Source of the DNA: Candidatus Caldarchaeales archaeon
Lineage (GTDB): Archaea; Thermoproteota; Nitrososphaeria_A; Caldarchaeales; Calditenuaceae
NCBI GenBank assembly: GCA_032249095.1
Contig: JAVVGN010000045.1
Coordinates: 1 to 15,992, forward strand
Length of the DNA stretch: 15,992 nucleotides
Direction: 5' to 3'
Numbering within the stretch: position 1 is the first letter of the stretch; each line of letters opens with the position of its first letter. The notes under the pieces are model-generated. The model saw only the letters and a list, made by a program, of their open reading frames with translations, had not been told where the DNA came from and did no database searches. The translations under genes and the position numbers were made by a program. Shown here piece after piece: positions 1 to 15,992 of this stretch.

Positions 1-268
1 GTAACAACAGCATCAATAATCATACACCTAAGATACGGAATTTAGAGATGAGTTCACTGTATAGGTTGCACCGCTTTCGACTAGGAAGTGGGCCTCCTCC
101 TCACCTAAGGGTCCCCTAACCCTCCCCGCGATATACGTTATGCCCGATCCCTCTCCCACACCATCTCTAACCTCCCCAGCGTATTTAGCCCATTATTCAC
201 TGTAGCCGCCAGTATGCCCGCTTCAGGATTATCCCTCGTAGAGTAGCAGGCCCGTGAGGGCGCGTTTG

Positions 269-320
269 CGCATTTCATTATCAAGTAATCTTTACGCATT
301 TCATTATCAAGTAATCTTTA
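269..320. repeat. Perfect 26-bp tandem direct repeat (copies 269-294 and 295-320) in the vapBC promoter region
   Basis: The unit cgcatttcattatcaagtaatcttta occurs twice head to tail with no mismatch. Each unit contains an ATTA-n5-TAAT inverted pair. The second copy runs directly into the TATA-like tttatatt. Confidence 0.9.
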
Positions 321-324
321 TATT
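317..324 (+). promoter_or_regulatory. TATA-box candidate for the vapBC operon
   Basis: tttatatt is centred about 30 nt upstream of the GTG/ATG at 348/351. That spacing fits a leaderless archaeal transcript. Confidence 0.55.
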
Positions 325-347
325 AGTCTACCTCATATCTGTAGGTT

Positions 348-581
348 GTGATGACATCCTACGTCACCGTGTCGGCCAAAATCCCGCGGAGATTAAAGGA
401 GTTGCTGGACAGGTACAGGGTAAAGCCCGGGCCCGTCATAGTCAGCGCCCTTGAGAGGGAGGTAAGGAAACGCGCCTTTGAGGAGCTTGAGGAGAAGACC
501 CGTGACCTACGGGAGAGGCTCCAGCACATAAGCGACGAGGAGATAGCGCGGCTGATACGCGAAGATCGGGAGAGAAGATAG
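348..581 (+). CDS. vapB: VapB-type antitoxin, ribbon-helix-helix (CopG-like) N-terminus with a charged helical tail
   Basis: 77-aa ORF (ATG at 351 is the more likely start). The N-terminus VTVSAKIPRRLKELLDRY fits the RHH strand-helix pattern. The C-terminus is E/R-rich. The stop lies 4 nt before the PIN gene, the classic antitoxin-toxin order. Confidence 0.7.
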   Translation: MMTSYVTVSAKIPRRLKELLDRYRVKPGPVIVSALEREVRKRAFEELEEKTRDLRERLQHISDEEIARLIREDRERR

Positions 582-585
582 GGCC

Positions 586-975
586 ATGTTTCTGTTCGAC
601 GCAAGCGCCATTGCTAACCTAATCAAAAGAGGCATCTTCAGCCCGTTGGCGGATGGGATGACACTAGACCTTGCGGTCTACGAGGTGTTGAACGTTGTGT
701 GGAAGGAGAACAGGATTCTCAGCGTTCTGGACGAGAAGTCAGCCGCCAGGCTCGTGGAGAGCTTCTCGGAGGTCTTCGCCGTCGTACCTGTTGTGAGTGT
801 CAGGGGATCGGAGAAGCAGGTTTTCGAGCTGGCGGTCAAGGAGAACCTTACCGTTTACGATGCCGCATACCTCTACACAGCTATCAGGAACAGGCTTAAA
901 CTAGTCTCCGACGACGAGGAGCTTAGAAAAGTGGCTTCAAAGTTTGTTGAATCCTTGAGGAGCAGAGATTTGTAG
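586..975 (+). CDS. vapC: PIN-domain ribonuclease toxin VapC
   Basis: 129 aa. The N-terminal FLFDASA acidic motif, the internal LTVYDAAYLY and the C-terminal LVSDDEEL give the conserved acidic residues of PIN domains. The gene is immediately downstream of the small RHH gene. Confidence 0.8.
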   Translation: MFLFDASAIANLIKRGIFSPLADGMTLDLAVYEVLNVVWKENRILSVLDEKSAARLVESFSEVFAVVPVVSVRGSEKQVFELAVKENLTVYDAAYLYTAIRNRLKLVSDDEELRKVASKFVESLRSRDL

Positions 976-1201
976 CCGGGCCCTGAGAACAACGCAACTT
1001 AAAGACATTCTCTTCCCTAACTGCAGGGCTCTTCGCGGGCAGTCTCGGAGCCCCTCGAGGAGACTTTTGAGGATGGTCGCAGAGTTCCTTGCTGTGCCTT
1101 ACTGGCCAAGGCAGAGTAGACGCCCTGATACAGGTTGGCGGACTGGGAATGGCTTCAGCCGCGCGGAGGTTTAGGCCGGCGGCGCCTATGGTTGTTTTGC
1201 T

Positions 1202-2050
1202 TCAGAGTGTTTTGGTGGCGATGAGTCCAAGCTGTATGAAGAGCAGCCAGGGGCTCGATGCTTTGAAGAGTTTCCATGAGTCTTCCCTGCTCCTCGTTCT
1301 GACGAGCTTGATGGTGTGGTGTATGAGTAGGATGGTTGGCGGAGTTGTTAATAGCAGAAAGTGTGTCGGGAATCTGAGGGAGAAGCTGAGCGCCAGCCAT
1401 CCCGCCAGCAGCAGCGCGTTTGACGTCGCTAACGCCGTTATGGTTTTCTCAGGGCCGCGCGTCACCGGTAGCATGGGTAGCTCTGCGGCCCGATAGTCAG
1501 CCTCGGCCCTAATGGCGAGGGCCCAGAAGTGCCCCGGGGTCCAGAGAAAGACGAGTAGGGCTAGGAGGACTGCCTCCAGCCCTATTGTTCCCGTAGCCGC
1601 GGCCCAACCTGCCAAAGGTGGGAAGGAGCCGGCGGCGCCACCAATCACTATGTTAAGCTCGCTGCGCCTCTTTAGGATGATCGTGTAGACCATAACGTAG
1701 GACAAGAGCCCCATGAGGATCATGGTTGCTGTAAGTGCGTTGAATAGCAGCAGGGATGCTGTTAGGGAAGAGGCCGACATGATGATTCCGACGGCGAGGG
1801 CCTGGCGCGGGGTGATGCGCCCGCTGGGGACTGGCCTTTCCGATGTCCTCCTCATCCGAGAGTCTATGTCGCGGTCGAGATAGTTGTTGAGCGCGCTCGC
1901 GCCTCCCGACGCTAGGTATCCGGCCGCGGCTAGTAATACTGCCCCGACAGCGCCTCCGCCCCCCAGAACGAAGCACGAGATGGCTGATCCGACGTTGAGG
2001 AGGGAGATCTTTGGCTTGGTCAGCGCGACCCAGTCAGCCAGGCTTGCCAT
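1202..2050 (-). CDS. ctaB: Protoheme IX farnesyltransferase (heme O synthase), UbiA prenyltransferase family
   Basis: 282 aa, polytopic. The motif NNYLDRDIDSRMRRTSERPVPSGRI and the later TPGHFWALAIRAEADYRAAELPMLPV are the two signature Asp-rich and HFWALA blocks of CtaB/CyoE/COX10. ATG start at 2050. Confidence 0.9.
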   Translation of the reverse strand: MASLADWVALTKPKISLLNVGSAISCFVLGGGGAVGAVLLAAAGYLASGGASALNNYLDRDIDSRMRRTSERPVPSGRITPRQALAVGIIMSASSLTASLLLFNALTATMILMGLLSYVMVYTIILKRRSELNIVIGGAAGSFPPLAGWAAATGTIGLEAVLLALLVFLWTPGHFWALAIRAEADYRAAELPMLPVTRGPEKTITALATSNALLLAGWLALSFSLRFPTHFLLLTTPPTILLIHHTIKLVRTRSREDSWKLFKASSPWLLFIQLGLIATKTL

Positions 2051-2173
2051 GAGCCACTACACCGGGGATTGGGGCGGGCTCCCGAGACACACTGGACACC
2101 TCCGCCCCAAACATAGAGTGGGTGGATGGTTAAAAAATTCTCGTTGTATTGGGCGCGTCCAACTGTTACTTAG

Positions 2174-2607
2174 TGCTTTGCTTCTCTTCTATTTATGCTT
2201 TGTAGGTGGGATGTGAGGGCTTATGACGTTGGGCTCCTGATGGCTGGCTTGGATTATGTCTTGGACTTGATGGGCTTTGACTCTAGGTTTGTAAGGCTAG
2301 CTTGAGGTATGCTGAGAGCCTATCCCAGACACACCTAGGTGTCAGGATACCTAAGTCAACACTACGTTACTGGGAGGCTAGGCATGGGGACGTGGTTGGG
2401 GAGGTGTTGAAGGCGCTCCTAAGGCTGCTGAGCCTCATGGATTACGACTACTCGGTGGTAGACTCGACGAGGTTTACGGATTGGCTGAAGGGCCCTCATG
2501 AACTATTCATAGATGTTAGGGTTTTTGATGCTTGGGCCCTCGTTCGAGGCTTATTATACTGTAAGCCCAGTAGCGGCTGTTTACGTCGCATATCCAGGCC
2601 CTCGTGA
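2174..2607 (+). pseudogene. Truncated, frameshifted transposase relic (IS4/IS5-like DDE N-terminal part)
   Basis: One frame reads ...LDYVLDLMGFDSRFVRLA and stops at about 2299-2301. The next frame continues LRYAESLSQTHLGVRIPKSTLRYWEARHG...DYSVVDSTRFTDW, an HTH plus a first catalytic-Asp-like DSTxF block, then degenerates. There is no room for the remaining roughly 200 aa of a DDE domain before coxS. Confidence 0.4.
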
Positions 2608-2794
2608 CCCCCACGACTTTCCTCCTGACTATGAGCCCCTTTGGATGTATGTATAGGGTTAAGGCGTCGTGGGGCTGGTCCTCCTCCTCTACTGCCCGCG
2701 ATCCTATGAATACTTTGCTTTGTACCGATCGCTACACGTACATATACACCGCGCTAAAAATGTTGGGCGTTTGAGGCTCGTGCGTCTGCCCCGG

Positions 2795-3337
2795 CTATAG
2801 TGTTATGCTCTTCTCCTTCATCTCTTTTGCGGCCTGCTCGATGGATTTTATTATGTTTATGTAGCCTGTGCATCTGCAGAGGTTTCCCGAGATCCCCCAC
2901 TTTATCTCTTCACGGGTCGGGCTTGGATTCCGCATCAATAGGCCCAGCGCGGCCATTATCATGCCCGGTGTGCAGAAGCCGCACTGTAGGCCGTGGTTCT
3001 CCCAGAAGGCCCTCTGGAGCGGGTGTAGCTCCCCATTCTTAGCCAGACCCTCTATGGTCAGGACCTCCATGCCGTCTGCCTGCGCTGCGAGCATGGTGCA
3101 GGACTTGACCGCCCGCCACGTAGCCTCGCCCGGGCCCCTGATCAACACTGTGCACGCGCCGCAGTGGGAGGTGTCGCACCCGACGTGGGTTCCGGTCAGG
3201 CCTAGGATGCTCCTGAGGTAGTGTACTAGGAGGAGCCTCGGCTCAACGCTGTGGGTGTATTGGGCTCCGTTCACCTTCAGCGTTATCTGGACGGGGGAGG
3301 GTGATGGAGCCGCTCTAGGTGATGGGCGCCTAGGCAA
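2795..3337 (-). CDS. coxS: [2Fe-2S]-binding small subunit of an aerobic CO dehydrogenase / xanthine dehydrogenase family molybdenum hydroxylase
   Basis: Both Fe-S motifs are present: [12 protein letters not shown] (plant-ferredoxin type) and [10 protein letters not shown]...[12 protein letters not shown] start at 3337 with a Pro-rich extension of about 15 aa. The gene overlaps the upstream coxM-like gene by 8 nt. Confidence 0.9.
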
Positions 3338-4223
3338 CTGTCGCCACCTCCAGTGTTAATCCGGCCCGGCTCAACGCCTCCTCCAGGGCCCTCCTCACTA
3401 GGACCCTCGCCAGCCACTTCTTATATTCGGCGGAGCCCCTCAGGTCGCTGACCGGCTGAGCCGGCTCGGCCGCAACCTCCGCGGCCTTCTCGATCAGGTC
3501 GCGTGTAGGGGCCTTGCCTCTCAGCATCCTCTCAGCCCTGTCAGCCCTGTAGGGGGTTGGGCTGACCGCGCCCACCGCTATCGAGGCGGACTGAACGCTG
3601 CCTTTCTTCCCAGGCACGACGACCGCTGCCACGTTCACCGTGGCGAAGTCTCCCGCCTTCCTCTCGAACTTCTGCCAGGACCAGCCGTGACCAGGCCTCG
3701 GCTTAGGCACCACTATCTCTGTGACGACCTCGTAGGGCTTGAGGGCGGTGGTGAAGGGGCCCTTGAGGAAGCGCCTGATGGGTATGACCCTTCTGCCGGA
3801 GCCCTGAACGACGATGCTCGCGTCAAGCGCCAACAGAGCGACTGGCCAGTCGGCGGCCGGGTCGTTATGGGCTACGGAGCCTCCGATCGTCCCTAGGTTC
3901 CTGACCTGCATGTCTCCTATCCATCTAGCGGTCTCCGGGAGCAAGGGCACGGTGCTGCGCAACTCTTCGGAGAACTCAACCTCGCCATGGGTTGTGAGGG
4001 ACCCTATCCTTATCGTCCTGCCGGAGTCCTTAACGTAGGAAAGCATGCCCTTGAGGTTTTTCAAGTCGATAATTATCGAGGGGCTGAGGATCCGGAGCTT
4101 CATCATCGGTATGAGGCTCTGGCCCCCAGCCAGGACCTTGGCCTCATCCTTATGTTGCCTGAGAAGAGTAACGACCTCGCGCAGACTGCTCGGAGCATAG
4201 TAGCTGAACTTCCTTGGATACAA
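3330..4223 (-). CDS. coxM: FAD-binding medium subunit of a CO dehydrogenase / xanthine dehydrogenase family enzyme
   Basis: The N-terminus is (TTG)[16 protein letters not shown]...[16 protein letters not shown]. The [18 protein letters not shown] block is typical of CoxM/CutM FAD_binding_5 proteins. 297 aa. Confidence 0.9.
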
Positions 4224-4290
4224 GCGCTCCCTTCACCTGTGGCAAGACTCTTTAGATTCACGGTTCTTATATGTTTTATCTGGGGCTGCG
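4224..4290. promoter_or_regulatory. Divergent promoter region between the coxM-like gene and the methyltransferase gene
   Basis: Plus strand: cttatatgttttatc (4264-4280) lies 11-27 nt upstream of the TTG at 4291. Minus strand: aatctaaag (4247-4255) lies about 25-32 nt upstream of the TTG at 4223. Confidence 0.35.
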
Positions 4291-4905
4291 TTGGGTCGCG
4301 AGGGCTTGGGGGCGGGAGAGAGTGTTTATGAGGCGTCGGAGGATACTTGGTTGCTCGAGGTCTCGCTTCTGAAGCTCGATTGTAGCGGCCTCGCGATCGA
4401 TGTGGGATGTGGGGGCGGCGACATTGCACTCACTCTTCTCAAGCGGGGTGGCGAGGTGGTGGCGCTTGACATCTCGGAAGAGGCTGTGAGAGTTACGGCC
4501 AGAAGGTCCGCGCAGAACAGCTGGAGACTCCACGTCATGGTGTGCGACAGGCTAGCAGCCCTAAGGCCGACGGGCCGTATATCCGTCATAGCGTGTAACC
4601 CTCCGTATCTCCCATCGGAGGAGCCGGCCGACAGGGCGGTGGACGGCGGACCCTCAGGGGCAGAGTTCTCGCTCGAGCTGATCTCGCAGGCAAGGCCATT
4701 CCTAGATAGGGGGGCCCGCCTTGTCCTAATCACCTCCACCCTCGGCGGTGAAGACGCCATACTGGAGGCCTGTAAGAAGATAGGTCTCCGAACGGAGATG
4801 CTCGGCTCTAGGAGGCTCTTCTTCGAGGAGCTCCACTGCTACCTAGTCGTAGGGCGGGATACTGGGCCGGAGAGGTGGAGGCTTATAGCTCGGCGAGCCG
4901 CGTGA
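4291..4905 (+). CDS. SAM-dependent methyltransferase with an NPPY motif (HemK/PrmC/Mtq2-like protein glutamine-N5 methyltransferase family)
   Basis: VYEASEDTWLL near the N-terminus, the SAM motif I LAIDVGCGGGDIAL, an acidic residue after strand 2 (VVALDIS), and the catalytic IACNPPYLP. About 200 aa, as in archaeal Mtq2 homologues. TTG start. Confidence 0.75.
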   Translation: MGREGLGAGESVYEASEDTWLLEVSLLKLDCSGLAIDVGCGGGDIALTLLKRGGEVVALDISEEAVRVTARRSAQNSWRLHVMVCDRLAALRPTGRISVIACNPPYLPSEEPADRAVDGGPSGAEFSLELISQARPFLDRGARLVLITSTLGGEDAILEACKKIGLRTEMLGSRRLFFEELHCYLVVGRDTGPERWRLIARRAA

Positions 4906-6550
4906 TGACATCTCTATAGATGTCTTTGGAGGCCATGTCCTCTATCAGTAGAATGCCGTACTGGGAGGCTAGGAACTTCGCGTCTTCGCTAAGCTTCCGC
5001 ATTGATAGGAGGGCGACCCTCTCGAGTCTCAAGTCTGACTTGACGAATATGAGTCGTATTATGCTGTTGACGGACAGCCCCTCACCTAGGTCTTGGAGGA
5101 AAAAGACTGCGCGGTCAAGCTTACCCTCCCTCCCGAAGAGTAGGTCGATGCGGTGCGTCACCTTGGAGGCGCCCACGACCCTCGAGTTGACCCGCGCCTC
5201 GAACCCCCTTCTTCTCAGCTCCTCCGCGATTGTCCGCATGGGCTTGCTCCGCTCCTGTAAAGCGTTTATTACCTCGGGGTTTACTGTGTATCTGTAGAAG
5301 GTCCTGAACTCGAAGCTACTCATGTCGTAGTCTATGCCACATATTAGGCACCTGAAGGTGATGTTGGGGTCTAGGCTCACCTCGTTGCAGTCGAAGCACG
5401 TGAAGAAGGTTGAGTGGACCTTGAGGACCTCGGCCCCACCCTCCTCTAGGGGGCTCGCGGTTATCCTGACCTGGGAGCCACATCTCGGACAGATCGTTCT
5501 CTCACCCGCGACGAAGCTGGTCTCCGGGCCGAGGTATCCGCAGGCCTCGTGTTGCATGACCCTCTGCCTCCCAATATTTACCGAGCCGCACGCCTTGCAT
5601 CGCAGATTCATCGTGTGAAGCGCGCTCTGGCAGTGGGGGCAGACGATCTTCTTGAACTCTACCCCCGCGACCCGCACAACGTTCTTGTCCTGAAGCCTCC
5701 TGAGCAGCCGCATGACGATACCGGTCTCCACGCCGAGCCTCGACTCGATTGAGGGGAAAGACCCGCCCTCTGGGGAAGTGTTATTCGGGAGGGGGACGAT
5801 CTCGCTCAGCCCCTCATCAACAATAATGTCGAGAAGCATCTCCTCAAGCTCGTCTAGGCTGGGCGCTGGGGTGGCGCGTGCCGTGATATCTACGCCCTCC
5901 TCCTCACGTAATGCGCCGGTCTCCACGAGGGGCGGCCCAGGCACCTCCTCCTCAGGGGCCGCTGTCTCGGCAGGGCCGGACTCCGCTGTTTCGCCCGTAG
6001 ACTCCGCGCCGGCAACCTGTGGTGACGTGGCTGGGGCCTGGCTCGGCTGGGCGGTTGGCTGTGGAGCCTCCATGACGGTTCCGCCTGAGGGTGGGGGCGC
6101 GGTCGGAGTCGAGGGCTGCTGCATAGCGGCGGACTCCATCTGAGTCTGCGGCCTCGGGGCCCTTGCAGCGACTAGGTAGAGGATGGTCGGCTTGAGCCCG
6201 TACGCCACGCCAACCCCGGCCGTGATAGCTAGATAGGGGGCCAGGGGGAGAATAATCCCGGCGATGTCTGTCGCTGGAGGGGGTAGGATAATGAGCGCGA
6301 CGACCCAGCCGGCGGCCGAGCCTACGAGGAGTATGACCAGCTCGCGGGCGAGGCGCCACGATATAAGCCCGTTCAGGACTCCCAGCAGGAGCCCCGTCGA
6401 CAGGCTGGACAGGAGTCCCCGGACAGACGCCTCGACGGCGAGCGCCGCGTATATGATGGGTTGGAAGAACCCCCACCCCACAACCCAGAGGACAAACGAG
6501 ATGGCTAAGGCAAGCATCGTCCGGAGGATTAGGCCCGAGACTATGCTCAT
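4883..6550 (-). CDS. Polytopic membrane protein fused to a disordered P/A/T/Q-rich linker, a winged-helix-like segment, three zinc ribbons and a C-terminal alpha/beta (restriction-endonuclease-like?) domain; putative membrane-tethered regulator
   Basis: 555 aa. Residues 1-130 form 4-5 hydrophobic helices. Residues 131-225 are low complexity (APRPQTQ...PSTPTAPPPSGG...). Residues 262-300 read SFPSIESRLGVETGIVMRLLRRLQDKNVVRV. Cys pairs are C304xxC-x10-C318xxC, H334/C337...C354xxC, and C385xxC-x12-C401xxC. The tail is IAEELRRRGFEARV...THRIDLLF...AVFFLQD...LIFVKSD. Confidence 0.75.
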   Translation of the reverse strand: MSIVSGLILRTMLALAISFVLWVVGWGFFQPIIYAALAVEASVRGLLSSLSTGLLLGVLNGLISWRLARELVILLVGSAAGWVVALIILPPPATDIAGIILPLAPYLAITAGVGVAYGLKPTILYLVAARAPRPQTQMESAAMQQPSTPTAPPPSGGTVMEAPQPTAQPSQAPATSPQVAGAESTGETAESGPAETAAPEEEVPGPPLVETGALREEEGVDITARATPAPSLDELEEMLLDIIVDEGLSEIVPLPNNTSPEGGSFPSIESRLGVETGIVMRLLRRLQDKNVVRVAGVEFKKIVCPHCQSALHTMNLRCKACGSVNIGRQRVMQHEACGYLGPETSFVAGERTICPRCGSQVRITASPLEEGGAEVLKVHSTFFTCFDCNEVSLDPNITFRCLICGIDYDMSSFEFRTFYRYTVNPEVINALQERSKPMRTIAEELRRRGFEARVNSRVVGASKVTHRIDLLFGREGKLDRAVFFLQDLGEGLSVNSIIRLIFVKSDLRLERVALLSMRKLSEDAKFLASQYGILLIEDMASKDIYRDVITRLAEL

Positions 6551-6639
6551 GGTGCTAACGACACCGCTGACCGAGAATTACCAGTTCATGGTATATGAAT
6601 CTTTTGGGCGATGTTAAACAAGCGGTCTCCAGGGCGTGC

Positions 6640-7986
6640 TCACCCCCCACACTCTAGGGCCTGCATCTCGGTCGTCTGTATGGTCTCGATGGAGACGACG
6701 GGGACCACCACTGTGATGATCGTGATGGTTGAGGTCGTCACGTTGAGCGATCTGACGAGGGTTTCCCTCCTGAGGAGGCATACGTCTATGTAGCCCGTCG
6801 TTGTGAGGGAGGTCCTGGGGTCTGAGGTGTCTACTGTGAAGCTGCCGGGCACCTCGATGCTTCCCTCGGGGACGTGGAGCACGTACCTGTAATTCGTGGG
6901 CGGGCTGTAGGGTACCTCGCAGATGAAGACGGCTGATGCGCTATCACCCGGGTTAAGCCTCGATATGCGGACCTCTAGTGGGCTACTGCAAGTGAATCCC
7001 ACCGGATCAAGCCTCACGGTTGCGTTCAGCGTGGGGCCGGGCACGGCAGAGTCGTAGGCCAGTACGAAGGAGATGTTGACGAGGGCGGTGGGGGTGTTTG
7101 TCGTGTTGAAGATTATCAGCCTCGGCACCGGGTTAGTGATCCTCAGTATTAGGGGCCAAGAGTGCTGGGTGACGTTGAAGCGGAGCAGGACGTGGCTGTC
7201 TACCACGACGCTTCTTGCGTAGAGGGGAATGATTGCTGCCCAGCTCCCGTCGTTCCTCATCACCTCTGCCATGACGTTGTACCTCCCGGGAGCGACGTTG
7301 AAGACGAAGACCTCTTCCCTCCCGATCCTACCCGTGCTGGACCCTAGATCTCGAACCTCGACGTACCTCTTGACCCAGAGCTCGGCCCTGCAGAAGTCTA
7401 GGCTGCTCTCGGATGATGATGGGAGAACGCATCCGTCGCCCTCCGTAGCCACCCTGACGCGGTAGACGCTGGAGACGCTTAGGTTGGTCAGCGAGATCAT
7501 GAGGAGGTAGGGCAGCTTCTTTGGGCCTATCTCGTAGGGCGAGACAAAGGAGTTGCCCCTCGCGGTGGCGAGCCGCACCCTGATCAGCTCGTTCGGCTGG
7601 AGCTGATAGTTGAGCCTCACGACGCTCCTCTCACCCGGCGCGAGGATTATGGGTTGTTCCGAGGCCCTGAGGACTCCGTTGATCGTACTCTCGATATAGA
7701 TGGCTTGGACCGTGGTTTCTATCGGCGAGCTGTTCGTGATGTTGAGGACGGGCTGGTATTGGCCCGGCGAGTCGGCGGCGCTGCTCAGGGTGAGGGACAT
7801 GTCGAGCTTCTCCCTAAGCTTCTCAGCCTCAAAGATGAGGCGCCTGTTGACAGAGTCCATATACATTGTTTGGAGCTGCTGCATGTAGATCCACATAGGT
7901 ATCACTATCGTGAAAAAGACGAGTAGGCCGATGACTGTTCCCAGGACCGCGGAGACGCCTGCCCCCTTCCTACGAGTTCTCGCCAT
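6640..7986 (-). CDS. Large type IV pilin-like (class III signal peptide) surface protein, family B
   Basis: The N-terminus MARTRRKG/AGVSAVLGTVIGLLVFFTIVIPMWIYM has a basic leader, Gly, then a hydrophobic helix of about 22 aa. It is a clear paralogue of the 396-aa protein (AGVS...FFT..VP..YM; NxSP..I; ATARGNSFVS versus VTERGRLFAS). It has many N-x-S/T sequons. ATG start with gggggtga 9 nt upstream. Confidence 0.75.
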   Translation of the reverse strand: MARTRRKGAGVSAVLGTVIGLLVFFTIVIPMWIYMQQLQTMYMDSVNRRLIFEAEKLREKLDMSLTLSSAADSPGQYQPVLNITNSSPIETTVQAIYIESTINGVLRASEQPIILAPGERSVVRLNYQLQPNELIRVRLATARGNSFVSPYEIGPKKLPYLLMISLTNLSVSSVYRVRVATEGDGCVLPSSSESSLDFCRAELWVKRYVEVRDLGSSTGRIGREEVFVFNVAPGRYNVMAEVMRNDGSWAAIIPLYARSVVVDSHVLLRFNVTQHSWPLILRITNPVPRLIIFNTTNTPTALVNISFVLAYDSAVPGPTLNATVRLDPVGFTCSSPLEVRISRLNPGDSASAVFICEVPYSPPTNYRYVLHVPEGSIEVPGSFTVDTSDPRTSLTTTGYIDVCLLRRETLVRSLNVTTSTITIITVVVPVVSIETIQTTEMQALECGG

Positions 7987-7988
7987 GG

Positions 7989-8552
7989 CTAGTTGTCACC
8001 CCCTATTTTCGTGGTGGTTGTGGTAGTGGTTACCGTGTATGTTTGCGTTGTAGTGGTTATGACTGTTGTGGTGACGGTGGTGAGTCTGTATGTCCCGAGA
8101 GTCGTTGTTGATGTCGTGCTCACAGTTGTGGGCGTTGTTAGCGTCGTCACGGTTGTTACAGTCGTCGTCTGAGTCGTAGTCGTAGGTCCATAGACCGTGG
8201 TGGATCTCGTGGTTGTCGTAGTCAACACACGATACACAGTGACGGTTGTAGTCGCGGTGACACTATTTGTCAGGGTTCGGACAGTGGTGGTAGTTGTGGT
8301 GGTTATTGTTCTTATGACTCTGGTCGAGAGGGTGCTTATGGTTCTGGTCGTAGTCGTCGTCGTGGTGGTTGATGCCGTGGCCTCCCCCGATAGCACAGTC
8401 GTCGTCTCCGTCGTCGTTACATAGGTGGTTGTTGTTGTCGTTACGGTGGTGTATGTAGTCGAGGTTGATGTCCGCGTCCTAGAGCCCTGTGCCAAGACCT
8501 CTCCAACGTGTGCCGAGAAGCCGATCAATACGATGAGCGCCAAGACGGTCAC
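7989..8552 (-). CDS. Secreted hyper-threonine-rich protein (about 56% Thr after the signal peptide)
   Basis: The minus-strand ORF sits 2 nt before and 20 nt after its neighbouring genes. The hydrophobic N-terminus is MTVLALIVLIGFSAHVGEVLA/QGS. Then follow 163 aa made almost only of T, V, S, R, Y and I. The composition matches the in-frame Thr-rich tail of the upstream 605-aa gene, which supports this strand and frame. The start may lie further upstream (see findings). Confidence 0.65.
   Translation of the reverse strand: MTVLALIVLIGFSAHVGEVLAQGSRTRTSTSTTYTTVTTTTTTYVTTTETTTVLSGEATASTTTTTTTTRTISTLSTRVIRTITTTTTTTVRTLTNSVTATTTVTVYRVLTTTTTRSTTVYGPTTTTQTTTVTTVTTLTTPTTVSTTSTTTLGTYRLTTVTTTVITTTTQTYTVTTTTTTTKIGGDN
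7992..8480 (-). repeat. Low-complexity ACN-codon (Thr) coding tract 1
   Basis: The plus strand is almost entirely G/T-rich triplets (ggt, tgt, cgt, agt, gta, gac). No exact repeat unit is discernible by eye. Confidence 0.8.
7996..8003 (-). promoter_or_regulatory. Shine-Dalgarno-like site for the 448-aa gene
   Basis: The minus strand reads gggggtga, followed 9 nt later by the ATG at 7986. Confidence 0.5.
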
Positions 8553-8572
8553 GAGAGCCGCGGCATCCCTCC

Positions 8573-10390
8573 TCAGAGGGCCTTCACCTCCATCCTCCTC
8601 GCTAGGCGCCAGAGCAGCGGCGCCAGACCAGCCGAGGCGGCGACTGCCCCGCCCATAGCCATCAGGGCCTCGTAGCCGCTATTAACCGTTCCAGCCCCCA
8701 CCGGAAGGACCGGTACTGCCCCTCCGGCCCTGCTTATGGTAGTGGTGGTCGTGGTGGTTGTGGTCACGGTGGTCCGCGCGGTGGAGGTGCTTGTGGCAGT
8801 AGATGTCACCGTGTAGGTGGCGGTGTAGGAGGTGGTGGTTTGGGTTATGGTCGTGGTGGCGGTGGGGGAGTAGAGGGTGCTGGTCTGGGTTGTGCTTGAG
8901 GCTGTCCTGACGGTGGAGGTGGTGGTGTAGCTGGTCGAAGTTCGTGCTAGGGTGACCCACTGCGTTGATGTGTAGCTGGTGAACGTGGCCATCCTGGTTG
9001 TCACGGTCGTTGTGGTGGTAGTGCTTGATGTACTTGTCGAGATAGTGGTTCTGGTTGATGTTGTGGTTGTGGTAGACGTGTATACGGTCCGCGTAGTAGT
9101 TGTCGTTGTCGTGCTGGTCAGCGTTCTAGTGGTGCTCGGCACCGTTGTGGACGTGGTTTTCGTGGTCGTCGCCGTAGCTGTCGCCGTCACGGTTGTCGTA
9201 AGAGTAACCCAAACAACCTCGACATCCGTTACGTCTACATACTCTATGCTGACCTCGTAGAGGTTCAGTATCGAGGTTGGTGGGTTCAGGTGGTAGGTCC
9301 CCTGGGAGACTTGGTACATCACTCCCTGGGGATCAAAGTCCAAGAGGAGCCGCCCACCAGTGGTATAGCTGCTGACGCAGTCCCGTATCGCTAGCGTGAC
9401 TTGGACGGTGGCCTGGTCCGTCGAATAGGCAGAGACTAGGAAGCTGTTGGCAAGCCTATTCAGAAGATCTACATTGAGCTTAGCATAATCAGGGAAGATA
9501 ACGTCTCCCGCCACATCAAAGCGCCATATCTGGGGGAGGATGGTGTAGTCATCGGAGGTGATTGACACGGTCATGGGGTACCGGAGCGTCTGCCCCGATA
9601 GGGGGACGCGGATCTCCATCGGCGGCTCGCCCGACACGTGGATCGCTCCGCCCGCTAGGTTTCCACCCCCATCCAGAATCTTTACATCGATGTTTGTGTC
9701 TAGCACTCGGTCGCTCGCCATCAGCAACCTCAGCTTAACCTCATTGTTCACCACGAAAACTAGCTCCCCGTTCTCCAGCGCCGCCGATTCCACTGGATCA
9801 ACAAGCTCCACGAAGATCCAGCTGCTTGGCGGGGGGCAGGACTCGCTTAACCCCGCGCGGGGCGTAGCTGCCTCGAAGGACGAGACCTTGAAGAGCTCCG
9901 TCCTTAGGAGGGCCTCGATGGATCCCGGATCGCCAGGCCTTATGAGGGCTGTTGGTAGATAGTGCGCGGTAACCAGGATGGGGTCGCCCCTGCGGCATCC
10001 GGGGCATCTGAAGGAGACCTCCGCGACCTCTGCAACATTCAGCGTGACAAAGCGGGACGGGTCGAGGCCGCTATCGTAGGCGAGCGAGCCATTCCGATAA
10101 ACTATTATGCGGAAGATAGTGATCCTCTCGTATCCTACGTTTCTAAACCTTGCCACCCCGTATCCAGCCTCCTCAGGGATCCTCCAGTCGGGGAAGTACA
10201 CGTAGTCAGCCCCCAGCATCGACCTGAGGACGAGGCTATCCTTGTTGAGGCTCTGGACAGCCTCCTGCCTCCCGATAGACGAGTAGGAGGAGAGGAGTCC
10301 GAGCATGCCAAGCCCTATTGCGACGACCACAGAGAGCGTCATCGCTGTAGAGACAACGTCTGAGTCGCCCCTACGCGGCCCACGCCTCAA
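8573..10390 (-). CDS. Large type IV pilin-like (class III signal) protein, family A, with a C-terminal Thr-rich stalk and a C-terminal hydrophobic anchor
   Basis: The N-terminus is (TTG)RRGPRRG/DSDVVSTAMTLSVVVAIGLGMLGLL. The N-domain shares FRNVGYERITIFRIIVY...CPGCRRGDPILVTAHYLPTALIRPGDP with the 172- and 400-aa proteins. Residues 396-552 are about 56% Thr. The C-terminus is YEALMAMGGAVAASAGLAPLLWRLARRMEVKAL. The TTG start overlaps the upstream stop as TTGA, with gaggtga 7 nt upstream. Confidence 0.75.
   Translation of the reverse strand: MRRGPRRGDSDVVSTAMTLSVVVAIGLGMLGLLSSYSSIGRQEAVQSLNKDSLVLRSMLGADYVYFPDWRIPEEAGYGVARFRNVGYERITIFRIIVYRNGSLAYDSGLDPSRFVTLNVAEVAEVSFRCPGCRRGDPILVTAHYLPTALIRPGDPGSIEALLRTELFKVSSFEAATPRAGLSESCPPPSSWIFVELVDPVESAALENGELVFVVNNEVKLRLLMASDRVLDTNIDVKILDGGGNLAGGAIHVSGEPPMEIRVPLSGQTLRYPMTVSITSDDYTILPQIWRFDVAGDVIFPDYAKLNVDLLNRLANSFLVSAYSTDQATVQVTLAIRDCVSSYTTGGRLLLDFDPQGVMYQVSQGTYHLNPPTSILNLYEVSIEYVDVTDVEVVWVTLTTTVTATATATTTKTTSTTVPSTTRTLTSTTTTTTTRTVYTSTTTTTSTRTTISTSTSSTTTTTTVTTRMATFTSYTSTQWVTLARTSTSYTTTSTVRTASSTTQTSTLYSPTATTTITQTTTSYTATYTVTSTATSTSTARTTVTTTTTTTTTISRAGGAVPVLPVGAGTVNSGYEALMAMGGAVAASAGLAPLLWRLARRMEVKAL
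8584..8591 (-). promoter_or_regulatory. Strong Shine-Dalgarno-like site inside the 3-prime end of the 605-aa gene
   Basis: The minus strand reads ggaggtga. Exactly 7 nt downstream is a CTG (8576-8574) in the frame of the Thr-rich ORF, overlapping the TGA stop as CTGA. Confidence 0.4.
8606..8674 (-). other. C-terminal hydrophobic segment followed by a basic cluster (membrane anchor or sorting-signal-like)
   Basis: ALMAMGGAVAASAGLAPLLW is followed by RLARRMEVKAL. It is preceded by AGGAVPVLPVGAG immediately after the Thr-rich stalk. Confidence 0.5.
8735..9205 (-). repeat. Low-complexity ACN-codon (Thr/Ser) coding tract 2, the stalk of the 605-aa protein
   Basis: Residues 396-552 contain about 88 Thr of 157 by hand count. 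It shares the 14-mer gtggtggttgtggt (8751-8764) with tract 1 (8021-8034). Confidence 0.8.
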
Positions 10391-11589
10391 GAAAGTGTCA
10401 CCTCAACGTGATAGATGTCGGTGATGTCGAGGGGCGCGGGCAGGTCGAGATACGTGGTATCCCACTGTACGCCGGCCGGGAGTGAGACGGTTCTCGACAT
10501 GTCGGCAAGAAGGTTTCCCGCGCAGTCTCTCAGAACTAAGTTAAGCCGGAATGTTACGGGCTCGTCCTGTTTCCCTATCTCGACCTGAATGGTCGTCACG
10601 ACGGGGTTGTCGCTGATGTAGGAGATGTACTGGGTGATGAGGCCGATACCGGAGACGTGGGCGCTGCGGTCTGGCAGCGCGCCAAACTTGAAGTGGCTCG
10701 GTATGGGTATGTAGGAGGACCCCACTACCGATAAGTCGAAGGGAGTGCCTATACCGATGACGCCCCCGACGAACTGCTCATATGTTACGCCAACCCTGAG
10801 GTCCGCAGTCAAAGTTTGGGAGGAGTCCTGGTCAGCGAGCTGGAACTCGAACTGTTGTGTGCTTAGCGTTAGGGGTCTTGCATAGCTTATGAGGACTGAG
10901 AAGCGGTTGTTCGGCGGGTTTGAAAAGGAGCCGGTCAGGAAGTTCGTCACGGGGTCAACAGATGTAAAGGCGGCCCACCTAGCCCCCTCCGGCAGGGCGC
11001 AGGGGCTGCCGATCCTCGTTCCGGGATAAATTATAAGCGTCTCGACATACCGCATCTCGTCCGCCGACAGCTCGGGGTTTGCGTTGTCGTACAGCGCCCT
11101 AGCTATGTACCAGATCCTTATTCTGGTTCTCTCCCCGAAGAAGCAGGAGCTGCATGTTGGCAGCTCAGAACTCGTGAACTCGGCCTTCTCCTGGGGCGAG
11201 ATGGGGTCGAGCCCGCCTGATCCACAGGCGACCCACCTAGCTGGGGGGCTGGGCCACGCGCCGCCTAGCGAGCCGTCCTGCCTTATGAGCTCTATTCGGG
11301 TCACACACAGGTCTAGGGGGGAGATGTTTCTGAGCACAATAAGCCTCAGGTCCTCCCTGGAGGTGTAGCGGACCAGCTCGAAGGCCAGGAGACCGGAGGT
11401 CCTTACTAGGGCGATGCCCTTGTCCGTCTTTTGCGTCGTGTCCGTCGCATTGATGGCGAACCAGCTCGTGGCGAGGGATATGAGGATCAGCCCAACGGCT
11501 AGGGTGATTGCGGCCAAAATGACTGAGGATAGGACTGGAGAGACGCCGCGGGTCCCGTTGCCGGTTGTACGGCGCCTGCTAGACTTCAA
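10387..11589 (-). CDS. Type IV pilin-like (class III signal) protein, family A
   Basis: The N-terminus is (TTG)KSSRRRTTGNGTRG/VSPVLSSVILAAITLAVGLILISL, the canonical archaeal pilin RG/VSPV...ILxAIT motif. The N-domain LRLIVLRNISPLDLCVTRIELI...CSSCFFGERTRIRIWYIARALYDNANP is paralogous to the 172- and 605-aa proteins. No ATG or GTG is available upstream in frame. Confidence 0.8.
   Translation of the reverse strand: MKSSRRRTTGNGTRGVSPVLSSVILAAITLAVGLILISLATSWFAINATDTTQKTDKGIALVRTSGLLAFELVRYTSREDLRLIVLRNISPLDLCVTRIELIRQDGSLGGAWPSPPARWVACGSGGLDPISPQEKAEFTSSELPTCSSCFFGERTRIRIWYIARALYDNANPELSADEMRYVETLIIYPGTRIGSPCALPEGARWAAFTSVDPVTNFLTGSFSNPPNNRFSVLISYARPLTLSTQQFEFQLADQDSSQTLTADLRVGVTYEQFVGGVIGIGTPFDLSVVGSSYIPIPSHFKFGALPDRSAHVSGIGLITQYISYISDNPVVTTIQVEIGKQDEPVTFRLNLVLRDCAGNLLADMSRTVSLPAGVQWDTTYLDLPAPLDITDIYHVEVTLS
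10398..10404 (-). promoter_or_regulatory. Shine-Dalgarno-like site for the 605-aa gene
   Basis: The minus strand reads gaggtga, followed 7 nt later by the TTG at 10390. Confidence 0.5.
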
Positions 11590-11624
11590 TTCTCGCCCAC
11601 ACGCTGGGCATGGGATATTGTTCC

Positions 11625-11637
11625 CCCTATATATGTG
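11625..11637 (-). promoter_or_regulatory. Internal promoter candidate (TATA box) for the 400-aa gene and downstream genes
   Basis: The minus strand reads cacatatataggg in the only sizeable gap of the cluster (166 nt, 11590-11755). It lies about 36-48 nt upstream of the TTG at 11589. A 6-bp perfect inverted repeat, aatcag-n5-ctgatt (11669-11685), lies about 40 nt further upstream. Confidence 0.4.
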
Positions 11638-11755
11638 CGATAGGTCGCGTAGGGTGCCGGATTTGTCAATCAGTCTGGCTGATTAGCCGGATGTGCAATG
11701 ACCGCTGTAGGCGTTTCGGCGGCCTGGAAAAGGTTGGCCATTGCCGGGGCGTTCG

Positions 11756-12946
11756 TTACCCCCGCCTCTGCGGCCTGACGGTTATAGATGTGGAGTCGCT
11801 GTCCGAGGGGTATGCCAGGCCGGATTCCTGGCCGGTCCCTGCGCTTGAGAGGGCGGGGATTGTGATGGTTATCGAGCCGGGGTTATTGCTCCTGAGGTCT
11901 GCGGCGTTTAGGTTGCAGCGGAGCGCTATTGTTGTTGAGCCCGGTGTCAAGGTATCTCCCAGTTGTATGCAGATGAGCGTTCCTGACTCGTAGTCTCCGG
12001 ATAGAGTGATTGAGTTCTGTATGGCCGCATGGTTTATTCCGACGCCCTCGCCGGCCTGTGCGGGGAGTGAGAGTGTTATGTCGAAGCTGAATGACTCGCC
12101 CTCGAGGACCCTTGAGGGCGCAATGATTTCTAGGTCGATGGTTTGCGGGGTTATCTCTGTCCTCGAGAGTATGAATACGACGTTCCAGTAGTCGGGTAGG
12201 GTTACCTCGGCGGGATTTGTGCTTGGCGCGATGAGTCTCCCCGGGCCTATTAGCCCTCCGTTCTCTAGGAGGTAGACATGGAATGTTCCTGCTGTCGCTC
12301 CGAAGGATAGAGATATGTTTTCGTTGCTCGCGGTGGCCTTATACGTGATGGATCGTGGCTGTATGTCGGCGTCCCCTTGTGGGGATATGAGGATTGTGTA
12401 CTGGTTTCCCCTCTTCATGTTGATTATGGAGACCGTGAGGGTGTAGGGGTAGAGGCCTGATGCGAGCCTGCCCCCGATGATGAGTACTGGTGTGGAGGCG
12501 AAGAGCCTTCCCCTCTCCGTGACCGCTATGAACTGGGCCCTCCCCGTAAAGTTTGTGAGGCATTGGTCTACGCGGACCGATGTGTTCCAGCCCGGCGAGA
12601 CGTCTATCGGCGTCTGGATGCATGGGTCGCCGCCTATCGGTGCCGCCTCCTCGACATCCATGGCCCAGATCCTCTGGACCCTGATCATTAGTGGTGATGT
12701 GTTTTTGAGCACCAGCCTTATCTGGTTGCTCGTGGATGGGAATGGTATTATTGTCCCCTCAATCGCGATCTCGAGGCTCTCCGTGGCTCGGTCTATGTCT
12801 CTTATCCTCCTGTAGTTGAGCTCGTTGGAGTAGAGGTTGTATAGGGTTGACATGTATAGGTAGAGTGGGACTAGCGTTGTGAAGAATATGGCTATCGCTA
12901 TCGCCACCCCGACCATCGTGGAGACTCCTGCCCTATCTCGCCTCAT
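11756..12946 (-). CDS. Large type IV pilin-like (class III signal) surface protein, family B
   Basis: The N-terminus is MRRDRA/GVSTMVGVAIAIAIFFTTLVPLYLYM. It is paralogous to the 448-aa protein. The ATG at 12946 overlaps the upstream gene by 14 nt. Confidence 0.75.
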   Translation of the reverse strand: MRRDRAGVSTMVGVAIAIAIFFTTLVPLYLYMSTLYNLYSNELNYRRIRDIDRATESLEIAIEGTIIPFPSTSNQIRLVLKNTSPLMIRVQRIWAMDVEEAAPIGGDPCIQTPIDVSPGWNTSVRVDQCLTNFTGRAQFIAVTERGRLFASTPVLIIGGRLASGLYPYTLTVSIINMKRGNQYTILISPQGDADIQPRSITYKATASNENISLSFGATAGTFHVYLLENGGLIGPGRLIAPSTNPAEVTLPDYWNVVFILSRTEITPQTIDLEIIAPSRVLEGESFSFDITLSLPAQAGEGVGINHAAIQNSITLSGDYESGTLICIQLGDTLTPGSTTIALRCNLNAADLRSNNPGSITITIPALSSAGTGQESGLAYPSDSDSTSITVRPQRRG

Positions 12947-13451
12947 ACCTAGCTACCTGGGCTGACATTACGTTTCTCGCTGGGTCTGCACTGCTGTATA
13001 GGTGCGCGGGCATGTACCAGAGCTCGACTATGTATGGCGGCTCTCCCGGATATCTCTCGCATCCCTGTATGGTTTCGAACCTGTCTGGGGAGGCGGCGAC
13101 TATGGTTGGCTGGATGTTGTACCTTATGCCTGGTGAGGGCCGTGATTTAGGGTAGATTGTGCAGCTGATGACTATTACGTCGTTCATCCCGGGGTTGGAG
13201 ACCCAGACGGCGTTGGTCTGGAGCGAGGCCGCCTCGACTACTAGGAGGATTCTGTGCTGGGAGATCATCCTGTCGTATTCTCTCGATATCTGTGTTCCCT
13301 GGCTCGAGACGTAGCCGAGGGAGAGCGCCCAGAGGGCCACGCCCAGTGTGACGACGCCCGCGAAGAGGAGGATCTCGCCTAGGAGTATTGTGTCGCCTCT
13401 TTTGTTTCGGGGCTGGCGCCTCCTACACATGGGGTTGATTGTCGCGTCCAT
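12933..13451 (-). CDS. Type IV pilin-like (class III signal) protein, family A, stand-alone N-module (pilin-sized)
   Basis: The N-terminus is MDATINPMCRRRQPRNKRG/DTILLGEILLFAGVVTLGVALWAL. It then has AVWVSNPGMNDVIVISCTIY...GCERYPGEPPYIVELWYMPAHLYSSADP, matching the N-domains of the 400- and 605-aa proteins. It is the first gene of the block. Confidence 0.75.
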   Translation of the reverse strand: MDATINPMCRRRQPRNKRGDTILLGEILLFAGVVTLGVALWALSLGYVSSQGTQISREYDRMISQHRILLVVEAASLQTNAVWVSNPGMNDVIVISCTIYPKSRPSPGIRYNIQPTIVAASPDRFETIQGCERYPGEPPYIVELWYMPAHLYSSADPARNVMSAQVARYEAR

Positions 13452-13477
13452 TTACTGATTGTCAGTTTTGGTGGGTC

Positions 13478-13490
13478 TGATATAAGTTTT
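13478..13490 (-). promoter_or_regulatory. TATA-box candidate for the pilin-like operon
   Basis: The minus strand reads aaaacttatatca, about 27-39 nt upstream of the ATG at 13451, in the 59-nt gap after the GT-C gene. Confidence 0.5.
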
Positions 13491-13510
13491 CTGAGGTGTT
13501 TGCCGGCTCT

Positions 13511-14938
13511 TTATAAATGGTTTTTAAATAGTGGTAGTTTTGTGATTAACAGTTTGTTTGGTCGGCCTTGTTTGGTCGAGAGTTGGGGCTGGGGGGCGTT
13601 TGTGTCTCTGCGGTAGAGGTATTCTGCGAGTATTACGATGGCTGCTGTTAGGGCCGCTGTGAATATTATCATTGCTGCACCCTCGAGGAGCCACTGGCCC
13701 TGAGAGTAGTTGTATATGAGTGTGAAGATGAAGTCCCAGTATGGGAAGCCTAGGTTCATTACGACTGCGAGGGGGGCGAGGGCCGCGGTGGCCACTATGG
13801 GGTGGAATGCGAGGCGTGTGGGGCGGGGTTCGTCGCTGTTGGGTCTAAAGGCTATCTGGGCCGCCAGCATGGCTAGAAAGGGGCCGACTGGGTAGAAGTA
13901 GTAGGGGTAGAACTGGCGTGCGAGGACGCCCTGCAGCATCCCGGACCAGTTGGCGGTCCAGTAGTTTCTCGGCAGCAGGAGCATGGTTAGGACTGAGGCG
14001 GAGGCGGCTACCGCGAGGTTTGCGGGTATGTGGAGCCTTCCCTGGAGCGCTCTGTAGAGGATTACCGCCAGCGTGACGAGGGGTGTTATGAAGGGTAGCG
14101 TGTTCCAGAATACTTGACCCATCCCGAGGTATGAAAGGATGTACCACGGAAGTGATTGGGGGACTCCGATGACGAAGGGGCCAACTATTGGTGATAATGG
14201 AATATTGTTAAAGGTCAGGTGACCCTCGACGGTTGTCTTGATTGTCTGTTGTATCCAAAGCCAAGGATTCAGAGATAATGAGATAATTGGCGGGAACATG
14301 TATAAGGCTAGGCGTTTAGGATTAAGCTGATGATGTAACAATAAAAAGAGTGCGAGGACTATGATGAGGATTAGAAACGTCAATTTGGTGAGAACCGCCA
14401 TAGATGCGAACACCGCAGCCAATATAAGATCTCTCCGCCTTTTACTTCTGTACAAACAATATACGCTTGTTACTGCAAATAACGTACCTATTGAGTCGAG
14501 GTATGCTGTAGAATATTGTATTAGGAAGGGGTCAAGTGCTGTGAGAGATGCCGCAACTAATGCTGCTTTATGAGAACGTTTTTTGACAAGCATGTATGTG
14601 GGGATTGTAGTCAGACTGGAGGCTAAAATGGGTGCTAAAAGTCCTGCCTGAGCGTGACCAATAATGGGACCTATTGTGCTGGCTGTCAATCCGGTAAGTA
14701 TCATGCCCAGCGGTGGAACGCCTGTGTTTATTCCTGCCAGCGCTGTGATGTTGAGTGCTTTGATATTTTCGATGTATTGTATTCCGAAAACTGTATAAGT
14801 GTCTACATCGAATATGATTAGAGATGAAGCTCCCCACCCCGGGTATATCCACGTACTGTAGCGTAGAGTGAATCCAAATGTGGTTACGAGCAACAGGGCA
14901 ATTAAGTATCTCTTCGAAAACCATCTGTGCCTACACAT
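13511..14938 (-). CDS. GT-C fold glycosyltransferase, PMT/ArnT-like (GT39/GT83-type, PMT_2-like) polytopic membrane protein
   Basis: 475 aa with about 11-13 hydrophobic helices. An acidic loop motif (IIFDVDTY) follows TM1. The block KAALVAASLTALDPFLIQYSTAYLDSIGTLFAVTSVYCLY...AAVFASMAVLTKLTFLI fits the conserved PMT_2/ArnT core pattern. ATG start with a TATA-like caaataaatac about 30 nt upstream. Confidence 0.7.
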   Translation of the reverse strand: MCRHRWFSKRYLIALLLVTTFGFTLRYSTWIYPGWGASSLIIFDVDTYTVFGIQYIENIKALNITALAGINTGVPPLGMILTGLTASTIGPIIGHAQAGLLAPILASSLTTIPTYMLVKKRSHKAALVAASLTALDPFLIQYSTAYLDSIGTLFAVTSVYCLYRSKRRRDLILAAVFASMAVLTKLTFLILIIVLALFLLLHHQLNPKRLALYMFPPIISLSLNPWLWIQQTIKTTVEGHLTFNNIPLSPIVGPFVIGVPQSLPWYILSYLGMGQVFWNTLPFITPLVTLAVILYRALQGRLHIPANLAVAASASVLTMLLLPRNYWTANWSGMLQGVLARQFYPYYFYPVGPFLAMLAAQIAFRPNSDEPRPTRLAFHPIVATAALAPLAVVMNLGFPYWDFIFTLIYNYSQGQWLLEGAAMIIFTAALTAAIVILAEYLYRRDTNAPQPQLSTKQGRPNKLLITKLPLFKNHL

Positions 14939-15034
14939 CTTTCAGTATCCAAACATATTTCCCCTGTATTTATTTGGTATAGATAATGAGTGTGTACAGC
15001 TTATAACAGTTATAATCTTCTTTGTGCATTCTTG
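14939..15034. promoter_or_regulatory. AT-rich divergent promoter region (GT-C gene leftward, DMT gene rightward)
   Basis: gtatttattt (14967-14976; minus strand aaataaatac) lies about 30 nt from the ATG at 14938. agttataatc (15008-15017) lies about 20-35 nt upstream of the ATGs at 15035 and 15047. Confidence 0.45.
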
Positions 15035-15397
15035 ATGCTGGTCTTGATGCCTTGGCTTCTCGGAATAGTCGTTGTGTTATTAGTAGGTCTGAATACGTTG
15101 TTCTGGGGGTTTGCCCTTAAAGAGGTGGGTGATCCGGAGTTTAATCTTGGATTTATGCTAGAGTTAGTCTTCAATAGATGGTTCATGTTGGCTATGGTAA
15201 GCGGTTTTGCTGTAGCTGTCTTGAGTTACTGGGTGTATAGTGCTTTAGGTGTAATGCTTGGGAGGTTCTTCCTCTCCATATCTATTGTGTCTGTTTTAAT
15301 CGTGGGTGTGTTTGTTCTCGGTGAAAAAATAAGCATAGAGCAATGGATAGGAGTGGTGCTAGTAACTATAGGGGTACTACTGATAGGTAGAGTATAG
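15035..15397 (+). CDS. Small four-TM DMT/EamA-type membrane protein (ArnE/ArnF-like candidate lipid-linked sugar flippase subunit)
   Basis: About 120 aa with four hydrophobic helices. The C-terminal VLGEKISIEQWIGVVLVTIGVLLI is the typical EamA/SMR-like terminal helix motif. The ORF track opens at GTG 14990, but the ATG at 15035 (or 15047) fits the promoter better. Confidence 0.6.
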   Translation: MLVLMPWLLGIVVVLLVGLNTLFWGFALKEVGDPEFNLGFMLELVFNRWFMLAMVSGFAVAVLSYWVYSALGVMLGRFFLSISIVSVLIVGVFVLGEKISIEQWIGVVLVTIGVLLIGRV

Positions 15398-15405
15398 ATT
15401 TCCTG

Positions 15406-15930
15406 CTACAGCTCCCAGACACAGGTTGTCCTAGGATTCTTACAAACTACTTCCTCAACTATCTTTGCCTTTCCTAAAACTTCTTCAATCATTTTTAGCG
15501 CTATTTCTCTCTTTTTATGCCCTTTGTCGTGAAACTGGACTATAATCGTTCTGACCCCAAGTGACGGCAGTAGCATAATCTCCTCTAGGACGGCGTGTTC
15601 GCATCCCTCACAGTTCAGTTTAACTACTTCCGGCCTGTACTCCTTTACTAGCTGTTGCAAACTATATGTTGGGACATCAAGCAGCAAATCACCTTTAGGG
15701 GCTCTCAAGCCATACGTATCGAGCCCAACCGATTGGGGAATCCACGGGACTGGTTCACCGACTGAGGCAAGTAGAGTAATCACGAGGAGATTTTTGCAGT
15801 TTTCGACAAGCACTTCATAGTGTTCCTTTACAGGCTCAACCGCGATAACCCTCTTGGCGCCCTTAAAAAGCCATAGTAGCACTGTGTCTCCTATGTATGC
15901 CCCTACATCAAGCACAGTCTTCCTGTCCAC
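15406..15930 (-). CDS. FkbM-family SAM-dependent methyltransferase
   Basis: It has LDVGAYIGDT (SAM glycine-rich motif), VIAVEPV, and VVKLNCEGCEHAVL, the counterpart of the FkbM iKiDiEGaE block. GTG start with cttaaatag 25 nt upstream. 174 aa is short for the family. Confidence 0.7.
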   Translation of the reverse strand: MDRKTVLDVGAYIGDTVLLWLFKGAKRVIAVEPVKEHYEVLVENCKNLLVITLLASVGEPVPWIPQSVGLDTYGLRAPKGDLLLDVPTYSLQQLVKEYRPEVVKLNCEGCEHAVLEEIMLLPSLGVRTIIVQFHDKGHKKREIALKMIEEVLGKAKIVEEVVCKNPRTTCVWEL

Positions 15931-15954
15931 ATTTACATCGAGCTCGTCTCCAAA

Positions 15955-15963
15955 CTATTTAAG
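15955..15963 (-). promoter_or_regulatory. TATA-box candidate for the FkbM-like gene
   Basis: The minus strand reads cttaaatag, ending 25 nt upstream of the GTG at 15930, consistent with a leaderless transcript. Confidence 0.45.
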
Positions 15964-15992
15964 CTTCTTCTGAGCATGGTGTATTATGGAGT

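Follow-up and report, generated by a model that had tools for sequence, protein, structure and literature searches.

A membrane-anchored TackOD1 protein of Caldarchaeales pilus loci and its possible role as a regulator

The locus considered here raises the question of what role is played by a 555-residue protein, joining a membrane anchor to a cysteine-rich soluble part, that is encoded next to a series of pilin-like genes. The window, i.e., the whole stretch of DNA that was analysed, comprises 15,992 nucleotides (positions 1-15,992 of the forward strand of contig JAVVGN010000045.1, assembly GCA_032249095.1) from a Candidatus Caldarchaeales archaeon, and in it the gene in question comes after five pilin-like genes (Table 1). 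Its product has at least 17 full-length homologues, which range from 37 to 99% in identity. An earlier note, made from the letters alone, had proposed a multi-part architecture for this ORF, and each of the listed parts was found; the resemblance to the TackOD1 domain that it named is likewise borne out, with a match to PF18551 (E=2.4e-24; 86.4 bits against a cut-off of 32) that covers model positions 7-188 of 188. The gene product belongs, as a membrane-anchored form, to the TackOD1/arCOG06883 family established by Galperin et al. 2018 (PMC5847659), and both the family and its association with pilus loci were previously on record. Identical proteins are annotated by JGI as 'ribosomal protein S27AE', a name that derives from zinc-ribbon similarity (NCBIfam S27ae, E=0.054) and was rejected.

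Table 1. Positions of the TackOD1 gene, its protein regions, the pilin-like genes and the spacer elements in the window
Feature	Position	Strand	Basis
Membrane-tethered TackOD1 protein gene, complete, 555 aa	4883-6550	-	Stop codon 4883-4885; ORF list
Degenerate Mrr/AF1548-like PD-(D/E)xK-fold domain, aa 424-555	4886-5281	-	Foldseek, profile-PDB, hhalign
TackOD1 domain (PF18551), aa 233-423	5282-5854	-	Pfam
Three zinc-ribbon ligand sets	5339-5641	-	Cys/His positions, family alignments
Winged-helix-like subdomain of TackOD1, aa 233-303	5642-5854	-	Model secondary structure, superposition
Low-complexity P/A/T/E/Q linker, aa 119-232	5855-6196	-	Composition, orthologue alignment
Membrane anchor of four predicted TM helices, N-terminal, aa 1-118	6197-6550	-	Hydropathy, loop charges, conservation
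89-nt spacer upstream of TackOD1 gene	6551-6639	-	TATA-like CATATA (6592-6597), TTTAAC (6613-6618)
Pilin-like gene, 448 aa, class III signal-peptide-like N-terminus RRKGAGVSAVLGTVIGLLVFF	6640-7986	-	Weak UpsB N-terminal match, E=0.0015
Pilin-like gene, 605 aa, Thr-rich C-terminal half	8573-10390	-	N-terminus conserved with neighbours of TackOD1 homologues
Pilin-like gene, 400 aa	10387-11589	-	Weak UpsA N-terminal match; synteny
Palindrome AATCAG-N5-CTGATT, promoter region of 400-aa pilin gene	11668-11684		Carries CAATCAG half-site
Pilin-like gene, 396 aa	11756-12946	-	Class III signal-like N-terminus RAGVSTMVGVAIAIAIFF; orthologues in related loci
Pilin-like gene, 172 aa	12933-13451	-	N-terminus KRGDTILLGEILLFAGVV conserved in related loci
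Candidate operator TGACAATCAG	13455-13464	-	Copy of a motif that related genomes conserve in pilus-locus spacers

The published TackOD1 signature consists of eleven conserved cysteines arranged as five CXXC pairs and one HXXC pair, and the ligand pattern of the 555-residue protein is identical to it (PMC5847659). The three zinc ribbons read from the letters occupy exactly the span assigned to them, and their eleven cysteines and one histidine form six pairs in three sets of Cys4 or Cys3His type (C304/C307 with C318/C321, H334/C337 with C354/C357, and C385/C388 with C401/C404), the cysteines being invariant in family alignments. The AlphaFold model of the domain is confident (pLDDT 90.4), and a fold search with the whole domain against the PDB returned no significant match (best E 0.44). 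The segment RLGVETGIVMRLLRRLQDKNVVRV, which had been taken as winged-helix-like, lies in a helix-helix-helix-strand subdomain of the AlphaFold model (pLDDT 88-90). In the structure models its helices span aa 234-246, 266-272 and 276-288, and a wing strand (aa 292-303) continues into the first zinc ribbon. The first ~60 residues of this subdomain superpose on winged helices, such as that of the Zalpha structure 9j8g (TM 0.74, rmsd 1.6 A) and the GntR and LexA N-terminal winged helices, with TM to the target of 0.71-0.74; as the Foldseek E is about 1, the similarity is to be read as a fold resemblance that is non-significant. Additionally, no profile of the MarR, TrmB, ArnR or any other HTH family in Pfam or NCBIfam matched at E<=1.

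For the C-terminal part, the suggestion of a restriction-endonuclease or Mrr-like fold without a (D/E)xK motif was right on both counts. The top Foldseek match is 1Y88, the structure of AF1548 (E 1.5e-4, probability 1.0, rmsd 2.8 A over 109 columns), followed by the nuclease domains of Can2, Card1, Cdn1, VC1899 and NucS; a family profile compared with the PDB also recovers 1Y88 (E=9.4e-5), aligning the AF1548 'IDVV..ECK' with the family 'fdll..vidva', and hhalign against copies positive for Mrr_cat gives a probability of 97.6% (E=4e-12). Direct searches with aa 424-555 found no Pfam Mrr_cat match at E<=1 and nothing in NCBIfam, Mrr_cat was absent from ten tethered or long relatives with the exception of the REC-fused P0077, and a profile of the C-terminal domain built from the tethered subfamily only had no significant match among PDB sequences and did not reach 1Y88, so that the link to 1Y88 and Mrr required the wider family profile, Foldseek and hhalign. 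Judged from the AF1548 'IDVV-x9-ECK' spacing, the first catalytic Asp is kept as D469 and the ExK position is taken by V482-F483-F484, with D/G-x-A/E/D/Y at this position in relatives and no conserved Lys across the TackOD1-linked clade. G449, G460, S462 and D506 are invariant in the family, and H466 and D469 nearly so. The fold and the beta-hairpin motif are common to this domain, Mrr_cat (PF04471) and AF1548 (1Y88), the motif reading G-x-S-x-x-x-H-x-x-D here and G..G.D in the other two; the difference lies in the ExK, which is V-F-F in the present protein. The Mrr-like domain is probably a binding domain rather than an enzyme.

The N-terminal region sets the protein apart from the TackOD1 architectures published to date, namely stand-alone, REC-TackOD1 and REC-wHTH-TackOD1 forms (PMC5847659), in that a four-helix membrane anchor is joined to the module through a linker of ~100 aa. 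A Kyte-Doolittle scan detects four hydrophobic segments at about aa 5-27, 45-64, 67-88 and 95-117. The four-to-five helices of the earlier note are in this way reduced to four, as aa 119-128, the candidate fifth, are non-hydrophobic in orthologues. The contention that the module is fused to a membrane segment instead of a receiver stands, since Pfam Response_reg has no match and no REC domain precedes the helices. The orthologue alignment reveals conserved W22, G25, G53/G57, G77/G81 and W82 in the TM helices, with small-xxx-small spacing, and the TM module has no match in Pfam or NCBIfam. The low-complexity linker that had been predicted to be disordered is indeed present and rich in P, A, T and E (19 P, 18 A, 13 E and 12 T among the 103 residues from aa ~130 to 232); among orthologues its length is roughly kept and its sequence is not conserved. 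Loop 2 and the stretch that follows TM4 are enriched in lysine and arginine, a positive-inside distribution, while relatives of the TackOD1 module are either stand-alone proteins without signal peptide or are fused to REC receivers. Because of the four TM segments, this K/R distribution, and the signal-less and REC-fused relatives, the best available inference is that the Cys-rich part is cytoplasmic and the anchor N-in, C-in. A topology of five TM helices, which would leave the Cys-rich part extracellular, was rejected, because the candidate fifth segment is weak and unconserved and the module is cytoplasmic in relatives.

Beyond the tethered form, the cytoplasmic unit, i.e., the winged helix, the three zinc ribbons and the Mrr-like domain, is widespread, with 1474 representative clusters, mostly as stand-alone proteins of ~320 aa along with REC or GGDEF fusions. 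PF18551 is matched by all 50 sampled relatives and Mrr_cat by nine of them (best E 4.6e-9; down to 3.3e-13 in further relatives). Response-regulator architectures include REC-TackOD1-Mrr and HisKA-REC-TackOD1 (REC-bearing relatives: P0055, P0070, P0124, P0113 and P0077), and in the GGDEF fusions TackOD1 is positioned N-terminal to GGDEF. The conserved functional unit is larger than the Pfam domain, for it combines the winged helix and the three zinc ribbons with a disabled nuclease fold of Mrr type. In the searchable literature TackOD1 figures as a double-zinc-ribbon-like domain of obscure function (PMC5847659), and under the terms TackOD1, PF18551 and arCOG06883 that literature describes neither the winged-helix subdomain nor the attached Mrr-like domain; a paper on a Calditenuis community has nothing about the TackOD1 gene.

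The linkage to pilus genes is the second strand of evidence. In a survey of 15 species-representative loci, confined to Caldarchaeales by the reach of the narrow alignment used as query, pilin-like and/or T2SSE/T2SSF genes lie within 10 kb of the TackOD1 gene in 14, the exception being a locus that ends at a contig end. The same neighbours were found in all other loci examined: two further loci (L024, L025) have pilus genes within 10 kb, distant tethered homologues with 29-31% identity are likewise beside T2SSE/T2SSF, and a stand-alone homologue (L007) directly follows T2SSE-T2SSF-T2SSF, i.e., is downstream of T2SSF. A near-identical longer contig places T2SSF upstream of the pilin block seen in the window. 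Orthologues of the 448-aa pilin-like gene adjoin TackOD1 genes in other genomes, and that of the 400-aa gene is the divergent partner of the TackOD1 gene in most Calditenuaceae-type loci. In most genomes the TackOD1 gene forms a separate unit, divergent from the pilin operon; in the Caldarchaeum loci L017, L018 and L020 it immediately precedes, on the same strand, the gene for the T2SSE ATPase, and in L024 it is adjacent to T2SSF. Further, paralogous pilus loci each have their own TackOD1 paralogue. The co-occurrence that the earlier note had wished to see checked holds in these loci, yet it is not new, arCOG06883/TackOD1 proteins having been described before from type IV pilus loci of Thaumarchaea (Makarova et al. 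2016, PMC4858521; PMC5847659). Tethered copies turned up in Aigarchaeota/Caldarchaeales only, and there almost always within a type IV pilus locus. Members of the family also occur elsewhere, with one stand-alone copy beside a histidine kinase and another beside an exopolysaccharide glycosyltransferase.

The intergenic DNA offers candidate sites of action. The gap between the TackOD1 gene and the preceding pilin-like gene is, as had been stated, 89 nt long, and with its TATA-like elements is probably the gene's own promoter; conserved intergenic motifs are absent from it. Comparison of the window's three spacers finds the CAATCAG half-site as the sole element common to 11590-11755 and 13452-13510, and the two spacer palindromes occur only in the window and in the same-species contig L001; as a common operator the half-site is suggestive, not conclusive. 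In other genomes, footprinting of the divergent TackOD1/pilin spacer reveals conserved operator-like blocks, TTGATAATCAG and TTTACC-N5-GGTAAA, of which the former recurs at other pilus-locus promoters, including position 13455 of the window. There, TGACAATCAG is situated 5-14 nt upstream of the ATG of the 172-aa pilin gene and downstream of a TTATAT box. The motifs footprinted in related genomes appear firmer than the window half-site, and either could serve another factor.

These observations may tentatively be explained, at a likelihood somewhat short of even, by a regulator of one-component style that is dedicated to its pilus locus and whose cytoplasmic module would bind nucleic acid. The module would most likely bind DNA at pilin or pilus promoters, one of which would in most genomes be shared divergently with the TackOD1 gene itself, and the anchor would make the activity of the module depend on the state of the membrane, possibly by contacting unassembled pilins or a PilC-like platform, such that pilin expression would track pilus assembly; the Mrr-like domain would act in binding and not as a nuclease. 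Winged helices, zinc ribbons and Mrr-like folds are typical nucleic-acid binders. Use as a response-regulator output in REC-TackOD1-Mrr and HisKA-REC-TackOD1 proteins, as well as the copy next to a histidine kinase, gives the family a regulator-like character. In this orthologous group helix 3 and the wing have a net charge of +5, with conserved R281, R284, R285, K289, R292, K300 and K301, and the Mrr-like domain a net charge of +4, which, together with the separate divergent gene and the operator-like blocks, would be consistent with regulation. However, the winged-helix match is structural only, the subdomain as a whole has a net charge of -5, the placement of TackOD1 ahead of GGDEF fits a sensor or dimerisation role, and the Caldarchaeum gene is located directly upstream of T2SSE as that of a machine subunit might be. 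In 41 stand-alone relatives, moreover, mean charges are -0.1 for helix 3 and the wing and -2.6 for the Mrr-like domain, and DNA binding is therefore not obvious family-wide. None of the outcomes that the earlier note had named as refuting its reading came about; against its specific proposal of an ArnR-like membrane-bound transcription factor stand the unmatched HTH profiles, the acidic subdomain, the lack of basic charge across the wider family and the GGDEF fusions, which suit a sensor or interaction module as well as a DNA binder.

An adaptor role in the pilus machinery is nearly as likely, if doubtful in itself: rather than binding DNA, the protein may regulate pilus assembly or serve the machine as an accessory subunit. 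The four-helix anchor would dock at the PilC-like platform, and the tethered module would bind a PilB-like ATPase or another protein and so gate assembly, with REC-fused relatives acting likewise under phosphorylation control, much as CheY-like proteins act at other type IV filament machines. Points in its favour are the adjacency to T2SSE/T2SSF (L017, L018, L020, L007, L024), the separate paralogue in each paralogous pilus locus, the conservation of Trp residues and of a G-xxx-G pattern within the TM helices, the acidic or neutral average of the TackOD1 family, and the frequent part that zinc ribbons and winged helices play in contacts between proteins; the TackOD1-GGDEF fusions indicate a core that is not bound to a DNA-binding role. 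It is weakened by the divergent orientation of the gene in most genomes, where it is not co-transcribed with machine genes, and by the members next to histidine kinase and exopolysaccharide glycosyltransferase genes outside pilus loci.

It is unlikely that TackOD1 is instead a signal-input module, in which the Cys-rich zinc sites would sense redox or metal status, through zinc release on oxidation, and switch a partner domain (Mrr-like, GGDEF or REC), the protein thereby informing the pilus system of oxidative or metal stress at the membrane. Eleven invariant cysteines in three sites and the usual sensor place N-terminal to GGDEF favour this, and zinc-thiolate redox switches are established in Hsp33 and RsrA; yet zinc ribbons are most often purely structural, the gene neighbourhood is devoid of redox pointers, and in response regulators TackOD1 is downstream of REC, an output position (PMC5847659).

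A function in DNA handling for the pilus appears quite improbable. Here the tethered Mrr-like domain would be a receptor or processing factor for taken-up or exchanged DNA, possibly with a non-canonical active site formed by S462, H466, D469 and D506. Bacteria, and Sulfolobus with its Ups/Ced systems, take up or exchange DNA by means of type IV filaments, and the PD-(D/E)xK fold, the tether within a type IV pilus locus, and the invariance of G460, S462 and D506 with near-invariance of H466 and D469 would accord with such a function. Against this, the ExK position is hydrophobic here and without Lys across the family, the existence of soluble relatives and of REC and GGDEF fusions points to signalling, and no DNA-translocation genes occur in the loci examined. 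Equally slim is the chance that the winged helix, zinc ribbons and inactive Mrr-like domain constitute an unrecognised class of pilus-coupled DNA-handling device, a cytoplasmic-face component of an archaeal competence-like pathway and not of transcription regulation, which in Aigarchaeota would be tethered to the membrane at the type IV pilus base to receive or hold imported or exchanged DNA. An Mrr-type restriction or defence protein beside pilin genes by chance, as the Mrr_cat-positive relatives might suggest, is effectively rejected: PADLOC has no match for the 555-residue protein or three relatives, the catalytic ExK is missing, the pilus-locus linkage spans 29-99% identity and relatives are fused to signalling domains.

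The regulatory reading places the protein beside known membrane-held systems. ArnR/ArnR1 of Sulfolobus and the ToxR/CadC type are membrane-held, DNA-binding one-component regulators of appendage or envelope genes that work without phosphotransfer, and a tethered regulator with a predicted DNA-binding module would be alike in concept. However, the 555-residue protein has no related family match in Pfam or NCBIfam and its parts come in the opposite order, the anchor at the N-terminus and the soluble module at the C-terminus, whereas ArnR has an N-terminal HTH and C-terminal TM helices; it also differs from ArnR, ToxR and CadC in being without a HAMP-like or periplasmic sensor domain. In the PilS-PilR system of Pseudomonas, the level of pilin in the membrane is sensed through the TM segments of PilS and controls pilin expression, and a possible analogy would be a polytopic membrane segment that senses the pilin pool and is coupled to expression of pilins from the same locus, here in a single polypeptide without kinase, receiver or sigma-54 activator.

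Few archaeal response-regulator output domains span several phyla as TackOD1 does, and we know of no experimental work on the regulation of type IV pili in Thaumarchaeota/Aigarchaeota. To this the present analysis adds an enlarged functional unit, a whole archaeal order that fixes this unit to the membrane within pilus loci, and conserved palindromic motifs in the spacers of those loci. A domain described as obscure is thus provided with a testable hypothesis, that of a one-polypeptide link from pilus or membrane state to pilin expression, along with defined protein fragments and candidate DNA targets. Should the adaptor role hold instead, it would make the protein a novel type of accessory subunit of type IV filaments, and either outcome would help to interpret the bacterial REC- and GGDEF-fused relatives.

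The 555-aa product of the TackOD1 gene scores 86.4 bits with the Pfam model PF18551, whose cut-off is 32; the match extends over aa 233-423 and over model positions 7-188 of 188, and the resemblance to TackOD1 suggested in an earlier note is thus correct. The protein displays eleven cysteines and one histidine (C304/C307, C318/C321, H334/C337, C354/C357, C385/C388 and C401/C404), an exact match to the published TackOD1 pattern of '5 CXXC + HXXC' (PMC5847659), and by these sequence features it is a member of the TackOD1/arCOG06883 family. The same paper terms the function of the domain 'obscure' and states, citing PMC4858521, that arCOG06883 proteins occur in thaumarchaeal type IV pilus loci, as is directly reported in PMC4858521 itself; hence, the family and its association with pilus loci are prior knowledge. 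Full-text literature searches for TackOD1, PF18551 and arCOG06883 recovered nothing beyond these two papers. The public name 'ribosomal protein S27AE' (JGI), carried by identical or near-identical proteins (P0001-P0004, P0007), is spurious and driven by zinc-ribbon similarity, as is the annotation of one relative as 'transposase-like protein' or 'rubrerythrin'.

The reality of the ORF, asserted previously, is borne out by the ORF list and by full-length homologues, and the 89 nt reported between it and the pilin-like gene upstream are likewise confirmed. The full length of the protein is conserved in at least 17 proteins from Nitrososphaerota/Aigarchaeota assemblies (37-99% identity), and therefore its combination of transmembrane and soluble parts is not a frameshift artefact. 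Where four to five transmembrane helices had been proposed, hydropathy upholds four strong segments (about aa 5-27, 45-64, 67-88 and 95-117) but not the fifth, a weak stretch at aa 119-128 that is non-hydrophobic in orthologues. Lysine and arginine concentrate in the loop that joins helix 2 to helix 3 and directly after helix 4, and since four helices with positive-inside loops are present, both termini of the tethered protein would be cytoplasmic. Elsewhere, the same cytoplasmic module occurs in proteins lacking a signal sequence and C-terminal to cytoplasmic REC domains, and a compartment switch of a zinc-thiolate module is unlikely. P, A, E and T dominate the linker (aa ~130-232), whose sequence varies among orthologues with little change in length.

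In an exhaustive HMMER search (E<=1e-3), aa 233-555 matched 1474 representative clusters, the top 150 of which are mostly proteins of ~310-340 aa aligning over nearly the whole query. A typical member of the family is thus soluble and combines TackOD1 with the C-terminal domain, and the conserved unit, as judged from these alignments, exceeds the Pfam domain. Further architectures include REC-TackOD1-Mrr_cat (at times with two Mrr_cat copies), HisKA-REC-TackOD1 and TackOD1-GGDEF. Long versions with a hydrophobic N-terminus are few, and those with a named source all come from Aigarchaeota/Caldarchaeales (Caldarchaeum, Pelearchaeum, Calditenuaceae, Calditenuis). Two TackOD1-GGDEF fusions, P0175 and P0176, are without the Mrr-like domain; the P0175 gene overlaps an upstream 400-aa gene by 4 nt and is followed, with a 17-nt overlap, by a family-2 glycosyltransferase gene, with a PEP-CTERM protein nearby. 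This context suggests exopolysaccharide control via c-di-GMP, with TackOD1 at the sensor position.

AlphaFold models based on an alignment of 24 sequences are confident: pLDDT is 88.4 for the soluble part (aa 233-555) and 90.4 for TackOD1 alone (aa 233-423). In the model, TackOD1 begins with three helices, followed by a long wing strand that runs directly into the first zinc ribbon. The whole domain has no significant neighbor in the PDB (best E 0.44). Its N-terminal stretch of ~60 residues can be superposed on winged-helix domains, namely Zalpha (TM 0.74, rmsd 1.6 A) and the N-terminal domains of GntR and LexA, with E-values of about 1, which are to be expected of so small a piece, making a winged helix structurally plausible in the predicted fold. 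AF1548 (1Y88) is the best match of the full soluble model, at a probability of 1.0 with E 1.5e-4 and an rmsd of 2.8 A. Next come Can2, Card1 and Cdn1 with their nuclease domains, and after these VC1899 and NucS/EndoMS; all of them are PD-(D/E)xK folds.

The AF1548 structure (1Y88) is also reached by sequence alone with a profile of 50 family sequences (E 9.4e-5), though not with a profile confined to the C-domain of the window's subfamily. Pfam Mrr_cat has no match in the window protein itself; it matches 9/50 family members (best E 4.6e-9) and further relatives down to E 3.3e-13, and hhalign aligns the window subfamily with the Mrr_cat-positive copies (probability 97.6%, E 4e-12). In the alignment, 'IDVV...ECK' of AF1548 corresponds to 'fdll...vidva' of the family: the first aspartate is retained (D469 in the window protein) and the lysine is gone throughout, with V482-F483-F484 at the ExK position as placed by spacing, in line with the earlier note's restriction-nuclease-like fold without a (D/E)xK. 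Invariant across the family are G449, G460, S462 and D506. Given the similarity to Mrr_cat/AF1548 together with family-wide loss of the lysine, alignment and model identify a degenerate Mrr-like domain that is probably non-catalytic, homologous to these nucleases yet failing the catalytic-motif test.

The near-identical 511-kb contig of the same species (L001) carries the same pilin block; upstream of it are the T2SSF platform gene and another small pilin, which is Pilin_N-like. Next to homologues of 37-58% identity lie genes orthologous to the pilin-like genes of the window, and their products share the class III signal-like N-termini; as a rule these genes and the TackOD1 gene are divergently transcribed. 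Among 15 loci from species-representative genomes, pilin-like and/or T2SSE/T2SSF genes lie within 10 kb in 14, the sequence of the single exception ending 290 nt past the TackOD1 gene. In Caldarchaeum loci the T2SSE ATPase gene directly follows on the same strand, two distant tethered homologues (29-31% identity) also adjoin T2SSE/T2SSF, and one stand-alone homologue is the last gene of a T2SSE-T2SSF-T2SSF operon; elsewhere, one family member adjoins a histidine kinase and a GGDEF fusion adjoins a glycosyltransferase. At L005, the most divergent locus, the pilin genes alone remain linked, the methyltransferase and CoxM/CoxS synteny being gone, which argues for a specific link between TackOD1 and pilin genes as opposed to plain inherited gene order. 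The order of the methyltransferase, CoxM/CoxS-like and UbiA prenyltransferase genes beside the TackOD1 gene is kept in Calditenuaceae-type genomes but not in L005, which is more distant.

Phylogenetic footprinting of the divergent spacer between the TackOD1 and 400-aa pilin genes in seven Calditenuaceae-type loci revealed conserved blocks amid otherwise diverged DNA, namely TTGATAATCA(G/C), the imperfect palindrome TTTACC-N5-G(G/C)TAAA and TTGGCCA, with TATA-like boxes at both ends of the spacer; the orthologous loci carry a TTGATAATCAG / TTTACC-N5-GGTAAA block. Further, the collected loci (479 kb) contain 11 copies of TGAYAATCAS where chance would give ~3.7. Almost all copies lie in pilus-locus spacers, among them non-orthologous sites such as the one just upstream of the 172-aa pilin gene. 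The only two copies of CAATCAG/CTGATTG in the window are both in pilin-promoter spacers. These blocks are candidate operator sites for some factor. Each of the three pilin-block spacers has a TATA-like element (CATATA, ATATATA, TTATAT) 30-47 nt ahead of the following start codon, and the promoter-like sequences suggest several separate promoters within the 'pilin block' versus one long operon.

Coordinates of the features of the locus and its relatives
Feature	Location	Basis or remark
TackOD1 gene	window 4883-6550 (-)	ORF list
Convergent HemK/MTQ2-like methyltransferase ORF	window 4291-4905 (+)	3' end overlaps TackOD1 gene 3' end by 23 nt (window 4883-4905)
Footprinted blocks	TackOD1/400-aa pilin orthologue spacer of L003/L013, L004, L009-L012, L023	footprinting
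Pilus-locus motif sites	window 13455-13464 (TGAYAATCAS), 11668-11684; L017 9672; L023 6871	motif comparison
Pilin-block spacers with TATA-like element	window 6551-6639, 11590-11755, 13452-13510	sequence
Spacer with AAATAAATA ~25 nt upstream	window 14939-14989	
187-aa ORF	window 7989-8552 (-)	
605-aa pilin-like protein	window 8573-10390 (-)	
475-aa polytopic protein	window 13511-14938 (-)	
EamA-like 135-aa membrane protein	window 14990-15397 (+)	
FkbM-type methyltransferase	window 15406-15930 (-)	
Low-GC segment	window 13511-15992	GC 0.42-0.51 vs about 0.58 elsewhere
Antitoxin-like ORF and PIN-domain protein	window 348-975 (+)	
Unannotated 101-aa ORF	window 2302-2607	also called on L001
Polytopic protein, glycosyltransferase, EamA-like protein	L004 412-3323	
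P0175 gene (TackOD1-GGDEF)	L008 8001-9404	

At the edge of the locus, the 475-aa multi-TM protein is 70% identical to its L001 copy, against 98-100% for all other shared genes, and upstream of it the pilin and T2SSF genes of L001 give way in the window to the EamA-like protein and the FkbM-type methyltransferase; together with its lower GC, this segment looks like a recombination breakpoint or strain-variable cassette. A polytopic protein of this kind (~460-475 aa), without Pfam or NCBIfam match, is present in most Caldarchaeales pilus loci examined and in L004 adjoins a family-2 glycosyltransferase and a small EamA-like protein, a trio reminiscent of lipid-carrier glycosylation systems (ArnC, ArnE/F, ArnT-like) and one that, by this analogy, may glycosylate Thr-rich pilin-like proteins. 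Long runs of Thr mark the C-terminal half of the 605-aa pilin-like protein, and beyond its hydrophobic N-terminus the 187-aa ORF consists almost wholly of Thr, Val and Ser. In L001, where the gene caller placed two short antisense ORFs instead, this ORF is conserved at 98%, and L003 and L004 have a similar Thr-rich (antisense Val-rich) stretch at the same position. The small antitoxin-like ORF (77 aa) and following PIN-domain protein (129 aa) look like a VapBC toxin-antitoxin pair.

Functionally, the protein is tentatively read as a membrane-tethered, dedicated nucleic-acid-binding regulator that would act on its pilus locus, a reading we put somewhat below an even chance. In its favor are the use of family members as response-regulator output, the combination in the module of three folds typical of nucleic-acid binders, the net charge of +5 in helix 3 and wing and +4 in the Mrr-like domain of the window's orthologous group, and the fact that the gene usually stands as a unit of its own, transcribed away from the pilin operon. 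Against it count the net charge of -5 of the whole winged-helix subdomain, the non-basic helix 3/wing and Mrr-like domain of stand-alone relatives, the lack of any match of HTH profiles to the window protein, the existence of TackOD1-GGDEF fusions, and the tight adjacency to pilus machine genes in some lineages. An adaptor associated with the machine, the main rival, is put only a little lower than the regulator; both readings are consistent with the data. That the zinc sites provide a redox or metal input is improbable, and DNA handling in pilus-mediated DNA traffic more improbable still. A restriction or defense protein is essentially excluded, and PADLOC defense models had no match in the window protein. 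The spacer motifs also count in favor of the regulator reading, as candidate sites of the TackOD1 protein or of another factor, whereas their absence from the spacer upstream of its own gene counts against it.

The parallel to ArnR/ArnR1 drawn in the earlier note holds as analogy but not as homology: like the ToxR/CadC-type membrane-bound regulators, these are analogues only, the window protein having the reverse domain order and no profile similarity to them. As a working analogy we take the sensing of pilin by PilS. Three points appear to be new when set against the searchable literature: a membrane-tethered architecture that is confined to pilus loci of Aigarchaeota, the identification of a winged-helix part and a degenerate Mrr-like part, and the motifs proposed as operators. 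The function of a widespread 'obscure' signaling domain becomes directly testable.

Follow-up and report, generated by a model that had tools for sequence, protein, structure and literature searches.

A probable Calditenuaceae-specific set of modular minor pilins in a type IV pilus-like locus of Candidatus Caldarchaeales

Five pilin-like genes and a sixth, threonine-rich gene were assigned, with a probability of about three in four, to a complete type IV pilus-like system, in which they would form the accessory set of minor, modular pilins. The system would be specific to Candidatus Calditenuaceae (Caldarchaeales, formerly Aigarchaeota). The locus is best read as a variant, specific to Calditenuaceae, of the type IV pilus of TACK clade 4; its modular minor pilins/adhesins are expanded and a glycosylation cassette is present. 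The window analysed was the whole stretch of 15,992 nucleotides (contig JAVVGN010000045.1), and its relevant features are listed in Table 1.

Table 1. Positions of the pilin-like genes and neighbouring features in the window. A slash marks the putative cleavage position.
Feature	Position	Strand	Description
g555	4883..6550	-	Multi-TM protein with TackOD1 (arCOG06883) multi-zinc-ribbon; Pfam PF18551 86.4 bits, cutoff 32
g448	6640..7986	-	448 aa; family A modular pilin; RRKGAG/VSAVLGTV
Sixth gene	7989..8552	-	187 aa, 50% Thr; Sec-type signal peptide (...GEVLAQG); between g605 and g448
g605	8573..10390	-	605 aa; family B modular pilin; PRRG/DSDVVST
g400	10387..11589	-	400 aa; family B modular pilin; GTRG/VSPVLSSVILAAITLAVG
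Intergenic gap g396/g400	11590..11755	-	166 nt; ATATATA box ~45 nt upstream of g400 start
g396	11756..12946	-	396 aa; family A modular pilin; likely site RDRAG/VSTMVG
g172	12933..13451	-	172 aa; stand-alone family B pilin module; first gene of module 1; leader ...NKRG/DTILLGEILLFAG...
g475	13511..14938	-	Polytopic glycosyltransferase, GT39/PMT_2-like (GT-C type); conserved position upstream of pilin-like genes
EamA-like gene	14990..15397	+	Small membrane protein; Pfam EamA E 6e-4, sub-threshold; low-GC glycosylation cassette
FkbM-family methyltransferase	15406..15930	-	5'-truncated, 174 aa (321 aa in L035); TIGR01444 59 bits
IS4/5-family element, left end	15939..15992	+	Transposase ATG at 15986, continues past window

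The five minus-strand ORFs of the original prediction (172, 396, 400, 605 and 448 aa) were found at their coordinates. Each carried a short basic leader, a Gly and a single N-terminal segment of strong hydrophobicity (2.1-2.75 at the Kyte-Doolittle peaks), and the proteins were confirmed as far bigger than structural pilins. The class III signal and type IV pilin architecture proposed for them was borne out by conserved N-termini, profile homology and AF2 models. In orthologue alignments the N-terminal motif was kept down to ~30-40% identity and is therefore not due to chance; the RG/D[TS] motif of g172 was likewise kept in its orthologues. The conserved Gly stood, but the cleavage positions first placed at RDRA/G (g396) and RRKG/A (g448) were shifted, the Gly directly preceding [VIL]S in the orthologue and pilin alignments. 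The likely sites are RDRAG/VST and RRKGAG/VSA, respectively. The -2 residue of family A orthologues is usually Ser, Ala or Thr, not Lys/Arg, so that cleavage by a peptidase is putative. A FlaFind-type core pattern was matched by g172 alone of the five. All five proteins stayed below threshold with every curated pilin model, the only matches being sub-threshold ones of the N-termini to UpsA/UpsB.

The 14-nt overlap of g172 and g396 (12933-12946) was confirmed, as were the TTGA overlap (10387-10390) and the GGTGA-type SD motifs upstream of g605 and g448. Tight coupling held for these overlaps, but not uniformly: a 166-nt gap parts g396 from g400 and is probably an internal promoter between modules 1 and 2, which are movable in relatives. 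Nor are the five genes consecutive. A sixth ORF, overlooked both by the earlier reader and by gene callers, sits between g605 and g448, and the supposed 2-nt intergenic gap at 7987-7988 is the spacing to this ORF, which was absent from the gene list used. The ORF and its signal peptide were conserved in frame in L006-L019, L021 and L035; in L006 it overlapped both neighbours by 4 nt.

The five proteins fell into two paralogous families. Family A comprised g396 and g448 (blastp E 5e-19; g396 against the g448-family profile, hhalign 99.1%, E 1.4e-18), and family B comprised g172, g400 and g605. The g400-family profile was matched by g172 (hhalign 91%, E 1e-6, 153 columns) and the g400 family by residues 2-383 of g605 (99%, E 2.7e-18). 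Both families were linked by profile comparison (hhalign 95-98%) to the PilA-type small pilin of the same locus in relatives: the g400-family profile matched these small pilins at 97.6% (E 3e-12), and the g448-family profile matched the whole 133-aa small pilin at 95.5% (E 1.6e-8, 124 columns). Residues ~5-151 of g448 form a complete PilA-like module, followed by more beta-sandwich domains. The weak end of an exhaustive profile search touched ordinary Pilin_N pilins. Pfam and NCBIfam held no model for any of these accessory families.

AF2 models of g400 and g448 began with an N-terminal helix of 40-50 residues, behind which Ig/FnIII-like beta-sandwiches stood in tandem, and these proteins are therefore modular pilins. 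The helix spanned residues 18-56 in g400 (pLDDT 82.6; then three FnIII/Ig-like domains) and residues 9-58 in g448 (pLDDT 83.3). Foldseek returned only generic matches with TM below 0.25 (FnIII and macroglobulin-like for g400, Ig and macroglobulin-like for g448), so that the fold gives no ligand or function. In g605 a Thr/Ser-rich stalk of ~160 aa (residues ~395-560) was followed by a C-terminal hydrophobic helix (transmembrane segment 575-593) and a basic tail; the C-terminal anchor was kept in orthologues. A C-terminal membrane anchor is unusual in a filament subunit.

Seven relative loci (~40% to 82% protein identity) had enough flanking DNA for comparison. L006, L007, L009, L010 and L013 were retrieved via the g448 protein, L021 via T2SSF and L035 via FkbM. 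In all seven, a FlaI/PilB-type ATPase (T2SSE), a TadC/FlaJ-type platform (T2SSF) and a pilin of 133-157 aa adjoined these genes. In L013, the relative nearest to the window among those with flanking DNA (82% identity; gene sizes unchanged), the order was T2SSE ATPase, T2SSF platform, 137-aa pilin, GT, 172, 396, 400, 605, Thr-rich, 454, TackOD1, MTS, CoxM, CoxS, UbiA; the machinery was also associated in L006-L010, L021 and L035. The small pilin of relatives passed TIGR02537. Conservation of gene order, proposed as a check, was found in L013; in L006 and L021 the two modules were split or inverted.

The genes had been predicted to be an orphan operon for a dedicated complex, far from any assembly machinery; in such a reading the machinery would act in trans or be missing. 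The scanned window genes did lack an ATPase, platform, prepilin peptidase or archaellin gene, and Vulcanisaeta and Caldivirga have pilin-only loci without ATPase or TadC genes (PMC4858521). However, the machinery adjoins these genes in every relative locus with enough flanking DNA, TackOD1 lies within the window, and the window stops at an insertion element by which one of the conserved cassette genes is cut short. FkbM homology to L035, whose orthologue is full-length, ends at position 15938. In L040, which continues for ~270 nt more, the N-terminus of a DUF4096 transposase is encoded (E 2.6e-25). The FkbM/EamA/GT cassette was 89% identical at the nucleotide level to that of L035, where GT2, pilin, T2SSF and T2SSE adjoin. 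The end of the window is thus set by an IS4/5 transposase that interrupts the FkbM gene, and the missing machinery is therefore an assembly-edge artefact. The ATPase, platform and major pilin have presumably been cut off by the element, as read from relatives' loci; all assemblies of this strain break at the element and none crosses it. An orphan operon is the least probable of the readings considered here, at a very slim chance, although an accessory, tip or adhesin set on a pilin scaffold, also part of the original prediction, is plausible.

The remaining scanned window genes encoded PIN, UbiA, CoxS, CoxM, MTS methyltransferase, TackOD1, GT39-like, EamA-like and FkbM proteins. In L007 and L035 the TackOD1 gene had the ATPase or platform gene as its neighbour. 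A protein identical to g475 (P0086) is named 'glycosyltransferase family 39' by NCBI; PMT_2 was matched by the L010 orthologue (37.7 bits, cutoff 26.1) and not by g475 itself. The glycosylation cassette with the EamA-like gene had a GC content of 42-45%, and the EamA-like gene lay between GT and pilin/T2SSF genes in L006, L021 and L035.

Two further readings were weighed. The adjacent ATPase and platform might build a short cell-bound surface complex of bindosome or pseudopilus type with no long filament; g605 would then be its base, tethered in the membrane, and a glycosylated stalk or matrix would be made of the Thr-rich proteins. Five large subunits to one small pilin, the conserved anchor and stalk of g605, and the Sulfolobus bindosome, in which large class-III-signal proteins are assembled by a type IV pilus-like system (PMC4858521), are consistent with this; but a canonical PilA-type pilin is always in the locus, the ATPase and platform fall far under the BasE/BasF cutoffs (BasE 237 against an equivalog cutoff of 1000), and substrate-binding-protein domains were not found by domain scan of the window proteins or by Foldseek of g400 and g448. 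Such a complex is considered unlikely. Alternatively, the proteins might be unprocessed type II (signal-anchor) envelope or S-layer-like proteins, co-regulated with a pilus and retaining only an ancestral pilin-like N-terminus. The -2 position of family A, the failure to pass curated models and the frequency of S-layer-like proteins with a C-terminal transmembrane anchor in TACK type IV pilus loci (PMC4858521) would fit. Against this, the -1 Gly is conserved and falls in register with that of the small pilin, g448 keeps a full pilin module and not just the helix, and the L006 genes are translationally coupled by 4-nt overlaps, the g448 homologue stopping 78 nt before the T2SSE ATPase gene. This reading is thus judged very unlikely.

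In the preferred reading, an accessory pilin set, the core would comprise the FlaI/PilB-family ATPase, the TadC/FlaJ-family platform and a ~135-aa PilA-type major pilin, with their genes immediately upstream of the glycosyltransferase cassette. Each precursor would be cut behind its conserved Gly by a prepilin peptidase whose gene would lie at another place in the genome. As a pilin module, the N-terminal helix together with the first Ig-like domain would dock into the small-pilin filament, and the extra Ig/FnIII-like domains would be displayed, most likely in a tip, priming or adhesin complex. Given its Thr-rich stalk and C-terminal membrane anchor, g605 may fasten the structure to the cell. 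Glycosylation of the subunits may be the task of the GT39-like enzyme and the GT2/FkbM cassette, and the TackOD1 zinc-ribbon membrane protein is a candidate conserved partner on the cytoplasmic side.

Bacterial modular minor pilins (S. sanguinis PilB/PilC, ETEC CofB, T2SS GspK; PMC8179133) are alike in that a small pilin module bears bulky C-terminal modules, which in CofB are beta-repeat and beta-sandwich domains; they are thought to be placed at the filament tip and to act in adhesion or priming (PMC8179133). The proteins described here differ in having an archaeal class III leader and an Ig-like pilin head in place of the alpha/beta pilin fold or IPR012902 motif of bacteria. Homology to the bacterial proteins was not detectable at the sequence level, and any such role here is putative. 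Archaellum FlaF/FlaG likewise have a beta-sandwich behind an N-terminal hydrophobic helix, and the best match of the ATPase was FlaI-like, but the five proteins are 2-4 times larger. The locus also differs from an archaellum operon in other respects (ATPase 356 bits against the FlaI cutoff of 550; no archaellin in the window); FlaB/FlaH homologues were not seen among precomputed Pfam annotations of related loci, and Ca. Caldiarchaeum subterraneum has a separate canonical archaellum operon. The Sulfolobales Ups, Aap and bindosome (Bas) systems share class III signal peptides, and the bindosome illustrates that large non-filament proteins can use this pathway. Among NCBIfam models, the platform, the small pilin and the g400 and g448 N-termini matched UpsF, UpsA and UpsB best, with scores far under equivalog cutoffs (UpsF 83 against 400, UpsA 24 against 130). 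Unlike these systems, the present locus has no sugar-binding domains and has other accessory genes.

The novelty claimed for the locus was not upheld. TackOD1 is a published marker and conserved companion of thaumarchaeal type IV pilus loci (PMC5847659, PMC4858521), and the extra large secreted components of TACK loci had been predicted as 'minor pilin or adhesin' (PMC4858521). The TACK clade-4 locus of Ca. Caldiarchaeum subterraneum comprises a 374-aa unassigned protein, a pilin (arCOG03871), TadC, arCOG06883 and FlaI, and its peptidase gene lies outside this locus (Makarova, Koonin & Albers 2016, PMC4858521). A MAG carrying the C. subterraneum label (L032) had a detectable g448-like protein. 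Clade-4 loci share with the present one the FlaI-family ATPase, TadC-like platform, PilA-family small pilin and TackOD1 zinc-ribbon protein. The present locus differs in its five modular pilins of two unannotated families with a Thr-rich secreted protein, its GT39-like enzyme with a variable GT2/FkbM/EamA cassette, and the fusion of TackOD1 to an N-terminal multi-TM region. It is a locus type found in hot-spring Caldarchaeales archaea and is not categorically new.

The five pilin-like ORFs of the minus strand (g172, g396, g400, g605 and g448, named by length in amino acids) were recovered at exactly the coordinates of the original prediction. The overlaps it had described (14 nt and TTGA) were also found, as were its SD motifs of the GGTGA type. 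The genes are not strictly consecutive, as had been claimed, since a sixth, previously unlisted ORF sits between g605 and g448; the reported 2-nt gap is correct as a spacing but separates g448 from this Thr-rich ORF. Likewise, tight coupling holds where the genes overlap but not between g396 and g400, which are 166 nt apart with an ATATATA box in the interval. With these corrections, the sequence observation stands. Coordinates are listed in the table.

Features of the pilin-like locus and its edge (positions in the window)
Feature	Coordinates	Strand	Remarks
g555	4883-6550	-	TackOD1 gene
g448	6640-7986	-	ORF, 448 aa
Thr-rich ORF	7989-8552	-	187 aa, 50% Thr, Sec-type signal peptide; between g605 and g448
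g605	8573-10390	-	ORF, 605 aa
g400	10387-11589	-	ORF, 400 aa
g396	11756-12946	-	ORF, 396 aa
g172	12933-13451	-	ORF, 172 aa
g475	13511-14938	-	GT39-like gene
IS4/5-family element, left end	15939-15992		transposase start codon 15986; continues in L040:1-273

A scan of the other window genes returned PIN, UbiA, CoxS, CoxM, MTS methyltransferase, TackOD1, GT39-like, EamA-like and FkbM methyltransferase products, and upheld the statement that the window contains no assembly ATPase, platform, prepilin peptidase or archaellin. The conclusion drawn from this, that the genes form an orphan operon, was not supported by related loci, in which an ATPase, a platform and a small pilin lie beside the same genes. 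A FlaI/VirB11-family ATPase (T2SSE) and a TadC/FlaJ-family platform (T2SSF) were adjacent in L006-L010, L013, L021 and L035. Look-ups of identical proteins and of homologues assigned the organism to Candidatus Calditenuaceae (Caldarchaeales, formerly Aigarchaeota). L013, the closest relative with flanking DNA (82% identity), has identical gene sizes and a gene order collinear with the window. Its genes run T2SSE ATPase, T2SSF platform (opposite strand), 137-aa pilin, GT, 172, 396, 400, 605, Thr-rich, 454, TackOD1, MTS, CoxM, CoxS and UbiA; L009 and L010 (76% identity) share this order. In Ca. Calditenuis fumarioli (~40% identity) the upstream genes include the platform and two small pilins, and the g448 homologue is followed directly by the ATPase and then by the g172-g396 module, inverted. 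In archaeon HR02 (L021), an EamA-like and two GT2 genes separate the GT39-like gene from the pilin, platform and ATPase genes. The small pilin of the relatives passes TIGR02537, with UpsA as its best match.

Two separable gene units were distinguished: module 1 (g172-g396) and module 2 (g400-g605-Thr-rich-g448). Across relatives these are inverted or split by the ATPase gene. Module 1 was tandemly duplicated at L022:1672-5335, on a 1.55-Mb contig belonging to a Nitrososphaerota MAG. No copy of it was found in L026 or L033-L035, where the DNA recovered contains module 2 only. These differences show modular turnover of the predicted accessory pilins.

The machinery is probably missing from the window because the contig ends at an insertion element. 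Homology to the related contig L035 ends at 15938, leaving the FkbM product cut to 174 aa, compared with 321 aa in L035. A contig encoding a protein identical to g475 (L040) extends approximately 270 nt further and encodes an IS4/5 transposase N-terminus (DUF4096, E 2.6e-25). In exact-protein look-ups every assembly of the strain broke at the IS, with none extending more than 270 nt past the FkbM gene, as expected of a repeated IS. An exact 34-mer search of metagenome contigs gave no matches, and scanning GTDB genomes with T2SSF brought up relatives but no contig overlapping this strain. The ATPase, platform and major pilin are known from the relatives' loci, and were not observed in DNA of the strain itself. 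A contig that breaks at an IS can mimic absent machinery, and the orphan call, very probably false, is put right here.

Several features of the flanking DNA were recorded alongside. The segment 13680-15938 (most of the GT39-like gene, EamA-like and FkbM) is low in GC, 42 to 45% versus ~58%, and is 89% identical in nucleotides to L035, where the cassette is flanked by GT2, 135-aa pilin, T2SSF, T2SSE and TackOD1 genes. Matches between the pilin-like genes of L035 and the window are confined to short stretches at ~70% identity, compared with 89% in the cassette. This comparison suggests that a putative glycosylation cassette was recently exchanged. At the other end of the window, 55-2073 (PIN/UbiA) is ~94% identical to L009-L011, versus ~73% to the same contigs for the remaining window; the genome looks mosaic, or the PIN/UbiA segment may have been recently transferred. 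In L040:5814-12693 (a JGI contig), the g400 gene is followed not by g605 but by unrelated PAC2, ECF transporter and diphthamide synthase genes. This junction could mean that the Thr-rich repeat gave rise to a chimeric assembly, or that the rearrangement is genuine.

All five proteins have the class III-type N-terminus originally proposed, in which a short basic leader and a Gly precede a single strongly hydrophobic segment (Kyte-Doolittle peaks 2.1 to 2.75). Orthologues keep the Gly, which aligns with that of the small pilin of the locus. Orthologue alignments shifted the putative cleavage sites of g396 and g448, where this residue immediately precedes [VIL]S, to RDRAG|VST and RRKGAG|VSA. No protein of the five matched PF07790 (Pilin_N) or TIGR02537 at E≤1, and a Pfam plus NCBIfam scan of all five gave no family above threshold. 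Sub-threshold N-terminal matches were limited to UpsA (E 0.014, g400) and UpsB (E 0.0015, g448), both well under the cutoffs. A FlaFind-type core pattern matched g172 alone; as the pattern used may be imperfect, orthologue conservation and profile comparison were relied on instead. No prepilin peptidase gene of PibD/FlaK/EppA type was present in the window or among the listed genes of related loci.

The proteins were grouped by profile comparison into family A (g396 and g448; blastp E 5e-19, hhalign 99.1%) and family B (g172, g400 and g605; hhalign 91% and 99%). A common A-B family was rejected (hhalign probability 5%), and the two were kept separate, each related to PilA. The g400-family profile (A2) matched the small PilA-type pilins of the relatives' loci at 97.6% (E 3e-12), a partly circular comparison in that four rows of the pilin alignment were drawn from the A2 search. 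The comparison with the g448-family profile (A1) is not circular, and gave 95.5% (E 1.6e-8) over 124 columns, spanning nearly the whole 133-aa pilin and corresponding to g448 residues 5-151. For both families, pilin homology extends beyond the N-terminal helix. When 1.84 billion cluster representatives were searched exhaustively by profile, family B had just 55 relatives, including g605-like and g172-like proteins, with ordinary Pilin_N pilins at the weak end.

AlphaFold models (pLDDT ~83) placed an N-terminal helix of 40 to 50 residues (9-58 in g448, 18-56 in g400) ahead of tandem beta-sandwich domains. A helix with an Ig-like head is inferred for g172, g396 and g605 via paralogy to the modelled g448 and g400. 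Foldseek searches of the PDB with the two models returned only generic multi-Ig, FnIII and macroglobulin matches at TM <0.25, and no function was therefore deduced from the fold. From the family links, the profile homology to small pilins and the modelled helix and beta-sandwich domains, the five proteins are assigned as modular pilins, comprising a pilin module plus further Ig-like modules, with g172 having only the pilin module. The earlier view of these proteins as pilin-type substrates is supported. Two unannotated archaeal families of modular pilin, each with tandem Ig/FnIII-like domains, are thereby defined, both limited to a few dozen sequence clusters from hot-spring Caldarchaeales.

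Direct support exists for the homology to pilins, the fold, the neighbouring genes, the organisation of the genes in modules and the boundary at the IS. In the proposed working of the locus, a peptidase encoded elsewhere would cut the precursors after the conserved Gly. The pilin modules would then join a filament of the small pilin, assembly being powered by the adjacent ATPase and platform, and the extra Ig-like domains may form a tip, priming or adhesin complex. As these organisms have not been cultured, practical impact is at present limited.

The Thr-rich ORF was missed by gene callers, which in several assemblies annotated short opposite-strand ORFs rich in Val in its place. It is kept in frame with its signal peptide in orthologues, and has 4-nt overlaps on both sides in L006. 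By its conservation it is taken to be a real gene, and the Val-rich calls are probably spurious. In the C-terminal region of g605 (8573-8800; ...GYEALMAMGGAVAASAGLAPLLWRLARRMEVKAL), a Thr/Ser-rich stretch of ~160 aa leads into a hydrophobic helix, which is conserved, and then a basic tail. This arrangement suggests that g605 acts as a membrane tether. It also recalls archaeosortase-type sorting signals, although PGF and similar known motifs were not recognised.

The GT39/PMT_2-like GT-C gene g475 always adjoins these pilin-like genes. An identical protein is named GT39 by NCBI, and g475 shows several predicted hydrophobic segments. One of six directly scanned orthologues passed PF13231 (L010; 37.7 bits, cutoff 26.1), and Pfam, PF13231 included, gave no match to g475 of the window or to four more orthologues. 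Searches of PDB sequences with g475, as a single sequence and then as a profile, returned no matches. It could just conceivably be the O-glycosyltransferase of the Thr-rich stalks. A wider reading, which we regard as a long shot, is that the locus encodes a pilin-scaffolded, membrane-tethered glycoprotein structure in which g475 O-glycosylates both the mucin-like g605 stalk and the 50%-Thr secreted protein. The archaeal protein O-glycosylation pathway is still termed 'elusive' (PMC8241124). If this reading were true, g475 would be the first concrete candidate for an archaeal protein O-glycosyltransferase, and a pilin bearing a class III signal at its N-terminus and a membrane anchor at its C-terminus would represent a new kind of pilus-to-cell tether. 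The consistent pairing of a Thr-rich protein with a GT39-like enzyme in a pilus locus is a lead on this pathway.

Profiles of known archaeal systems were compared against the related loci. The relatives' ATPase scored 356 bits against an archaellum FlaI equivalog cutoff of 550, and the platform scored 83 for UpsF against 400. Bindosome scores were 237 for BasE (cutoff 1000) and 75 for BasF (cutoff 1300), and the folds are Ig/FnIII-like, not solute-binding domains. No FlaB or FlaH homologue occurred among the precomputed Pfam annotations of related loci, the scan covering some of the L021 and L035 ORFs. As the scores fall under the equivalog cutoffs and no FlaH or FlaB homologue was found among these annotations, the system is classed as neither archaellum nor Ups, Aap or Bas.

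Nor was support found for the suggestion that the locus is of an unknown kind, as TACK clade-4 T4P loci with TackOD1 are already known. The g555 product matches PF18551 (TackOD1/arCOG06883 zinc-ribbon) at 86.4 bits (cutoff 32). Its zinc-ribbon domain follows a multi-TM region at the N-terminus and a linker rich in Pro and Ala, whereas the TackOD1 paralogues of Ca. Caldiarchaeum subterraneum and L006 (~292 aa) are too short for such an extension. In a 2016 census, the clade-4 locus of C. subterraneum comprises a 374-aa unassigned signal-bearing protein, pilin, TadC, arCOG06883 and FlaI, with the archaellum operon and a stand-alone FlaK/PulO peptidase both away from it (PMC4858521). TACK T4P loci have also been described that encode large proteins with signal peptides ('minor pilin or adhesin') and S-layer-like proteins anchored through a C-terminal transmembrane segment, as have pilin-only loci lacking ATPase and TadC genes (PMC4858521). 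The present locus is most likely a lineage-specific variant of the clade-4 type with TackOD1, unusually rich in modular accessory pilins. The closest functional analogues of the five proteins are bacterial modular minor pilins such as PilB, PilC and CofB, for which a filament-capping position and a role in adhesion have been proposed (PMC8179133). The idea of grafting a module onto a pilin, established in bacteria, is now extended to Archaea.

Follow-up and report, generated by a model that had tools for sequence, protein, structure and literature searches.

ArlF and ArlG (FlaF/FlaG), the non-pilin accessory proteins of the archaellum, are pseudoperiplasmic and do their work between membrane and S-layer; both are ordinary beta-sandwich proteins without any threonine bias. 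As for the pilins themselves, the adhesive pilins of Sulfolobales have a class III signal, an N-terminal core helix and a folded globular domain with 37% Ser+Thr, and their surface O-glycans are thought to give solubility and resilience (PMC7347861). A third related element is the O-glycosylated, Thr/Ser-rich stalk that lies next to the membrane in the S-layer glycoproteins of Halobacterium and Haloferax, where it acts as a spacer (PMC6098224). O-glycans are known, or thought, to decorate the Ser/Thr-rich pilins and S-layer stalks of archaea (PMC7347861, PMC6098224); the O-glycosyltransferase of archaea continues to be called elusive, and the O-glycosylation reported for Sulfolobus is a single mannose (PMC11607397). 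Finally, in actinobacteria and fungi, PMT (GT-39, GT-C) O-mannosylates secreted proteins rich in Thr and Ser (PMC11727336).

The window, that is, the whole stretch of 15,992 nt analysed here from a Caldarchaeales contig, encodes on its minus strand a protein of 187 aa (7989..8552; GTG start at 8552, TAG stop at 7989-7991) with 93 Thr, or 49.7%. The predicted mature chain (7992..8489, minus strand) has 166 aa, 92 of them Thr (55.4%); with 7% Ser, the Ser+Thr content rises to ~62%, there are just 2 Pro, and the chain is net positive and slightly basic, with Cys, Trp, His, Phe and Met all absent. Its longest Thr runs count 8, 7, 7, 6 and 5 residues, and its landmarks are Q1, R, VTTTET..SGE, TTLTTPTTV and a C-terminal GG-x-N. 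The original prediction, made from the DNA letters, had described an exported protein, about half Thr, within a pilin-like operon, and the Thr content, the predicted signal peptide and the pilin-like flanks agree with it; it was also right about the five absent residues and in its hand count of 92 Thr, but the mature length of 163 residues is corrected to 166, and of the announced runs of seven to nine Thr those of 7 and 8 exist and that of 9 does not.

Like the pilins of S. islandicus LAL14/1 and S. solfataricus, the Thr protein comes from a thermophile, occurs in a type-IV-pilus context, is enriched in Thr and Ser, and has very few charged residues (PMC7347861). It differs from them in its higher Ser+Thr content, in its predicted Sec-type signal, in having no recognisable globular domain, and in being the product of a separate gene that adjoins those of large pilin-like proteins. 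Compared with the S-layer stalks, the Thr protein is free-standing and has no anchor, far exceeds them in length and Thr content, and is conserved in length and landmarks; it is the neighbouring protein of 605 aa that matches the S-layer layout exactly, with a globular part, a Thr stalk and a C-terminal TM segment. The likeness to ArlF/ArlG is one of description, namely an N-terminal hydrophobic segment and a gene placed inside a type-IV-filament operon.

The gene of the 605-aa partner (8573..10390, minus strand) lies upstream, and that of a 448-aa pilin-like protein (6640..7986, minus strand) starts 2 nt past the Thr ORF stop; both flanking products have class-III-signal-like, pilin-type N-termini, as do the products of 400, 396 and 172 aa encoded by three more genes of the same operon (10387..13451, minus strand). 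The predicted fold of the 448-aa protein combines a long N-terminal helix (residues 9-58) with Ig-like beta sandwiches, and this protein and that of 400 aa give weak matches to profiles of the Pilin_N/arch_flag_Nterm/UpsA-UpsB type. Related loci carry genes for a T2SSE ATPase, a T2SSF platform protein and Pilin_N proteins, together with small proteins (133-156 aa) that have sub-threshold Pilin_N scores and UpsA/arch_flag_Nterm similarity. In this setting we lean, without strong conviction, towards regarding the Thr protein as a Sec-exported accessory component of the pilus, fixed in length and forming an extended rod with its 605-aa partner.

A conserved gene overlooked by annotation

The same two pilin-like genes (605-like and 448-like) flank the Thr ORF in 18 of 18 related loci retrieved by encoding-contig and genome searches, and likewise in 28 of 28 metagenome loci, a count that takes in those with enough upstream DNA; the original prediction had allowed for a tract that is absent or out of frame in relatives, and it is instead present in these loci and open in the 11 representative versions tested. 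The hosts are Caldarchaeales (Ca. Calditenuis, Ca. Caldarchaeum), known from hot-spring or geothermal metagenome MAGs, and they provide 30 distinct mature sequences, in which composition and frame are conserved far beyond chance. Of these 30, 28 have a mature chain of 166, 164 or 142 aa and the other two have chains of 154 and 141 aa, and the versions of loci L016 and L017 align with zero indels at about 50% amino-acid identity. In most lineages, the start of the ORF overlaps the stop of the upstream gene by 4 nt, and its own stop falls 0-4 nt before the next start or overlaps it; in the remaining lineages, up to about 38 nt separate this stop from the first matched residue of the downstream gene. 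Homologue scoring with composition correction, proposed with the original prediction, still gives the orthologues significant scores in HMMER.

At the DNA level, the four Thr codons of the ORF are interleaved (ACC 30, ACG 27, ACA 21, ACT 15), and TRF reports just weak short arrays, with scores of 31-38 and no DNA tandem repeat, in agreement with the earlier claim that the tract is no simple slippage microsatellite. Wobble bases have turned over between versions while Thr was retained: between the window and L007, the codons differ in 51 of 79 Thr-Thr pairs, and the nucleotide differences at the three codon positions number 35/23/105, a count that, like those of dN/dS type, does not discriminate between the strands, given that the sense frame and the antisense Val frame share their third positions. 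Together with the absence of indels, these changes under a constant Thr content agree with the earlier view that composition is selected at the protein level. Because the third positions of the two frames coincide, the assignment to the sense strand rests on stops, signal peptide, Shine-Dalgarno-like motif and gene coupling.

Public gene calls at 13 loci place antisense ORFs of 37-102 aa over this region and never call the Thr frame; in the window they are three Val-rich ORFs of 59, 75 and 77 aa (7993..8658, plus strand), here judged artefacts. If these calls were the real genes, or if the region were a low-complexity spacer, there would be no Thr gene, a reading that draws on the annotation and on the coinciding third positions, which leave wobble turnover alone unable to separate the frames. 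It is nonetheless extremely improbable, for in all 11 representative versions tested the Thr frame alone is free of stops, and the antisense frames hold 1-28 stops per version (2-5 in the Val-rich frame) at varying positions; the signal peptide, the Shine-Dalgarno-like motif, the start and stop overlaps with sense neighbours and the in-frame length are conserved, and the Rfam search for an RNA element gave no match for the region at E<=1. At the level of sequence comparison, then, these loci show that the Thr ORF is a genuine conserved gene, operon-linked and fixed in length, with purifying selection apparent in the Thr frame.

Regarding its presence in databases, neither the single protein nor an 11-sequence profile found a homologue in a word-indexed set of 5.8 billion proteins, an exhaustive search of 1.84 billion representatives with phmmer gave no match, and an exact look-up of 10 versions of the protein, the window's included, returned 0 among about 15 billion predicted proteins. 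Profile searches were likewise negative in the PDB (E<=10) and in Pfam/NCBIfam (E<=0.1), and no description of the protein turned up in a search of the literature. A local control indicated that close and mid-distance orthologues would be detectable at library scale; the null result therefore means that the protein was never called as a gene, not that it is undetectable. It is missing from public protein collections because gene callers annotate the antisense Val-rich ORFs, and it offers a clean example of a conserved family that its extreme composition makes invisible to standard gene callers, with spurious antisense ORFs in its place. The family is newly recognised: nothing like it is characterised or annotated in the public collections searched, and the earlier statement to this effect agrees with the empty results of the three large protein searches, the exact look-up and the PDB search.

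Start codon and predicted export signal

In the window, the codon CTG at 8576-8574 is in frame, matches the position of the ATG, GTG or TTG start of the orthologues, and runs into the TGA stop of the upstream gene (CTGA). At this position the window copy lacks a canonical start, and the GTG found 24 nt downstream leaves no charged n-region; we infer that CTG 8576 may be the start codon, with GTG 8552 as the alternative. The upper coordinate of 8576 in the original prediction thus coincides with the orthologous start position, but the codon there is CTG, the first canonical start being GTG 8552. The possible N-terminal extension (8553..8576, minus strand; L/M-RRDAAAL) comes from the codon-aligned upstream regions of the orthologues. 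A Shine-Dalgarno-like motif, GGAGGTGA (8584..8591, minus strand), is located 7 nt upstream of the CTG; the identical motif and spacing recur in L009, where 7 nt are followed by TTG, and other lineages have related purine-rich GGTG/GAGG motifs at a variable distance from the start.

The predicted signal peptide is MTVLALIVLIGFSAHVGEVLA (8490..8552, minus strand), and it ends at a putative signal-peptidase-I site, V-L-A↓Q (VLA↓QGS, the arrow marking the cleaved bond). Small residues at -3 and -1 with cleavage after a hydrophobic segment are typical of signal peptidase I. Across the versions, the site reads V-L-A↓Q, V-A-A↓Q, V-Y-A↓Q, A-G-A↓Q, A-V-G↓Q, V-I-G↓Q or A-V-A↓Q; all of them keep Gln at +1 and small residues at -3/-1, and K/R occurs in the n-region wherever a version has its canonical start at the position seen in the orthologues. 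Sequence inspection thus finds the charged n-region, the hydrophobic core and the small -3/-1 residues of a Sec (type I) signal, and cleavage of the Thr protein would be expected after VLA.

The same N-terminus bears on whether the Thr protein could itself be a pilin, with a class III signal, an alpha-1 helix and an O-glycosylated, Thr-rich outer filament domain. Its location among five genes having class-III-like N-termini suits this proposal, the known Sulfolobales pilins, O-glycosylated and with the Ser+Thr-rich globular domain mentioned above, provide a precedent (PMC7347861), and in L011, L013, L026 and L027 the N-terminus K-G/A↓V-T fits the prepilin-peptidase motif. However, the site [K/R]-[G/A]↓x is confined to the subclade of these four loci and is not conserved family-wide: the K/R-G/A motif is missing in the window (RRDAAAL), L009 (RNTALL), L014 (KPRLM), L016 (NRSLA) and L017 (NGKMV), and also in L007, L018, L019, L033 and L035, and what is conserved instead is the small-residue site with the invariant Gln after the hydrophobic segment. 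Profiles of the Pilin_N/arch_flag_Nterm/UpsA-UpsB type give no match for the Thr protein at E<=0.1, and the 133-156-aa proteins of related loci suit the role of major pilin better, which makes a pilin identity very unlikely.

Probable conformation and partner of the threonine chain

In the alignment of the Thr proteins, T/S is kept in 70 of 169 columns, along with one invariant Pro, one Ser and one C-terminal Gly; a hydrophobic residue is conserved in only 8 of the 169, and a normal globular beta fold is therefore doubtful. In L027, a premature stop occurs 10 codons ahead of the usual end of the ORF.

The original prediction had offered two readings of this chain, one being a beta-rich fibre built on a TxT-ladder beta-solenoid like those of insect and bacterial ice-binding proteins. 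The composition is rich in beta-formers, short TVTVT segments are present, the Thr indicator has a weak autocorrelation at lag 2 (0.14), and an AF2 model built from the single sequence shows long beta hairpins at low confidence (pLDDT 48.7); this model does no more than hint at a general beta-rich tendency. The solenoid is hardly credible, since no periodicity was found at lags 1-45: the autocorrelation has no peak at lags 3-45, where a register repeat of about 12-19 aa would be expected, internal and tandem repeats are absent, the PDB profile search was empty, and the hosts come from hot springs and geothermal sites. This candidate was rejected.

The other reading was a mucin-like, O-glycosylated brush or stalk. 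The putative exported protein does have the very high Ser/Thr(/Pro) content of mucin-like chains, and a free brush or slime protein, secreted and O-glycosylated but with no defined structure or partner, would also account for the missing C-terminal anchor, the few hydrophobic columns, the lack of periodicity and the glycan genes nearby. Mucin-like tracts are normally variable in length, and neither their tandem repeats nor their rapid length variation is found in the Thr family. The three recurrent lengths, the gap-free alignment at about 50% identity, the retained T/S columns with specific non-Thr landmarks, and the tight coupling between two specific genes at every locus render a free brush unlikely. 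The O-glycosylated stalk of the original prediction is plausible in its glycosylation, given zero sequons and the glycan genes, neither point being proof, but fixed length and conserved pattern do not fit the free form.

A partner is suggested by the 605-aa protein, whose Thr-rich stalk (residues 391-557; 8720..9220, minus strand) has 167 aa, 88 of them Thr, versus 166 aa of like composition in the mature small protein. Its C-terminal TM anchor, YEALMAMGGAVAASAGLAPLLW (8609..8674, minus strand), is followed by a basic tail and is conserved in orthologues. In Caldarchaeum-type loci, the mature Thr protein has 142 aa and the stalk about 151-156 aa, a covariation in length drawn from two deep clades only. 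The similarity of the two chains is compositional: cross-HMM scores against full and 15-aa-block shuffles gave z of 0-2, in a test of limited power (z 0.5-5 for the cross-clade positive control), and DNA repeats between the Thr ORF and the stalk are at the level of composition only.

In the favoured reading of the Thr protein as an accessory component of the pilus, its Sec-type signal peptide would direct export, and cleavage after V-x-A/G would expose the N-terminal Gln. The cysteine-free, slightly basic chain of fixed length would be dedicated to a type-IV-pilus-like apparatus specific to Caldarchaeales, its gene being, as the overlaps suggest, translationally coupled to the upstream 605-aa and downstream 448-aa genes. 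On the membrane's outer face, it may stand as an extended rod, beta-prone and probably O-glycosylated, aligned or paired with the equally long Thr stalk that would tether the 605-aa protein to the membrane; rod and stalk together would provide the appendage base with a heat-stable, protease-resistant and hydrophilic stalk or sheath whose length is defined. Both this conformation and the proposed partnership of rod and stalk are inferred. A low-complexity chain with ~55% Thr and a strict length is unusual, and its association with a doubly anchored pilin-like protein suggests an undescribed architecture at the Caldarchaeales pilus base. Caldarchaeales are uncultured, and hypotheses derived from sequence are therefore the main route to their cell-surface biology.

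Probable O-glycosylation

The Thr protein contains 0 N-x-S/T sequons, compared with 8 in its 448-aa neighbour; this count, its composition and the linked glycan genes suggest that it is probably O-glycosylated. Five genes upstream of the Thr gene, the window encodes a putative GT-C-type multi-pass membrane protein of 475 aa (13511..14938, minus strand), 58% identical to a 459-aa orthologue (L009:3038-4417) that passes Pfam PF13231 (PMT_2; 38.2 bits, cut-off 26.1, E 2.2e-9), a family that takes in non-protein-modifying GT-C enzymes too. The match comes from this single orthologue, the window and L007 copies giving none to PMT_2; the gene was seen just in the window's own clade, and in L011, L016 and L017 a stretch of about 10 kb around the locus lacks it.

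The window resembles the PMT systems in having a putative GT-C gene of PMT_2 type near predicted Sec-exported, Thr-rich candidate substrates (PMC11727336); it differs in that the relation of enzyme and substrate is deduced from linkage and from a Pfam match of 38 bits in one orthologue. The Thr family provides candidate natural substrates, linked in one clade to a putative GT-C enzyme, for archaeal protein O-glycosylation, a pathway whose transferase is still called elusive (PMC11607397, PMC6098224). A bolder proposal, quite unlikely as a whole, is that the Thr protein and the 605-aa Thr stalk are dedicated substrates of the PMT_2-type enzyme and then pair into the stalk of fixed length; if true, this would be the first genetically linked enzyme-substrate module for archaeal protein O-glycosylation, probably O-mannosylation, and the paired glycosylated chains would set the geometry of a new membrane-tethered type-IV-filament apparatus. 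Other glycan genes linked to related loci are GT2, FkbM and PGM/PMM, and the linked glycan genes could alternatively serve N-glycosylation of the neighbouring proteins.

The threonine-rich frame and its coding status

The Thr ORF runs on the minus strand from a GTG at 8552 to a TAG at 7989-7991 and encodes 187 aa, of which 93 are Thr (49.7%). After its hydrophobic N-terminus, MTVLALIVLIGFSAHVGEVLA, 166 residues remain, with 92 Thr (55.4%) and 11 Ser; the rest is mostly V, R, L, G, Y, and I, and C, W, H, F, and M are absent. The top Thr runs are of 8, 7, 7, 6, and 5 residues. The original prediction of a half-threonine protein is therefore accurate apart from small differences in the counts: it gave 163 residues, and its T9 run does not exist. 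Its view that the tract is not a slippage microsatellite also holds, since all four ACN types are used (30/27/21/15) and Tandem Repeats Finder returned only short, weak arrays.

Regarding the reality of the gene, each related locus, including those whose 448-aa marker is only 33-40% identical, has a Thr-frame ORF flanked by the 605-like and 448-like genes, and so do 28/28 metagenome loci with enough upstream sequence; the mature sequences from related and metagenome loci come to 30 distinct ones. In 11 representative versions, the sense frame is the only one free of stops throughout; every other frame has stops in at least 10 versions (1-28 per version, at varying positions), the +2 sense frame being open by chance in one related locus, L013. 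Between the window and the related locus L007, the three codon positions account for 35/23/105 nucleotide differences, and 51 of 79 aligned Thr-Thr pairs use different codons, with other locus pairs alike; Thr is thus maintained while the wobble base is randomized, in line with the proposal that the composition is selected at the protein level. The antisense Val frame has the same third positions, so wobble turnover alone has no power to fix the strand; this is fixed by the stop-codon pattern, the conserved signal peptide, an SD-like motif, and start/stop overlaps with the sense-strand neighbors. With composition correction on, a check that had been proposed for homologue searches, HMMER scored the orthologues at library-scale E-values of 1e-41, 1e-23, 1e-6, and 7e-4, and because these remain significant, the similarity is positional and not just compositional. 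Comparative sequence evidence thus supports well that the Thr frame is a real gene, with an export signal and operon membership. In one lineage, L027 (4644-5225 of the 258-kb contig Ga0074074_11922), a TAG interrupts the frame 10 codons short of its normal end, with the codons beyond it (TKTVGGG) still intact; a nonsense mutation of recent date, an error in sequencing, or a tail that is dispensable could each account for it.

As for databases, phmmer found no match to the Thr protein among 1.84 billion representatives, nor did word-indexed searches of 5.8 billion clusters, run both with the protein and with an 11-sequence profile; none of 10 versions looked up exactly was present among ~15 billion proteins, Pfam and NCBIfam gave no match to the protein, and Rfam gave none to the gene region. 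The local HMMER control would have detected orthologues, yet these searches were empty, so the family has never been called as a gene. Accordingly, the Thr frame is called in 0/13 public contigs with gene calls, and Val-rich ORFs of 37-102 aa are annotated on the opposite strand in all 13 (JGI, ENA, and NCBI MAGs), at 7993-8172, 8197-8424, and 8425-8658 (+) in the window and likewise in the gene tables of L001-L013; these are very likely annotation artefacts propagated into protein databases. This Thr gene family of Caldarchaeales pilus loci is real, conserved, and systematically unannotated.

Concerning the start, most lineages have ATG, GTG, or TTG in a 4-nt overlap with the stop of the 605-like gene, with an SD-like GGAGGTGA/GGTGAGGTG motif ~7 nt before it. 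The window and the L007 lineage have CTG at the orthologous position (window 8576-8574, CTGA; 8576 is also the end coordinate first proposed), where the SD motif and its spacing are kept, as are the two Arg codons that follow; the first canonical start after it in the window is GTG 8552, 14 nt past a second GAGGAGGG. From this arrangement, the CTG may serve in non-canonical or reinitiation-dependent initiation, e.g., termination-reinitiation; if used, the precursor would have 195 aa and a normal RR n-region.

A type-IV-pilus-like gene row

The Thr ORF lies directly between the 605-aa gene (8573-10390, -) upstream and the 448-aa gene (6640-7986, -) downstream; co-directional genes for 400-aa (10387-11589), 396-aa (11756-12946), and 172-aa (12933-13451) proteins also belong to the row. 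The five larger neighbors have a class III/pilin pattern at the N-terminus (basic stretch, G, ~20-residue hydrophobic helix) and weak matches to UpsA/UpsB N-terminal profiles. In the AlphaFold model of the 448-aa protein (13 homologues, pLDDT 83), residues 9-58 form a helix and beta-sandwich domains come after it; Foldseek gave only generic multi-domain, Ig-like matches with low TM-scores (alpha-2-macroglobulin, integrins, PrgB). Related loci come from Caldarchaeales (Ca. Calditenuis fumarioli, Calditenuaceae, and Ca. Caldarchaeum) and also encode an ATPase (T2SSE), a platform protein (T2SSF), and small proteins whose Pilin_N matches fall below threshold. From these genes, the N-termini, and the 448-aa model, the locus is, as judged by sequence, type-IV-pilus-like.

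The 448-aa protein has unchanged copies in several public metagenome assemblies and one NCBI MAG; its residues 395-446 are predicted to form a long, T/V/I-rich beta hairpin (…NVTTSTITIITVVVPVVSIETIQTT…), and it has a C-terminal Cys-Gly-Gly. Next in the row, the 555-aa TackOD1 (zinc-ribbon output) membrane protein (4883-6550, -) is not one of the five with the pilin pattern; such a protein stands beside the pilus locus in all lineages examined (also L011 1-499 and 18744-19622; L017 15483-17084) and may be its dedicated regulator or sensor. Further downstream (2795-4223 and 1202-2050, -) are CoxS/CoxM-like molybdenum hydroxylase subunits (Fer2_2; FAD_binding_5 + CO_deh_flav_C) and a UbiA-family prenyltransferase, syntenic in close relatives.

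A fixed-length chain and the stalk of its neighbor

All versions of the Thr protein have a hydrophobic core of ~18-22 residues with an invariant Gly inside and a V/A-x-A/G site followed by an invariant Gln; those with a canonical start also have K/R in the n-region. The site after the helix is conserved and a prepilin-peptidase motif is not, which disfavors the protein being itself a pilin. In the Thr-rich chain, Q1, R5, one Pro (…T-P-T-T…), one Ser (T-E/D-S), and a C-terminal Gly (GGxN/G-x-G-N) are invariant or nearly so, and of the 169 alignment columns, 70 are T/S in 80% or more of the sequences and 8 are conserved hydrophobic. The mature chain measures 166 or 164 aa in Calditenuis-type loci, against 142 aa in Caldarchaeum-type ones, the two deep clades, which differ by block deletions summing to 22-24 aa; within a length class there are no indels, even at ~50% identity. 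The chain has a net charge of +1 to +8 and no Cys.

Of the two structures first proposed, the TxT beta-solenoid fiber is disfavored: the hydrophobic pattern has no periodicity at lags 1-45, a weak lag-2 signal (0.14) is the only one in the Thr pattern at lags 1-12, and a PDB profile search with the family gave no match at E ≤ 10. A single-sequence AlphaFold model has long beta hairpins, at a pLDDT (48.7) too weak to weigh. As for the mucin-like O-glycosylated stalk, an extended, probably O-glycosylated Thr-rich rod is the likely form, and the fixed length and conserved landmarks disfavor a freely evolving brush. The observation is confirmed and its interpretation partly supported.

The 605-aa protein consists of a class-III-like N-terminus, a presumably globular part of ~390 aa with no Thr bias, a Thr stretch (residues 391-557; 167 aa, 88 Thr, 53%), a GG motif, a C-terminal TM helix (573-594), and a basic tail, and by this layout it appears anchored in the membrane at both ends. 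A pilin-like protein tethered by a long stalk is unusual; it is conserved in all related loci. The stretch matches the mature Thr protein in length and composition, and both are shorter in Caldarchaeum-type loci (~151-156 and 142 aa), a covariation between two deep clades only. Cross-HMM scores between the two chains lie within shuffled controls (z 0-2) and DNA repeats between them are at composition level only, so a common origin is unproven; the length match is an observation, and an interaction is putative.

Taken together, the Thr protein would be Sec-exported and processed by signal peptidase into an extended rod of fixed length, probably O-glycosylated; as an accessory of the pilus-like machine, it would most likely work with the 605-aa protein's Thr stalk, which is of equal length and tethered to the membrane.

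Glycosylation leads

The family is best classed, as a variant, with known Thr-rich glycoprotein modules; its link to archaeal O-glycosylation is putative. Adhesive pilins of Sulfolobales have 37% Ser+Thr and attached O-glycans (PMC7347861), Ser/Thr clusters of S-layer glycoprotein are thought to be O-glycosylated by an unknown pathway (PMC6098224), and for the S. acidocaldarius thread, where the reported modification is O-mannose, the O-glycosyltransferase is "currently elusive" (PMC11607397). N-x-S/T sequons are absent from the mature chain in 10/11 versions; the window's Thr protein has none and its 448-aa neighbor has 8.

Upstream, the 475-aa multi-pass protein (13511-14938, -) had no match to Pfam PMT_2; a 459-aa orthologue, with which it shares 58% identity, scores above the cut-off of this profile (38.2 bits; cut-off 26.1). 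Other lineages have GT2 (L011, L016), FkbM (L016), or PGM/PMM (L017) near the locus, and no PMT_2 within ~10 kb in these three. Beyond the 475-aa gene, the window has an FkbM methyltransferase and an EamA-like gene (transporter fragment). This region, 13511-15992, is lower in G+C (49% in the 475-aa gene vs 56-61% in neighbors), and in L007/L009 T2SSE/T2SSF genes stand beyond the GT-C gene instead of the FkbM/EamA-like segment, which suggests that the GT-C/PMT_2-like, EamA-like, and FkbM genes form a swapped glycosylation cassette.

Follow-up and report, generated by a model that had tools for sequence, protein, structure and literature searches.

Type IV filaments are thought to rely on subunits with a single helix that are pulled from the bilayer, and heavily glycosylated pilins rich in serine and threonine are known from Sulfolobales. 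Archaeal type IV pilins (8fk7; UpsA/UpsB, AapA/B) have a short basic leader ending in glycine, a hydrophobic helix and an Ig-like beta-sandwich, and they are encoded in loci with a PilB-like ATPase, a PilC-like platform protein and further pilin-like genes. The 605-amino-acid (aa) protein described here is like them in all of these respects, but it is about four times larger, contains a second beta-sandwich domain, adds a 157-residue threonine-rich tract and a predicted C-terminal helix with a basic tail, and matches no pilin HMM.

Parts of this layout recur in other archaeal surface proteins. The Sulfolobus bindosome substrates GlcS, AraS and TreS are sugar-binding proteins with class III signal peptides (PMC3387779; bioRxiv 10.64898/2026.04.22.720090), and the likeness lies in a large, non-fibre protein that uses a pilin-type N terminus and type IV machinery for placement at the surface. 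The present protein, however, has neither a solute-binding domain nor an adjacent ABC transporter, and bindosome proteins lack a C-terminal anchor. Crenarchaeal oligopeptide-binding proteins and SlaB of Sulfolobales share with it a serine- and threonine-rich (glycosylated) stretch or stalk ahead of a C-terminal membrane helix, which in those proteins is retained (PMC3387779); their signal peptides, in contrast to its pilin-type N terminus, are of the signal peptidase I type, and their extracellular domains are unrelated. In haloarchaeal S-layer glycoproteins (PGF-CTERM, ArtA), an O-glycosylated threonine region is followed by a hydrophobic segment and C-terminal basic residues, a similar layout, but the present protein lacks PGF or another conserved motif or HMM match, comes from a different phylum and has a pilin-type N terminus.

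Two further comparisons involve filament loci or their anchors. The "S-layer-like" proteins of arCOG05471 are large, cysteine-containing extracellular proteins with a single C-terminal helix, found in type IV pilus loci of Thermoproteales/TACK archaea (Makarova et al. 2016, PMC4858521). They resemble our protein, by description, in having large neighbours that are putative minor pilins or adhesins, but they are described as signal-peptide proteins and not as pilin paralogues. PamR of the CPR "Pam" pilus combines tandem FnIII domains with a C-terminal membrane helix, and its proposed role is to end growth of the fibre and to anchor it (bioRxiv 10.64898/2026.03.03.709456). The shared concept, which extends to FimI/PapH and the basal pilins of sortase pili, is a polymerization element at one end and cell attachment at the other; these proteins are assembled by unrelated routes (donor-strand exchange or sortase), so that the resemblance is one of analogy, not homology.

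The gene lies in a window of 15,992 nucleotides (nt; contig JAVVGN010000045.1) from an uncultured, thermophilic hot-spring member of the Calditenuaceae (Aigarchaeota, Nitrososphaerota). The open reading frame (ORF) at 8573 to 10390, taken from the ORF list and its translation and corroborated by clusters of homologues, is real and is encoded on the minus strand, as are all features located below. Translation begins at a TTG codon that overlaps the stop codon of the upstream gene as TTGA (4 nt shared), with GAGGTG about 8 nt upstream of the start. Close homologues form 47 clusters, 46 of them full-length (591 to 611 aa, 43 to 82% identity) and one a 348-aa fragment, and the exact protein is present on three public contigs, including one from GCA_032249815.1. 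No Pfam or NCBIfam family describes the whole protein, and a profile search against PDB sequences returned nothing significant. It contains only one N-glycosylation sequon. The window as a whole has no tRNA genes and no Rfam matches.

Immediately downstream, at 7989 to 8552, is a secreted protein of 187 aa, comprising a signal peptide and about 164 aa that are mostly threonine; it is conserved, directly following each of the long forms examined (see below), and its similarity to the orthologue in locus L004 exceeds that of shuffled sequences (z = 10.8). Public gene calls place valine-rich antisense ORFs where this protein is encoded. Paralogy between it and the threonine tract of the 605-aa protein was considered and rejected, the similarity lying within that of composition (z = 0.7 and 2.9). 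It is followed by a pilin-like protein of 448 aa (6640 to 7986; N terminus RKG/AGVSAVLGTVIGLLVFF, the slash marking the putative cleavage site), which has a weak N-terminal match to UpsB (E = 0.0015) and is conserved in all related loci, and by a 555-aa membrane protein with a TackOD1 zinc-ribbon domain (4883 to 6550; PF18551, E = 2.4e-24), a conserved neighbour present in L004, L007 to L010 and L013. Upstream are two more pilin-like proteins, one of 396 aa (11756 to 12946; RAG/VSTMVGVAIAIAIFF), of which the 448-aa protein is a paralogue (E = 1e-18), and one of 172 aa (12933 to 13451; KRG/DTILLGEILLFAGVV). Beyond them, at 13511 to 14938, is a multi-pass membrane protein of 475 aa belonging to a PMT_2/GT39/ArnT-like (GT-C) family, a candidate O-glycosyltransferase for the threonine tracts. 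Matches to PF13231 were found in 10 of the 26 family members (best E = 1.3e-12), with the copy in the window having no Pfam match, and the source names of the family include "glycosyltransferase family 39." Near position 14182, the window seems to pass from one strain variant to another.

The genes for the filament motor lie outside the window. In the 99%-identical strain L013, a T2SSE ATPase, a T2SSF platform protein and a 136-aa pilin are in a row with the shared genes, which comprise the GT39-like gene, those for the 172-, 396-, 400- and 605-aa proteins, the threonine-rich ORF, the 448-aa gene and the TackOD1 gene. The 136-aa protein matches PF07790 below the gathering score (E = 9.8e-4) and is read as a small major pilin. 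The ATPase and platform genes are also adjacent in L004, L005 and L006, and the same core with both genes occurs in Calditenuis-type metagenome-assembled genomes. The 605-aa protein thus belongs to a Calditenuaceae type IV filament locus. Within that system, we lean toward reading it as a membrane-tethered, minor-pilin-like subunit that is anchored at both ends and acts as a leash or an anchor.

The N terminus of the protein, MRRGPRRG/DSDVVSTAMTLSVVVAIGLGMLGLL, has the elements of a class III signal, which is defined by G, A or S at position -1, a charged residue at -2 and a processing site ahead of the N-terminal hydrophobic domain (PMC4371748). A putative leader of eight residues (10367 to 10390), with a predicted prepilin peptidase site after G8 (R at -2, G at -1), leads directly into a hydrophobic H-domain of more than 20 residues beginning at D9, and this in turn forms part of a long predicted alpha-helix (residues 9 to 56; 10223 to 10366). 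Hydrophobicity over 19 residues peaks at a Kyte-Doolittle mean of 2.13, and the approximate free energy of insertion of the H-domain is -0.2 kcal/mol. Residues G8, S10, V13 and S14 are invariant among 34 aligned homologues, and there is no A-x-A-type site behind the hydrophobic domain of the kind that would mark a signal peptidase I-type signal peptide. Most of the close family have R or K at -2, with E or H instead in a few (P0043, P0045). More distant family members have the canonical motifs KKG/LTVIEV and RKA/FTTVEV ([GA]/[LF]T..E), and some of the distant long forms have S, T, Y or H at -2, suggesting that leader cleavage may not be universal. The acidic residues at +1 and +3 of the present protein (D-S-D) are unusual, and searches of the whole protein or its first 60 residues with pilin HMMs (PF07790 Pilin_N, UpsA/UpsB) gave no match at E ≤ 10.

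The predicted structure likewise resembles that of a pilin at its N-terminal end. An AlphaFold2 (AF2) model (mean pLDDT of 86) contains a helix at residues 8 to 56 (pLDDT of 75 to 90) followed by two beta-sandwiches, that is, a long N-terminal alpha-helix leading into a beta-sandwich head as in pilins. The first sandwich (residues 59 to 175; 9866 to 10216) includes a conserved CxxC (C129, C132) and is predicted with pLDDT values of 83 to 93 up to about residue 150, dropping to 62 to 71 across residues 151 to 175. The second (residues 191 to 386; 9233 to 9820), which contains C338 and is preceded by C185 in the linker just ahead of it, has values of 83 to 97. In a Foldseek search with the full-length model, the helix and first domain resembled the Pyrobaculum calidifontis type IV pilin 8fk7_A (probability of 1.00, TM-score of 0.64 on the query, E of only 0.023); this search was swamped by the unstructured threonine tract, and 8fk7 was its single useful match. 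A better model lacking the tract returned generic tandem Ig/FN3/macroglobulin-type domains as its top matches.

The clearest relationship is with the adjacent gene. The 400-aa protein encoded at 10387 to 11589 (TRG/VSPVLSSVILAAITLAV) has the canonical RG/VSPVLS motif and a weak N-terminal match to UpsA (E = 0.014), and its residues 14 to 397 align end to end with residues 7 to 382 of the 605-aa protein (E = 9e-5), indicating that the latter is this paralogue with a threonine tract and an anchor added. An exhaustive profile search recovered 46 clusters in two forms, short (365 to 400 aa) and long (541 to 640 aa). The short forms, like the 400-aa protein, stop exactly at the end of the second domain, without tract or anchor, and every long form examined continues into a threonine tract of 150 to 226 aa, a hydrophobic segment of 17 to 22 aa and a basic end. 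This architecture persists in relatives as distant as about 27% identity, and the genes for the two forms, which overlap by 4 nt in the window, adjoin one another in related loci. The proposal in the earlier note that the protein is pilin-like, with a class III N terminus, is therefore borne out by the motif, the adjacent canonical paralogue, the type IV filament locus and the predicted helix and beta-sandwiches.

The same N terminus could instead serve as an uncleaved signal anchor, making the protein a two-helix hairpin with a large outside loop that is part of the machinery or the cell surface and not a filament subunit. Its role in the pilus machinery might then be that of a stator, a strut spanning the envelope, an adhesin or an S-layer-like element. 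Proteins of the ArlF/ArlG type are archaellin-like yet unprocessed, and the lack of a pilin HMM match, the acidic residues at +1 and +3 and the uncharged -2 residue of several distant long forms are all compatible with such a fate. The presence of two anchors makes release into a growing fibre less likely, tandem domains of the Ig/FN3-like kind typify proteins of the envelope or of adhesion, and the type IV pilus loci of Thermoproteales are described as regularly encoding large "S-layer-like" proteins that have one C-terminal helix (PMC4858521). Against this, the N terminus is part of a full-length homology with the RG/VSPVLS neighbour and with relatives bearing [GA]/[LF]T..E, the invariant glycine at -1 and the prevalence of R or K at -2 in the close family would be superfluous in a plain anchor, and the overlapping (TTGA) or adjoining genes for long and short forms are arranged as for partners in one complex. 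We therefore regard a machinery or surface role as rather unlikely, although it is the strongest competitor of the doubly anchored, pilin-like subunit.

The threonine-rich tract (residues 396 to 552; 8735 to 9205) is conserved in length and pattern as well as in composition. It contains 88 threonines and 22 serines among its 157 residues (56% threonine and 70% serine plus threonine), exactly the threonine content that had been counted by hand. In 34 close homologues, its length is 154 to 160 aa with few indels, and the sequence retains a period-2 threonine pattern and two conserved prolines, with almost no glycine, aspartate or glutamate. Position-by-position conservation exceeds that expected from composition (z = 10.5 over shuffles). 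The underlying DNA uses all four threonine codons and contains no strong tandem repeat, and expansion of a DNA repeat was rejected as the origin of the tract on these grounds. Together with the fixed length, these features indicate that the tract, whose AF2 pLDDT is about 27, is a selected feature and not an artefact of slippage. It is probably O-glycosylated, beta-structured or both.

Beyond the tract, the protein ends in a short linker, a hydrophobic segment and a basic tail. The linker (ISRAGGAVPVLPVGAGTVNSGYE, residues 553 to 574; 8669 to 8734) includes AGGAVPVLPVGAG (555 to 567) and then TVNSGYE (568 to 574), seven residues absent from the earlier note's description of the tail; the supposed motif is accordingly separated from the helix by 7 residues and does not adjoin it. 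The segment ALMAMGGAVAASAGLAPLLW (residues 575 to 594; 8609 to 8668), rich in glycine, alanine and serine, is a predicted second membrane helix, which AF2 models at residues 573 to 603 with low confidence. Its hydrophobicity is marginal: the Kyte-Doolittle value is 1.69 (1.65 to 2.14 across the family), and the approximate free energy of insertion is about +3.4 kcal/mol (-0.5 to +3.5 across the family). The tail RLARRMEVKAL (residues 595 to 605; 8576 to 8608), predicted to be cytoplasmic, contains R598 and R599, which are invariant in the 34 homologues, and is conserved beyond its charge in the close family (RR..V). Distant long forms terminate in RRWRR, RRWKSG, RRCRR or KRWSGK. Positive charge thus lies beside a hydrophobic segment at both ends of the protein. 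As had been claimed, the succession of threonine tract, hydrophobic segment and basic end is present in this protein and in every long form examined, the tract ending 22 residues before the helix here and the serine/threonine stretch likewise preceding the helix in the others. The combination does appear unusual for a pilin, in that a literature search found no described pilin with this layout and, for pilins with a C-terminal membrane helix, PamR as the sole analogue.

Such a tail could also be a sorting signal, cleaved by a sortase or archaeosortase that transfers the protein to a lipid or another envelope component, a reading that we consider improbable. In that event, the mature form would be a glycoprotein or pilin of an ordinary kind, secreted or lipid-anchored. 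All long forms possess a short stretch containing glycine or proline, a hydrophobic segment and an arginine cluster, several have a loose G-G...P-[ILV]-[LI] pattern ahead of the helix, and the marginal hydrophobicity is compatible with a transient anchor. However, the motif is the conserved element of sortase-type signals, and in this family both the residues before the helix (PVLPVGAG, PPGTTAGS, DPIIAAP, SPILQ, NPILG and others, as in PVLPVGAGTVNSGYE, PPGTTAGSWTFADPS, DPIIAAPDEALPDTR and SPILQPGDWPIHWK) and their distance from it vary. A helix with a basic cluster at the extreme C terminus, although present in all long forms, is common to ordinary stop-transfer anchors as well, and the conservation of the cytoplasmic tail past its charge in the close family argues against its being discarded. 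Scans with NCBIfam found no archaeal CTERM model (PGF, PEF, PEFG, VPXXXP) in the whole protein (E ≤ 1) or in ten isolated tails (E ≤ 10), one of which gave a stray PEP-CTERM match (E = 0.27). A profile of the tail, searched against 5.8 billion proteins, recovered only a 64-aa fragment of the query, a search whose sensitivity was low in that it missed known family members. No neighbouring protein in the window shares the tail, and no exosortase or archaeosortase domain occurs among the called genes of related loci. The suggestion of an archaeosortase- or PGF-CTERM-type tail is thus not upheld.

Comparison with other archaea points the same way. A threonine-rich glycosylated region before the signal does recall haloarchaeal S-layer glycoproteins (PMC3387779), but archaeosortases and their substrates are reported to be absent from Crenarchaeota, relatives of the present organism (PMC3387779), and a literature search for an archaeosortase in Aigarchaeota found nothing. 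Of the earlier alternatives, that the protein is tethered or else processed at both ends, tethering fits better than double processing, because a serine/threonine stretch ahead of a retained C-terminal helix is the standard anchor of crenarchaeal binding proteins and Sulfolobales S-layer stalks, and crenarchaea are reported to lack archaeosortases. It is vanishingly improbable that the tract and tail result from calling the wrong frame or strand or from misassembly of low-complexity sequence: public gene callers do mishandle the neighbouring threonine-rich ORF, and the window does show an apparent strain-variant change, but the globular domains and the tract lie in a single uninterrupted ORF, the identical protein comes from three independent assemblies, and both the architecture in distant relatives and the positions within the tract are conserved.

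Under the favoured reading of a doubly anchored, minor-pilin-like subunit, the protein would enter the membrane by a Sec-dependent route, so that its two ends would lie in the cytoplasm, with about 540 residues on the outside. Prepilin peptidase would remove the basic leader after Gly8, and the N-terminal helix could be drawn into a filament core with the neighbouring pilin-like proteins. The C-terminal stop-transfer helix and its basic cytoplasmic tail, unlike anything in the 400-aa paralogue, would be kept, and the tract of fixed length (about 157 residues), which is probably O-glycosylated (by the PMT_2/GT39-like enzyme encoded in the locus), folded as a beta-rich stalk, or both, would connect the globular domains to this helix. 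Retention of the second anchor would mean that the subunit remains tied to the cell, and it probably does so instead of leaving the membrane as an ordinary pilus subunit would. It might then act as a leash, restricting the distance that a tip or priming complex can move through the envelope, or it might be the final subunit, which stops growth and anchors the base of the filament. A base terminator has no obvious need for a 157-residue spacer.

A more specific and more speculative version, which we think unlikely as a complete account, treats the long form as a built-in leash or ruler, with the pilin helix in the fibre or priming complex, the C-terminal helix in the membrane and the threonine tract setting the travel between them; the tract may pair lengthwise with the co-encoded threonine-rich secreted protein, which is of similar size, as a glycosylated, beta-rich stalk. 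If so, some 157 residues, roughly 40 to 55 nm when extended, would span the pseudo-periplasm and S-layer, and type IV filaments would have a new means of being limited or anchored, with doubly anchored pilins as a new class.

Little is understood of the priming and arrest of archaeal pili, or of how they are held in an envelope that consists only of a membrane and an S-layer, and the pair of short and long paralogues constitutes a natural experiment on these steps. The locus also ties a pilus system to a candidate PMT-like O-glycosyltransferase and to a threonine-rich secreted protein that had been overlooked. A Calditenuis pilus system is reported to be very highly transcribed in hot-spring streamers (PMC4681859), and it may or may not be the one encoded by the present locus. 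The conservation of a paralogue with a second anchor on a spacer of fixed length suggests a means by which filaments could be limited, terminated or anchored, or by which the distance of an adhesive domain could be set.

The 605-amino-acid (aa) pilin-like protein, hereafter the target, is encoded by a single open reading frame (ORF) on the minus strand (8573 to 10390), as established from the ORF list and the translation of the window. The start codon, TTG, and the stop codon of the preceding gene overlap in the sequence TTGA, and a GAGGTG is found some 8 nt ahead of the start. The protein begins with MRRGPRRG-DSDVVSTAMTLSVVVAIGLGMLGLL, where the 19-residue Kyte-Doolittle mean rises to 2.13, and ends with AGGAVPVLPVGAG-TVNSGYE-ALMAMGGAVAASAGLAPLLW-RLARRMEVKAL, where the hydrophobic segment (residues 575 to 594) reaches 1.69. 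The Thr count in the earlier note was accurate, with 88 Thr and 22 Ser among the 157 residues from 396 to 552, a tract encoded at 8735 to 9205. The motif that the note had set directly against the C-terminal helix is in fact separated from the hydrophobic segment by seven residues (TVNSGYE), which had been omitted.

Positive charges lie beside the hydrophobic segments at both ends of the target, and the precursor is therefore predicted to have its N terminus inside, about 540 residues outside, and its C terminus inside, the C-terminal membrane helix being predicted from hydropathy scales. We lean slightly toward the reading that the target is a doubly anchored, minor-pilin-like subunit. Substrates of archaeal prepilin peptidases have G, A, or S at position -1, a charged residue at -2, a site ahead of a hydrophobic domain, and lax requirements at +1 and +3 (PMC4371748). 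In the target, R occupies -2 and G occupies -1, and residues G8, S10, V13, and S14 are invariant among 34 homologues. In an alignment of the wider superfamily, its site (marked here by a slash) coincides with TRG/VSPVLS of the neighboring 400-aa protein and with KKG/LTVIEV, RRA/LTIVET, and RKA/FTTVEV of distant members, which display the classical motif with Glu at +5. Scans of the whole protein and of the isolated N terminus returned no match to a pilin hidden Markov model, and the charged -2 residue is absent from some distant long forms (those with the Thr tract and C-terminal anchor). We regard the N terminus as a homologue of a class III signal, and its cleavage as only putative. That the target is instead an uncleaved hairpin membrane protein, part of the machinery or of the envelope, seems doubtful; in its favor, Makarova et al. 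described pilus loci of Thermoproteales that encode large "S-layer-like" proteins with a C-terminal anchor.

The earlier note had likened the C-terminal tail to an archaeosortase (PGF-CTERM-type) signal, a proposal that found no support: NCBIfam CTERM sorting models matched neither the whole protein nor any of ten isolated tails (E ≤ 10). Within the family, neither the residues preceding the helix nor their spacing from it is constant; only the hydrophobicity and the Arg cluster are general. No exosortase-type domain was detected among the genes of the related loci examined. A tail-profile search recovered no other family with this tail, but its sensitivity was poor, since it also missed known family members. 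According to a review (PMC3387779), neither archaeosortases nor their substrates occur in Crenarchaeota, the binding proteins of these archaea carry a glycosylated Ser/Thr stretch together with a C-terminal helix that is retained, and a stalk and a C-terminal helix anchor the S-layers of Sulfolobales. By analogy, the crenarchaeal Ser/Thr stretch with its retained helix is a closer precedent for the tail than is an archaeosortase signal, and removal of the tail in a sortase-like manner appears improbable. In the C-terminal helix, Gly, Ala, and Ser are abundant and the hydrophobicity is no more than marginal, with approximate insertion energies of -0.5 to +3.5 kcal/mol across the family; the helix may pack against another one.

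The architecture is almost certainly not an artefact; the exact protein is present on three public contigs, including GCA_032249815.1. Searching with the globular part of the target yielded 47 clusters, all from metagenomes or metagenome-assembled genomes (MAGs), of which 46 are 591 to 611 aa in length (43 to 82% identity) and one is a 348-aa fragment. A scan of species-representative genomes placed the family in Candidatus Calditenuis and Calditenuaceae, which are thermophilic Aigarchaeota now classified under Nitrososphaerota, and in one more distant uncultured archaeon. When 1.84 billion representative proteins were searched exhaustively with a profile, only 46 clusters emerged, in two forms. 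Short forms (365 to 400 aa) end where the second globular domain ends. Long forms (541 to 640 aa) all have a Thr tract of 150 to 226 aa (46 to 55% Thr), followed by a tail of 26 to 47 aa that contains a hydrophobic segment of 17 to 22 residues and terminates in RRWRR, RRWKSG, RRCRR, RGSG, KRWSGK, or similar. The order short form, long form, Thr-rich secreted protein, and pilin-like protein of about 430 to 450 aa is found in the window and in the related loci L004, L010, and L012, and the first three genes keep this order in L011, a short contig whose end has cost it the fourth. The two architectures and the constant gene order in every locus inspected indicate that the C-terminal extension is old and under selection.

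AlphaFold2, run on the globular part with a 32-sequence alignment, predicts a helix (residues 8 to 56) and two beta-sandwich domains (59 to 175 and 191 to 386) with a mean pLDDT of 86. The full-length model matches a type IV pilin of Pyrobaculum calidifontis (8fk7_A) over the helix and first domain with a probability of 1.00 and a TM score of 0.64 on the target, but an E value of only 0.023, and the truncated model matches mainly tandem Ig-, FN3-, and macroglobulin-type domains. The predicted fold is thus compatible with, and not diagnostic of, an archaeal pilin with an extra domain. Residues 7 to 382 align end to end with residues 14 to 397 of the adjacent 400-aa protein (10387 to 11589, minus strand; 21% identity, E = 9e-5), such that, judged by alignment, the target is its 400-aa paralogue plus a C-terminal extension. 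The 396-aa (11756 to 12946, minus strand) and 448-aa (6640 to 7986, minus strand) proteins are likewise paralogues (E = 1e-18). The five large pilin-like genes therefore constitute two paralogue pairs (448/396 aa and 605/400 aa) and a 172-aa member, indicating that the locus grew by duplication. Across the short and long forms, C129, C132, C185, and C338, which include a CxxC motif, are invariant or nearly so, and are likely to make disulfides or bind a metal in the extracellular domains. N84, D198-P199, P272, and W289 of the target are conserved alongside them.

Among 34 close homologues, the Thr tract measures 154 to 160 aa, with gaps in 10 of 163 columns, and has a period-2 Thr pattern, two conserved Pro, almost no Gly, Asp, or Glu, and 16 to 25% V/I/Y/F/W. 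The similarity of the target's tract to the orthologous tract in L004 exceeds that of composition-matched shuffles (z = 10.5). At the DNA level, all four Thr codons are in use, and no strong repeat was found in the tract. These features suggest that the tract, in contrast to a mucin-type linker that is free to evolve, is a spacer whose length is set, and it is possibly beta-structured, although the hairpins that AlphaFold places there (pLDDT of about 27) carry no weight. In the family of the 475-aa GT39-like membrane protein, 10 of 26 members match PF13231 (PMT_2), and the source annotations of some read glycosyltransferase family 39 or ArnT-like; GT2 is also present in related loci, and the target has one N-glycosylation sequon. 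From the PMT_2/GT39-like gene, the GT2 genes, and the single sequon, it is reasonable to infer that the tract is O-glycosylated.

Directly downstream of the target gene in every locus examined is a 187-aa ORF (7989 to 8552, minus strand), which encodes a signal peptide and about 164 aa that are mostly Thr and end in GGDN. Its orthologues occur in L004 (11815 to 12396), L010 (11917 to 12630), L011 (2735 to 3259), and L012 (5863 to 6480), and its similarity to that of L004 extends beyond composition (z = 10.8). In public gene calls, this ORF is missing from the window's strain and from loci L004 to L006, and Val-rich antisense ORFs of 48 to 77 aa are listed in its stead. Long plus-strand ORFs (9558 to 9962, 9962 to 10363, and 7993 to 8658) lie opposite the target and the Thr-rich gene. 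Opposite the Thr tracts, the ACN codons for Thr appear as NGT on the complementary strand, which makes the antisense ORFs there rich in Val; such ORFs arise mechanically and can mislead gene callers. The 187-aa ORF is probably genuine, encoding a secreted protein that belongs to the pilus module and has gone unnoticed. The lengths of the Thr tract and the mature secreted protein (157/164, 155/162, 226/205, 181/169, and 162/146) correlate at r = 0.91 over five loci with roughly drawn boundaries, which is only suggestive that the two could pair along their length.

The minus strand of the window carries, in a row, genes for the 475-aa multi-pass membrane protein, pilin-like proteins of 172, 396, and 400 aa, the target, the 187-aa Thr-rich protein, the 448-aa pilin-like protein, and a 555-aa TackOD1 protein. 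No ATPase or platform gene occurs within the window itself. In a strain with 99% identity (L013), the same genes are directly preceded by those for a T2SSE ATPase, a T2SSF platform protein, and a 136-aa pilin (RNAG/ISPVVATVILVAV..., PF07790, E = 9.8e-4), and other Calditenuis-type MAGs share this core, ATPase and platform included; the locus is a genuine type IV filament locus. Identity to L013 is 99% from 1943 to 14182, and the sequences diverge beyond, the breakpoint falling within the N-terminal third of the GT39-like gene. From 14183 to 15992, where G+C content drops to 0.42 to 0.45, genes for an EamA-like protein (14990 to 15397, plus strand) and an FkbM-type methyltransferase (15406 to 15930, minus strand) stand where L013 has its pilin, platform, and ATPase genes, and this region reflects either a glycosylation island that varies among strains or a chimera in the metagenome assembly. 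In the 555-aa protein (4883 to 6550, minus strand), membrane helices at the N terminus are accompanied by a low-complexity linker rich in Pro, Ala, and Thr and by a TackOD1 domain (E = 2.4e-24) that contains several zinc ribbons. This protein or a paralogue of it lies beside the pilus locus in L004 (two copies), L007 to L010, and L013, and may regulate the filament system or act as its cytoplasmic adaptor. Flanking genes at 586 to 975 (plus), 1202 to 2050 (minus), 2795 to 4223 (minus), and 4291 to 4905 (plus) are unrelated to the pilus module. They encode a PIN-domain protein, a UbiA-family prenyltransferase, the [2Fe-2S] and FAD-binding subunits of a molybdopterin dehydrogenase, whose large subunit is absent from the window, and a small-domain methyltransferase, the 3' end of whose gene overlaps the TackOD1 gene by 23 nt.

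As a doubly anchored subunit, the target would join the filament or its priming complex through its pilin helix, and its C-terminal helix would tie it to the membrane via a fixed-length spacer. By our own estimate, the 157-residue tract would span roughly 40 to 55 nm if extended. The target might serve as a leash for a tip complex or as the last, terminating subunit that anchors the filament base. It resembles in concept PamR of the CPR-bacterial Pam pilus, a proposed terminator/anchor with tandem FnIII domains and a C-terminal helix (bioRxiv 10.64898/2026.03.03.709456), although the Pam pilus is unrelated. The target family is unannotated and lacks a Pfam model, and the literature searched yielded no account of a pilin-type protein anchored in the membrane at its C terminus. 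The processing and function of this protein from uncultured organisms are all ones that we infer. Its parts are known, comprising a class III N terminus, Ig-like domains, and a TACK-style Ser/Thr linker with a helix, and their architecture in the target is one that a specialist would find intriguing.

What the first reader, a model, noticed from the sequence alone, without database searches (positions are those of the whole stretch)
13511..15930. PMT/ArnT-like GT-C transferase, ArnE/F-like small DMT protein and FkbM methyltransferase directly upstream of the Thr-rich surface proteins: a candidate archaeal O-glycosylation module
The 475-aa polytopic protein has the GT-C hallmarks: an acidic first-loop motif (FDVDTY) and a PMT_2/ArnT-like core (LDPFLIQYSTAYLDS...MAVLTKLTF). 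GT39 PMTs transfer mannose from polyprenol-phosphate-mannose to Ser/Thr of secreted proteins in eukaryotes and actinobacteria. ArnT uses undecaprenyl-phosphate-Ara4N, which is delivered by the small ArnE/ArnF DMT-type flippase. Here the GT-C gene is divergently paired with a four-TM DMT protein of about 120 aa, followed by an FkbM-type methyltransferase, a family often involved in sugar O-methylation. The GT-C gene ends 59 nt upstream of an operon encoding proteins with tracts of about 56% Thr. To my knowledge the enzymes for archaeal protein O-glycosylation have not been identified, although O-glycans on Thr-rich regions of haloarchaeal S-layer proteins and heavy O-glycosylation of a Sulfolobus pilus have been reported. 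This co-localisation makes the GT-C enzyme a concrete candidate.
Basis: partly seen in the sequence, partly recalled or inferred. Interest (0 to 1): 0.7.

Follow-up and report, generated by a model that had tools for sequence, protein, structure and literature searches.

The report
Pilus-linked archaeal glycosyltransferase with swappable donor cassette
A membrane sugar-transferase gene sits inside the type IV pilus gene cluster of hot-spring Caldarchaeales archaea, and its catalytic half is exchanged between near-identical strains together with sugar-donor genes and the exposed half of the pilin, which makes it a good but unproven candidate for the still-unknown archaeal enzyme that attaches sugars to Ser/Thr of surface proteins.

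Summary
Window 13511-15930 encodes a 475-aa polytopic protein, a divergent 120-aa four-helix DMT/SMR-type protein and an FkbM methyltransferase. The next gene starts 59 nt downstream and opens a run of pilin-like genes, two with 48-56% Thr tracts.

The 475-aa protein has a GT-C fold. It scores nothing in Pfam itself, but its orthologues pass the PMT_2 threshold. Its model matches only GT-C enzymes, with fungal Pmt4 best. It is not a canonical GT39 PMT or GT83 ArnT.

In all about 17 distinct relatives with enough flanking DNA, this gene lies in a type IV pilus locus. Where a GT2 is present, the order is ATPase, platform protein, major pilin, GT2, DMT, GT-C, pilin-like genes, TackOD1 protein.

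The gene is also a mosaic. Its N-terminal about 224 codons, the DMT and FkbM form a low-GC cassette (43% vs 58%). That cassette is absent from a 98%-identical strain. In two other strain pairs the swapped block also includes the 3' half of the major pilin gene.

Best reading: a three-component dolichyl-phosphate-sugar system that glycosylates pilus proteins, probably on Ser/Thr. The acceptor is unproven. No identified archaeal O-glycosyltransferase turned up in the literature searched.

The parts
13511..14938 (-). GT-C fold glycosyltransferase, 475 aa, from a PMT_2-related family specific to Caldarchaeales
   Evidence: ORF. There are 66 homologues, and NCBI names the identical protein 'glycosyltransferase family 39 protein'. 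PMT_2 is above threshold in 9 of 40 orthologues. AF2 model: pLDDT 72, pTM 0.77. Foldseek finds only GT-C enzymes at high probability, Pmt4 best.
13511..14267 (-). C-terminal module of the GT-C gene (residues about 225-475). It is lineage-specific, has host-like GC and carries the family-only motifs PRNYWT, RQFYPYYFYP and PYWDFIFTLIY.
   Evidence: 98.1% DNA identity to strain L026 up to window 14267. GC is 0.546. Only about 15 clusters in 1.84 billion proteins match this half. Invariant columns.
14268..14938 (-). N-terminal catalytic/donor module of the GT-C gene (residues 1 to about 224; D44, D136, D148, K185). It is part of the strain-variable low-GC cassette.
   Evidence: No DNA similarity to L026 beyond 14267. 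GC is 0.432. The N-half is 47% identical to P0004 while the C-half is 99% identical. This is the region matched by PMT_2 in orthologues.
14939..15034 (.). AT-rich divergent intergenic region between the GT-C and DMT genes; a putative pair of archaeal promoters
   Evidence: Sequence read; GC is 0.36-0.41. TATA-like boxes were seen by eye only, so this is inference.
15035..15397 (+). Small four-helix DMT/SMR-fold membrane protein, 120 aa (an alternative GTG start at 14990 gives 135 aa); putative dolichyl-phosphate-sugar flippase
   Evidence: EamA E = 6e-4 and ArnF E = 6e-3, both below their cutoffs. Some orthologues carry PF00892. AF2 pLDDT is 86; the best folds are Gdx-Clo and EmrE, TM 0.5-0.7. 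It is present only where a GT2 is also present.
15406..15930 (-). FkbM-family SAM-dependent methyltransferase, 174 aa; an optional tailoring enzyme of the cassette
   Evidence: PF05050 scores 35 bits against 22.7. TIGR01444 scores 59.4 against 37.7. It is present in some cassettes and absent in others.
12933..13451 (-). Pilin-like protein, 172 aa (N-terminus ...NKRG/DTILLGEILLFAGVVTLGVAL); no N-glycosylation sequons
   Evidence: Orthologues lie next to the GT-C gene in L004, L006, L008 and others.
11756..12946 (-). Pilin-like protein, 396 aa (RDRAG/VSTMVGVAIAIAIFF)
10387..11589 (-). Pilin-like protein, 400 aa (TRG/VSPVLSSVILAAITLAV; weak UpsA hit)
8573..10390 (-). Pilin-like adhesin or stalk protein, 605 aa. 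A globular part is followed by a Thr-rich tract (residues 383-569, window 8684-9244, 48% Thr) and a hydrophobic, basic C-terminal tail. It has one sequon.
   Evidence: The Thr-rich tract is conserved in orthologues of L004, L006, L007, L009, L010, L011, L016, L017, L020, L022 and L026-L028.
7989..8552 (-). Secreted Thr-rich protein, 187 aa (mature part 56% Thr, no sequons); candidate O-glycosylation substrate
   Evidence: Counterparts of 175-240 aa with 39-51% Thr occur in most loci.
6640..7986 (-). Pilin-like protein, 448 aa (RRKGAG/VSAVLGTVIGLLVFF; weak UpsB hit); eight N-glycosylation sequons
4883..6550 (-). TackOD1 (arCOG06883) zinc-ribbon protein, the conserved marker of thaumarchaeal and aigarchaeal type IV pilus loci
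   Evidence: PF18551 scores 86 bits. It is present in nearly all related loci.

Best explanation
The 475-aa protein is a GT-C fold glycosyltransferase dedicated to the type IV pilus system of Caldarchaeales.

Proposed mechanism, which is inferred:
1. A cytoplasmic GT2 enzyme loads a monosaccharide onto dolichyl phosphate. Its gene lies just beyond the window end and is present in relatives.
2. In this strain the FkbM enzyme methylates the sugar.
3. The four-helix DMT/SMR protein flips the lipid-linked sugar to the outer face of the membrane.
4. The GT-C enzyme transfers it to hydroxyl groups of Ser/Thr on pilus proteins as they emerge. The candidate acceptors are the Thr-rich stalk or secreted proteins and/or the variable exposed half of the major pilin.

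The enzyme has two modules.
- The N-terminal PMT_2-like module holds the catalytic acidic residues and reads the donor.
- The C-terminal module is specific to this family, stays with the host lineage and probably reads the acceptor.

Strains exchange the N-terminal module together with the donor genes and the exposed half of the pilin. This changes the sugar coat of the pilus, plausibly under pressure from viruses.

Shown: the fold, the family relationship, the conserved locus and the cassette exchange. Inferred: the donor chemistry, the flippase role and the acceptor.
For: - Fold and family. Orthologues pass the PMT_2 threshold at 38-49 bits against 26.1, over the whole model. Foldseek against PDB returns only GT-C enzymes at high probability: Pmt4 at E = 7e-5, then STT3/PglB, ALG6, DPY19, PimE and Emb. 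Distant profile hits are PMT_2, PMT or STT3 proteins and match only profile positions about 10-230.
- Likely activity. D44 lies in the first outside loop and is at least 90% conserved. D136, D148 and K185 are invariant.
- Pilus context. In every locus with enough flank the gene lies between T2SSE/T2SSF/major pilin and pilin-like genes plus TackOD1.
- Functional coupling with donor genes. DMT occurs only with a GT2. N-halves that come with DMT cluster together, at 46-98% identity, whatever the C-half.
- Cassette exchange. Window and L026 are 98.1% identical up to 14267 and unrelated beyond. Cassette GC is 0.432 against 0.579. L010/L011 and L027/L028 show the same pattern. N-half versus C-half identities are 47/99, 33/97, 38/97 and 39/99% in four pairs, and 98/59% in the reverse case.
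- Acceptor clues. In two pairs the divergence peak includes the 3' half of the pilin gene: 87 of 97 differences in one, 73 of 194 in the other. The major pilin has no N-x-S/T sequon in 7 of 7 loci. The 187-aa and 172-aa proteins have none and the 605-aa protein has one. If these proteins carry sugars at all, the linkage must therefore be O-type.
- Thr-rich proteins co-occur with the GT-C gene in most loci.
- Precedents. TfpW is a GT-C enzyme that O-glycosylates pilin with help from a GtrA-like protein or ArnE/F. S. mutans Pgf modifies a Thr-rich adhesin. Sulfolobales pili are heavily O-glycosylated, the O-glycan is a single mannose, and the enzyme is still 'elusive'.
Against: - There is no biochemical or glycoproteomic evidence. 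The organisms are uncultivated.
- The window protein itself fails Pfam and NCBIfam. A profile of the family finds nothing among PDB sequences.
- The structural match is moderate (TM about 0.45), and pLDDT is below 50 in several loops of the C-terminal half.
- The family lacks the hallmarks of canonical PMTs: the DE motif, the MIR domain and a PF02366 hit.
- The three most divergent loci (L019, L023, L025) have no Thr-rich ORF within the flank held, so the Thr-rich proteins cannot be the only or universal acceptor.
- The major pilin is only 19-23% Ser+Thr in its globular part, against about 37% in the O-glycosylated Sulfolobales pilins.
- Thr/Val-rich tracts could be unglycosylated beta-structure.
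- The GT2 matches to polyprenyl-phosphate sugar synthases are all far below their cutoffs.
Confidence: 0.5

Rival explanations
1. An AglS-type finishing enzyme. The GT-C transfers a sugar from dolichyl-phosphate-sugar onto an N-linked glycan that AglB has already attached to pilus proteins. It does not act directly on Ser/Thr.
For: There is a direct archaeal precedent in Haloferax volcanii. AglD (GT2) makes dolichyl-phosphate-mannose, AglR is involved in delivering it across the membrane, and AglS adds the mannose to the protein-bound tetrasaccharide. AglP is a methyltransferase in the same pathway. Some pilin-like proteins in the window carry sequons: 8 in the 448-aa, 4 in the 396-aa and 3 in the 400-aa protein.
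Against: The proteins most tightly linked to the GT-C gene have no place for an N-glycan. The major pilin has 0 sequons in 7 of 7 loci. The 187-aa and 172-aa proteins have 0 and the 605-aa protein has 1. The part of the pilin that co-varies with the GT-C N-module is a Ser/Thr-containing loop without sequons.
Confidence: 0.17
2. A glycosyltransferase for a non-protein or non-pilus acceptor, such as a membrane lipid, a cell-envelope polymer or the S-layer, that merely shares a surface-structure gene neighbourhood with the pilus.
For: Many PMT_2-type GT-C enzymes act on lipids or polymers; ArnT is the classic case (established knowledge). The closest sequence relatives outside the family are generic PMT_2 proteins of unknown acceptor. 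The acceptor cannot be read from the sequence.
Against: The gene lies inside the pilus locus in every genome examined, from 32% to 100% identity, often directly after the major pilin gene. Its variable module is exchanged as one block with the exposed half of the pilin. This is hard to explain if the pilus is irrelevant.
Confidence: 0.18
3. A catalytically inactive GT-C-fold membrane protein that serves as a structural or assembly component of the pilus machinery.
For: The C-terminal half is unique to this family and very strongly conserved. It is also the least confidently modelled part. The protein has no Pfam hit of its own.
Against: D44, D136, D148 and K185 are conserved or invariant in the PMT_2-like module. 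That module is exchanged together with GT2, DMT and FkbM genes. The distinct N-module types correlate with presence or absence of the donor cassette. An inert scaffold would have no reason to show this pattern.
Confidence: 0.05

Closest known systems
Pseudomonas aeruginosa TfpW pilin glycosylation system (group IV pilin island)
   Same: A GT-C fold enzyme is encoded next to the major pilin gene. It transfers sugar from a polyprenyl-phosphate carrier onto pilin and needs a small GtrA-like or ArnE/F-type flippase. From established knowledge: the linkage is to pilin Ser/Thr, and pilin allele and glycosylation genes vary together between strains as an island. Pilus glycosylation protects against pilus-specific phages (abstract listed).
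   Different: TfpW has Emb-like features and a large periplasmic C-terminal domain, and it polymerises D-arabinofuranose. The present enzyme is PMT_2-like, has no soluble domain and is archaeal. It comes with a GT2 and sometimes an FkbM enzyme. The exchange boundary here lies inside the glycosyltransferase gene.
Haloferax volcanii AglD / AglR / AglS (dolichyl-phosphate-mannose branch of N-glycosylation)
   Same: An archaeal three-part logic. A GT2 loads a sugar on dolichyl phosphate, a membrane protein is involved in delivering it across, and an outside-acting transferase adds it to a glycoprotein. A methyltransferase, AglP, tailors the glycan.
   Different: AglS extends an N-linked glycan, and AglR is a large Wzx-like protein rather than a four-helix DMT protein. 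The agl genes are not in a pilus locus. The likely acceptors here mostly lack sequons.
Eukaryotic and actinobacterial protein O-mannosyltransferases (PMT, CAZy GT39)
   Same: GT-C fold. The best structural match is Chaetomium Pmt4. Orthologues hit the related Pfam model PMT_2. The inferred reaction is the same: dolichyl or polyprenyl-phosphate sugar onto Ser/Thr of secreted proteins.
   Different: No PF02366 hit, no MIR domain, no DE motif (only D44 is conserved), about 475 aa against more than 700, and a C-terminal half found nowhere else.
Bacterial three-component extracytoplasmic glycosylation systems (GtrA/GtrB/GtrC, CsbB/GtcA/YfhO, ArnC/ArnEF/ArnT, S. mutans PgfS/PgfM1/PgfM2)
   Same: The gene set is a GT2 polyprenyl-phosphate sugar synthase, a small flippase and a polytopic GT-C transferase. 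In S. mutans the targets are surface adhesins such as Cnm; that Cnm has a Thr-rich repeat region is from my own knowledge. Serotype-like variation through exchangeable cassettes is typical of gtr clusters (established knowledge).
   Different: Most of these systems modify O-antigen, teichoic acids or lipid A rather than pili. The flippase here has an EamA/SMR fold rather than a GtrA fold. The system is archaeal, so the carrier should be dolichol.
Thaumarchaeal and aigarchaeal type IV pilus loci with arCOG06883/TackOD1 (Makarova et al. 2016; Galperin et al. 2018)
   Same: The same locus type: FlaI-like ATPase, TadC-like platform, arCOG03871-type pilin, the Zn-ribbon TackOD1 protein and large 'adhesin or S-layer-like' extra components.
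   Different: The main text of that census does not mention any glycosyltransferase (0 hits for 'glycos'). The Ca. Caldiarchaeum subterraneum locus it lists has no GT-C. Its supplementary table does show PMT-like and DUF2029 membrane proteins next to pilin genes in Acidianus and Desulfurococcus.

Membership tests
GT-C glycosyltransferase superfamily (Pfam clan with PMT_2, PF13231) | Significant match to a GT-C Pfam model | tested here: inconclusive
   The window protein has no hit at E <= 0.1. Nine of 40 full-length orthologues (36-70% identical overall) pass PF13231 at 38-49 bits against 26.1, covering model positions 3-159. Distant profile hits are PMT_2, PMT or STT3 proteins.
GT-C glycosyltransferase superfamily | Polytopic fold that superposes on solved GT-C enzymes | tested here: met
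   The AF2 model has pTM 0.77. The top 21 Foldseek hits are all GT-C fold proteins (Pmt4, STT3, PglB, PIGU, ALG6, DPY19, ALG3, PimE, Emb) at probability 0.98-1.0. Non-GT-C hits have probability below 0.2. TM-scores are only about 0.4-0.48.
GT-C glycosyltransferase superfamily | Conserved acidic residue in the first extracytoplasmic loop | tested here: met
   D44 is at least 90% conserved and lies 13 residues after TM1 (helix 9-31). The N-terminus is strongly basic, so the loop is outside by the positive-inside rule. The topology is inferred, not measured.
Protein O-mannosyltransferase proper (CAZy GT39; PF02366 + MIR + PMT_4TMC) | PF02366 match, luminal MIR domain, DE motif in loop 1 | tested here: not met
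   There is no PF02366, MIR or PMT_4TMC hit in the query or in any of 40 homologues. The model has no soluble domain. Residue 45 after D44 is not conserved.
ArnT (CAZy GT83) | Large C-terminal periplasmic domain after the transmembrane core; match to ArnT models | tested here: not met
   The protein ends about 30 residues after the last helix. It has no NCBIfam ArnT hit. ArnT is not among the listed Foldseek matches.
ArnE/ArnF undecaprenyl-phosphate-aminoarabinose flippase subunits | Match to ArnE or ArnF equivalog models; heterodimer of two paralogous genes | tested here: not met
   ArnF NF002816 scores 17 bits against a cutoff of 99. Only one gene is present per cassette. The shared fold class is met: EamA E = 2e-4 to 6e-4, PF00892 in some orthologues, and an SMR-like model with TM up to 0.64-0.72.
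FkbM methyltransferase family | PF05050 and TIGR01444 above their curated cutoffs | tested here: met
   35.0 bits against 22.7 and 59.4 bits against 37.7. The domain starts at model position 1. The substrate is unknown.
Three-component lipid-linked monosaccharide glycosylation system (GT2 synthase + flippase + GT-C) | A GT2 polyprenyl-phosphate sugar synthase gene linked to the flippase and the GT-C | tested here: inconclusive
   The window ends 62 nt beyond FkbM, so the GT2 cannot be seen here. In every relative with DMT and enough flank a GT2 (PF00535, up to 88 bits) is adjacent. Its best NCBIfam matches include PpgS, AglJ, dolichyl-phosphate hexose transferase, ArnC and PgfS, all far below their cutoffs.
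Archaeal type IV pilus locus | FlaI/T2SSE ATPase, TadC/T2SSF platform, and pilins with class-III signal peptides | tested here: met
   The ATPase and platform genes are outside the window. They lie next to the orthologous GT-C in L004-L006, L008-L016, L018, L022, L023, L025, L027 and L028. The major pilin passes TIGR02537 at 22.2 bits against 20. Window proteins have R/K-G/A-V/D-S... hydrophobic N-termini and weak UpsA/UpsB hits. TackOD1 is present.
Protein O-glycosyltransferase acting on pilus proteins | Demonstrated transfer of sugar to Ser/Thr of a defined protein | not testable with these tools
   Only indirect evidence is available: locus embedding, co-variation with the pilin, and absence of sequons in the likely acceptors.

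The most novel reading that the evidence does not exclude
This family is the first identifiable archaeal protein O-glycosyltransferase. It sits in an archaeal 'pilin glycosylation island' where recombination swaps, as one unit, three things: the exposed half of the major pilin, the donor-synthesis genes (GT2, FkbM, DMT flippase) and only the N-terminal donor-reading module of the GT-C enzyme. The acceptor-reading C-terminal module is left in place. That would be domain-level cassette exchange within a glycosyltransferase, used to vary the sugar coat of pili, probably against pilus-binding viruses. PMT-like genes next to pilin genes in Sulfolobales and Desulfurococcales would then be the long-sought enzymes for their O-glycosylated pili.
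Probability: 0.4. Interest if true: 0.8.

Novelty: new variant of a known kind. Interest (0 to 1): 0.66.

Why it matters
Archaeal surface filaments and S-layers carry O-linked sugars. In Sulfolobales pili these sugars are reported to exceed a third of the filament mass. Yet papers from 2021 and late 2024 still call the pathway and the transferase 'elusive'.

This locus gives a concrete and testable gene set: GT2, a four-helix flippase, a GT-C enzyme and an optional methyltransferase. It also gives defined candidate acceptors, namely the sequon-free major pilin and the Thr-rich stalk proteins. Natural 'isogenic' strain pairs that differ only in the cassette already exist in hot-spring metagenomes.

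The mosaic gene supports the view that GT-C enzymes combine a donor module with an acceptor module that can be recombined. That is useful for glycoengineering. It also suggests that archaea vary pilus glycans much as Pseudomonas varies pilin glycosylation, which bears on virus-host interactions in hot springs.

The supplementary-table lead could be followed in genetically tractable Sulfolobales. It shows PMT-like genes beside pilin genes in Acidianus and Desulfurococcus.

Tried and rejected
- Direct Pfam and NCBIfam scans of the 475-aa protein found nothing at E <= 0.1. The family assignment had to come from orthologues.
- Sequence searches against PDB found nothing. These used the family profile, the orthologue P0061 and the DMT profile.
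- A second word-indexed search with the alignment added no distant relatives. The exhaustive representative search was needed.
- The AglS paper (PMC3510580) is not held. Relatedness to AglS therefore could not be checked.
It was redone with database homologues.
- Tandem-repeat search in the Thr-rich coding DNA found only trivial short repeats. The tracts are compositionally biased, not repeat arrays.
- Canonical GT39 PMT and GT83 ArnT were considered and rejected (see the membership tests).
- The idea that the Thr-rich proteins are the sole acceptor was rejected. L019, L023 and L025 lack them but keep a major-pilin gene close to the GT-C gene.
- Adjacency as an assembly artefact was rejected. 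It recurs in independent assemblies, including contigs of 1.26 and 1.55 Mb.

Full report
**1. Observation**

The ORFs are as described.
- A 475-aa polytopic protein at 13511..14938 (-).
- A small membrane protein at 15035..15397 (+). It is 120 aa from the ATG used by public gene calls and 135 aa from the GTG at 14990. It is divergent from the first gene.
- A 174-aa FkbM methyltransferase at 15406..15930 (-).

FkbM passes both curated thresholds: PF05050 at 35 bits against 22.7, and TIGR01444 at 59.4 against 37.7.

The next gene starts 59 nt after the GT-C stop. It opens a co-directional run of genes of 172, 396, 400, 605, 187 and 448 aa, followed by a TackOD1 protein. Five of the six have prepilin-type N-termini: a basic stretch, then G/A, then V/D-S..., then a hydrophobic helix.

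The 605-aa protein has a 187-residue tract with 48% Thr, followed by a hydrophobic and basic tail. The mature 187-aa protein is 56% Thr. The observation therefore stands.

**2. What the 475-aa protein is**

The protein itself gives no Pfam or NCBIfam hit. Its family profile finds nothing among PDB sequences.

It has 66 homologues at 39-100% identity. All come from Caldarchaeales/Aigarchaeota-type archaea, and NCBI names the identical protein 'glycosyltransferase family 39 protein'.

Nine of 40 aligned orthologues pass PF13231 (PMT_2) over the whole model, at residues about 75-225.

An AlphaFold model (pLDDT 72, pTM 0.77) matches only GT-C enzymes at high probability. The best hit is Chaetomium Pmt4. 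Then come STT3/PglB, PIGU, ALG6, DPY19, ALG3, PimE and Emb.

D44 in the first outside loop is at least 90% conserved. D136, P137, D148 and K185 are invariant.

An exhaustive profile search of 1.84 billion representatives gave only 18 hits at E <= 1e-30 and about 15 full-length clusters. All weaker hits match only profile positions about 10-230 and are PMT_2, PMT or STT3 proteins.

So the N-terminal half is a PMT_2-type catalytic module. The C-terminal half carries the invariant motifs PRNYWT, RQFYPYYFYP and PYWDFIFTLIY and is unique to this small family. The protein is not a canonical GT39 PMT, because it lacks PF02366, a MIR domain and a DE motif. It is not a GT83 ArnT either, because it has no soluble C-terminal domain.

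**3. The neighbours in the finding**

The small protein is a half-size EamA/SMR-fold protein.
- Its EamA and ArnF hits are weak and below their cutoffs.
- Some orthologues carry PF00892.
- Its AF2 model (pLDDT 86) is closest to Gdx-Clo and EmrE.

'ArnE/F-like' is therefore true only at fold level.

**4.

I fetched 28 related loci, representing about 17 distinct genomes. The usual order is:

ABC ATPase – 507-aa protein – T2SSE/FlaI ATPase – T2SSF/TadC – major pilin (about 135 aa, passes TIGR02537) – [GT2 – (FkbM) – DMT] – GT-C – pilin-like genes, including the Thr-rich pair – TackOD1

.

TackOD1 (arCOG06883) is a known marker of thaumarchaeal type IV pilus loci.

The Thr-rich pair is present in all loci with enough flank except four. 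L001 is a deletion or a chimera. L019, L023 and L025 are divergent; all three keep a major-pilin gene nearby, and L023 and L025 also keep the ATPase and platform genes.

The closest relative with the same gene order is L029. It shows pilin – GT2 – DMT – GT-C, so a GT2 gene and the major pilin gene are expected just beyond window position 15992.

**5. The gene is a mosaic and the finding is a mobile cassette**

Strain L026 belongs to the same species. It is 98.1% identical to the window from 4721 to 14267 and unrelated beyond that point. In L026 the major pilin gene is followed directly by a GT-C with a different N-half, and there is no DMT or FkbM.

GC content falls from 0.58 to 0.43 at about window position 14200.

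The same pattern occurs in two other strain pairs.
- L010 and L011: flanks 98.8% and 99.5% identical. L011 has an insert of FkbM fragments, GT2, DMT and a GT-C N-half.
- L027 and L028: flanks about 97.5% identical.

At protein level, N-half versus C-half identities are 47/99, 33/97, 38/97 and 39/99% in four pairs. The reverse case, L008 versus L018, is 98/59%.

N-halves that come with DMT form one group at 46-98% identity. 'Bare' N-halves form separate groups, regardless of C-half relatedness. DMT is never present without a GT2.

In both pairs where the pilin gene is visible, the divergence peak also covers its 3' half. That accounts for 87 of 97 differences in 7.7 kb in one pair, and 73 of 194 in the other.

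The exchanged unit is therefore: exposed half of the pilin + donor genes + donor/catalytic module of the GT-C.

**6. Mechanism**

The best-supported reading is a three-component system (confidence 0.5).
- The GT2 makes dolichyl-phosphate-sugar.
- FkbM optionally methylates it.
- The DMT protein flips it.
- The GT-C transfers it outside the cell to pilus proteins.

An O-linkage is favoured because the proteins most tightly linked to the GT-C lack N-glycosylation sequons. The major pilin has 0 in 7 of 7 loci. The 187-aa and 172-aa proteins have 0 and the 605-aa protein has 1. Fold similarity is also highest to Pmt4.

The acceptor could be the Thr-rich stalk or secreted proteins, the variable Ser/Thr loop of the major pilin, or both. 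Strains with a bare GT-C would use a housekeeping dolichyl-phosphate-sugar; that is inference.

Rivals are an AglS-like capping of N-glycans (precedent), a non-pilus acceptor, and an inactive scaffold.

**7. Comparison with what is known**

The logic matches several known systems.
- Pseudomonas TfpW: a GT-C enzyme next to pilA that needs a small flippase and sits in a strain-variable island.
- S. mutans Pgf, which modifies a Thr-rich adhesin.
- Haloferax AglD/AglR/AglS.

The archaeal type IV pilus census does not mention glycosyltransferases in its main text. It lists the Caldiarchaeum locus without one. Its supplementary table does show PMT-like and DUF2029 proteins next to pilins in Acidianus and Desulfurococcus.

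Papers from 2021 and 2024 state that the archaeal O-glycosylation pathway and transferase are still unknown, and that the Sulfolobus O-glycan is a single mannose. My searches found no paper that identifies such an enzyme. The library is incomplete, so this is not proof of absence.

**8. Verdict**

- Observation: confirmed.
- Interpretation: partly supported. The gene identities and the conserved linkage hold. The precise family labels and the acceptor do not, or remain unproven.
- Novelty: a new variant of a known kind, namely pilin-linked, lipid-carrier-dependent GT-C glycosylation. What is new is the archaeal setting, the family-specific acceptor module and the cassette exchange at the level of protein modules.
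- Interest: 0.66.

Noticed in passing
window 15931-15992; L001 1-273; L002 1-62; L003 1-165: All four contigs that carry the identical GT-C end 60-280 bp beyond the FkbM gene. Assemblies seem to break at the strain-variable junction, which hides the GT2 and major pilin genes of this strain.
   Followed up: partly
window 10041 (inside the 605-aa gene) versus L001 6163 onward: Contig L001 is 99.97% identical to the window from 15992 down to 10041. It then continues into PAC2, ECF-transporter and diphthamide-synthesis genes instead of the Thr-rich tract, the 187-aa and 448-aa genes and TackOD1. It is either a deletion variant of the pilus locus or a chimeric contig.
   Followed up: partly
L008 14437-14911; L009 14549-14947; L002 7569-7934; L029 8738-9142; window 7989-8552: Public gene calls opposite the Thr-rich genes are antisense Val-rich ORFs ('VVVV...'). 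The real secreted protein of about 180-240 aa and 40-50% Thr is mostly unannotated in public records.
   Followed up: partly
L010 7500-7784 vs L011; L027 9000-9268 vs L028: Between otherwise 98-99.9% identical strains, the 3' half of the major pilin gene is hypervariable. This half encodes the exposed domain with a Cys-Cys loop. It changes together with the GT-C N-module.
   Followed up: yes
L008 vs L018 and L013 (GT-C genes): The reverse mosaic also exists. The N-half is 93-98% identical but the C-half only 59-62% identical. The same donor module has therefore spread into different lineages.
   Followed up: partly
L011 7719-8464 (-): The FkbM gene of this cassette is split into two ORFs of 156 and 104 aa. 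It is probably frameshifted or decaying, which fits FkbM being an optional tailoring step.
   Followed up: no
L004 7400-8311; L011 8461-9426; L028 8567-9457; L006 8574-9503: The cassettes carry different GT2 types. One is a 303-aa type. Another is a 296-321-aa type, with a hydrophobic C-terminal stretch in the one copy read (L011). L006 and L017 have an extra rhamnosyltransferase-like GT2. This suggests different donor sugars in different strains.
   Followed up: partly
window 8573-8683 (C-terminus of the 605-aa protein): After the Thr-rich tract the protein ends in a hydrophobic stretch plus RLARRMEVKAL. This looks like a C-terminal membrane anchor on a protein that also has a prepilin-type N-terminus. 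The layout recalls the Thr-rich O-glycosylated stalk next to the anchor of haloarchaeal S-layer glycoproteins.
   Followed up: no
window 586-4905: The left part of the window encodes a PIN-domain protein (586-975), a UbiA prenyltransferase (1202-2050, -), CO-dehydrogenase-type Fe-S (2795-3337, -) and FAD (3330-4223, -) subunits, and an MTS-type methyltransferase (4291-4905, +). The methyltransferase flanks TackOD1 in L002, L006, L008 and L029 as well; in all but L006, where a transposase follows instead, the FAD-subunit gene comes next.
   Followed up: no
Makarova et al. 2016, Supplementary Table S4 (Acidianus hospitalis NC_015518 genes 146-149; Desulfurococcus fermentans NC_018001 genes 622-623): A predicted mannosyltransferase (arCOG10055), a DUF2029 membrane protein and a 'Dol-P-Man-protein mannosyltransferase' (arCOG00561) lie directly next to arCOG03871 pilin genes in Crenarchaeota. 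This is a possible wider pilin/GT-C association that the paper's text does not discuss.
   Followed up: no
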